The notes under the pieces were generated by a model that was given only the letters and a program-made list of their open reading frames with translations, ran no database searches and was not told the DNA's origin. 64,000 nt of DNA from assembly GCA_012295275.1 (NCBI GenBank), contig CM022665.1, positions 34,534,001 through 34,598,000 on the forward strand. Reading direction: 5' to 3'. Source of the DNA: Chrysomallon squamiferum. Its lineage: Eukaryota > Animalia > Mollusca. The translations under genes were made by a program, and so were the position numbers. Shown here one piece after another: positions 1-64,000 of this stretch (the stretch's first letter is position 1; each line of letters starts with the position of its first letter).

Positions 1-36
1 CATAACCTAATTATTTAATTAGCCTATAGTAATTAC

Positions 37-203
37 CTTTAGCTGCAGATAAAGCAGCTCTACGTTTACAAGTGCGACTAATTTCCTTTATTGGTTGACA
101 TTTAGTTTCATCTCCTCGTTTTAGCGTCAGCGTTCTCGTCATCATGTTGGTCAGAGGGTTACACTGACTCCATGGGGCACGTTGATATTTACATGCTGCA
201 AAG

Positions 204-236
<33 letters not shown>

Positions 237-830
237 AACAAAAAAACCCAGACAAAACAAATCCTTGATGATTCACAAAGTAAAATACATTAGGAAATAA
301 ATTTTATAATGATTACGATTTAATGGATAATTCATCTGGTTAAATGAGGAGATATAACAAAATAAAATATCATTTTTGATATTTATGGTCGTATGAATAC
401 TACAATTACGGTATTTGGGTGAATTTTGAAATCTTTTTAAATGTTTTTTTTTTTTTTTTTCTTTCGCCAAAATGATTACAGTATTATGTAACGTAATTCA
501 CGAAACATTTTCGATAATTTGTTTCCAATGTCTAAAGAAACAAAAATTGTTGTAACAAAACTTTACACGTTTCGTGTGCTTGGCAGAAAAGTCGTTTGCT
601 AGTCACTTAATGGGAATATTAATTACAAAATATATTATTTTTTTATAAAAAAAAAAAGAAAGTATTTTCACGAAATGTAGACGAATGGATAGAAAATGAA
701 TAAACTTCAAATTTAGATTCTCCCCCCCCAAAAAAAATAAAATAAAATAAGAAGAAAGTAAACAAAGAATAAAGAACAACAACAAAATTAAAAAAAAAGA
801 TATTAATAATAAAAATAAAATAAAATAAAA

Positions 831-873
<43 letters not shown>

Positions 874-3800
874 AATAAAAAGCAACAACAAACCAAACAC
901 TATTTCAGTATAAAAATAAGTACCTCCTTTTCCCCCTGATCTTTGTTTACATGTTTTTCTTATCGTCTTCACACTCCTACACTTCGATCTATCGCCATGT
1001 TTTAATGTCAATGTTCGGTTCATTGTATTTGTTTCTTTATCACATTCGCTCCATGGACCTCGTTGATATACACATGCTAGACATGAAAATTATATAAAAA
1101 TGTTATCTGTATTTTATTAATTTCTTTTGATATGCAAACACGTTTCAAGTTTCAACACAAATATATACAAGCAGGCACGCACGCACACACACACATACAC
1201 ACACACACACATATGTTAACATACATATACACACATGCATATACATACAGAAATACGTATAGACAGATAAATATGTATAGATAGATACATACAGATACAT
1301 AACAGACATACAGATAACCTAGAATGACATATAAAAATAACTCACCTTTGCCTCTTGTTCCTCGTCTGGCCTTGCATTTCTTTTCGATTGTTTTCTTACT
1401 CTGACACGAAGATGAACTTCCACGTATCAGAGTCAGTTCTCTTCTCATCTTGTTTGTAGACGTATCACATTCACTCCACGGTCCTCGCTCATACTTACAC
1501 CCTGAAAAACATTAATTCATTACTTTGCATTGTATACTGTTTAACGGCTATAAATACAATAGCTAATTAATTTATTTCAAGTGTACATAATTTAATATCT
1601 ATAAATATATGAATTAAATATTCTTAATAAATTATACCGAATTTAATAACAATAACAATAAATTAATTAATATATTTAAATTGGATATTTATAGCTTTTT
1701 TTTATATATATATTTCTTTAAATATAATTTATAAAGTAAAACGTTTTTAAAATTATTTTTACAATTACTGCGCATTTAATATTAAATTACCTCCGAAAAA
1801 AAAAAAAATCATTACAACAAGAAAAAGAAATATAAACATCCTATGCCCACAACCCCTGAGAAAGAAAGAAACTCCTCCCAGCACCCAAACCAAAACGCAA
1901 AAAAGAAGTGTCTCTTCTTCCGAATGTCAGCTTGCATTGTTTTGGTCGTGTAGTCTTTATTAAAAAAAAAAATCATTAGTTTTCTATTTTTATTTTATCG
2001 TAATTGACTGTAAATAAATATTTTTTACGCATACACATACTGTTTGTCTAACCTCAGTATCCGAATAAACGAAGTATCTCTGATAGTGCACATACTTTAT
2101 TATGTGCGATCATGTTTTGCCACTCCTATTCTTAGAAAAATCCCAGCGGAAGGTAATTCAGACAGTATACAAAATCTGTAATTGATGTTATTCAGCACGC
2201 CATATACTGATTAATATTTTAGAACTTTGAAAACTGCTTCAATTTTTGTTACCCTTTTTCTTGCACTTCCTCTCGATGATTTTGTCTACAGTTTTACACA
2301 GACTGGCATCTCCAGAAACTAACTGAAGTGAAATCGTTCTCTTGTTTGTTTCAGGGTCACATGGCGATTTAATTTTTTTGTATCGACAAACTGAAATAAA
2401 AACATACAGACAAAAAGAAAATTACTAATAAAGTATTGAGTTCGAAAACTGTATTTAAAATGACTAATTTTCTAATTGTATTAGCATATTTCATGGTTAT
2501 GAAGGAATATTAGTGATGTTACATCTAGGTTTTAGCCCTCTGCAATCTCCTTACGATGTCTCAAAATAACGCCTCCTCAGACAACAGTTAATAAATAAAT
2601 AAGTCATGCGACATCACATTTTTGTACAATGAAGTGTAACGGCCGAATTATGTGGACTCATCTGGAGACAAATGTGTTTTACAGCAAGGCTGAATTCTTA
2701 ATTCCACTCTTCTCTGTTCATATCAAAATCAGTAAACAACCATTTGCTATAGAAGTATCTTACACTGTTGCTTTTTTTTTTTTTAAATAATAAAATGAAA
2801 CTGAATAATTTATTTCGTAGTGGAAATGGACAGTTTATCACATTTTAACTTCCTCTGAAGCATGGATCTCACCGCTGTTTACCTTTCTTGCATTTCTTTG
2901 TCCTGACCGTTTTTGTCTTCTTGCATTTTTGTGGATCTCCAGAAACAAGCCGAAGAGAAACTGTCTGCGTGACTGTCTTGGGATCACAGGGCGATTTCTC
3001 TTTTCTATAACGACAAGCTGAAAGAAAATATACATCATAAACTATAACAAAATTTCAGTCACTTAAAGTTATAACAATATATAATATCAGTCTCTGAAAA
3101 ATATGCATTGTCTATAAAGATATGTTTATTTATTTATTCATTCATTTATTTATTTATTTATTATAATATTATTATTTTTATATTTTATTTATTTTTTATT
3201 TTTTTAAATATTTATTTTATTGTAAGATATAATTATATAAAAATTCATTCTCTGAATTTTTTTTTTTCTAACATCAGTTTCAAATAATATATAATTTTTT
3301 CCAACTTTTGAAAAAAAAGTATATATAAATTAATAACAATAATAATAGTAATAATAATAATCAGTTTTCAACTGTCTATACTGAAATTCGATACAAAATG
3401 GATATACAGTGGTACCTCGACTTACGAGTTTTTCGAGTTACGAGCAGTCACCCAGTCTATTTTTGGTTTGAGTTGCGAGCCAAAATCCGATATACGAGCT
3501 AGCTTCAGATATGCCGCCACTAGTTTGCGCAACGAACAACATAAAATCCGGCCAGGATCCCACGTCTCACTCGTTTACATCACGTGATTACCTCGCCACG
3601 GAACCATCTCTGTTGTGTTGTGTTCGCGATTTGTGCAATATTTTGCCAAATTTCTTTTTTTCTGACCATGGATTGTAAGAAAGTGAGTGCAAAGGACAGT
3701 GCTGAGAAGAAGAAGCGGATGGTGTCCATTGACTTAAAGTTTGAATTCATAGAAAAACATGAGCGAGGTATGCATACAGTCGACTTGGCTAGGCAGTACA

Positions 3801-4769
3801 AGCGTAGTACTTCAACAATATGTACCATATTGAAGCTGATGAGTCCATAAAGGCTGTAACTCCAGCCAAAGGCGTTAAAATAATTTGTCTGGTTTCCAAG
3901 ATAAATACACTTTACAAAACCAATTTATTTCTTTACATTCTCCTTTATTTTATTTTTATGCAATATTTGTCATTTACAAATACATTTTTTCTTATTTAAA
4001 AACACGTTACAAAAAAAAAAAAAAAAAAAAAAATGGGGTGGTTTTGTGGGGCTGGAACGGATTAATGGTATTTTAGTTCATTTCAGTTGGGAAGATTGAT
4101 TTAATATACAAGCAAATTGAATTACGAGCTCGGTAACGGAAGGAATTAAACTCGTAGGTCATGGTACCACAGTATAATACTTAATCTATTGGTAATGAGT
4201 TACCTTTTCGACAGTTCTTTTCTATAACTTTGTTAGCTTTCTTACACTTCTGTGGATCACCAGAAACTAGATGGAACGTGATTTTTTGTTTCTTTGTGTC
4301 AGGGTTACAAGCGGATTTCTCTTTTCTGTAACGACATGCTGAAAGAATATGTAATATTACTTGTGGGGAACCTGCGACTTAAAAAATGGCGGAGATACAA
4401 ATTACAAATAATCTTTTACAGTTCTTCCAACCAGCCATACTAATGAAATTACTTTTATATGCTGATACCTAATGTTATCAAGTCGCGGAATGTCCGTTAA
4501 AGCACCTCAGACACATCCCGATATACGTAAAACTATAGTGTGATCATTGATCGGAATGCGAACTAAGGTAAAAAGTAAACCGAGGAAAATTAACTTTATA
4601 GTTTATAGCATATCTCATGAGTTTCATACTAAAATGAGTTTCAAGTGTTAGAAGAAAGACGAATTATTATTGTTTTAATTTACATTTAACTATATTTCTA
4701 CAGATAGTAACAGACTTTGTAGAGAAAACACTGGAATATTTGCAAAATTAATATCGTTAACCATATATA

Positions 4770-4816
<47 letters not shown>

Positions 4817-5850
4817 TTAAGTTTTAATTTTAAAAGAGAAAGAAAGAAAAAATTCACTAGTATTGCCTTTCCGATGCTTAAAACAATTAACGTCAAGTCG
4901 TATTTTAAATTACTTTTGTAAGAGACATTCTGTCAGTGATTTTTGTTTTCGTCTTCAAGTTTGATGGAACACCCAGCTGCTGGAACACTAACTGTTTATG
5001 TTAACATGGTCTCTGGCATTTCATCAAAATATTCTTTTAAACATAAATGTCACTGCTAATTAAAACAATTAAAACTATATTATCTGCACCGAAACTGCAC
5101 CTGACTTAAAAATACTTGTTTTTTTTACTTTCAAATTACATATACTTCGTTGCAGATGTTTTTACATCCATTTAAGATCATTAATATTATTATAATATTT
5201 TTACTTTTTTTTTAAACGTGACATCCCAAGATTCAAAAAAAAAAAATAAAATAAAATAAAATAAAATTCTTGACCGTGCATAAAAAGAATTGATCTAATA
5301 AATGCAATGCACCTGCTAAAAGGAATGCACTTTATCTTACCTTTGCTTTTTTTGCATTTTCTTTGAATAACTTTATTGTCTTTTTTACATTTGGCCGGGT
5401 CTCCAGATACAAGCTGCAAAGTAATCGTTTGTTTCTTTGTCGCGGGGTCGCAGGAAGATTTATTTTTTCTATACCGACATTCTAAAAAGATCAAGGTTAA
5501 TTTTCATTAAAAAGTTATCAATTTATCATTGTATTGGTCAGACCAAAAAAAAAAAAAAAAAAAAAGTAATAATAATAATAATAACAACAATAATAAACAA
5601 ACACAATTATGAATTAAGTTTTCGAAATGTTCTTTACCTTTCTTGCAGTTCCTTTCTATAACTTTATTTGCTTTCTTACATCTTGTCGGATCACCAGAAA
5701 TCAGTTTAATTGTCACAGTGTGTTTGTTTGTCTCGGCATTGCAAGGAGATCTCTCTTTTTTGTATCGACATGCTGAAATACAACGTCATGAATGTTTAAC
5801 AATACTTCAGAAAATTTTAATATTAACGATTATCAGTTATTTATTTCGGT

Positions 5851-5901
<51 letters not shown>

Positions 5902-6148
5902 GAACTGATATGCAAAGTATTAACTAGTATGCCAGTCGCACGGGTTTTGCTTGATCTAGTGGTTAACTCTTTGAACACGTTGTTAGTATGTGAGCTGGGG
6001 TATAATTGTAGAGATAAAGACAAGTGGTTTATGATTACATTAAAATAGTTTATTAAAATTTACCTTTTGAACTGGCTCTGTTTTGATTCTTGCTTAACGA
6101 AGCTGGCAGGACGATAACAAGAACCATACATAACAATATCAATCTCAT
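37..6148 (-). CDS. Secreted multi-domain pleiotrophin/midkine (miple)-like protein, signal peptide plus >=8 tandem PTN/MK C-terminal-like modules; 3' end lies outside the window
   Basis: Manual join on minus strand: 6064-6148 (MRLILLCMVLVIVLPASLSKNQNRASSK, signal-peptide-like), 5638-5772, 5341-5481, 4204-4338, 2883-3017, 2253-2390, 1346-1501, 924-1076, 37-195. All junctions are GT-AG and phase 1, giving 412 open codons. Each module exon has 4 Cys, e.g. GCKYERGPWSECDTSTNKMRRELTLIRGSSSSCQSKKTIEKKCK, which resembles the PTN/MK C-domain pattern C-K-Y-x4-W-x-E-C-D-x2-T...R...L...C...C. Confidence 0.88.
3407..4172 (+). mobile_element. Non-autonomous Tigger/pogo DNA transposon, internally deleted, copy 1 (intronic)
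   Basis: Termini CAGTGGTACCTCGACTTACGAG ... CTCGTAGGTCATGGTACCACAG are flanked by TA on both sides. The internal ORF fragment MDCKKVSAKDSAEKKKRMVSIDLKFEFIEKHERGMHTVDLARQYKRSTSTICTILK resembles a CENP-B/Tigger N-terminal HTH. A homologous copy lies at 39657-40238. Confidence 0.88.
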
Positions 6149-6535
6149 TCTAAAATATAAACAAATGAATGAACGATAACTAAGGAAGTAAGTAGTTAAG
6201 TAAGTAAGTAAATACATAAACAAGAAATGAAAAACAATCTGCTAATATCAGTATCACAGTAATAAAAAGTATAAATACTGAATCAAAGTATTATTATGCA
6301 TGTACAAGAAAAGTGGGTGTGAACAAATTCTTTATTTGGTGGGTTAACGTGCACATATTATGTCCTCTCCTCTTCCTGAACGCTTCTTACAAGTGTAGAG
6401 ACAAAGAAAAAAAAAAAAAAAAACCATATCCATCACTACTTTTTCAAAACCTGTTATGTATTTATTGTAAGTTTTTTCTAATTTTAATTTTGTCAGGTTT
6501 TCGAAAAATACTCCACATTCTTGAAATTCCAAACA

Positions 6536-7219
6536 GCACATAGTCCAATATCTTTTAGGAACTGATGCTTTTGTAGAATGTTCTAGAGCTGCTCCTCTTA
6601 TATAAGCCTGTAAGTGCATAGGTCAGCTTAGCATTTCTCAGGTTGCACAGTGTATTAATCGAGAAACTGCTTACATTATTACGATTCATTTACTTACATT
6701 TGCGGATTCTACACATGCCCAAGGTAGGTAAAGCATGGAATCAAAGTATCTTCGAATTTTACACCAGCTTATTAATTATACTTAGGCATGAACATAATGG
6801 ATCAATGACTCCATACGTAGTTTGTGCTACATGACGATCGAATTTGGAGGGACAGGTGCCAGGTGATTGCTTGACAATGCCCAACGCCAAACACAGAATA
6901 TGGAAGGAACCACTTAATCATGTGTGGTGGATATTTAAAAATTCACGAAAACGAAGAATCGACATGATATCACAAATCCAGATATTCCATTATCTATCGC
7001 TACAGTTCCACATTGCTAAAGATTCGAATCTGAATCTGAAAAATCTTACGTTGGTCGTGCTGATGAAGAAAAGAACGACTACAGCAGGGACTGGATGATA
7101 TTATTCGAGATCTCGGGCTGAAACTTCTAACTCTTTGAACGCGTAAATAGTATCTGAGATGCGGTATAATTATTTGATAAATGAGTGTGTATATGTGTCA
7201 GTGTATGTATATATGATAG

Positions 7220-7258
<39 letters not shown>

Positions 7259-8480
7259 GCATACTGATGGGATGATATTAAATTACAGATGCTAGGAAAA
7301 GGGTCCCAAAATACGTTTCGGTGAAAGATAACTGAAGTTTCTCTGCTGACATTGAGAACTTGTTTCAAGAACTGGATACTGGTCATTAAGAATAATTATG
7401 ACTGACATCTCTCCAAAGAGACATGCTCCAGAAGTCTCAAATAAGCATTCATCAATACCTGTCGGGTAGTCTCTGGATGTAAAGGAAAAGGTGAAATGTC
7501 TTCTGGAAACTAGAGACTACAACAGGTACAAATGGCAGGTATGTGGCGATTTCAAAATGATTAGCTTGTTAAAAAGACGCCAAGGATGCTCTACACTGGC
7601 TTCAAAGAAAACAGTTTATTCCAGGCAAACAGAATGCGAAGTATCAACCCTTAGTAGAATCAGAGAAAATCCTTTTGCCTCCATTACATATAAAACTTGG
7701 GCTTGTCAAACAGAGTGTGAAAACAGTGAACAAAGAAGGCGAAACTTTCAAATATATTTTCAGCTTTTTCCCACATCTGTCAAAGCAAAAATCTAAAAAA
7801 GTATTTTCACTGTACCAGATGTTCACAAGATGCTCCAGTCACAAGAATTTAAAGAAACAATAACATCAGAAGAACGCAACGTTTAGTGGTTGCTAAATTC
7901 TTTGGGAGTAACAAAAGTGGGAATTACAAAGAATTAATAGAAATATTGATGAAGAAATGTATAAATTAATTGTCTCTGAAATTGCATTTTCTCCATTGTC
8001 TTCACCCCAAGTTTTGCGAAAGATGAGCAAGATATTTCAACTTTGGAAAGCCGAGGGAAATGGGACTGCAGTATGATGGGTGACTATCTGTGTGAGTGGG
8101 TAAGTGATGACTCATCATTTCATCGACGAAAAATACGAAAATCTGTCCTTTTGTAATTCGTAATCTTCATTGCTGGTTTCTATCTGTACAGCATTACAAA
8201 TATACAGAATATCTTTGTGATATTTGTTTTTATAAATGCTGTCAAAAAATTCACCGGTATGGTATAGTGTCTTTGAATCGAAAAATCTCATAAATTCGAA
8301 AAACATTTCCTAAAAATTGTGAAGGTGAAATTCTATAACTAAAACTAACACTCTAGAAGAAGTAGCGACACTTTTTTAATCAGCACGCTTTAATTAAACA
8401 CAATCAACACAAAAATTGACAAAACAAAGAATTTTTAAATATCTATCACATTGTTGTTTTCATTTATTTTGTAATATGTG
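6536..8480 (+). mobile_element. Decayed DNA transposon with transposase pseudogene, Chapaev3 (CMC)-like; boundaries approximate
   Basis: Collinear fragments interrupted by stops and frameshifts: TPYVVCAT*RSNLEG..MP..RIWKEPLNH (6800-6920), YNRYKWQVCGDFKMISLL (7518-7570), PPLHIKLGLVKQSVKTVNKEGETFKYIFSFFPHLS (7678-7785), DEQDISTLE..GKWDCSMMGDYL (8020-8090). The family assignment is from recalled motif similarity. Confidence 0.7.
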
Positions 8481-8631
8481 CTCAGCGAACATTGATCATG
8501 TTGCTACTTAGAATCCAACAAATAAGTCAGCAACATAAAAAACATGCTTCAAATGGGTTAATACGGTGATCTACATACAAAAGAAAACAACAAAAAATTG
8601 AACAATAACACCAAAGCAAAGTAGCAGCAGC

Positions 8632-8700
<69 letters not shown>

Positions 8701-9139
8701 TATCTCAGTAAAATCGCAGTTGTAAAAAAAATTTAAATAAATAAAAAAATAAAAATTTAAAAATACTGAAAAGATTTTGATTGAGAAGACAATTTTCTCT
8801 GAGTTGAAAGAACATAACCCAGTCTTAAAAGCATTACGATAGCATCCGTAAGAGTTAATCTGAGTGAACCGCGGAATGTTTCATGTAACCAAACGCAGTG
8901 AAACATGAAAAAGTACAAACGAACAATCATGTATGGGTTCCGAGTTGCACGGTTCAGATTACCACGACAAAGTTTTCCACTGCATTTTTCATAACGTTTC
9001 TTTTTGATCTTCGGCATTTGATATATGAGTAATTATTTCTTCAACCTACTTGTGTCAGAATGTCGTCTGGTCTTAACGCGTTCCGTTTGGCATATTCACT
9101 CATTTACTTAAATTAGTCTCTCCTTTTTGAGCTTTGTGA

Positions 9140-9800
9140 ATACGTTAAGGACCTGTGAAGGCATTTAAGGACCTATGCTGTGCGATATGGAATTGTGTTT
9201 TTGTTTAAAGAATTATGTTGTTGGTTAATGGATTTTTTCTATACAAATAAAGAATTTGTAGGTTAAGGAATTGTGCTGCAGTTTATGACTTGTCCTATAC
9301 GTTAAGGAATTGTACTGTAGATTATGGAAATGCGTTATAGGTTAAGACGTGTTGTAAGGTAAACATTTTTTCTACAGATTAAGGCATAGGTTTTCAACCT
9401 GGGGGTCGCCAGTCTTTTTTCTGGGGGTCGCGAGATCGTTCTTGAACGAGGGTATGTTTTAGCTTTTCTCAGCTTGACTTGGAAGGAGGAATAAACAAAA
9501 ACGTGTAAAAACGTGTTTGGGACGCGTCACAGTGAATATAGATTCCTTTTGTACTGTCTTTGCTTGATGAAAATATGGTAACCCTAGATATTTTTGAATC
9601 AAAAATTTTAAAGGGGGCCATAAGTCATATTGAGTTGCTCATAAGGGGTCACGGTATGAAAAAGGTTGAAAACCGTTGTATGTTAAGGCATACTGTCGTA
9701 GTTTAAGGAATAGTTTTGGAGATTAAGGAAAAATTCTGTATGTTAAAGAGTTGTTTTGTAAATTAAGCAAATATTCTGTAGATTAATGAACTATATTACA
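9140..9800. repeat. Degenerate ~20-bp minisatellite (GTTAAGGAATTGTGCTGTAG-like), interrupted by a MITE
   Basis: TTAAGGAA/TTAAGGAC/TTATGGAA cores recur about every 20 bp on both sides of 9385-9678. Confidence 0.6.
9385..9678. mobile_element. hAT-type MITE
   Basis: Inverted termini CATAGGTTTTCAACCTGGGGGTCGC ... GGGGTCACGGTATGAAAAAGGTTGAAAACCGTTG, typical of hAT/Charlie ends. No clean 8-bp TSD is visible. Confidence 0.65.
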
Positions 9801-10623
9801 GGTTGCAGTTCTAAGCCTTGTTTTCCTGATTACAGATGGTTCTGCTAAACAAAATATTCAAAAACATTAATCCAAAATTAAAATTACAACAGATAAATAA
9901 AATAAAATGTTTAGATAAAAAAACGGGTTCTCCTAATACGCACTGAAGTAATCAGCAAATGAACAGAGGAAAGACAAAAATAAAAAATAAAAATATATTC
10001 AAGAACATTAAAATGCGTAATGAGAAATGACAACAAAATGTAAAAAAAACCAACAACAAAACAAAAACAAAAAAAACCCCAAAAGCAGGTTTAATGTTTC
10101 CTGTAATTACAATTTAAAACAAAAATAACTTTGGAATTCTTTTTATTTTTGTATTATTTCACAAGAAATAAAAGACAAGACTGCTTAAAAAGTGTATAGA
10201 AATTTAATAATACTCTGTTTATGTAAATATGTATACATATGCATGCATGTGCCGGTATGTGTCTGTATATGTCTGTATGTATGTATGTGTATGTATATAT
10301 ATATATATATATGTATGTTTGTTCATGTATAGATGCATGCGTGTATGCATGTGTGTATATGTGTGCATGTATGTGTTTTTATGTATGTGTGTGTATGTTT
10401 GTTTCTGTATACCTGTATATTTGTGTATGTATATATACATGTATGTATGTAGGTATGCAAGTTTGTTTATATGTGTGTACACGTACATGTGTTTGTATAA
10501 AATTATAAATATATACTTGAAAGTTCACTTGTATGGTCTTCAGCAGACCGCGACACTCTGTAACACACTTTATATATAATTGTATAATGAAGTAAGGTAC
10601 ACCTAAGACATACAGAGACTGAC

Positions 10624-10626
<3 letters not shown>

Positions 10627-10718
<92 letters not shown>
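10627..10718. repeat. (AG)n microsatellite, preceded by a long degenerate (TG/TA)n tract at 10220-10500
   Basis: About 45 perfect AG units, read directly. Confidence 0.95.
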
Positions 10719-10721
<3 letters not shown>

Positions 10722-11001
10722 AATTAATAGGTTTTTTTCGAAATGCACAATTTAAAGAGTATAAAATAGAGAACGGGGAGACTATTTTTCTGAAGGAACC
10801 TAGACGAATCTAACACCGGCTTTGATAAAGCTTATCAATGTTTTGGCATCGCCAACAATTACGAGAAAAATGTTTAAACATCACAAGAACGGTACTCACT
10901 TCTAACTCACCATTAAACAACGTATATTACGGTAATGTCACTGTAATCACATATCAAGTACAAAGTAGAAAAACGTTTCTATCACCGACATTAACACTTA
11001 C

Positions 11002-11074
11002 TTCGATTCTCTGTGGAAATCCTCTTCTTCGTCTTCTCTAATTTGTAAGACCAGATTCCTGCTTGCTATTTATA
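11002..11074 (-). promoter_or_regulatory. TATA box and non-coding first exon of the PTN/MK-like gene
   Basis: Minus-strand TATAAATA at 11067-11074, followed by a short purine-rich leader ending at a perfect GTAAGT donor (10996-11001). The ATG exon has an acceptor 1 nt before the ATG (6150-6151), so an upstream UTR exon is required. Confidence 0.65.
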
Positions 11075-11402
11075 GATTTCTCCTACAAAGACTTCCAACG
11101 CAAACCGGTGCGCCAGTGCAGCGATGTGCATTGCGATTCGTTGTTACAGCAGTGTTATTTTGTTTATAACGAGAATGAGATTATTAAGACGATAATGAAA
11201 GACAGACCGTAATTTATTAAGATAACAATCTTAATTAGAGGTAATTCTGATTTTATTTTATTATCATTTTTGTTTTATTCTTTAAAATAATAAAGAAGAT
11301 AGGGAAAATAGAAAAATCAGTTTTGTCTCATTTTGTATATATATATATTACAACGGCAACAACAACGAAACCTAAGATAACAGCAGCAGCAACAACAAAA
11401 GC

Positions 11403-11436
<34 letters not shown>

Positions 11437-11492
11437 GTAAAAATAACAGTAACAATAGCAATAAAAGTAACACATAACAATAACAACAGCAG

Positions 11493-11523
<31 letters not shown>

Positions 11524-11711
11524 AATAATAAGAAGAAGAATAATAGTTACAAAAACAAAACCTAGTCCAACAAAATCATAATAGCATACACTTCATTTCA
11601 AAATCGGTAATTAGTAAGATGAAAACATCAAACTTTAAACTAGGTAAAATTTATTTTGGAGCTGCCTAACATTGTTTAGAAATGTTTTGTGTTCGTGTAA
11701 TATTATATATA

Positions 11712-12290
11712 CAGGGTGTCCCAAAAGTAACCGAACCGCAAATTTAAATAAAATTAGATATTAAAAATAACAAATTTAATTCCATCTTTTATGTCATTTT
11801 ATGTTATCTTTTGTACTATTCATTTACTTCTGTCAGTAGTAGTATTTGGAATGATTTTTGTTACCTGATTGTAGTGTTCTTCGTGATCGAGACTTCTGTT
11901 TTAGCACGCGCTACTGGACTCTCCATGGTTTGACTTGAAATGGTACCCTCACTCTTAAAAATGCAGCGAAGAACTTTAGATTTAAACGAACGTATCTTCG
12001 TTATTAAGAATTACTATGCAATGACTAGCTACAAGCATGTTGAAGAAAGATGTGAAGTAAACTTTAGTAAATCGACAGTGTTCAATCTTGTATCCAAATT
12101 TGAAGTAACTGGAAGTGTGTCAAATGCTCCTAAAAAAGGTCGTCCAAAAACAGTTCGTTCACCTGAAAACAAGGATTTAGTGGCAGCTGCATTTGAACAT
12201 TTGTAAATACTAAATATACAGACTAAATTTGTTATTTTTAATATCTAATTTTATTCAAGTTTGCGGTTCGGTTACTTTTGGGACACCCTG
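11712..12290 (+). mobile_element. Non-autonomous Tc1/mariner element
   Basis: Near-perfect TIRs of about 67 bp (CAGGGTGTCCCAAAAGTAACCGAACCGCAAA... / ...TTTGCGGTTCGGTTACTTTTGGGACACCCTG) in TA-rich flanks. The internal fragment ERIFVIKNYY...SKSTVFNLVSKFEVTGSVSNAPKKGRPKTVRSPEN is a mariner/Tc1 HTH plus GRPK linker. Confidence 0.9.
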
Positions 12291-13912
12291 TTTATATATA
12301 TAACTGTTTGCAAAGCATATACAAACTGTTTACCTGTTACATTTTATTAAAAATAATCAGTTTTTAGTGATAATTAAATCAGATAAGCACTGTTCAATTA
12401 AATTAATGTATTTTTAATAAACTGTTGCTTTATACCTGTTGCAAAGTCAGATAACTAGATAAATGTTTTGTTTTTGTTAAAGATTATCTTTTGCTTGAGC
12501 GATTTAACATTGTAATTTTAATATTTAAAACAAATTATCCACAAATCTGTTGATACAAATGTAAGATAAATCGTTAGTTACGGCTACTTTATCAGATGAC
12601 GTTCTTCAAATTTTAAAAACTCTTTGGGGGTTTTATGTATATATATATATATACACATACATACAGGTACTAGTTCTGATCACATGACCCCGAATGTAAC
12701 GTTGTCAGAACTATACGTCCCAAGTTTGGGAGATATTTCTGTACCTGTAGTAATTTAGGTGATTTTTTGTTTGTTTTGTTTGTTTGTTTGTTTCTTGTTT
12801 ATATTTTAGATTATTATTTTTTTTTATCATCACTTTCATAAAGGAGATATATCAGAATCAAAAAGCAAGTTATTTGTGAACATGCGTTTTTATTTTTATA
12901 CTCAAAAGTGAATATGTGTTTAAAACTTGGCAGTACTTAGAATTCGACAATCGGACGTATTTTAGGCCAAAAGCGGAGTATTAAAAGTAGACAATAGATT
13001 AATATCTAATTATCATTAATATTAAAACACTTCATTAACAAAATTCAAGTGTATTCATCCATCTACGAAGCTATTAAAATTATGCAACAAAAAAGTCCAA
13101 TCAGACTGCGGACACAGCTATTAAAACACAGCTGCATAGGTGTACAGTAGTTGTTGTAGTAGTAGTGTTGTTGTAGTTTTAGTTGTAGTTGAAGTTGTAG
13201 TTGTAGTGGTAGTAGTAGTTGGAATAGCAGTGGGAGTTGTAGGAAAAATAGAAATTCATGTAATGCGTATTGTACACGTACTAGTAGTACAAATAGTAGA
13301 TGCAGCAATATTAGTAATGTTAATTTTACCGTAGACACAGTAGAACGGTAATCTTAATATAGTATTTGTTATGATAGTACATATAGATAAATGTTAATTT
13401 TTTTATACACAAATGAGAAATTTGTTTATTTACTACTGCAGCAGTTACTACTACTACTATTTGTTCTTTTTAAAACAAATTTTTTTTTTTTTCAATGAGT
13501 GAATTTTTCAACAAAAGCAAAGGAATTTTTGTTTAGTGTTTGTTATTATAATAAGGCTATTTTAGTTACAGAATCATAGACCAAAGGGTTGAAATACTTA
13601 ATATTGAACTTAGAGTTTGCTCTAACAGACATTTCATATGGCCTCAAAATGTCCCTGTAATTGGTCAAATTTCAAAATTTGGGTCCTTGTTGCCCTATTG
13701 TTGCTGGTTGCAAATGGTCCCCCATAACAGTTCCAACTTCAAAGTAACACCACCACCATCACTACTATTACTACTACTAATGCTACTGCTGCTGCTGCTG
13801 CTGCTGCAATTTCTACTATACCTGAAAATGTATCATAATATTAGACCGATCCACAGTAATTATAACTATTTATTCAGATTCGGGAATATAAAACCATTTT
13901 CATTCTTATTGC

Positions 13913-14204
13913 CAATGCCGGATTTAGGTAAACAAGTTAAACAAGCTACAGCTTAGGACCTCAAGATTGTGTTTTATACTCATTTTTACCTCAGGTAATC
14001 TGATAAAATTACCTGAGGTTATTTAGTACTGATACCGTCGTTCGTCATTCATTGAAAATAGTTTGTATTGTTCACTTTGTAATTAAATTATTAAAAGGCA
14101 TATATATTTTCATGTTTTCTGAGACCATCTTTTGTAGTTTAGAAAAAAAATGGATTCAGGGCTTTATATAGCTTAGGGCCTCACTTAGTCAAACTCCGGC
14201 ACTC
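13913..14204. mobile_element. Probable hAT-type MITE
   Basis: Termini CAATGCCGGATTT ... AAACTCCGGCACTC are imperfect inverted repeats, with subterminal GCTTAGGACCTCA / GCTTAGGGCCTCA direct repeats. Confidence 0.5.
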
Positions 14205-15611
14205 CATATTGCCATAAAATAGGATAGTTTCATTAAATAACACGAATATCATTAAATATGCCCACCCCTCCAATATGATACACCTGCTGAGTAGAAGTAA
14301 AAGCTTGTTTTATTTGTATTTTTTAATACAAACAGTAAAGCATGTAACACGGACTTTGAGACAACGTTGTATAAATTATGTCTTTGCTGCGTAACCGATG
14401 TGGCGGGAAGTGGGTATTTTAAATGCTATGTATATAAAATGTGTCGTGTCGCAAACAACAATAATAATTTAAAAATAAGACTTAAAAACAATAAAAGTAA
14501 AACAATCACATTTTCATAATATGTATGTATGTGTGTGTGTATAGTGTGTGTTTATATATATGCACTAAACAGTCCGGCATAGGAAATAAATACAGGCAAT
14601 ACTGATAAATCTAACCTGTGTAGCATATACAACAGTGCTTAATTTAATTAAGAGGATTTAAAATATAACAGATGTGTTTGACAGAAAATACGAAATGTAT
14701 TCACACAATTAACACATTAATATATAATGGAACCACTGTAATACAGAGCCGAATGTGAAAGCAATGATTAAAACACATGCGCGCGCGCGCACACACACAC
14801 ACACATCCGCATATCTGGCGGTTTGTTTGTCTTGTCAAATACAAATACACGTGTTTGTGTTTATGTATGTATGTCGCTCTCTCTCTCTCTACGTGCGTGT
14901 GTGTGTGTGTGTAGGCCTACATGCACACACGTATAGTTACATATATATACATTCAATATATACATTTATGTTATATATCCTTAATTATGCATACATAAAC
15001 ATACACATATATAATATACTTAACTATTTTTTATATATATGTTTACAAAAAACACACGTACACATATATATCTTTATAATCATTAATAATAATTCCTTTT
15101 TTTCATTCAGAAGAGTTGATCCTGATCGTCATAAACACGACCTGCTGCTGTTTTTAATAATGTTGCCTTTAAAAGAGTTACTTACGAGGGATACAAATGC
15201 TGCTAAAAGCGTTGTCTCTAAGGGATACAGCTGTTGTTAAATGTTTTGCTTATGAAGGATGCGGCTGTCATAAATGCGTCGCCTATGTGTTTGCGGCTAC
15301 TGCTAAAAGCTATTATGTTATTAACTTGAGTTATGATGAATAGCTTTGGAAATTCGAACAGTTGTTGTTAAAAGTTAGCTCCCGAACAGTTTATTTTTCA
15401 TGAAGTGACAATATTTCTGCTGTATATTACCCTGATAATAAGCAGGGGAAACAATCAGCTGAGCGTCTTGCCAGCAGAGGGCAAATAACAACAAAAGGAC
15501 CCAACAATAACTAATTCTCCACCAAGGTCACGAACACAACGTCCTAGATATTAGAATAGTATCCAGGCACGTTGTTGTTCTCACTCCTCCAGCTCCCAAT
15601 AATAACTACAG

Positions 15612-15867
15612 TATAAATAGTCATTTCATATAAGTTTATGTCTTAAGTTCTCTCTGACCTTTGACCAGCTAAGTTTCAATTTGACCGGTCGCTACTCAGT
15701 AAAAAGGCCACGAAAATCACAAGCGTAAATTCCACGGATCTACTGATATTGATTTTAACGCGTTGAAGAGTGTCATTTACAGCTGTGCTGTTTTTACCTG
15801 CATATTTAAAACTTTGTGTTCGCGTCATTTAAAATGTACAAAATGTCGTTTTAGGAAAGATAACAAG
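15612..15867 (+). promoter_or_regulatory. TATA box and non-coding first exon of the ACE-like gene
   Basis: TATAAATA at 15612-15619 and a strong AAG|GTAAGT donor after 15867. The ATG exon begins at an acceptor (TTGCAG, 19010) 16 nt before the ATG. Confidence 0.6.
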
Positions 15868-16749
15868 GTAAGTGTTTTAGCAGTTGCTGGTCTAGTTGTA
15901 TTTGTTTACGAACAGTGAGAATAAAACTTCAAATATCACCAACAGATGCACTAAATTACAACACATTACACAACATAGATACACTGCCAGTCATTTTTGC
16001 TTCATTTTTTTTTTTTTTTTTTTTTTTTACTTTCATGACTTAACCATTTTTTTTTTTATTGAAATACAGAATTCGACCGAAGAAGGTATGAGCCTGGGTA
16101 GGGTGGAACATCAAAATTGTGACAATTTTTATTTTTAAGATTCATTTTTTCATTATTTTATGTTCAAGTACGTGCATTGTAACATAGATCATTGGTAAAG
16201 CGCTTGCAGCAATAAATAAATAAATATGTTCAATTACCACCGAAGGGCAAATTGCTGCCGATCGCGTATCAAAGATCTGTATAATCTTGTCTACAACAGA
16301 TGTATATAAAATAATGCTCCCTACTTTGAAAAAGATAAAAACCATCGCATTATGCAGTTTCTCATTATCTGCTTGGAACTTAAAAATATATTAACAAAAT
16401 TAAATATTTTGGTTGCTTTGCTAAATCAGAACATTGCCACTTTACCAGAAGACTCAGTAATTTGTATCGGTAAAAATCTGGTAAACATCCAGTAGTCAGA
16501 ATTATTTGGAGTCCCCTCAGCAGTCTATAACAAATCCTGGATCGCTGCCCCCATTAGATGGCATATGTTATTAATTTAATTTAATATAATATATCTACAT
16601 AAATTTAAATTAGTAAGGTGTATTTATATGTGTAATGTTAATGTTTTGTAAAACTGAATAATGATACAATAATAAAGAACGTTCAGAATCTAAGATTAAA
16701 AAATGCCTCTTTAAACAAAATAAACCGCTAATTTTTTAAATTTAAAGTA

Positions 16750-16990
16750 GCAGACTGCGATTCAGTGGTCAGAACTTAGACTCAGTCATGTAAAATAGCA
16801 GGATTGATTCCCTCTCGGTTCACTCGATTAGTTTTTCCAAGATTTTGTTGGCTTTTTTCTGTTTAAGGAAAGGTTCATGGAAAAGTTTTCTTGCTGTTAA
16901 TCTGTGTATAACTTGTTTTCACTTTAACACCATCACCACATAAAAACTGTTTTAGGCATCTAACAACCGTTGACATTAAAATATAGTTTT
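16750..16990 (+). mobile_element. Degraded SINE-like relic
   Basis: tRNA-like head (GCGATTCAGTGGTCAGAAC...CAGGATTGATTCCC) resembles the head at ~51638 (GTGATTCAGTGGTAGAG). The copy is very diverged. Confidence 0.35.
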
Positions 16991-17244
16991 AACTATTTAT
17001 TAATTTATTCATTGATTTTAAGAAATACTTTTAATAGTTTATTTTCTCTAGACAGTCTCTCACTCTGTATTTAAATATTTTATGCGAAAATATTTGAAAT
17101 AATTTTTGAATTACACTGAGTGTTTGCTTTCAGTGTCGGAGCGACATTCAGTATACATGTAGTCAGTCTGGGACCCAGATATGTAGAAATGTAGAAATAT
17201 GGAAGTTTAGAGAAAAAGTCCTTAACAAATTAAAACATACAGAA

Positions 17245-17407
17245 ACTAGCTATAAAAAGAAAGTCTAAGCCGTGATACTTGATTACAAAGTAATATGCTG
17301 TTTTATATTAATGAATTAAAAAAAATATATATATAAATAAAATCTCTTATCTGATGGTGTTTGGAAACAATGACACAAAGTATTAAAATAATCCCTCTTA
17401 CGTATTT

Positions 17408-17466
<59 letters not shown>

Positions 17467-18350
17467 ACGGAAACAACAAAACCCCAAACAAAACAATAAT
17501 AATAAAATAAACAGAATACAATCCTGAATAAATAAATAAATAAATATTTTAACCTATATAGAACTGACATGAAATATTAAATATTACGGACACATTTTGA
17601 TATTTGACATGAAATTTAATTCTAATTTCAAAAAATGTTTTTACAACAACAACAACAACAGTCCATGAATTCATTATTTTGTTCCGTCAAATGTTTATTT
17701 ATTTAAAATCCATTATTAGCATGTTCCACCATCCCATTAAATATGTTACACACATATATTATATGTACATGTATTTTATCGGTATTATATATGCATATTT
17801 ATTCAAACACATTTTTGAATGCTATATTTAAAGAAACTTTCATTTTATGCTAACATACATTATCTCGAACGTCGATAAAAACAGACAAACACTATGCACA
17901 CTAAGAGACATGCACAAATACATATAACACAACTGAAAACGCAAAATACATACATCTAAACAAACACAACTTATTCCTGTTTACATAATTACTTATATTC
18001 ACATAAACAAACACGGGCATACAAAAATATGCCATGAAACAAACAAAACACACACAAACACGGTCATTCACATACACTATTCCTACATATACACCTACAT
18101 CCACGCAACCACACACACACACGAATATACACAGAAATACAAATACTCACACTGAAACACACACACAGACACAAATACTTAACAAGGATTATTTTAATAC
18201 TTTGTTTCAGTGTTTCCAAACATCATCAGCTAAGAGGTTTGTTTTGTTATTGTTGGGGTTTTTTTCATTAATTTAAAACACATTCATCTTTTCAGTATAT
18301 TACTTTGTAATCATGTGTCACGGCTTAGATTTTCTTTTTATATCTTGTTT
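17245..18350. repeat. Inverted duplication of ~150 bp (arms ~17245-17396 and ~18186-18350) in ACE intron 1
   Basis: AAGTCTAAGCCGTGATACTTGATTACAAAGTAATAT and CTGATGGTGTTTGGAAACAATGACACAAAGTATTAAAATAATCC on the left match reverse complements on the right. The ORF track shows the same pseudo-peptide (DYFNTL..CFQT.S.KRF) on opposite strands. Confidence 0.85.
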
Positions 18351-19026
18351 TCATTCCTGTATGGTATCATTCTTATTTTAATTACCAATATTTTTAAGAA
18401 GATAAAAATATTTCCAGACCAAGGGGAAGAACACAAGAAAACTAGTGTCAGCCGATTGGAATACGGATAAAGATCTTTGCAGATTAGAATTTTAATTATA
18501 AGAACAAAACTAAAATCTCTGTTTACTGTTCACTGTTGATTAGTTTCAGTACAGCATCAGTTAGTTCTTCTTATTATTACTATTAGTGTTACCTTTATCA
18601 TTATTTAATGGTTATTATTATTACTGTTGCTGTTGTTATTGTTGTTATCGACTTATTATTATTATTATTGTTGTTGTTGTTCTTATTATACTTATTGAAA
18701 TTGTTATTTATAATGATAATAATAATAATAATAAGTAATAGTAGTAGTAGTAGTAGTAACAATAGAAACAGTAGTAGCTTTAATAACTGTAGTGTTGTGG
18801 CAGAGGAAGATAAATCGTAGAAAACTGAACAAACAGAACAATAAACCATTCTCCTAATAATGGATTTCATAGTCGGAATATCAAGAGATTTTATCAAAAT
18901 CGTTAACATACATTTTATTACTTTCTGCTTTCTGGAACAGTCGACGAACCGTGTTGTTCTAACCTAACTTTCGTTTATTTTTATGCTAACGACGTTTTTA
19001 AAACTTGCAGAGTCAAAGTGGCGACG

Positions 19027-20670
19027 ATGAATCTGATAACAGGTCTAATCTGTTTATGCCTGGTAGCAGGTGTTCTCGGAAAGGCAGATCAACACAACAG
19101 ATTAAGGAAGGTATTGATGAATTGCACAAATTCATTGCGAGGTAAGTTTGATATCTTTGATGGACAAATAATGAGCTAGATGTATTAGAAAAATGTGTGT
19201 GTGTATATTTTGTTTTAAATAAAAATTATATACCTATAAAATATATATATATATATTTATTTAATAGTGATTGCATACTTTTTATTTAAAAAACCAATAA
19301 GCAATCGTGACTATTTGACTGAATGAACGAATGAAAGTAAGAACGAACGACTGGATCAAAGATATTTATTATATGGTCATTCCGTATCAAATTATCCTCA
19401 GAATTGTAAAACTTTTAACTCCAGCCCTTCAGATTTTGCTGTAATTTGGAAGTTTGTTCAGTATGGGTGGGAAATTTGAAATGCCAAATATTTCTTGTAC
19501 AGGATCAATTATTTAGGAAATAACACGCTTTTGCAATAAAATTAATTTACAATTGTAGCCAAAGATATTGGCTGTAACATATAAAATCCATGGGTGTAAT
19601 AAATATATATATTTTTAACAACTGTAATCAAAATAGGCACATCAGAAGACGAACGAGTGCTGCAAACAAATTAAACAAATAATGGGACTCTATCAAAAAA
19701 AAATTCAGTTAATTTCAGGGGCGGTCAAACTTTTTAAAACAGGGGCCGGATAGATCTTACAAGAAGAGCATGAGGGCCAGAATATGAAATGAGAACAAAA
19801 AAGATTTCAAAACGTATATTTTATGTAAACAGTAAATTCACAGTGAAAACCAGTTTTGATCGTGGCAGTTAGCGTGGTTCAGTTCGCCCGCATGTGTAAT
19901 TGACACAGGATTGAAATAATGATCGTTATAGTTTGCATATTTTGAAATAGTGAAGCAAGCAGCCATTCAGAATTCAGATTTGATTTGACAAGCACCTTTG
20001 AGATGCCTTAAATTTTAAACTTGAGTGCGACTTGAATAAAAAAATAGCTGTGTCAACTGACTTTATTTCATTGACTTTTAGTTTGCTGTCTCGCTAGCCG
20101 GATGGCAATGTTAACTGTGAACAATTTGGCGGGTCAGACAACAAATCTTTGCAGGCTGGAATTTGCCCGCCCGAGTTAGATGGATTGTTGAGAAACAAGG
20201 GTCTAAAGATGGGTTTTGTCACTCATTTTAGACCAAATACCCTAACTATGGAATGTTATGTTTTTGTTTTTTATCCTCGTCGGTATATAATAAAAGCCTC
20301 ACTAATGTTTTTAAGAAAACACTGACACTAAATTGGGAGACAGATACGATATTTAATCCATGTAAGTGTCTTACAGTGTAGTCCCAGTGTTTCTTTAAAA
20401 GCTATACGGGAAAGACTAAAACATAAATATTCCCATACAGACACCCACTAAACAAAATATATTTGAATCCAATAACGATATCATAGCTAACCTTAGAAAG
20501 TATTTACGTGACAGATATACATTTTCGTTTTTTAAATTATTGCGATCAATATTTATAATAAAATATTCAGTTCTGTTTATACATTCAATATACGCGTTTG
20601 CGTAGTTTTTTAATTTTTTAAATTATTAGTCTTTTTTTATATACATATGTGAATATATTAATATATATGA

Positions 20671-20720
<50 letters not shown>

Positions 20721-20810
20721 AATGTATGTATGATTAGGTAGAGAAAGCGATAGATGTAGAGGTAGGTATATTTAATATATCAGGTGATATTCTTAATGTT
20801 CCATTTCTTT

Positions 20811-20860
<50 letters not shown>

Positions 20861-23800
20861 TGTGTGTGTGTGTGTGTGATTCATTTAATTTCCAATTTCA
20901 CGCTCGGTAGACATATCAGTGTATAAATATTTTGTAGTAATTATTATTACTACTTACATTAGAAGTAGTATAGTAGTAGTAATACAGTTAGGGAATTTTC
21001 CTCTTTTTTTTTCTTCTTTTTTCTTCCCCTCCTCCCAAGTGACTATCTACATTATTGATATTAGTTTTCCTCCTACATTTTCTTTTTAATGTATAAAATA
21101 ATGTTGTGTGTTTCAGATGTATTAGAGCGGATAAAATCTGGTAAAAGAAAAACTGATAGTTATGCTGATCTAAAGTCAAAGGCTGGAGCGGAAGATTGGT
21201 TGGATAAAACCAATGAGCAGCTGAGAAAATTGTCTACAAAAAGCGCGGAAACAAACTGGAATTTGCAAACTAACGTGACTTCAGAAAATCAGAAAAAGGT
21301 AATGTTTAAAATGTAATGATGATGAGGAGAAGAGGAGCAGTTGGATTATTATGTTGACGATGATGATGATGGTGGTAGTAGTGGGAATTATGATAAAAAA
21401 GACAGAGATGATAATTTCAATAATAACGATATCTTTTTATTATTATTATAATAATTATATTCATTATGTTCCCATGCACTGCTTCCCTCTTCGGCCAGTG
21501 GATTATTAATCAAAGACAATGGTACGTATTCCGCTGTCTATGAAGTCTGTTTATAAAATAATTTTCAGCTGGTATTTGAATAAATTAATCGACTGCATGG
21601 TCTTTAACCATACAGATGAAACGATAAAACCACAAATCAAAAATGTCTCGAAAACGTAATTAACAGAATACTTTTTACCTTATTACGTAGGTTGCTGAGG
21701 TGGAGGTTGAAATGGCGAAGTTTTTAAACAAAATATTAGAAAAAGCTAAAGACATCGACCCTAACGTACTAGATGATAATTACAAACGACAGCTAAGATT
21801 ATTGACGTTGTACGGATCATCGCACAATCCTGAAGTAATCAAGTAAGTATTAATAATCTAACTGTTAGTAGTATGCTAATACTATTCGTATTAAACTATA
21901 ATTATTTATGATTGGTCTTATCATAATTACTACTGCTACTGTTGCTATTACTACTTCTTCTGCTGTTACATCTGCTATCAATACTACTACTACCACTGCT
22001 ACTACTGCTACCACATCACCACCACTGCTACCACATCACTACCACAACCACTGTTACTGCCATTGCTATTAGCATTACTAATTCTACGGCTACTGTTACT
22101 GCATCTACTACCACCATGTTACTACCACCATCACCATTACTCTGCTGTTACTACTACTGCAACCACTAGTATATATTGTATAGCTACCGTTACTACTACT
22201 TCTATAGCTGGTATTGATGCTTATATTATTACCACAACTAATGAAACAGACCCATATGTATATGTATGTGTGTGTATATATATATACACATATATATATG
22301 TATGTATATATATATATATACACACATATGTATATACACACATATATATATTATATATATATATATATATACACATATATATATATACACATATGTGTAT
22401 ATATATATGTATATACACACACATATATATATATGTATGTATATATATATATGTGTGTGTGTGTGTATATATACATATATATACATATTTATATATACAT
22501 ATACACACACACACACATACACATTTACAATACGAAGGTATGTACGTATATAATACAGAAAATATGTACATACATACAAACATACTTACAAACATGCATA
22601 CAGACAATACATACATGCATGCATACATAAACACACATACACACACACATACACACATATACACACATACACACATATATCCACACACACATGTATACAC
22701 ACACACACGCTTGTATACATACTATATTTTAACTGTAACCCATGAGCTATGAGGTATCCAAAATATAACAGACCAGCAACGTGGTTGGGTAACGTAAATT
22801 TTGTAATATATCTGATATCACTTACGTATGTATGTCTGTTAATTATTTCAGAGAAACCAGTCTTACAAGCAGTGAAATGATGGAAATTTTTGACTCTGCA
22901 AAAGTGTGTAGGGAAGGAAAACCAAAAAACTGTTTGTCTAAAGAACCTGACCTCTATAAAATCATGTCTGAAAGTAGGGACCCATCTGAACTTTTATGGG
23001 CATGGAAAGGATGGCGGGATGTCACTGGTTCAAAAATACGACCTCTGTACGAGAAATACATAAAACTACTTAACCAAGGCGCCGTGGAAAACAGTATGCT
23101 TTGTATTGCAATCTACTATTACTAGAATCATTAAACTTTCTTCTCTCTCTTCATTACTTATATTTTTCTTATAATCTTTCATATTGTAAGCAAACGGAAT
23201 ACTGCAGTAGAGTTAAGATATAATGTTTGTTCAAAATGTGATGCTAACATGCATGAAAGTCTCACAAATTGAATAAAATATCATTTAGCTTTAGAATCCC
23301 TTTACAATAATTATGTCAAATTATGCAAACGACAGTAATTATATATCAAATTATACTATTTACAATAATTACGTGTCCGATGTATTTAACGTTTGTTACT
23401 TTAAATCATCGATGCTAAATTATATTTTATGTATATGTATATATACTTATTGAATGCATCAAAATAAAAATGTTTTGTGTTAATGTACTAAGTGACAAAA
23501 TAAATGAGCTGTGATGTCATCTGCTGGCCGGAGATCTCTGTCAAGTTTTATTCTGTTCTTGGTGATCTAACTGATGGCAAACTGCATGTTAGTATTGTAT
23601 GTCGCAATTATACTGCAGTAACTTTTTAAAATAATATAGATTTTGCACAAATATCTTCTATTTTACTTGGAAGCGATTTCATTTTGTTCTTTCTTTTGTT
23701 TATTACAATTACAATTACTGTTACTATTATTATTATTATTATTATTATTATAAGATTTTAGTGATTACGGCGCCTTTTGGAGAGATATGTTATTTGACCA

Positions 23801-25241
23801 AACTCCAGATATAGAAGCAAAATGCGATCGTCTTTGGGAAGAAATCAAGCCAATATATGTTCAGCTACACGCATTTGTGCGTAAGAAGTTAACCGAGAAA
23901 TACGGCAAGAAGATTGTGGGCACCAGTGGAGCTATTCCTGCTCACATCCTAGGTAGGGCTGTTCTGCGTTATTTAATAATATCAAATGACAAATTAGTTA
24001 CCAATGAATAACACCAAATATACCATTCATATTATCTGCGGATGCTGTATACTGTGATGGAATGACTGAGTGAATGTTTTACAACATTTCTGTATATTTT
24101 AATGGTTACCAGATTTCAGTTATAGGTTATATATCAAATAATGACTCATATAATTAGCAAAAAGAAATCGTTCGTACATTTCTGTCCACAAACAGGAAAG
24201 CATGTACTACGACCTATGATAAATCAGCATGAGGGATTAGTTTGAAACTGGAAATTTATCAACATGGTATTGGAGAATTTCTAGAACATTTTTGTAACAA
24301 CAGCAGTAACAAAAATAACAGCAGTAGTAGCAACATCGTCAGGTTTTTATTGTTTTCTAAACATTAGTGCGAATTGCATTTTCAGCGGCAAAAGGCAAAA
24401 CAAAATCAACTGCTGTCTGCTGATATTGACGTTTCTTGTGCTAGATTTATTTATTTATTTATTTATTTTTTTAATAAAAAACACCTCCCTCGGCAAGTTT
24501 GTCTAAAGTCGTCGTATGTATTTTCTTCGATATAAAGGAGTGTTTATATTGTAGTAATTAATATCATATTGCTGATTTGTGCAGGTAATATGCATGCTCA
24601 AGAATGGAATAACATATTTGAAATCATAATACCCAAAACGAGCAAAAATCGTATGAAAAGCATAAAAGACCGTGAGAATAAAGAGTTGCAGAGAAAGTAC
24701 GACGTTAATGGATTATTTCGTCTCGCAGAGGAGTTTTTCTGTTCCATATCTTTATACAACATGACTGACATATTCTGGGGAAAGTCAATGTTGGTGAAAC
24801 CAAAAGACCGTGAAGTGCAATGTCATGCTTCAGCCCACGACATGTACAGAAAAAACGATTTCAGGTAAGAGATGATAACTGATGATGTCAGACCTCGACA
24901 TGTCACTCGGTATCCTTAATTGGGCTCAATTGCTGTCTGTTTCAGCCATCTTTGCATCACATACTCTTTCATCTGACACATTGTCTGTACGTCACCTGAA
25001 CGTAACTTTTTCATTCATGTACGTGTACGTCACTTTCGTTTTCATATGTCGATACGTTACTATTCCTCTGACTGTACTTCACTCTTCAATCTTTTATTCA
25101 TCTACGCCAGTCTTTCGTCCGTCTATAATAGAAAAAATGGTTTAAATGAATGTAGTTCGATTTTAATAGAAGAAAAAATTACTCTTTTATCTAAAATCAT
25201 GGTTAAATATTTTCTATTTAATTTTTCAAATTCTTCTTCTT

Positions 25242-25303
<62 letters not shown>

Positions 25304-25869
25304 TGTTATTGTTATTATTATTGTTGTTGTTGTTGTTGGTTTTTTGGGGGGTTTGTTGTTATTGTTATTGTTATTATTATTACTTTTTGTAAACAAAAAG
25401 AAAAAGTGACTAAAATGTGATTAACATTCTTTCCAAACGTGATATTTTATAAATGATTACAAATCACAGTGACAGTAATAAATGTATAAATATCCCATTT
25501 TATTTTTGTTTCTGTGATGTAGCAATTACGGGAAGCCATCTACTACAGACAGTATCTTTGCAATATAATTAGCACATTCATAAAGATAATAGCAATTACG
25601 AGAACCAAAATTTCTGTTAAATATTATTCCTTTGAAATGCAGTTAGAAATATTTGCTACCTCACAAGTGATTTATTATTATTATTATTATTTTATTTTTA
25701 TATATATATATTTTATTATTATTATTATTATTACTATTATTTTTTTTTTTATTATTTTTTTTTTTTTTGTTTGTTAAAGAAATCAAACATATATAACCTG
25801 CATTAAAGGAAATGTACGAAAACAAAAATAAAAAATATAAAATTAAATAAATACATACATAAATAAATA

Positions 25870-25919
<50 letters not shown>

Positions 25920-28900
25920 AAATCAGAGATACAGCTAATTTCAAGTCCTTTTTCTTTTTTGTTTTAAAACACACATTAGATTTATCTATGTATCTACCTA
26001 GCTATCTTTCTATTTATCTATTTATCTATTTTTTATTTATTTCTCCAGAATCAAGATGTGCACAGAAATAAATTTCGATTACTTAACTACGGTACACCAC
26101 GAGATGGGTCACGTGGAATACTTCATGGCGTATGCGAATCAACCGACGCTTTTTCGTGGTAGTCCTAACTCGGCCTTCCACGAGGCAGTCGGCGACACCA
26201 TAGATTTGTCTGTAATGAGTCTTAAACATCTGGAAATCTTGGGACTAATAGATGCTAACACCACAAACAACAATGGCAAGAAACATAATATAATTTATTT
26301 AGAATGTATCTATTGGTCTAGCTTCGCTCATACTGCATCGCTGAAACAGAAAAAAAAAAAAAATAATAATAATAATAATAATAAATAAATAAATAAATAA
26401 ATAAATAAACAAAAATAAATAAAAGTAAATAATATATATATATATATATATAACATATTAATAATAATAATAATAATAATAAAGTTTAAATAAGTAATCT
26501 GTAACTTACGTGAAAAATCGAAGTGAAATAGGTTAAAAAAAAAAAACCAAAACAACAACAAACAAAACAAATAACTGTGATGTATGTAATAAATCGTAAT
26601 AACGAAGCCGAAAAATCTCAAGAGCGTAGATGAAAAATCGCATTAACATACGTTAATTGCAGTCGGACTTAAATACGCAGAAAAAAAATGGCAGCAGTGC
26701 GCGTTACAGCTTTAGATCCTGCCTTTTGTGTTCAGTCAGTAAACGAGTTAGACTATCAACCATTCTCAAACGTACTGACATCTACTTGAGGATCAAACAC
26801 GTATTCCGCGGGCACATGGTTGCAGAGTCTTTGCTGCTCATGATATTGTTAGTGTTATGAAAAAGAAAATGTAGTAGTCTTCAGTGTACCCCACTGAGAA
26901 TTAAACCTCAGTTTAAAATATACAATACCTTATCCTTATTTTTCTACTGAAATGTTCAAAATCATTTCGTGGAATAGAATTTTCCTTATTATCCAATTAA
27001 CTAAGCCCAAACCGCAGTCTTATAATAATATTAATAAGGATTTTCACTGTTATTTTTCATAATGATTGTTATCGTCTCATTTTTGCTAATGTAAATCTGA
27101 ATTATTTCAACATTTTGCTTTACTTCACTTTATATGTTGATATTAAATATCAATGCGGTTTTCCTGTACTTGTTCATGTGTAGAAATACATATAATTCAC
27201 GTGTACATAATATTCATCTATTCTGGCTGTTTTCGTTACTGGTTTTCGCCCAAACTCATTAAAAAAAAACGTGTTAATCACAGAATAAAAATGTATCTCG
27301 AATTTCGCATTTTTACACTACAAGATCGTTTCATGAGACTCTGAACTCAAATTTTCGAAGTTCGTTGGCTGCAGTCAACACCGTCAGTCCAACAACGTAA
27401 AATCAACTTCTTTAGTTTTAGCAACATTTCCTTTAATTATTATTAATTAACATTTTATTTTTATTATTAATATATTTTTTTCTTCTTTGCATATCCATAA
27501 AACAACTTTATATGAGCCTTGGCGAATAGTATATATAACTGACTGATGCAATCGGTAAATGTTTGGATATATAATTTATTTATTTTATTACCTAGACAAA
27601 CTTTGATGTATTTGTACTTTGTCTAATTAGCAATTACTTCAGCAGGCATATTTTATAAAAATATAATGTTAGAAAGGAAATAACATAACGTAAAAATAGC
27701 CACTGTTAAGTTTTCTTTAAAATAAATGTATTTTGTTTATTTCCAGATGTCGTTATACTGACTTTACTCGAACAAGCGCTTTCAAAAATAGCTTTTCTTC
27801 CTTTTGGTTATCTTCTTGACAAATGGAGATGGAAAGTTTTCAGTGGAGAAATAGAAAGCAATGAATACAACAAACGATTCTGGGAAATGAGGTACAGCTC
27901 TATAGTGTTACACGTAATTAGTTTATCAAAAGCAGTGATTGGTTTTTCCCAAAACGAGAAGGTTGGGAAAAAAGATAAATAATAAATAAATAAATAAATG
28001 AAAAACAAATAAATAAATATAAAAAATTAAAAAAAAAATAAATATATATATATATTTAAAAAAAACATCCTGCTAAGTGCAGTGGGTTTCTGTTACATTT
28101 TCCTTTATAGTACTTAACCCGTGTATATGTCGGCATATAATCGTAGATTAAAAATGCATTGCTAAATCAAACATTCTACCTTTTCTTTTATTTTTAACGC
28201 AGGTTTGTGTGTTTGATAATGTCTGAAATTTTATATATTTTTTCTTTTTCATTTTATTTTATTTTATTTAAAAATAGTCTGAAATACCAAGGTTTAGTGG
28301 CTCCAGTTCTCCGATCGGAAAAAGATTTCGACCCAGGAGCTAAATTCCATGTACCGTCCAACTCTCCGTATATGATGTAAGAAAATGGCTATATTATAAT
28401 ATAAAATATGAATCAGCAGTAAGTAAAGCCGGTAACAGGAAACCAGTTATCGTTCTTTATTCCCCTAATATAGTTTATGAATGTGAATCGAATTTCTTGT
28501 TTCTGTTTTTTTTTTTTGGGGGGGGGGTTCACCTATTGCATTATTTATTAAATTATTTATTTCTAATAACAGAAAGACATCACAAAAACTGGGTATTTTT
28601 AGTATTATTGTGATGGTATTTTCTCTATCTGTCTGTGACCCTGTCTCGCTATCTCTTTCTGTATGTATCTCTCTCCTACCATAAATATTAATACATACTA
28701 CATTTTTCAGCTACTTCTTCAGTCACTTAGCACAGTTCCAGTTTTATGAAGCTTTGTGCAAAGTCAGCGGTCACACCGGTCCTCTTCATCTGTGTGATTT
28801 TTACAAATCTAAAGAAGCTGGAGCCAAGTTCAAGTGAGAGAAATAATAATAATAATAGGAGAAGTAGTATAATAGTAGTAGTAGGTAGTAGTGGTAATGG

Positions 28901-29756
28901 TGGTAATGATGATCTGATCGGTCACACTTGTAAAATAATAATAATAAAAAGAAAGCATAAGCAATATCGAATTATATGTTCGTATATTTAAATTATTTAA
29001 AGTAGAGGGAGAGAGTAAGAGGGCGGGAGAAGAAGCTAGTGAGAGAGAAAGAACCAGTTCCATCTAAACACGCTGATACTACATATAAATTTACTTTGAA
29101 TGTCATTGATTTATTTCCATGCAGTTTAACTGAAGGTGTTTTACATCTGTGGTCATTGGTAGGATACACACTAAATAGGATTCGCAGTTGTTTATTGGAG
29201 TGAATTAGGTGATGTCACGTTGTTGTATTAAATACCCTAATACAAAGTTGTTTATTCTAAGTCGATCTAAAAACACAGCGTTTTAATCTGAACAAATCCG
29301 GTTTAGAAACGCATGCGTACCTGCTTATAGCTATTCTTACTGAATAATTTATTATAATTCCGACCAGATATTATTATTATTATATTATTATTTTTTTATA
29401 ATTTCATGAATGAATATACAACCTTCAGAAGAATCACATTTAATAGTAATATGTAATTATGTAAAACATTTAATATTTATTACCGTTTGTCATTGTTTTT
29501 ATATCATTATGATCGTCATCGCCATCGTCATCATCATTTATTTATTTTATTTATTTTTCTTTCCTTTTTCAGAAAAATGTTGCAACTAGGTAGCAGTGTA
29601 CCGTGGCAACAGGCTTTGTTTCAGTTAACAGGATCTAGAGACATTTCTACAACAGCAATCAAAAAATATTTTGAGCCGCTAACAAAATGGCTATCCGAGC
29701 AGCTAAAAGGAGAAACTTTAGGATGGGACAAAGCAAAAATTAACTGGGAAGAATAA
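19027..29756 (+). CDS. ACE: Angiotensin-converting enzyme-like peptidyl-dipeptidase (M2 family), single domain, soluble and secreted, 648 aa
   Basis: Join 19027-19141, 21117-21298, 21691-21842, 22852-23093, 23755-23952, 24585-24864, 26049-26275, 27747-27891, 28278-28376, 28711-28833, 29573-29756 gives 1947 nt, in frame. Signal peptide [18 protein letters not shown]. Motifs [30 protein letters not shown] (zinc), [23 protein letters not shown] and YFEPLTKWL are present. No C-terminal TM segment. Confidence 0.95.
19716..20180. mobile_element. hAT-type MITE relic in ACE intron 2
   Basis: Begins CAGGGGCGGTCAAACTTTTT...GGGGCCGGAT and ends with GGCGGGTCAGAC...GCAGGCTGGAATTTGCCCGC subterminal motifs. 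The right TIR is eroded. Confidence 0.45.
22255..22720. repeat. Compound (TA)n/(CA)n/(TG)n microsatellite field, preceded by a (CTA/CCA)n tract at 21925-22200
   Basis: Read directly. It generates several spurious Y/I/H/C/V-rich ORFs. Confidence 0.9.
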
Positions 29757-29844
29757 ATAATGGGCATTAAAAGTTTATTGCCAGAAACAGTTTGATTATT
29801 GTTATTGTTGTTGTTAATGTTATTATTAATAATGTTGTCGAAGG

Positions 29845-29876
<32 letters not shown>

Positions 29877-31851
29877 TTATTACTGCTGTTTTATTTAATT
29901 CGTGTCAGTTACCATAATAAAATTCTATAACCTTTTCACAAACCTAATTAATATAGGCCTATTTAGAATTTAATTAAGAAATATCATAGAAATTTAGATA
30001 TGTTTTATTCTAAAAGCATTACATTAAGTACTTATTTTTCTCGCTCGTCCTAGAACAAGTTTATTTATTTAATTTTAATATAATATAAATAATAATATAA
30101 AAATTTAAAAAATTGGCTAGAAAACTAAACGGTCATTTTGCCCACGTGCATTTCCCAACGACACCAAATCCTTCAAATCTGAAAGGGTATGATTTCAGAA
30201 ATTAAAATAAATAAATAAATAAATAAATAAAATAAAAAAGATAAAATAAATAAATAAATAAATAAAATAAAAAAGATACAATAAATAAATAAATAAATAA
30301 ATACTGTAAAAAAAATAAATAATAATAAATAAATTAAATTAAATTAATTAAATAAGTGTGACTATCATTGTGACATATGTCTTTCAGTAAAAATAAGGAT
30401 CACAGAGAAAATTTTCTTCCACTATGCGAAAAGATACTGTTTTTATTTTATTTTATTTTATTTTTTTATTATTAGCATATTTTTAATATGCATCGGTAAG
30501 ACCGCACAGCACCGCCTTTAATAAACCTGTTGTTTGACACTTCAGTATACAGAGCTGCATCAAAGAACACACGTTTGGTTAAGTCGGTCGAAGGGCACTG
30601 AAAGTGTATGTTCCCATGTGAAAGAACATACATTTGGTGAGTCTGGCGTGCGATGCTGACAGTGTATGTTCCCATACATACATACAAATCAGCAATGAAG
30701 ATCTTTTACATAAAATAAAAAAATAAAAATAAAAAATAAAAAAGGAAAGAAAAGAAAAGATAGAGAAAAGAAAAATTCAAGACCTAATCATCAGTGTTGT
30801 TAATCTTTTACAAATTTATTTGATTTTGGTCAGTATAGTTAAAATGAACAAAGTGACAGCGATGACGAGTTTGGACACGGGGCCGGACTACTGCTGTTTA
30901 TTCTTGTAAATTAAATACAATAAGCATAATTACATCAACAACAAACCACCGATATATAAAAATGCCCCAGTAATAATTTCACATTCTTTACTATTTTTTA
31001 ATACACTAAACGGCCAAACTGTGGAATAATGACGTCTACTTCCTTCAGTTACGTTTAACGTCATCTGTTTAGATCATATAAAATTAAAAGCAATGAATTA
31101 ATTGTGATATCAAATGTATCTTTCGCAAAGACAAAAGAAAAAAAAAAATGAAAAAGAAAAAAGAAATCTAGCATTTAATTTTATAATTCCTGATGCTACC
31201 GTCATAGTAATCCATAATGCCGATGGTACATATACGTAAGTAAAAGTATCGGTAAATAATTGGAAAAAGTAGTAAAACTAAAAATAATACAACATTTACT
31301 AAGTCACGATTTTGGATCTCTAATTTCTTTATAACACGTCATCATCTTTAAAGTTAGTCATAACAGCTTAATCTAAATCATGTGTGGATTCCAGATATCG
31401 TTTGATAGGCTGGTCTGGATCCAACGTTGTTTTTTTCTGTTTTTTTTTTTTTTTTTTTTTTTTTTTTGTGTGTTTTTATCCCTCACTAAATGACTAATTC
31501 CGTTACGGTGCAAAAAACAGGCATTATTTAAAGAACGCACATATACTGAAATGTTAATAATGTTAAGTTAATTTTAAAATTAATAATTTTTCTTAAAATT
31601 CGATTAAACTTTTCGATTTTTTCCCCCCTAGAAAACATTTACTTCAGATCATTATTAAATCACAGAGAGAGAGAGAGAGGTTTGATTTAGTTTAAATAAT
31701 AAATTACAGTTTAAAATACTAATTATTACATGTTAATGCAAGGACAATATAACTGAAGGCTTATACTGTTTGAATAACATCACTGCAGAAACACCTTGAT
31801 ATAATTTCAATTTGAATATACTGTAGTGACAGTACCATAGAAATTCATCAA

Positions 31852-33312
31852 ATGTCTCTTTCTGATAAGAAAGGTAAGGCTAATCATTTACGGATAGGAA
31901 GGGATGTTAATCATTATTCAGCATATATTTTGTTCTTATTTAATTATTTCTTTCTTTTCCTAAATCTGATTTCTTCTAATACATACACACATACATACAC
32001 AGAAACACACACACACAAACACATACACATGCACACACACACACACACACATATATATATAATTTTCTATTTTGAAACAGGTAACGCTTCTGAGGCAATG
32101 ACTCGGGTATGTAACTACAAATATTTTCTTGAGATAATTATTATCATGAATTTATGATATTGAAAAGAAAATCCGGTCTTTACACAAATTATTGGCCAAG
32201 AGCCCTAGAAAGAATCTATATCTAAATATTATTTATTTATTTATTTAATTTTATTTTATTTATTTATTTATTTCATCCCAGATAGTTTATAAACTGTTAT
32301 TTGATTATCCTGTTTATACTTACTATATATGTATGTGTGTGTGTGTCGGCTCTTTATAAAAATTACAGAAGGACAGTTTTACATATTTTATCTTTCTTTC
32401 AGCCTGAAGCTTACACTCAGGTACAGATATATATATTTGCTGTCATATGTAGCTATGGAGTCATAATGGCTGGCTTAATCATGATGCTTATAAAAAAGGT
32501 AGGTGATACTGAAGTCTGATAAAACCAGTGCTAGAAATTTATCAAGCCCAATCATATATTAAAAATAGAGGGCAGAAAGAAAATTTCTAATTTTAACTAA
32601 ACATTATTTTATATATTTGTATAAATATTTTAATTTGTTACAGAAATCAAATGATTGATATATTTTTAGAAATATTGTTCAATTCTGTTTTAAACGATTA
32701 AATCCTAGTCTATTCCTATTCTTCTAAATATTTAAAAACTGAAATAGAAACACTGATATAACCATTAAAGGCTTTTGTATAATTATTTTTACAAAGATTA
32801 AAGATCTGACTTTCTTTCTTTCTTTCTTTTTTTCTTTTTTTTTTGTTGTTGTCAGTAGTTCTTTTAGGTTTTATTTTTGTTATATAAAGATAAGAAATGT
32901 TTGTATTATATCTTACATTAATCCAGATATGTATCATCTGTACTTATCTGGTAAGTAATAACTTAGATAACAGTACATTTGTTAAATACTTTAGAAAGAT
33001 TGTCTTACAACTGTTGTTTTTTTTATTTTTTTTTTATTAAGTCAACCCTTTGAAGTCACTGACAAAGCGTGCAGTCAGCAAGGAAAATAATGACTTCTTT
33101 AAAATAATTAGTCATGCTGGTTTTTTCATTAATTGTATTTTATTTAAATATATATGTAGATTTATGCGAGTGTATATATGCATGTGGGTAGATAGGTACA
33201 TTGGCAGGTAGATAGGTAGGTAGGTATGTTTTTGTGTGTATAAATTATCATAAACATATTGACATCTGACACTGAAAAAGAAGACTAAAAAATAATACTG
33301 TATTATTTGTGT

Positions 33313-33381
<69 letters not shown>

Positions 33382-36300
33382 AATAAATATAATAAAATTA
33401 AATAAATAAATAAAACTAATATCATGATGATTCTGTTCGTTTTGCTTCTTTTTTTTTGTTGTAATTTATCATTTCTCTCCAGTCACATTCATTTTCACTG
33501 AGTTAGAAGTTCACCAAACATGGATCCTTTACTTCAGTACAGAATGATTTAGCTAAAATATTCAAAATTTATTCACTGCACTCTTTAATGTAATGAACAA
33601 ACAAAAATGTATTAATATTATTTGTTATAGATGCCATATATAGCTGTGGTCCTGATATAAATATGCACTCATATTTTGGAAGTGTATCACAACTTAATAT
33701 TTATAAATTGAGAAATTATTTTGCATTGTACATGGCAATAGCATTAACATTAAAAACTACCAAAAAAACACACAAAAAAACAACAACAACAACAACAATT
33801 AAAATAAATCAACAGAATGAAATTTAAAAAAAATCAATTAAAGCTGAATTATCTTCTTTTTCTTTTTTTGGTGAATGTTTTTTTTTTTTTTTTTTTTTTA
33901 GGTTAGCATTATTTCATATTTAATCAAAATTGTGTATCCTTTGTTGTATTCAGTGTTGACAGATAATTGATTAAAACATAGTGTACACTTACAAATAATA
34001 TATACGATATATCTAAAAATGTATGTCCTAGTTCAGTATAACCCATATTCCTTCACTAACCTTGAATTTAAATTATACATTTATTATTATTCCTGAAAAA
34101 GAGAAATATGTTTTTTAATAACTATGTTTTTCTCTCTTTTCTTGACAGTCTTTGGTTCCCTATTCCGACCAAAGTGTTCCCAAGAATGCTGGATTTAACA
34201 TCTATGAAAGGGATTCTATCGATGAAGATCCACTAGAAGAATTTCAAGGGCATTATCCTGAACACATAGAGCAACAAGTTCAATTACATGTTCAGGATGA
34301 TCAAAATATCAGTGGTAGATTTTTTGCAAAACTTAGTAAAAAACAGGATACTCCCCTTCACGAACCTGGCACTGAGTTGCAGGACAAGAAACACGGTGAA
34401 CAACAGTCCGATTATCAGAAAGCCAAGAAACAGATCGTTATACCTGGCTATAGACAGCGAACTAAGAATCTCGATAGTGAATATACGATGAAGTATTTGA
34501 AAAAACTTGTTAGCGAAATACAGCAAAAAAAGGCCAGAACATTGCAGCGAATATCTAATGAAATACAAACTAAAACATCAGAGACATATTTGAAAAACGC
34601 ACCTAATCACACGTCACGTGCAAATCTGGGTAAACAAGATAGGAAACTGCAGAAAAAAAAGTCTAAAAAAGGTTTTGAAGATCGCATGGCAAGCTCTGTG
34701 ACCTCTGTTGGTAAAATCGATGATGAGACCCAAGAAAATTTTGATAATGATGATGAGTCAGACATTGAAATTAGACCTATAAAACGGCCTGAAATTAAAC
34801 ACCCTAAAGGTTCCCAAACTGATAAATTTGAAACACGTTATCTAGATAAGAATGATCTACGAAGTAAAAGGTCTCTTATATATTTGCATAAGCTAGCAAA
34901 AGAGAAAACATCCCAGATACTGTCAAAATCTGACATTAGAAAAAAAGAGAGAAGCAAAGACACTTACAACAGGTACAGTGCTGAGATTAAAGAGAAACTG
35001 AGAAGTTATTCAGTTTCAGACATCGAACTGCAACGTCAGATATCTGAAATGTACTTGCAAGAAATGTATAATGAACCCAAAGACAAAAAGTACCTGAAAA
35101 AACTGAGTAAAGGTCTGAAAAAACGGAAAGCAAAGAAGAGTGAAGAAAATGTAACTGTCAAACATCTGCAGGAAGCTGCCAGCCAACTTGGATCCAATGC
35201 AGAAAGGTACTTACAGGAATTTTATATTGAAGTATTGGAAGAAAGATTTCCCAAAGCATCTTGTAAATCTGATCGCCAACAGCAGAAAAAAACTAAAGAT
35301 GTGAATGACAATCAGCCGAAACATAAAAGTCAATTGCAAATCAATGTTGCAGACAGACACTTGCTGAAAATGATTGGAAGAGTTCAGAGCAAAAGGAGAT
35401 GTATGCCACTACCTTCTTTTAAAATAGTGACTTGGAAGATGTATAAAAAACAGCTAGGTGGTGATGGGCAGCAAGGTATTGTGATACAAGATAAGAAAAT
35501 AAAAGTAGCGGACAGCACACTGGTGGAAAAATTGTCTGGAAACAAACTGCACAGATCTGGAACAAAACAACAAAATGTTAATGATAATATGTCATTTAAG
35601 GAAATTCTTAACTTTTTTGAAAGTTTAAATTCAAATAGGCAGGATCGTAATTTCAAAACGAGCAACAAGACCAGAACTTCATATAAAAGAGCGAAGTTTT
35701 TACAACAATCGCAAACCAAAGAAACGGGAAATGTCAAGCAAGAACGGAAAAGAGAAGTTCGAAGCAAGAAAATAGACAGTAAACATGAAGAAAATGACAA
35801 ACAGGAAACAAAAAAACAAAAAAATCGGCACGATGTTGAGACTAACTCGCAGAATTCAAAATCGGAAACATGCTCCCAGGAAGGTCGTAATGAATTACAA
35901 AATACAAAATCAGATAAGAATCACTCAGAGTCTGTTGAATCGGAAAGGATTCAAGATCTGACTACAAAGTTAACTCTAGAAAAACAGTGTGGTGAAACGA
36001 AATCAGACAATAGCTTATCGGAAGTTAAACAAACTGAAAATGAACCCTTCATTTCTCAGAAAGATCAACAGCAAACTGAAGACAAGACTGAAAACAAAGA
36101 TGCACAAAGGTCTAAGACGAGAGAAGAAACCAAAGAACGAAGTAAGAAAACGGAAGACTTGAAAGAAGAAAGCTGTCATCAGGGAACTTTGAAAAAAGAT
36201 TCAAGAGGTCCACAAGATGGGAAAAGGAACGAAGAAAATGATCTGTTGTTATCTGATGCTGAAGGTCAGCACTACAAAATAGAAAAGTATGTAGAATATA

Positions 36301-36503
36301 CATCTGAGAATAAAACAGATAAATTCCGTCCAGAACGTGAGGGACGGCAAGATAAGAATGCAGATAATACGAAACATCAGCAGTTGAAAAAAGAAGATGA
36401 AGTGTTGCAAGACAATACAAGAAAACATGATGAGGAAATAGATAAGAAACAAATAGCATTCGAATTCTTGCAACACTCAGAATCAGAGGAAAGTCACAAA
36501 TAA
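31852..36503 (+). CDS. Uncharacterised K/E/Q/S-rich, probably disordered protein (~806 aa)
   Basis: A 2355-nt open exon 34149-36503 follows a pyrimidine tract and GACAG acceptor. Three upstream micro-exons join in frame with GT-AG sites: 31852-31873 (MSLSDKK), 32081-32106 (GNASEAMTR), 32403-32420 (PEAYTQ). No recognisable domain. The micro-exons are less certain than the large exon. Confidence 0.75.
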
Positions 36504-37654
36504 AGAATCAAAAGATTTGAATATCTTACAGGAACTTTTTTCTTTTTTCATATCGTACTCGTAAATTTCTTTTTCAAACAAATTAAAAAACTTTCTACTT
36601 AATATCATCATATTTGTTAGATATTTTATATGTTTATTTTCGATTAGTTTACAGTTTTGGAAACTTAAAAATGAGTTAGAACACGAATCGTTCAACCATT
36701 TAATATAGTTTTAATTAAAAATTTAAGAAGTGATTGATATTATATATAAATATATCATTTACTCTTGTGCGTATACATATAATATTATTGTAACATATTT
36801 CAGAGAAGTAGAAAATATATTTCAAGAGGTATTTAAGTGCAGTAAGCAGGTAATAAAGTATTAAAATGTAACTGAGTTTTCTTTTCACAAAACACGGGAT
36901 AGTCCAGTAATTTAATTTAACTGAAACGATTTTCTTCTACAAACACAATTTTATTATACTTTTATTATAATTGCTATTAGCAACATAATTTTATCACTGT
37001 TTTAATACAGAACTGACTTAATCAACTTCACAAAAAAAAAAAAAAAACACTGCTGTAAAGGAATTGTGATCGTTCAGTGTTAAAATTAAAAATTTGTCAG
37101 GCTGAGAAACTGTGTATTGGTTAAATATTAACTTTCTTTTGTCAGCTTCTAGCAGAAGGCGCCACCAGTGTTATTTCTTTTTGAATTCTGCCCAGTTACG
37201 CTGTTTTGATGATTTGTATTTGGGATTATTTTTAACTGCTACAATTCAGGTAGCTGTAATTTCTAAACACGTTACTACCTTTTGATTGGTTCAAGGATTT
37301 ATTATCCATCAGTAAACAAGACTACGCCCTCGAAATGCCGAATGACATCTCTGTCCAATAATAAGCAAATTATATTTGAAAGATTCGTCGATCACGTGCG
37401 TCAGTCTAATGCTATGTGATGTTAAACATTTTAAATAAACATCTCACAGTCATTTACTGAAAATCTGAAAAATGTTCGCATAAAATGTTAAGCAGTCCAA
37501 ATTTAATATGGCTTCCTTTAAACTTCTATGTACATAATTATTAGTTAGTCGTGTAGCACAATAAATAAATAAAGAAAAAGAAAAAAGAGAAACATCATAT
37601 GTATTGCAGTAGGATCTGTTTACAGTCCCTTATTTTACTTGGATAGCGTTAGCA

Positions 37655-37718
<64 letters not shown>

Positions 37719-38326
37719 TTAAATTAAATTAAATTAAAAATAAAAATGCAATGAAATAAAATTAAATAAATAAATAAATATTAAAAAAAAGTCACAACAA
37801 ACAACTCCCCCCGAAGCCCTCCCAAAATAACCAACAAACAAATAAATAAATTCGTATAAAAAGGGAGAAGGAAATCAACCATAACCAAAATATCAGTAAA
37901 ATATAGCTCCTTAATTATTATATAAATATAATTTTATTTCGTTTGAATCATATGTATTTTTTAGTATGTTTGAATCGGAGTGTGGTCTCAGAGATTAGAA
38001 TCATGAATCATAAGATATATTTTCTGAAAATTTATAATGTGAATTATACGGCTGTGTTTCCTAATACAACTTTAATACAAATGATCAGGGCTCTTTGAAT
38101 GAATAATTATAAAAATATATCGGTTTTTTTCTATAACAGTAGTCTTCCGCGAAGGATGAATTTCGGCTTTTCTCTCCGATTAATATCTAATCGACACCTG
38201 ATAACAGGTGCCTGATGCTCTTAATAACTTCATGAGCAGTTAAAACATTAAATTAAAATGTTTGTTAAATTAATGATTAATTCGTACAATATGCAGTTTT
38301 ATTTCTTATTATTTTATTTTATCTTT

Positions 38327-38424
38327 TGACGTCAGTATTATAGGCATTCATAAATGGCAGGTTAATATTCACGTGACGTCATATTGCGTTATAATGTAAA
38401 CAGACTTCATGGACTGACTTCCGG
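38327..38424 (+). promoter_or_regulatory. Promoter-like motif cluster (2 x CRE, E-box, ETS)
   Basis: TGACGTCA at 38327-38334 and 38374-38381, CACGTG at 38370-38375, ACTTCCGG at 38417-38424. Candidate donors GTGAGC (~38570) and GTGAGT (38661) lie downstream. Confidence 0.55.
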
Positions 38425-38871
38425 GTAGATACTTAAAGCTGATTTTAAGAATTTAATTTAAACATTATTAAATACCACGATAAAGATGTATTCAAATGAG
38501 ACGGATAAGACAAACTTACTTTTTACTCATGAAACTGAAAACTGGTTATTGGAGTTCGATGTTTAAACGGTGAGCCAAAAATGGGACATACTACCAGTAG
38601 ATAACATTAACTCTTTAAATTTTGCGATTTTTCAATTTTTACAAAAACATCATGGTTTCAGTGAGTAAATAAATACATTTGTAAAATATTCGTCTCCATT
38701 ACCGTCCAAAAACATGATGATAACTATTAATCGGAAATGAAAATACGTTGACAACTATTATTTTATTTTTGACTGTTACCGATAAAAGCAGAGCTACAGT
38801 TAATATTTCGCACTACCTAGATGTAGTGCCATATTATAACCATGGGTGCTGAATTTTTTGTTGTTTATGCA

Positions 38872-38915
38872 GCTACTACTACTACTACTACTACTACTAC
38901 TGCTACTACTATTAT

Positions 38916-38950
<35 letters not shown>

Positions 38951-38969
38951 ATAATAATAATAATAATAA

Positions 38970-39000
<31 letters not shown>

Positions 39001-39030
39001 AAGAAGAAGAAGAAGAAAAAGAAGAAGAGG
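38872..39030. repeat. Compound trinucleotide microsatellite (CTA)n-(ATA)n-(AAG)n
   Basis: Read directly. Confidence 0.95.
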
Positions 39031-39656
39031 AATAAGAATTATATAAATTAAATAATGATCATTTAGTAACATTTGTCAGATATTTAATACATTTTATTAA
39101 TATTTGTAAACATAAATAAATATCTATTCAGACAAAAAACTGCAAAATATTAAAGATATATAAAGTTAATGATAATGATAATAATGAAATAAGTAAATAA
39201 GTAAGTAAGTAAATAAATAAGTAAATAAAAAAATAAATGATTATTCATTTTATTTTTATTTTTATTATTATTTTAAAGAGTTTGTGTTCCTGTAGTAAAT
39301 CTTACAAATGAATTTAATTTATAATTACTTTATTCGATTTAAAACCTAACAATTTTTTATTATTTTGATAATCATTCTTTTTCCTTTTTTATTTATTTAT
39401 TTTTATTTTTCTCTCCTCTGGACAGAATACTGTTCGTGTTTCTATTATTCAGTACACAATGGATGTTGACACTTGAAAATCCTTTCTCACGTTGCTTTAC
39501 TGGATGCGGTATTGTCAATCAAGTACTAAAATGCACTCATTTAGTAAACCAAAATCTTCCTAGACTCGCTACATGTGCGGAAAGGCGTGGTGGACCACTG
39601 ATCGTGTGAGCTGTCCTTTTATTTGTCATTCGCTCGTTTATATATATATGTATAAA

Positions 39657-40236
39657 CAGTGGTACCTCGACTTACGAATTTCATTCGTTTCGTGACCGAG
39701 CTCGTAACTCAATTTGCTCGTATATCAAATCAATTTTCCCAACAGAAATTAATTGAAATACCATTAATCCTTCCCAGCCCCACAAACCACCCCATTTTTT
39801 GGTAACGCGTTTTTAAATAAGAAACATTTATTTATAAATGACAAATATTGTATAAAAATAAAATATAAGAGAATGTAAAGAAATAAACTGGTTTTGTAAA
39901 GTGTATTTATCTTGGAGATCAGACAAATTATTTTAACACCTTCGGCTGGAGTTACAGCCTTTATCGACTCCTTCTGCTTCAGTGTGGTATTACGCTCGTA
40001 CTGTCTAGCCAAGTCAACTACAAGCACACCTCACTCATGTTTTTCTATGATTTCATACTTTAATTCAATGGACATCATCCGGATGATGTTTGTTCGTTGC
40101 GCCAATTAGCGACGGCTTATCTGAAGCTCGCTCGTAATTCGGATTTTGGCTCGGAACTCAAAGCCAAAAATCGACAGGGCGACTGCTCAGAACTCGAATG
40201 ACACGTAAGTTGGGCACTCGTAAGTCGCGGTACTAC

Positions 40237-40238
<2 letters not shown>
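39657..40238 (-). mobile_element. Non-autonomous Tigger/pogo element, copy 2 (inverted relative to 3407-4172)
   Basis: Termini CAGTGGTACCTCGACTTACGAA ... CTCGTAAGTCGCGGTACTACTG. The internal VDLARQYERNTTLKQKESIKAVTPAEGVKII is homologous to copy 1. Confidence 0.88.
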
Positions 40239-40270
<32 letters not shown>

Positions 40271-40611
40271 CACATATATGTATGTATGTATGTATGTATG
40301 TATATGAATATGTATATGTCTGTGTGTGTGTGTTTTTATTTTAATTTTATTATTATTATTATTTATTTATATTTATTTATTTTATTTTATTTTTTATTTA
40401 TTTATTTATTTATTTTTTTTAAATTTTTTTTTTTAAAGAGATGTCAGGCACAAACAAATCTCATGCACCTGCAAGTTTATAGAATTCGCTAAAAGGGTGA
40501 AATTCAGGATTGGTAAACTTTTGTTCCATGATAATATTTGCGAATCAAAACGTATTGAAATGTGTGGTAAGAACTCTTTCAGATAATATGTATATGCAAT
40601 TTTTTCATACG

Positions 40612-40644
<33 letters not shown>

Positions 40645-40869
40645 TTTTAAAAGTTACGATGTACAATTTTCTAGAATAAAAAAATATTTCTTCGAAGTTT
40701 GGTTTTACAAACTCTTTAATTTCCTTTCTTTTTTTCCCATATATATTGCCACTCACAAATAAACATGTGGCACTTTGGAATAACAAAGAAGGATTATGCG
40801 ATCAGTAAAATATGAACTATCACTTGCTAATTGAAGACAATTATTAATGGCTATGTATTTGTATTTTAG

Positions 40870-41617
40870 GAGCAGCGCCACAGCAGAAAAGTTTAAGTGG
40901 TGAAGAAGAACCAGCCTTTGCAATGTATGGAGGTCGCATCTTTGATCTGACCTCACCTGATTTTGAGCATGAGATTTCCGAGTTGGATTATGAACAAAAA
41001 AAGGTTATAGCAAGCCTCAGAACTCTCGTTGTAAAACAGAAGTACAGGAAGCTTAATGACCAACTTATTCAGAAAGCTATCATTGAAGCAGACGCTTTGT
41101 CAGACGAACCAACAGGAGAAGCCCTGCTAAGTGAAGGTCAGCATTTGTGCCTAACTGTCAACTTCCAGTCTTTAGTTTCTTCTGGTTTAAAAGATACATT
41201 ACTTAACACATTACATATACGACTTATTTATATGTTTGCAGGGTTTTTGGTTGTTCTTTTTTGTTTCTTTTTCTTTCTTTCTTTCTTTTTTTTTTTTTTA
41301 TTTTTTTTTTTATTAGTGAATGTTTTTTGTGGTTTTTGTTCTTTTTCTGACGACGTCATGGTTTAATTCAAATTTTCCAGTGAAAATGATGACATTTTTT
41401 TAAACTCCAGTTAAACAAAATGAACATATTCTTTTTTATTTTATTATTATTTTATTTTATATATGTATATAAATTTGTAAGTGCGTGTCTGTGTGTATGT
41501 GTGTGGGTGCGCGCGTGTGTGTATGTACAACCAGAAATATATGTTTTATGTCAGAATGAAAAAACAATACAATTACATTTGTTGAAACTTTATCCAGTGC
41601 TCAAAAGTGTGGCATTT

Positions 41618-41692
<75 letters not shown>

Positions 41693-41813
41693 ACTGAAAA
41701 CATTATTGTCGAGCATTACTGCTTATTTAATTAGATGATTCAGTATTTCAGACATTAGTTCTAGCCAGTGATATTTTTGCTAAGTGATATATCATAGTGA
41801 CTATTATAATCGC

Positions 41814-41864
<51 letters not shown>

Positions 41865-43888
41865 TTATTTTGTTCTTTTTTCAAATTTCGTTCCTATTGT
41901 ATACTAGTTACTTTTTTATTTCAAATTAATTTCATTCCAGAACCAGATGAGAGTGACTATGAAAGTTATGGAGGAGCTCATTATAATGTAAGTGAGTCAC
42001 TGTTTTAACCAATCAGTTTTTAATTAATTTCTTTCAAAACAGGTGACGTTTTAGAAGAGATTTGTACCTGTGTTATGTCATTTATAAAACAAAACATTTC
42101 GTAAATATTTTTTAATTTGTACAATAACTACTTGATATAGTATATACAATCCTTTTGCAACAGTATGCTGTTCATGTGGGAGTAGAAATAATAATAATAA
42201 TAATAAACAATGTATGTGTATTAAAATTCAATAAACAACCACAAATTGCTTAATAATTACGTCGGTATATTGTTTTTACATTATTATATTACTGTATTAT
42301 ATAGCTGTTATGTGTACTAACGTTTAATGTTTCGGTAAACATTCACGATTTCTCAGACTTTTGTGTATTCCGAACCGGTGCCTCCCCCCCCCCCAAATAG
42401 TCCGTGAAATCGAGGGTCAGTAGTAAATAAACATATACCATTCTTAATCGCTGACTTTTGACAACAGAATTATTCTTGGTATCGATGCGGACATACGTTG
42501 CTTACCATTGGTGACGTCACCTTAATTATGTAACTGTGGTCAACTTTCTCTATCTTTATTTTTGGGGCAAGGCAAAGCAGTTGAATTTGGTAGTAAGCAA
42601 AATTCTTCTTCTTCATCATCTTTCTTTCTTTTTTTTTCTTCTTTTTTCTATTCTTCTTCTTCTTCTTCAGAAGTTATATATATATGTGTGTGTATGTGTG
42701 TGTGTGTATATATATACATAATTTTTATGCAAATGAAATGTAATAGCTATATAAGATCATCATTTTAGTAGATAAAATGACAAGTTATAAGTTCATTATT
42801 TTGCAAATGAAACAAAAATGTTAGAAATTGGAAACATTTCCGACTGGAATCTGTTGAGTCCTCAATTTTGTTGCGCATAAAGTCACTAAGTAAAACTATG
42901 TTATAGGTAAGCTGTGCAAAATGACAGGAAATATTTATCTTTAATTATATGGGATGTTTATGTTTATTCTGTTTCAAGACATGCATACTCGAAATTGCAA
43001 CACTGGAGGAACAAAACATTGTTTCGCGCATTGGTGTCCAAAACAAATAAATATTAATAATAAATAAAATAAAATAATAAAAATAAATATTTAAAAAATA
43101 ATAATAATAAAAAATAAAATAAGAAATAAAAGTTAAAAATAATAACATTCTTGATTTAAATGAAATATAATCTAACGTCAACGCTTGCTCAAGCTAATGT
43201 AAACATGACGTCATCGATTAGATATGTCGGAAGAAGAAGTGCTGGATCAACCAGTTTGTGTAAGTCAAACATATTTTAGCTATGCAGTCAAAATGTTTAA
43301 AAAAGTAAACCTAAAAATGGAATAAAATAATCCCAGAAGTCACTTTCTAATATGTTATACATAAAACTGATAAATATTAAAATTTCACACACATATTATT
43401 CTGTTCGTAAATAATTGACACTTGTTATACCAAATATGCTCATGTAAAGAAAAATTAATAAAATCCATCCAGCAAATGTGAGATCCAGAAAGGGTAATTA
43501 ATCTTAAGGTTTCTTCCTGAAGCCAGAAAAACACAAAGGTTTTCTTTATGTTATTATATAAATACTCGACTCAACGTCCTTTTAAGACTAATGAAGTCTT
43601 TACAGAAACTTCCAGTCTGAAACAAAATCTGTCGTGTCAGTAGTCATTTTCACATTTGTCCACTTTTCATAAACTGAAAAATTAACTGCGAATAGATACT
43701 GCCATACAATAAGTGTCATTTACATTTTCGTCATGTTGTTTTTTGTTATTGTTGTAGTTGTTTTAGTAGTTAGGCTTGTGTGGCAATCAAAAGATGAATT
43801 CATTATTAACGCTATTAAATAATTTTCATATTTTTAATTACCACTGGTTATTGTTTTTATTTATTTATTTATTTATTTATATTATTAC

Positions 43889-43931
<43 letters not shown>

Positions 43932-45523
43932 TTCAAAGGAAGGGCCTTTCAATGCGTTGGCAACAGAAGTACTAATCTTCATTATTTTCCATGTGCTTGG
44001 GATGACCATCATCATTATAATACTGCTAGCAAAGGTAAAAATAAAATAAAATAAAATTAAATTAAATTAAAATAATGCATGTAGAAAAAACAAAATAACA
44101 TGCACAATTCTATGTTCTGTATTTCACTTATTTAAAAATTATATTCTTATTATTATTTTTAATTTTAATTTTTTTTTACCTCTGAGCTGTTTTGCACTGT
44201 GACAAGTATAGAACAATTTCTTCCTATTTTTTTTTCCCCCCCCAATCTTTAACTTGTTTTTAACAGTGTCCAGACGAAGAAGATTCTGGTTGGTTTAAGA
44301 AAAAAAGAGATTCAGATTCAAAACCTGGGGAAAAAGAGAAAGATTCGATTATGCCAGCAAAAAAGAAGTCTTTGGTGAGATCTGGAAGACAGTAACAGTT
44401 GGATTTTTATTTGGAAATTTTATCACTGAGTTTGTTTAACTGTTTTGTTTTTTCATGGACTTGTTGAAACATTGTATGCTGGCACGTTAAATGTTCTAAT
44501 TTTGAAACAAAATAATCACTGTATAAAACGGTTGTTGTGTGTTTTTTCCAAAATTTTTGTTTACTTTATTGCATGTTTATATATATATTATTAAACTTTA
44601 TTGCATGTTATTTTAAGTGTTGTTTTTTTTCTCTCAAAAAAAATAAATAAATAATTGATAACTATTTAATTATCATGCTTTACTAAACAAAGAATTTATC
44701 GTGTGGTATGTTTTATGCATGTTGAAAAATTATGACTATTATCTGGCTCATTATATATGTATTAGTATCAAAACAAATTTCTTTGTTGCAAAATTTACTA
44801 AAGATGATATTTATGATATATGGTATGTGCTGTATTCTTACAAAATGATTATTGTGTGGCATATTTGTGTGTGTGTTTTAAAACACTATTTGCTGTATCT
44901 CATATATGTATACATGCATGCATGTGTGTGTTTCAAAACACTGATTACTGTATATCATGTGTATATATGTTTCAAAACACTGATTAATGTACAGATGTTC
45001 ATACATATTTTAAAACATTGTTTACTGTGTAGCATGTTTTTGTCTGTTTTAAAAAACTGATTTATTTATTTTTATTTTTGAGACAAAAGATACTGTATCA
45101 ATAAGAGAGACATTAAAAAGAAATATGTTTGATAATTTTATATCCAGAACATTGGCATATTATTTACTAATGGTTTTTCATGTACATCATTTATATATAT
45201 GATACATCATTTATAGGTATGATATATCATTTATATGGTATGATACATTATTTATATATATGATACATCATTTATGTATATTATACAATAATTATATACA
45301 TTGTACATAATATACAACATTAATATGTATTGTACATCAGTAATTAACTGAAGGTAAGTGAATGTAATGTTAAATTGGTATGGCATCAATGTAGGAAAAT
45401 AAAATATCTGTTTTTATTTATTTTTTGTTGTGTTGTGTTGTGTTGTATTTTTTTTATTTTTTATTATTAAATGTTGGTCAGTTTCTGTCTGTCATTGTTA
45501 TAATAATTCCATACATTAACATG

Positions 45524-45560
<37 letters not shown>

Positions 45561-46255
45561 AGAAAAAGAGCAATATACATACATACATACCTCAACATTA
45601 AAAATATTAATAAATTTTAAGAAAAATCAACAAAACAATCTTAATACACTTGTTACTATGGATGCAGGTATATATCCATCTGAAAGTTTTGAAGAGGTCA
45701 GGACCTTCTCTTTCAAAGTGCCTTACTATAAATTTTAAGAGCAAGAAACATCTGTTTGTTCTGAAATTCATATATACTGACAACTACTTTTGTGGCCACC
45801 TTTGCATGACAGCCACCTGCCTATTATGGCCACCTAAAGATTTCCTCTCAGTGCATTTTATTACAGATTTTAACTGCCACATTTTCCTTGTCTGTTGACT
45901 GGTTTATAAATATTCATCAAAAGTCTTTTAAAAAACCCACAAGAACCCATTATTAAAAAACCTCCATTACTGTCATCCATCCATGTCTCTGTTTGTGTTT
46001 GTGTTTGACAAATAAATAAAATAAACATACCTGGATCCACTATAATATTGTAATATAATAAGTGCTTAATAGGATTGGACTGACAATTTAAAGTAGTAAT
46101 CTTTAATTTTTTTCAAAGATTCACCAATGGTTTTTCACAGAAAAAAAAGAAAAAAAAAAAGAAATATTTTTATTTTTAATCTGTATATTTTAAAAGTTTA
46201 TGTAAATTAAGGTTTAAGGTCTAATAAAAAAGAAAACAAGGTGAGCTCTTTATAT

Positions 46256-46289
<34 letters not shown>

Positions 46290-49200
46290 TAAAGGTGTGT
46301 GTGTGTGTGAAATAAAGGTGTGTATTCACATACACAAACAGACACATATCTGTTTTGAAGGAATTAAAAATAAATGCCATTCTCTTACTATTTAAAAAAT
46401 ATTTTTATGCTTTTAGTAAAGAATTTGATCAAAGTATATGATTTTTGAGTATTTTGTTAAACAAAATGATATGTATTGTAGGAAATTGCTTTTTTGAAGA
46501 AAAAAATGTCAAGTATCAAAATGTTAACTGAAATCAGTTTGAAGTTTTGCCATTTTTAAAAATTAAATGATAAATTTAAAAAATGAATTTTGTATATGGA
46601 CAATGAAAGTTTAAATGTGAAGTAAAAAATCTTAAATGAGCCTTTACACATGATATAAACAAAAATGAAAAGGTTCACTCATTTATTTTGCATTTGTTTT
46701 GTTTATTTTGATTTGTTTGTTGTTTTTGTTTCTGCACCATACATTAACTGAATTTATTGTGCATTATATAGTGGGTTAAATTTTTGTTCTGAATGGTTAG
46801 TCTCTGAATGAAAATTAGCATTTTTCTTCTATTTTAATATTGAGGGCACTGCTTTAAGGTGAAGATATTTGAAATTATCTTAGAAAAGTATTATATTTTA
46901 CTTTATGTAGGTAATAATCATATTAGCAAGAACAACTGAAATTAATTTTTAAAGTTTATGCACTTAGGTAAATCTGTTAAATAGGTTTAATTCATTATTT
47001 ACAAAATAGGTTGTTTTTCACGATTCAGTGCAGGATTATAATAAATAATTATTTTTAAGTTTTACTTGCAGTTATTGTTAAGTATCTTTTAATGTTAGCC
47101 GTACTACTAAATCATGGGATGAAATTATCTATGTCTTTAAAAAAAATATATCTTTTGGTTTGCTTTTTACTTTTTTAGGAACCTGAAGAATCTGAAGAAG
47201 AAGAAGAAGAAGATGAACCTGAACCTGAAGTAGGACATCTCCGATCAAGTCATCTCCCACATGCACCATATGGATATGAAACAGCATATGTTCCAACACA
47301 GATTCCAGCACATCCAGGTTATGTGGTGTATGAACCACCTCAGGAAATAGGAAGCATGGGATCAGAAGGATTGACACCTCATCAAAGTCATCCAAGTAGT
47401 ATGTCATCAGATGACAGAGCCTCCTACTACCTGAGAAGACTCAGAGATGATATGCAAAACAGAAAACCACGTGGGGATCGTTCCCGAAACTATCCTTCTG
47501 GCATCACTTCACATATTCAGTCCCTACGCCAGATGGAGGCAGAGGAACAGCAGAATAAAAAACACAAGCAGGATGCTGTTACTCAGCATGTGCTTGTACC
47601 TGATCTTGAGTTACGAGACATGAAATCTGCTAGAATCATACAAGAATCAAAGAAAGAAATGCAAGGCAAAAAGGATAGTTTGTTACAAGAAGTTGCTGCC
47701 GAAAAAGGCAAAATAAGAAGATATCTGTTAAAGCATGGAATTAGTTTGTATAGCAAGAAACATGAACAAAAGCCTGATAGTAAAGTAGAGGAGAGCAAAT
47801 CAGAGACAACAGTTCTGAAAAAGGAATCACAAGATAAGAAAGCGGACAAGCTTCAACATGTTTATAGTGCCAGTGCACATGACAGAATATCTGTACTTAA
47901 ATCAGAAAAACATCAACGAGATATGAATAAGTTAAAATTTGCTAAGACAACCCTCTCTCCACAGGGTCGAATCACAGAGCTGCTGAGTAGGGCAGGTAGA
48001 ATGAGGCTCCAGATGGGAGTTCTGCAGAAGCAGCAGGACAAGGAAGAGAAGACTGAGCAAACTACTGACAAAATGCAAACTAAAGCACCAGAGACCACAG
48101 AAACAGAGCTTCAAGCTGAAACACCTGATGATAATGATTCTGACAGAGTAAGACCTGATGAGAGCCATGAAAGAAGTGACATTATTGAATCAAAGTCAGA
48201 AAAGAAAGCTGATGAAGATAAGCATACAGTCAGAAGTACACTACAGACTTCAGACAGGAGTGAATCTGAATTACTAATGCAAGTTAAGGTGCCCAGTTAT
48301 GTGCAGGATGCTGAAACACCTAATGCTACCTCAATCAGGAGTCATCAGCACACTGACATTGAAGTGTCTGATGAGACACCAGAGAGACATTCATTAGAAG
48401 ATAACAAATCTGAGAGCAGGGAAACTAGTGAAAAATCAAATATCAGAGACTCACAGTCTAGAATACCAGAATGGTTTAACCCATTGTCTGACTCAGAAAG
48501 ACCCAATTTGAAAGACAGAAGACAACCAAAATATTTTCTTAATTCCAGTACAGAACAAGAAGATGAAGTATCAGAATCTGAAAAAAATGAGATATCATCT
48601 ACAAGCAGATCACATTCAAGGACTCCAGAATGGTTTAAGCCTTTGTGTGATTCAGAAAGACCTGGACTGAATATAAGAAAATATCATAAATTGCTTGAGA
48701 GTTCTAGTCCTGAAAATAAAAGATCAGAAAAGCATGACCATACATTTTATGAAAGAAAAAGAGAAAGTTATTTGCAACAACTTGATAAGAAACAGAGGTA
48801 CCGACGTATGAAAATACGAGAACAAAAATCATTTGTCAGGATGTCAGATGTAAAATCCCATAGACATCAAGATTCTGCTGAGCAACAGCAAGATAGGAAA
48901 TCAGAGATGGTTCAGCAAACATCAGAAATCAAGTTGGAAGATGTAAAGGGAGACAGATATCAACATCATTCTGATGCTGAACAGCAAGACATTAAGATAG
49001 ACACTCAAGAACAAAGATTCAGAATTAAAATATACTCAGAGCCAGAATCTCTTGTTAAGCTAAACAATAGCACATCAGAGAGGCAGCCAGAATATAGAAA
49101 AGAGCCAGATAGTATCCAGCAAGCAGACAGAGATAAACTGGAAGAAAGGAAATTATACAGAGATAAATCTGAAGAAAGGAAATTACACAGAGATAAATCT

Positions 49201-52200
49201 GAAGAAAGGAAATTACACAGAGATAAATTGGAAGAAAAGAAATCACCCAGAGATAAATTGGAAGAAAAGAAATCACACAGAGACAAATTGGAAGAAAGGA
49301 AATCACACAGAGATAAACTGGAAGAAAAGAAATCACCCAGAGATAAATTGGAAGAAACAAAATCACACAGAGACAAATTGGAAGAAAGGAAATCACACAG
49401 AGATAAATTGGAAGAAACAAAATCGCACAGAGACAAATTGGAAGAAAGGAAATCACCCAGAGATAAATTGGAAGAAACAAAATCACACAGAGACAAATTG
49501 GAAGAAAGGAAATCACACAGAGATAAATCAGAAGAAAGGAAATCATTCTGTGTTAGATCAGAAGAAAGAATGTCAGACAGTGTCAGACCTGAAGAAAGGA
49601 TGTCAGACAATGTCAAATCAGAGGAAAGGATGTCAGACAGTGTCAAATCAGAAGAAAGGATATCTGAGAGTGTCAGATCAGAGGAAAGGATGTCAGTCAG
49701 TCCTAAACCAGAGGAAAGGATCTCAGAGAGTGTGAGATCAGAGGAAAGGGTGTCAGAGAGTTCTGTGTCAGAGGAAAGGATGTCAGAAAGTGTCAGATCC
49801 GAGGAAAGGAAACCAGAACAACATGTGAAGGTATCTGAAAGAGAAGTAGAGAGTGAGCAGTTTGAGCAAATGTCAGGTATTGAAATAAGTGCATCTGGTC
49901 AACAAACACCAGAGCCATCTACTGTGGCTGCTACTTCTGACATGAAATCACATGGTGAACCAAGTGTGCAGCAACCATCAAAATACTGGGAGGCAGATAG
50001 TGTTCACTTACAAGGTAGAATTGCAGAAACTTACCAAGATATTCAGTTGCAGTTTAAGAGACTGGACAGGTACATGCGTAAATCATCTATAGAACAAACA
50101 GAAGATAAGATGTCAAAATTTTGGGTGAGTTACTCTAATGTTTTGTAAATACTTATCAAGAAAGATAATAACCCTCTTGTTATTCTATAATAATTTATTA
50201 AAAAATAATTCGAAAGTAAATGTTTAATTTAGAAAAACTATATTAATTAGAAATAATAAATTCATTTTTGATTTATGTTTTCACATAATAAGATAAAAAC
50301 TTAAAATTGTTGTTGCCTCCATAAATATTAGCAACTTCTTACAATAAGAAAAAAATTTCACTTTTGGGTGTGTTTGGCATTATCCTATTCTTACAGAAAG
50401 CTCGAGGGGAGGAAATACGTGCCTACACAGCAAGTATATTGCCTCTGTCTAGTCCATCAATCAGATCCTCAGAATCTGAAGTTGTTCAGAACGAACTAGT
50501 ACATCATCATGAACATCACAGAAGAAGGGAAAGGAGGGAACACAGAGAAAGTAAAGAGACACATGTAAGTGATTAGATTCACCTTTTTTTTAGAAGTGAG
50601 TGACTTTGTATATATTTTATAAAAATTTTGATTTTGTAATTTGTAATTTGAAAAAGAAAAGAAAATTATTTTAATTTGTGTGTGTATGTGTGTGTTCTGT
50701 GTGTGTTTTTTTTTTTTTTTTTTTTTGCTTTTATTGTTTTATGGTGTTTCAATCATATTTTGTTATCAGCACTGAATTATAGCATATAAAAAAGAAATAT
50801 GTATATGTACATACATATTTTTTTTCCCATTTTCTTTATACATTTAAAAATAATACAAATAATACAAATTATTAAAAATTAAATAAATATTCTATATCAT
50901 TCAATCTTTGTAATGAATAGCAGTCTGAACACAGAAAGGGAGAGAGGAAACATATATCACATAGTGAGAGGTTGAGGAAGATTCTGGAAGTACCAGTTGT
51001 TAGACTGAGAGACAGAAAACCTGTCACAGAAATTTTGACAGTGGAGGTTGATGATGTTAGTGCTCAATATTCTTTGTAATGGTTCTGTGTAATCCCATCT
51101 CCATATGTCAGCTGAGAAATAAATTAAAATATTTAAAAAAAGAAACATTTAAAAAAAAAAAAAGGAAAAAAAATAGACTGATGTGTAAAATTGTGTAAAA
51201 TATGAGTTATATAAATATTTCTTTAAATTTAGAAACAATAATACACATATATCCATCAATCCATCCATCCACTTATGTATATGTGTCAGTATTATTTCTT
51301 CTATCTATATGCTTGACAGTAGACACCTCATACATATCCATATATGCATTTAATCATAGCAAACATGAACATTGTTTGGGGTTTTTTTTGGTTTGTTTGT
51401 TTGGTTTTCAGTATGTTTTATATTTATTTTTATTATTATTATTATTTTAACAGAATGAATTGCAAAAGCAAAGACAGATGATGGAACATCAGAGAAAGAT
51501 CAGCAGTCTACCAAAGGAGAATGAAAGCAGTGACTTCAGCTCACATAAAGAAACATCAAGAGTTACTTGTGAAATCATAACTGAAGTAAGTTTGAATAAT
51601 AGTAATATCTAGATAACATTTTGTTTTGGAAACATGCTGTGATTCAGTGGTAGAGTTTATGTAGAACAAAAACTGAGAGTTTGATATCTGTCATAAAGTT
51701 TTAAAGTACAATATTAGAATGTTGTTCATGTGTTGCTGATCATAGGATTGACAGTGTTGGCCATAGTTATCACTGGTCTTAGGATTGCCAAAGTTTACCA
51801 TCTGTGTCATTGGTCACAAGATTCTCAATGTTACTATTGGGCTATTTCCAGTTCTAGCCAGTGCTTTATGACTGACTTATGAAAGGCTCTGATAGACCCT
51901 CTCCTGTCAAATATCATTTGCTGTTAATGAAAAATCAGGGTTTTTTCTTACCATTTGAATGTTTCATATTCATACATGTGATACTATATAACAGTAGATT
52001 AGAAATGCTTTCTTAACTAAAACTTTTTTTTCTAAGTCTTCATTTCTTTCATTTTTGTGAAAAGGATTTTTTTTAGTCTTCTTTTTAATAACATTTTGGG
52101 GTATAAAATCTACTAATAATATTCTTTAAGAAGAATATAATGAAAAAAATAATAGAAAAATTTCAGTCACATAAAAATTATTATGCAGAAAAGTACTAGT

Positions 52201-53428
52201 AATGACAAAAAATAAAAAAATAAAATATCAAAAAACATGTTTGACATATGCCTCTTTGAAGCCTGTATTAAACTTGTCTTTATGTCAGGTTGTTTTGTTG
52301 TTTTTTTAGTTTTAGTTTTTGGGACAGTCTTTTTCTCAGGGTTGTGCATTTTTCATTATTGCTCAGTATTAACAATTCAAGCTAATACAGTGAGGTTCAT
52401 TTCAATACAGTTAAGTGCAGCTTAAAAATAATATAAATTACTAGTTGTTTAGCAGTATTTTGACTCCTCAAACTGTTTGTTATGTCTGAAAAGCATTGAA
52501 AAGAGCTTTTAGTTTGTTGTGGATTTTTAAAAATTATATACCAATATATTTAATTGAATGTATGTAGTATATATATATATGTATATATATATACATATTT
52601 TATAGAATATTTTTCTTTTAGGTTAAGCGATAAATAATCTGTAATAGTTTGTAAATAGGTGAAGGATGGGAAAGTTTATTTCATTATTTTCAGAGGAAAC
52701 AAATTAGAAAACTTTATCATGTGAGAAAATAGTCATTATCAAAGGAATTTCATCCTCTAAAAATAATTAAAAATATGTGTGTGTTTGTGTGTGTTTTATT
52801 AGGTATGTATGTATGTATGTATGCATGCATGCATGCTTGCATGCGTATGTCTGCATGTTTGTGTGTGTGTGTACATACATAAAATAATTCATTGTATGAT
52901 ATGTTTGATACTTAAATAAATATGAAACTGTTTAATAAATATTTGCTTTCATTTTTTCAGGACAGTATTGAAGTTAAAGCAAGTGGAAGTGGTACACATA
53001 AAAAGATATTAAGAAGTCACAGAGAAGTGAGCAGTTTGATTGTGAAATACTGAAACTATTTCTCTTCTAGCTAATTTTTGTCTTTTTCCAATCTATGAAG
53101 ATCACTTGCAGTATCATCTTACATGTGTTATTTTCCATTCTAGCATTTGATAATGAAATAGTTCACAGCAGTTTGCTAAGTCCAGTAAATCTGATCCCAA
53201 ATGTTTTTTTTTTAATCACTTATTATTAAATTAAAAATCAGTAATAACATTCTCAAGAGAACTGTATCTGGCTACAGTTTGCTATGACAAGCACATTTTA
53301 AAAAAATCCTAATTTAAATGCAAATAGTTTCTTGATCTTAGATGGGTTTTTTTTCTCTCTCAAGGTCTGTTGTCTACATTTTAATGTTTTGGAAGTATTA
53401 TTGTTATTATTATTATTATTATTATTGT

Positions 53429-53462
<34 letters not shown>

Positions 53463-54867
53463 CTCCCTTGTATGGCTAAAGTTACTTTGTTATAATTTGA
53501 TAAGTATGAGATAAAAAAATGAATAATAATACATATGTTCTCTTCATTCAAATATATTATTATTAATGATCTTTTATTGTGTTATAAGCAGTGATCTGTA
53601 GTAGTTCTTTTGTACAATTTTTATTCATAATATTACTTTTTTACTTTTTATTTTTAATACAGGAGCCAAAATCAGATAAACCTCCAAAAGCAAAGAAAAG
53701 AGTTTCATTCTCTGATGAGTCTATATCACTGGTGGAAAAAAGGAGAAAAGCCAGAGAAAGAGCCAGAACACAGCAATATTACCAGACTGCATGGGTGAAT
53801 GATGAAGTGAGTAACTTACACTGATTTTAATTGTTGTTTTCTTTTTTTATAACTGAAAAACAGAGGTTGTATTTTGATTTCGATATAGCCTAAGTGTGCT
53901 TTTCAAACCAATATTTTAAAAATAGTTTTTCAAGCTTTTAATTGTGTGATTTTCAAAGCCTATTTTATGACCTACATGTACGTGAAAATTATAATTTTAT
54001 TTCTGTATCTATTTGTTTATGTATTTATTTTATTTTTTTTATTTTTTTATTTATCTTAATATTATATAATAAATAATTGGACAAAGCTTTATCTGCTTTT
54101 TTGGGGTACTTTTAAATTAAAAACTAGAAGTGGTGTTAATGATCTGTGTAATAATTAAGAAAATCAATGCTTTATCTGTTTATTGAGTTATTCTTGTAAA
54201 ATATACACGTCAGTTAAATGATATTACTTGTTCTCTTTCTTAGAGCTTTAGCCAAAATCTCAAATTGTAAATCAGTTGGGCATATTTTCATATTCACTAA
54301 CATTTTGTTGAATATTTTGGAATTGCAGTTTTCACAAGCAAATAAAATAGACATTCCCTGATGTAATTATGTAGATTTATACATACATGGTGATTACCTA
54401 GTATTTTATAATGAAACAGTTAGTATTGTTGTTTCTTTGGCACACTAGTACTGTACAGAGTATGCTCCAGTATGTGTATATTCTAATTTATATAGGGTTT
54501 CACTATCGGATCCACCTATATAAATCAAAGAGCATCTGTATATTTGAGAAAATCAGCACCTTTAAATATTTGTGGCTGGTTGTTAGAGGTAATGATGTTA
54601 TCATTGCACATACAGCAATGTGCTCATAATACAGTGTAAAATGCTTTATCAGAATATAATTGTATTCTATGCAACAAATTGACAAACTGATATTGGAAAA
54701 GCTATTTTGTATTTCTTCTAACGGATGTAAATTGCTTAATGTATTAACTCTGTATATTATGTAAAATGAGCTAATGTTTTATGGTTATTTTACAGGACAT
54801 TGAACAAACAGATGATCATAAAGAAGCACGTCCAAAACATCATGGAAAGAAATCAGTAAGAAAATGT

Positions 54868-54899
<32 letters not shown>

Positions 54900-55209
54900 A
54901 AGTGAGAGAGAGATTAATTTTGTTTTAAATTTTTTTTTTTTTTCAGAAACATATTACACCATTATATATATATTCATTTTTGGAATTTCTTTTTTAAATT
55001 CAAATAAATGTTAATGCTTCAATAATTACAATTTCTGGCATATATAAATTGTGAAGTAAACAGAAGTAGTAAACAGTATATTATATGACAATAGTTTCAA
55101 ATAAATACTTAGAAATGCAAAAACAAAAAATCACATGCATTAATAATTATTTTTTTCTCTACAGATTCTTCGTAAATTTGGTGGGTCAAAGAGGCATAAA
55201 GAGAGATAG
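40870..55209 (+). CDS. Uncharacterised large E/S/K/R-rich protein with a 10-aa tandem repeat and C-terminal RVxF motif (~1,310-1,330 aa long form; ~1,234 aa from the alternative start at 43224)
   Basis: In-frame GT-AG join 40870-41136 (ATG at 40923), 41941-41987, 44267-44374, 47179-50124, 50397-50564, 51454-51585, 52961-53026, 53663-53806, 54796-54855, 55165-55209 (ILRKFGGSKRHKER*). All junctions from 41987 onward are phase 0. The 5' end is uncertain. No family recognised. Confidence 0.8.
43224..43259 (+). CDS. Candidate alternative first coding exon (MSEEEVLDQPVC) of the 40870-55209 gene
   Basis: ATG plus 11 codons end at a perfect GTAAGT donor in phase 0, compatible with exon 44267. A palindromic CRE (TGACGTCA, 43206-43213) lies just upstream in a small CpG-rich patch. 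Confidence 0.55.
44870..45340. repeat. Two intronic minisatellites (~39-bp TTTCAAAACACTGATTA unit; ~20-bp GATACATCATTTATATATAT unit)
   Basis: Repeated cores are visible at 44870-45060 and 45180-45340. Confidence 0.65.
49129..49818 (+). repeat. Coding tandem repeat, 23 x 30 bp (14 x RDKLEERKSH-type, then 9 x SVRSEERMSE-type)
   Basis: Counted directly from the ORF translation and the nucleotide sequence. Confidence 0.95.
51635..52030 (+). mobile_element. Degraded SINE-like relic
   Basis: tRNA-like head GTGATTCAGTGGTAGAG and core TTGGGCTATTTCCAGTTCTAGCCAGTGC. Loosely similar segments occur at ~21470-21680 and ~28040-28180. Confidence 0.35.
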
Positions 55210-56196
55210 TGAAGACTGAAATAATATTATTTGAATTCATGTCAAACACAAATAGAAAACAGAAACGGAAAATTTGGACAGAAAGGACAAAAGAGCAGGA
55301 CAGTGACAGACATCCAATTTTAAATAAGATAGCCAAGATCCATTCATTAAGTCCTTTTCTGACAACATAACTTCAGTGAGAATCCATGGAGCCCCTTCCC
55401 ACTATTTTTTTTAAATAAATGGAGAATTGGATTTATTTTAAGTAAAGTATGAGTAAATACTTTGAAATTTTTTACCTTTGACTCTGGCTTCTGCAGAACT
55501 TTGAATAAGGACTGTCTTTCTGAATTTTGAAACTTAGTTATTAACTATGAATGGACTTTGAACATAGGCTGTGCTGCATTTCTTAATGCTCTGCTGCTAA
55601 CTGTGTTAGTAGCAACTTCTTGAAACTTATGTGAAAGAAATAACAGACAAATAGTGTGAAAGGATTTTTTCATGTCATGTATATGAATACTAATATATAA
55701 AAAACTTCCACAAAAACCTACACTAATATAGATGACTGTGTTACTGAATTCCAATGAATGACACTGTTTGTCACTCCTTGTTAGTTTAATTTCCACCAAC
55801 TTGAATGTGAACATTAAAATGATAAATGTAACAAAAAACTGTCTCGGGTTAAAATACTGAAGCTATTGTAAATTAATGTTGTATTTTGACATGAATGATT
55901 TTTGACAGATTACAATTTGAATCCAAGCATATAAATAGACAGTGTTTTATAAAAATCCAGACACAAATAAGAACCTTGAAATTTAAGAAGCATAGTATTT
56001 GGTATCACTGGTAGGTTTAGACAATCCTGTGGGAGTTAGTCATTAAAAAAAAAAGAAAAAAAAAGGAATATATAGGTGTGAAATAAAAACAAAATAATTC
56101 CAGTACCTGAATAAAGCTTTTTATGCATGTGGAATGCTAACAATAACACAGAATATGTATTCTGAACCTAAATTAATTCTGGAAATTCTGATCATT

Positions 56197-56450
56197 AAAA
56201 AAATACTTTATTAACATATATTTTATTCATCAGTAGATCATAAAACTGAAATAGACTGATATCATTTTTTTCACATTTTCTTTTTTTTTCTTTGAATTTA
56301 AAATTGAAAATGTGTTATTAAGCTTTCCAATATTCAACAAAAAAAAAACAAAAAAAAATAATTGAAAAGAAAATGTGAAAAAGATGAAATCTGTCTATTT
56401 TAGTTTTATTATCTACTGAAGAACAAAAGTGTATGTTAATGAAGTATTTT
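56197..56450. repeat. Inverted repeat (arms ~56197-56284 and ~56364-56450)
   Basis: AAATACTTTATTAACATA..TCAGTAGATCATAAAACTGAAATAGAC..TTTTTCACATTTTCTTTT pairs with AAAAGAAAATGTGAAAAA..GTCTATTTTAGTTTTATTATCTACTGA..TATGTTAATGAAGTATTT. Confidence 0.85.
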
Positions 56451-58313
56451 TGTATTTGACCTAAGTTAAATATTACAAAATCCATATTTACCTTTATGCA
56501 CTACAAAATCTTCTAGCAATAAAGTAAGTACACTTTGAAATTTTTGCATTAAAAAACATACTTTTTAGCATACTTTCAGTTTATATTCAAGTTGTTGAAA
56601 GATTGAGGAACAGATTAAAAACCATTAAAAACAAGATAGAGTGACAAATAGCATCCTGGGAGAATACATTGTACAGTAAAACAGTAATCATGCCTTGGTC
56701 TGATTGTGAATGCCTTTTTTCAGTTTAATTTTTTAGTGCTTGTTTTTTTTTGTTTTGTTTTTTTAAATAATTTATATAATTTGTCATATCTTTGAATAAT
56801 ACCTCTTAAGTTTTGTGTTTTTTACTATACATATATCAAAATAAAATATGAATCATATATTTCACTGTCATTTGTTATTATATTTTTCTTCTGGTTAGTT
56901 AACAAGATTTTGGTTATGACTTGATCCTTTCAATAGTTATATTTCACTACAGGCCAATCAAGCAATATGAAAAAAAGGTATAGTAAATTTGTTTTTTCAA
57001 ATCCTTTAAAATTTACAGTGAAAAATAGAAATATGACTTATCCACTGGCAGTTACTTGCAAATAAAACCCACAAAAAATAACAAGAATATTTTACATTTG
57101 CCATTTCATAAATTTTAATTAAATATTTGTATGTCAGATGCTAATATTTATTTTAATATTACATTCATTTACATCCAAGTGTAAGTTTAATGCTCCTGAT
57201 TAATTATAAATATGCTGCTGTTGCTGTACTAAGCAAATTCAGTCCAAAAGGCTAATACTATATGAAGCAAAGTTTATTATAGTTAAAATGCATCTTGCAG
57301 TTTTGTTTTTAGCAGTTACTAATAATAGCTGTATTTCTGAATTTAATTCATAAAAACAAACACTTTACTCCAAGTGGACGGATTATTTTATTTACTTTCA
57401 AAAGATTAAAAAGTTTTACATTTTCATAAATAAAATAATAATGGTACTATAGACTTAAGGCTGACTGGTTGATTTTGTGATATCAGTTAATATCAGTTCT
57501 CATTTTACTGATAATTTTATTTTTAAAGTAACCTTACATACAAAAACATTATCCAAGATTACTATTTCCCAAAAATAAACCACATATTGTAATATACGAA
57601 ACAGTCACTCTACTAGAATTGTAATAGATGGAGACCTACATGACCTACATGACAAACCTTCCTAATGTTAGTCTGAACCAGCAAACTGAATGCATGATCT
57701 TGATGATAATATATATATACTGATTAGGATTAAATTGCAACAAAGAAAACCTTTAATAATTAACAGATCTGTAAATAAAAACACGTACACATAAAGATTT
57801 CAACAGAATATTTCATAATCTGAAAAAAGTAAAATCCTGAACTGACACCTATAATAATTCAGGGCATTGTTTTATTAAATACCTATGCCTGAAAATATTT
57901 ATAATCTTTTGTTAAGTGGACAATGCTCAACAATAATGAAATAAAATAAAAAGCATATCAGTACAAATGGTTTTGAGAGTTTATGTACATATTACACTGC
58001 CTGGTTCATTCAGCACACAGACAATTACATTAAATTAACTACAGTAGTGAACACAATACAAACAATATAAATTAAAACATTAAACAACGAACAAATGTGC
58101 AGAAAAATGTCAAAATGTACAATTTATTTTGTGCAGGATTACACAACTAGAAAAGATTAAAACAAAATTCAATGGATCTAATAACTATCTGGTCCAGTAA
58201 AAAACATTACAACTGTTCCATAAATCATGGCCAAAGATGGTCTGTTTCTTTTCAAATTTACTGAAGATTTTATATTTAGGGTTTTCAAAGGAATCTAACC
58301 AGAAATAATGTAT

Positions 58314-61300
58314 TTAGTATTCACAGAAAAAACCACATGGAGGCATATTTCCCTGAGCTATATCAGTCCTTATCTGCCACCGAAGGGAGGATCGTTTCTT
58401 CTCTGTAGGAACCTGGTAATTGTTAGGTACAAATACTTTCTGTGGTTTCTAGAAATAAAAAGTTATGTAACTTGTTTGTCAAATATATAATTTAAAACCA
58501 CACATTAATTAAATTATAGTGATTTTAAATTTGCAACATTTCCTAAACTGTGTGTGAAAAAAAATATACATATCAATATTATGTCTTGATTTAACTCGTA
58601 TTTCTAACAAACAGTATAGTCAAAGTGTATGGCAGTATAAATGTTGGCAGAGTAGTTGAGGTATGAAAGACATACCCAAAATATTACTTATTCTCAGCAT
58701 TTCTAAGGAGTAACTACTGCAGAATCTAGACTTTATTTTCATTGTCTTAATTTTTCAAGATTTCTTTAAATTCATATTGGTGTTAACAATCTCACTGGTA
58801 TGAAGGATTGATATTAATTGAAGTAAGTGTTTTAAAACTGAACTATCAAAGTGTTTATCAAGTTTTGCCATCAATTAATTATGCATTCCAGAGTAAAACA
58901 AAGAAGAAGAAAAAAAAAGGAAAGAGGTGTAGTAATATAATAAAAAGAGGATATAAATGCAAATTTGAGTTATAATTCAATATTTTAATGACTCTACCTT
59001 TTCAAAAGTGTCTTGAGTTAACATTTGTTCCCTAATGTTCCATCTTAAACCTTTGTGATCTTTTTCACCTGGTGCCTTCTGAAGTTGCCACATCTGCTGA
59101 AAGTGTTGAAAACGAGCAACTGGATCAGCTTTCCTAATATTTCGTGTATGTGGATGTTCTGCTGGTCTCAAAATAACTAAAAAAAAATTAAAAAACCAAA
59201 ACCAAAAATAGACATATAATAATCCATAGAGAACATTTTGCAAACAGACATGAAAACCAGTTCAAAATCATCTGTAATATAATAAAATATCTAAAAAGCA
59301 GTAAAATTTAAAATAATTCCGGCAAGTATTTTGCTTATTTAAAAATAAAAATTATAACACTATTTATACACAAACATTATGAATTACAAATTAGCTAAGA
59401 GTTAATTATTGCAATTAAAAGTTTATTTCTGTCACACTGGAATGTAACAAATTTTAAAAAATCTAAACAATTTCACATGAATTAATGTAAAAGAGAAACA
59501 AAAATACTTAAATTCTAGCATAACCATGTAGAAATTATCTTTTCTTTTCCCATGTTCTTATCGCAACACTTTTTATGAATTTTTTTTAAAGATTTATATC
59601 TAATAACTGGGTACAAACCTGAAGATGGCCGTGGATCATCAGGTGACAATCTATAAGGTGCCTGAAAAAACAAATACAACAAAATATATTTCTTAGTTTA
59701 TGGAAAATGAAACAAAATTTTAAACAGTTAATACACTTATGTACAGTGTAAAGTAAACTGGATTTCAGTTAATTCCCTTGATCTACTTCATTTTTAATTT
59801 AAGAAATTAAATTAAAAAGATCATAATTATCAGTGAACAAATTAAAAAATTATGTCAAATTACTTTTAAGATTATAAATTTTATATTTCTGGAATTTTAT
59901 TACTTTGCAAGATTTAATAACTACGGAGAAATAATATATTACTAAGGTTTCCTTTCTTTACTCACTTATTTTCCTGATAACACAAACTGTTTTATATAAG
60001 CTTACTGCAATAAAATTATTTTGAATACTAACAAAATCTTTTGATGATTTTGGTCGTCTGTGTAAAGCTATGTCATCAGAATCTCTCAAACCAAGCCTCT
60101 GAAGGTATTCATTAACATCAGCAACACTTCCTTTATTTGGAAAAATATATAAAAAAATATTAATAGTAATGTACTTATGTATAAATAATTAAATTAGTTT
60201 AAAGGTCGTATTATTTCTTTTTTTCATTAAAATCAGCGATGCCATTTTAATTAAACAAAAGATTTAGCGGATCAAATGCAGTGCAACAAGATGGATTTTT
60301 CAACAATAAATGAATGATTCCTTCAAGAAAACAATATAATAATAATAATAATTTTAAAAATCCAACAAAAAATCAAATATTTCAGTGCATATAAAAAAAT
60401 ATTTCTTTTTGTAAATTTATATTTTATACTTTTAATTTAAATTTGTAAAAACTGTAAAAGTCATTTTATAGTTAATTTTGATATGTTTATATATTCATCA
60501 TTTATGGTACACCGATACATTTGTTTTACACATTTTCAACTTCCTCATTTAAATGTTTTTACCTGCATCACTTTCTGTCATTGATTCATCAATAAATCTG
60601 GAACCTTTGTCATCTTTCCTAAAGAAAACCAAAAAAACAAAACCCCCCAAAAAACCCAAACAGAACATATACATGTCAGTTTGGCAATAAAAAAATAAAT
60701 AAAAGCACTATGATTGTTTAAATTATTTGTTTCTTTATTTTAACCAAAAAGCTTTGTTCTCATCAAAAAAAAAAAAAAATGAAACAGATCATTTATTTAT
60801 TTTGTTTTGGCATTAAATGAATATAGCAACATAATATTATTTATGTCTGTATACATTTAGATAACCTCAGAATTGAAGTAAGAATTAAAATGCCTTGAGA
60901 TGTTGTTATACCATTAACTCTATTCATTTCAGAAAGAATAATCTATTTTCACCTCAAAACTTTTCTTTTCACCATTCTTCTCTCGGATCCAGCCTCAGAC
61001 ACATCATCCTGCAGGTCATGGTCCACTCGTTCTGAAGCCTTGTCATACAAAGAATAGTGACTACCTGTGTAAGTCAGACCCTTTGGTAGAGACATTCCAG
61101 TGTCCATTTTAGCAGCAAAATGATTTTCCGTATCTTTCTTTTCCTATTAATAATTAAAATAAATCTCATGTTACCTCATTTTTAAAATAAATAACAACTC
61201 CAAGCTGTAACGTGAATATACAATTGTCTATCCAAAAGTTACTGATCAATAATTTATAAAGCACTGTAAATAGAACTGGCTGGTTTAGTTTTATGGGTTG

Positions 61301-61619
61301 CCAAGGAAATGTGCTACAATTCATGATTCCTAGTGCTTACTGGGAGCAAATACAGTTGCATAAATGTGCATCAGCTCTAATTTCCTTCTTCAGTTGTAGG
61401 AAACCATATATCAGTTTGAAAGAATGAAAACAAAAGAAAATAAATTAATTTTAAAAATTACAGAACAGTTTTTTAAATGTTTATGCTCACATATCTACCA
61501 TCCCATCCTGTTGAAAACTGATGAGATTCTTTCTGAACTCTTTCCCTGAAAACTGCATCTCTGGCATCTAAATAAGAAACTTTGCATTTTAAATAATCAT
61601 TATCAAAAATATTTTGTTT

Positions 61620-61654
<35 letters not shown>

Positions 61655-63346
61655 GTTTGTACACCTTGGACTGTCAAAATTTCCATAGCCCACAAATCCA
61701 AATTTCCAAAACCATTTCGAAATAAACTCAATCACAACAAAGGGTTTTTTTTGCAGTTTTTTAGACATATTTTGTCAGAGTTAAAACATTTGCCTTGACA
61801 AAGCTGCATGGTATACATGTAGGATTACTAGTAATAACAAAAATTAATGTAATTTATTTTGCCATTTTAAAATGCAGTTTTATTCTTGGCATGGACATGA
61901 CTATGATGATATGTAAGGCAGATTGCCAAGAATACAGAAGTACTGCTTCACAAATTGTGGTCGTGTTCCTTTCTTCTTATTCAGTTAATAAGTACCTTTA
62001 AGGGCAGTTTATATGACTGTGCGATTTATAATATTAATTCTATTTTTAGTTTCAAATAATATATCAGCAACTTCTGTAATTAGGATGTGTTCTTGCATTT
62101 AGAAACTTGAACTGGTTGGAACAGCTGATTGTCATTGCATTAAATCACTAATTATGTATTGTGTCACCATGTACTTGTTGATACCAAAAGTATTGTAATC
62201 AATTACACTGAGAACAAAGCGCTATCACAGAACTCTGCCAATCTGATAGAAGTTTGCAACAAGTATAACCTATTGTTTATACACATTTTTTTACAGCAAG
62301 AACATAATTTTCCACAACTTTTCCATAACTCAAGGTCACAAAACCTGATTTTCCAAAACTTTTAAGGTCATGGAAAATGCTGTGATGAATTCCCAAAACT
62401 TTCCAATTTCTTTCTAAAACATGTATGAATCCTGTGTGTGCGTATATATATATATATTATTTTTTTTTTTTTATCAGAATCGAAATTATGAATTGATTGA
62501 TATAAATACCTCCTGATGCTACTGTTGAATCTTTACGCTCCTCAGATGTGTTAACAGAGGTATCCTTACTACGTTCTCGTTCAATTAATCTCTGTAAATC
62601 TGTAAATTCAATTTAAATAAATTTTCAAAGTATTTGTTAAAATTAGTTTGAAATAACACTCCAACTGCAAAATCAATTAACAAAACACATCATGAATTTT
62701 TTTTTTAAAAATACAGTTACTAATAGCCATGTTCTTAATCCAGTGTTTTTCATTAAAATAATACAAACTGAAACAAGTAACAGTTTGTTCAGCAGAAAGC
62801 AACAATAATTCTTAGAATAATTATATTTAACTATTATATGAAGAAAGGTTTAGTAATATTTAAGTCTAAAGTAAAATTATTTGTCTGGTCTTGTTCATCA
62901 ATAACACTTCCTAAGTCTATAAAACATTTTGTCAGTTAAATATTACATGTTAGGTACAGGGTTATTATTTATCTGGCAAGCTTGGGGCTCAGTATATACT
63001 TAAAATATAAAATAAACAATGTAAAGTAAAGAACAAAATATTTGATACAAATTAATACACTTTGGAAGCCAGTTTTCTGCTAATTCCAATATTCTGGAAG
63101 CAATATAAATAGTCTAGTACGTACATTATTACTGTTAATATTATAGATTATTCTAATTCATGAGAAGGGATACTTAGTCAAACTACCAGTATTGGTAATG
63201 TAAGATCTAAGAAAAATATTTCACAAAAACTTGACTACAGATATACCTCGTTTAAAATCTTTAAGTTTTTCAGGTGCTACATTCTGATATCCCAGTCGTG
63301 CTAATTCTTTTTGTATTTCAGCCTCAGTAAATTCAATTGATTCCAT
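58314..63346 (-). CDS. HYLS1: Hydrolethalus syndrome protein 1 homolog (centriolar/ciliogenesis protein), 322 aa
   Basis: Minus-strand join 63247-63346, 62510-62599, 61491-61567, 60953-61143, 60563-60618, 60033-60130, 59619-59661, 58998-59176, 58314-58448 gives 969 nt, in frame. N-terminal [15 protein letters not shown], central MVKRKVLR, and the C-terminal HYLS1 box [59 protein letters not shown]. Confidence 0.92.
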
Positions 63347-63618
63347 CTGCAAAACATGTAAAAACCAAATATTAAGTCAAACATTTTATTTACATGTAGA
63401 ACATTTACATTATACAAAAATATAACGTTTTAACTTATATTAATCATTTAACAATGTAAGAATTATAATATATTATAGTAACCATAAGCTGACTATATGT
63501 GATATTCAATTTCAGTTGAGGTTTGATGTTGACATGTTAGGACCTGTATCTCTAAATTCAAAATTGAAACAAATTGTATTTGAAATTAATTTTATATTAT
63601 CGCAGCTTATTCACTTAC

Positions 63619-63780
63619 ATCGTAGAAAATGTTTGATTCCTTAATATCAATTTTCACCTTAAAGTCCAATTATATATAACTTTACATTCAAAATAAGACA
63701 TTTGCATGTAAACGTGTATCGCTAAATGTTATGACTCAAAGAGTTTCCGCCATTTTTCGAAAACATAGCAGTAAACAAGA
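63619..63780 (-). promoter_or_regulatory. HYLS1 5'UTR exon and promoter with a YY1-like motif
   Basis: Minus-strand GTAAGT donor at 63613-63618 and AAAATGGCGG at ~63747-63756. CpGs reappear locally. The HYLS1 ATG is directly preceded by a CAG acceptor. Confidence 0.55.
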
Positions 63781-64000
63781 CTATAATGAATAGACCAAAA
63801 TCCATTTTATATGGACTTACTTAAAGCAATGTCTATTTTAAAAAATGTATAGTTTCCTCCGTTATGAAATTGAAAAAGGAATGTTTTAGTCAGTGCTTTT
63901 GTTAATGATATAAAGATATTTATGTATATATATCAACAGAATCAAAACAAGGACAAAATAAATGACAAACACATAATTACAATGTACTATTCAGTTTCGA

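Follow-up and report, generated by a model that had tools for sequence, protein, structure and literature searches.

A long pleiotrophin/midkine-type gene with a basic, tryptophan-less module block in the vent snail Chrysomallon squamiferum

In the usual account, pleiotrophin (PTN) and midkine (MK) are small proteins of two domains, represented in invertebrates by fly Miple. The stretch of Chrysomallon squamiferum DNA analyzed here (64,000 nucleotides of contig CM022665.1, positions 34,534,001–34,598,000; hereafter the window) begins with a gene that encodes a whole string of four-cysteine modules, one per exon, which raises the question of whether these modules belong to the PTN/MK family, how unusual such a string is, and what the protein might do.

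The gene comprises nine exons on the minus strand, a signal exon and eight module exons, where the initial annotation had placed them (Table 1); coordinates, splice sites and open frame all check. In every module exon the AG acceptor lies two bases ahead of the codon for the first Cys and the donor is a phase-1 GT, the exon lengths (135–159 nt, or 45–53 codons) are all multiples of 3, and the spliced frame of 412 aa is free of stops. Each of the eight modules contains exactly four cysteines, which align to those of the pleiotrophin C-domain and are predicted to form disulfides. A strict four-Cys pattern, itself derived from these same eight modules, matched eight times in bases 1–6200 and not at all in the remainder of the window, and none of 30 triplet-shuffled versions of the region contained it. 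The signal peptide was called by eye and by homology, the hydrophobic N-terminal exon being common to the Gigantopelta ortholog described below. An AG lies directly before the ATG of this exon, so an upstream non-coding first exon is likely; a TATA-like pattern occurs once between 6149 and 7200. The spliced product carries 113 K/R against 32 D/E (pI 10.2), in keeping with the secreted polycation proposed earlier, and the count of 15 K/R reported for a single module holds for module 2 as well as for modules 4 and 6. Two RNA runs contained 0.16 and 0.15 of the stretch's words against an exon share of about 0.20, figures that provide no evidence for splicing.

Table 1. Features of the gene, with positions numbered within the window
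Feature	Position	Strand	Description
Signal-peptide exon	6064..6148	-	ATG to phase-1 donor, 85 nt; 17/28 identical to XP_041351382 N-terminus, E 1e-10 (pairwise)
Module 1	5638..5772	-	Trp-less, Arg-less subtype; 135 nt, phase 1/1; 76% to Gigantopelta module 1; no Pfam match
Module 2	5341..5481	-	Trp-less subtype; 141 nt; 15 K/R; PTN_MK_C 17.7 bits, under cut-off
Module 3	4204..4338	-	Trp-less subtype; 135 nt; only a weak VEGF_C match, E 0.068
Module 4	2883..3017	-	Trp-less subtype; 135 nt; 15 K/R; predicted three-stranded fold
Module 5	2253..2390	-	Trp-less subtype; 138 nt; PTN_MK_C 16.4 bits, under cut-off
Module 6	1346..1501	-	Canonical PTN/MK C-domain, Trp and Arg retained; 156 nt; PTN_MK_C 49.5 bits, E 5e-13
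Module 7	924..1076	-	Canonical PTN/MK C-domain; 153 nt; PTN_MK_C 45.8 bits; 81% to Gigantopelta module 7
Module 8	37..195	-	Canonical PTN/MK C-domain; 159 nt; PTN_MK_C 49.2 bits, E 7e-13; 86% to Gigantopelta module 8
TATA-like box, possible promoter	6597..6604	-	About 450 bases upstream of ATG; consensus match, no proof

Three of the eight modules (6–8, at 45.8–49.5 bits) pass the 25.3-bit cut-off of Pfam PTN_MK_C (PF01091), and these scores assign them to the PTN/MK family. Modules 1, 3 and 4 gave no PTN_MK_C match in the Pfam profile search; modules 1–5 all lie below the cut-off, yet profile, tree and predicted fold indicate that they are family members, in line with the C-type identity originally given to all eight modules. 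Searching PDB sequences with a module profile returned the pleiotrophin C-domain 8voi as the sole match (E 8e-4). Module 4, folded with an alignment made up mainly of canonical modules, was modeled as three strands (pLDDT 82.9); its top Foldseek row was the pleiotrophin C-domain at TM 0.63 but E 1.8, and its VIA Z of 3.8, against 4.3 for an unrelated chain, is regarded as tied, the fold match alone not being significant. The initial annotation had considered that TSP1 or another family might fit better. TSP1 identity was rejected, the only match being TSP1_CCN to module 8 at E 0.94 versus 7e-13 for PTN_MK_C, and the matches to VEGF_C, Dickkopf_N and DUF6701 were too weak. MK/PTN domains are part of the TSR superfamily (PMC3267162), and weak TSR structural rows were returned for module 4; the window modules differ in having four cysteines and in matching PTN_MK_C much more strongly than they match any TSP1 model.

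The window gene is the one-to-one ortholog of an uncharacterized 11-module protein of the vent snail Gigantopelta aegis (XP_041351382.1, LOC121370308; 552 aa), with which it shares 299 of 411 residues (73%) across all junctions, with three small indels. This collinearity with a database protein supports the predicted splicing of the exons. The alignment stops at residue 415 of 552, as expected from the earlier proposal that the gene runs past the window edge, and the module-for-module match makes it likely that three more modules lie outside the window. The two proteins have in common the signal peptide, the order and subtype of modules 1–8, five Trp-less modules and the lack of an N-domain; the Gigantopelta protein differs in species, in its last three modules, which fall beyond the window, and in being a database annotation only. 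Over its whole length it scores 217.9 bits to PTN_MK_C. PTN_MK_N (PF05196) was not found in it, and in the window the signal exon leads straight into module 1. A fold of the whole Gigantopelta protein predicted without an alignment was discarded (pLDDT 42), its helical modules 1–5 being of low confidence. The sole PTN/MK-annotated Gigantopelta gene is labelled 'nucleolar protein 58' in a table of its genome paper. As the ortholog is already in RefSeq, the gene is ordinary in that respect, and it demonstrates no new mechanism.

The distinctive feature here is a block of five extra, more basic modules without the Trp and Arg of the heparin site. With the midkine heparin positions placed by spacing via the pleiotrophin alignment, the equivalents of Trp69 and Arg81 are missing from modules 1–5 and that of Lys79 from seven of the eight modules; modules 6–8 retain the Trp and the equivalents of R81 and K102, not that of K79 (K79, R81 and K102 constituting midkine heparin cluster 1). 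Net charge from first to last Cys is +7, +9, +8, +10 and +5 in modules 1–5, compared with a median of +4 and a 95th percentile of +7 among 413 other modules. In a 42-column tree, the window and Gigantopelta copies of modules 1–5 fall into a single clade (98/94), which suggests that they descend from one ancestral exon, copied before the Chrysomallon/Gigantopelta split, and agrees with the exon duplication proposed earlier. The five-copy block is restricted to these two proteins and one fragment (P0062). Trp-less modules as such are not peculiar to this gene: 56 occur outside these three sequences (a few of them mis-parsed by the pattern), and the Trp-less modules of other proteins sit elsewhere in the tree.

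Tandem modules as such had seemed unusual, a view that did not hold. Once a 3750-aa SdrD-repeat protein (P0146) had been removed as a false match, 37 of 170 matching proteins had at least four modules and 8 had at least eight, so that having several modules is the usual condition among the invertebrate matches and, as far as these sequences indicate, the long form is common in invertebrates. It ranges over molluscs (5–12 modules), annelids, a brachiopod, a priapulid and echinoderms, and is also found in Tubulanus. Counts run from five in Octopus through seven in Haliotis and Littorina, eight in Nucella and nine in Mercenaria to 11 in Potamilus and 12 in Sinanodonta, the last of which disposes of 8–11 modules as a record; the freshwater unionid mussels, with 11–12, have five that are Trp-less. 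Lingula and Priapulus combine an N-domain with five C modules and Acanthaster with four, and the annelid Paralvinella, a vent animal, has a seven-module form with 142 K/R and 7 D/E. These proteins share with the window gene its family, tandem C-type modules and a common terminal module, and the molluscan long forms are probably the same orthologous gene; the five-copy block sets the window, Gigantopelta and P0062 apart from them. Exon boundaries in the other species were inferred solely from read-through fragments, and the metagenome contigs searched held no related loci. The initial annotation had also allowed that the architecture might be an already widespread, described family: it is widespread in databases, and no description of a long PTN/MK form was found in the literature searched.

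Vertebrate midkine and pleiotrophin (PF05196 plus PF01091; PDB 8voi, 2lut, 2n6f) have one N-domain, with three disulfides, followed by one C-domain, for ten cysteines in all. They are secreted and basic with a four-cysteine C-domain, as here, and their cluster 1 Trp and Arg are kept in modules 6–8; the window protein, in contrast, has no N-domain and at least eight (likely 11) C-type modules, five of them without Trp and Arg. The midkine C-domain bears the heparin sites and on its own promotes neurites (PMC3267162). Drosophila Miple1 and Miple2 are likewise secreted and basic, with repeated MK/PTN motifs and incompletely conserved heparin-binding residues; fly-type matches contain C-type modules only, two compared with eleven, and lack a distinct terminal module like that of molluscs. 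Despite incomplete conservation of the key residues, both fly proteins bind heparin in vitro (PMC4224452), and wing regeneration is impaired when miple2 is knocked down (bioRxiv 2024.04.17.589898).

We propose, with a probability of roughly 65%, that this is the snail's Miple/pleiotrophin gene, encoding a secreted string of about 11 modules that may act as a multivalent glycosaminoglycan binder and matrix-tethered growth and repair factor, a function carried over from the two-domain relatives. Each exon would fold by itself as a three-stranded, thrombospondin-like domain with two disulfides, and phase-1/1 symmetry would let modules be gained or skipped with the frame intact. In modules 6–8, the Trp and two of three cluster 1 basic positions would give family-type binding; modules 1–5 would contribute avidity by way of dispersed positive charge, linking proteoglycan chains or cells to one another. 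The string as a whole would grip sulfated glycosaminoglycans at multiple points simultaneously. Counting against this explanation are the missing Trp69 and Arg81 equivalents in modules 1–5, the Lys79 equivalent missing in seven of eight modules, and the missing N-domain, which midkine requires for dimerization (PMC3267162).

A broader evolutionary scenario appears unlikely. The bilaterian ancestor would have been long, with an N-domain plus several C-domains and a distinctive terminal module, and would have been trimmed in vertebrates and insects; invertebrates would repeatedly have derived a module type in which an aliphatic pair replaces the Trp–Arg heparin site; and in the lineage of Gigantopelta-like vent snails five copies of that type would have built up an extra-basic block with a new role, for example in binding surface bacteria or keeping them in check, with growth-factor function retained in the C-terminal half.

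Rather doubtful is a mainly antimicrobial polycation on epithelia or in mucus, in which the five added modules raise the charge against bacterial surfaces, possibly a useful property amid dense vent bacteria. The charge of modules 1–5 (+5 to +10) and the very basic Paralvinella form favor it, but cationic killing is weakened by high salt, and equally long proteins with five Trp-less modules occur in freshwater unionids, so that neither the length nor the module subtype calls for an explanation from vent life. Antibacterial activity is described for chicken and human pleiotrophin (PMC9363672); however, the orthologs, ctg237-5.13-1 in Gigantopelta and CsqKR_Scaf174_28.21 in Chrysomallon, do not appear for either vent snail among genes enriched in the oesophageal gland that houses the symbionts, and they are likewise missing from the Chrysomallon gill list and the Gigantopelta metaproteome table.

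We give still less credence to a precursor cut at basic linkers into midkine-sized ligands, the array then serving multi-ligand release instead of multivalent binding. Paired K/R are abundant in the linkers, but any heparin binder would be expected to have basic linkers, and many of them (88 cases) consist of just three residues. Module 8 is followed by a linker that opens with three basic residues and is conserved in the gastropods Gigantopelta, Haliotis, Babylonia, Nucella and Littorina; its basic run directly follows a cysteine with a predicted disulfide bond, an arrangement that would impede proteolysis, and the linker could equally be a hinge, as described for midkine (PMC3267162). Smaller Miple2 bands in the fly study are termed there 'potentially degraded or processed' (PMC4224452).

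A structural scaffold cross-linking acidic polymers in shell, scale, mucus or adhesive, one of the roles suggested initially, is very improbable. The sequence is repetitive, basic, cysteine-rich and predicted to be secreted, the Chrysomallon ortholog is listed under low-complexity proteins (PMC7142155 Supplementary Data 3), and pleiotrophin is present in the calcified eggshell layer, with no role shown for it there (PMC9363672), but the published vent-snail tissue lists lend no support: at a fold change above 2 and an FDR below 0.05 (n = 5), the Chrysomallon ortholog is not listed among the genes enriched in scale, mantle, gland or gill. Long forms are also present in animals that lack a shell or are unrelated, among them Octopus, Priapulus and Tubulanus, and the word pleiotrophin was absent from the shell-matrix papers matched (by loose term matching, a weak negative).

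For the family as a whole, the many invertebrate proteins with 4–12 modules, several of them led by an N-domain, imply that the small forms may be derived. The joint loss of Trp and Arg marks out a kind of module that receives low Pfam scores and is mislabelled in annotation, and the long forms offer a natural series for how valency governs glycosaminoglycan binding and receptor clustering.

A putative signal exon with a hydrophobic sequence and eight four-cysteine modules lie within bases 1–6200 of the minus strand. Every module begins two bases past an AG and is closed by a phase-1 GT, and the spliced frame of 412 residues is stop-free; the exon coordinates and counts of the initial annotation proved correct on re-check of the sequence. 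A strict four-cysteine pattern, itself drawn from these modules, matched eight times in bases 1–6200, with no match in the remaining 57.8 kb of the window or in any of 30 shuffles of the module region. The ATG of the signal exon is immediately preceded by AG, which, together with a TATA-like box, suggests a non-coding first exon upstream. Judging from protein sequences, one module per phase-1 exon looks family-wide: the third residue past the last cysteine is Gly in 23 and Arg in 3 of 42 short single-module matches, versus Ala in 46, Val in 14, Pro in 14 and Gly in 3 of 88 three-residue linkers in spliced proteins, a Gly/Arg excess that reading through a phase-1 GT donor would yield. Elsewhere in the window, two long charged frames are possibly large exons of a single gene.

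Features of the window, in order of position
Feature	Position	Strand	Remarks
PTN/MK-like gene, coding exons within the window	6148–37	−	Signal exon, then modules 1–8: 85, 135, 141, 135, 135, 138, 156, 153, 159 nt; introns 156–1186 nt
Linker at end of module 8 exon	37–70	−	Three basic residues, then small-residue stretch
TATA-like box	6604–6597	−	Pattern match
Transposase-like fragment	7292–7863		Resembles degraded gene
Transposase-like fragment	11934–12206		Resembles degraded gene; weak HTH match only (DUF4817, E 6e-4)
Angiotensin-converting-enzyme-like gene	about 18900–29800	+	Multi-exon; Peptidase_M2 above cut-off in all three exons tested
Very long open frame	34146–36503	+	785 aa, charged, low-complexity; no Pfam match
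Very long open frame	47179–50148	+	989 aa, charged, low-complexity, 10-residue tandem repeats; no Pfam match
HYLS1 C-terminal domain exon	58980–59261	−	64.2 bits

The gene is real and belongs to the midkine/pleiotrophin/Miple family, outside the vertebrate two-domain type. The Pfam domain PTN_MK_C was recovered above cut-off in modules 6–8 only; modules 2 (17.7 bits) and 5 (16.4 bits) fell below it, and modules 1, 3 and 4 gave no match to this domain. Against PDB sequences, an eight-module profile had one match, the pleiotrophin C-domain. The top protein match, Gigantopelta aegis XP_041351382 (299/411 residues identical), is collinear with the spliced product across every junction, which supports the predicted splicing. 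Its positional partner is the best or tied-best match for each window module except module 5 (69% to Gigantopelta module 4, 67% to module 5). The alignment stops at residue 415 of 552, consistent with a gene that continues beyond the window edge, and because this ortholog has 11 modules, three further exons are likely there.

Modules 1–5 lack the Trp ahead of the second cysteine and carry Val or Ile twelve residues further on, versus Arg in canonical modules; mapped by spacing and the pleiotrophin alignment, the lost positions correspond to W69 and R81 in the midkine heparin site. The two changes are coupled across the family: among modules that are related rather than independent, Arg or Lys occupies the R81-equivalent in 330/366 with Trp and 13/67 without, and, with the window, Gigantopelta and P0062 (a protein fragment grouped with them as a carrier of the block) excluded, Arg is found in 246/357 and 9/56, respectively. 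Trp–Arg stacking occurs in thrombospondin repeats and would account for the coupled change. A 42-column tree (bootstrap not settled) was built from 115 modules, drawn from the window and 16 chosen proteins; in it, the window and Gigantopelta contribute ten Trp-less modules, which cluster as a single group (98/94), apart from the ten other Trp-less rows. The linker following module 8, conserved in five named gastropods, is preceded by eight modules in the window, three in Haliotis and Babylonia, and four in Nucella and Littorina. Together, the single group and the linker-anchored counts bear out the exon duplication originally proposed and indicate that five exons were gained before the Chrysomallon/Gigantopelta split. 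These copies are 64–73% alike in DNA, and their modules have net charges of +5 to +10 versus a family median of +4. The five-exon block is a lineage-specific variant; unionid mussels added Trp-less modules independently. Structure prediction gave module 4 three strands (pLDDT 82.9); the pleiotrophin C-domain was the model's top Foldseek row, not significant (E 1.8, TM 0.63), and ranked second in VIA-align (Z 3.8, rmsd 2.8, 43 aligned).

The multi-module architecture, unfamiliar to the initial annotation, is not rare: it is widespread and annotated in databases, and apparently little described. A search with the Gigantopelta ortholog returned 25 proteins of 303–966 aa, and a word-index-free search of 1.84 billion representatives gave 235 matches, of which the best 150 were taken. 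Among the matches listed, 37 of the 170 proteins examined (171 retrieved, one false match removed) have at least four modules and eight have at least eight. The proteins picked for being named, which are no census, have 5–12 modules in molluscs (thirteen proteins), 4–7 in annelids, brachiopods, nemerteans, priapulids, echinoderms and hemichordates, three in chelicerates and two in flies. A Patella protein with six modules is among the database matches; a putative midkine-family protein of Patella caerulea was reportedly described in 2005 as cadmium-induced. Pfam places a PTN_MK_N domain upstream of the array in Lingula, Priapulus, Acanthaster and one further protein; an Octopus protein has a six-cysteine stretch in its place, with no Pfam match. 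A distinct terminal module closes most long forms, and the 13 such rows of the tree group at 100/100. On the simplest, though unrooted, reading, the ancestral form would have combined an N-domain, several C-domains and the terminal module. The annelid Paralvinella palmiformis has at least three multi-module paralogs (P0053, P0036, P0099), P0053 with seven modules and 142 K/R versus 7 D/E. In two abalone proteins annotated as 'neogenin-like' (P0074, Haliotis rubra XP_046583259; P0182, H. asinina XP_067675169), three C-modules are fused to a fibronectin-III chain, a combination we know of in no described protein.

The literature searched, which left most subscription journals outside, yielded no paper describing long invertebrate forms, and the family goes unmentioned in the main text of the Gigantopelta paper (PMC7895826). 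Of that paper's 10 supplementary files, just the annotation and best-hit tables contain the sole PTN/MK-annotated gene, ctg237-5.13-1, taken as LOC121370308; the gene is absent from the thresholded oesophageal-gland list and metaproteome (PMC7895826). The Chrysomallon best match of this gene occurs once in 13 files, in a low-complexity table, and is absent from the thresholded scale, mantle, gland and gill lists (PMC7142155). Long PTN/MK proteins carry wrong names, namely 'nucleolar protein 58' (Gigantopelta table), '58-like' (Octopus, P0019) and 'spondin-1-like' (Patiria); such labels may conceal them in published proteomes.

By analogy with its relatives, the product is probably (about 0.65) a secreted modular chain with multivalent binding to sulfated glycosaminoglycans, functioning in growth and repair while held in the matrix. 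Action as an antimicrobial polycation is unlikely. Slightly less probable still is a precursor cleaved at basic linkers; the linker that follows module 8 may be cut there or may serve as a hinge. A structural scaffold is improbable, and the published tissue lists of vent-snail genes count against it, as they do against a symbiont-gland role. Midkine is reported to bind heparin and promote neurites through its C-domain (PMC3267162), and fly Miple proteins are described as binding heparin despite incomplete conservation of key residues and as not needed for development (PMC4224452); miple2 knock-down reportedly impairs wing regeneration (bioRxiv 2024.04.17.589898). In the glycosaminoglycan-binding chain we favor, independently folded modules along one secreted chain would provide a multivalent grip on sulfated glycosaminoglycans, and the matrix-held protein may serve in growth and repair, as its relatives do.
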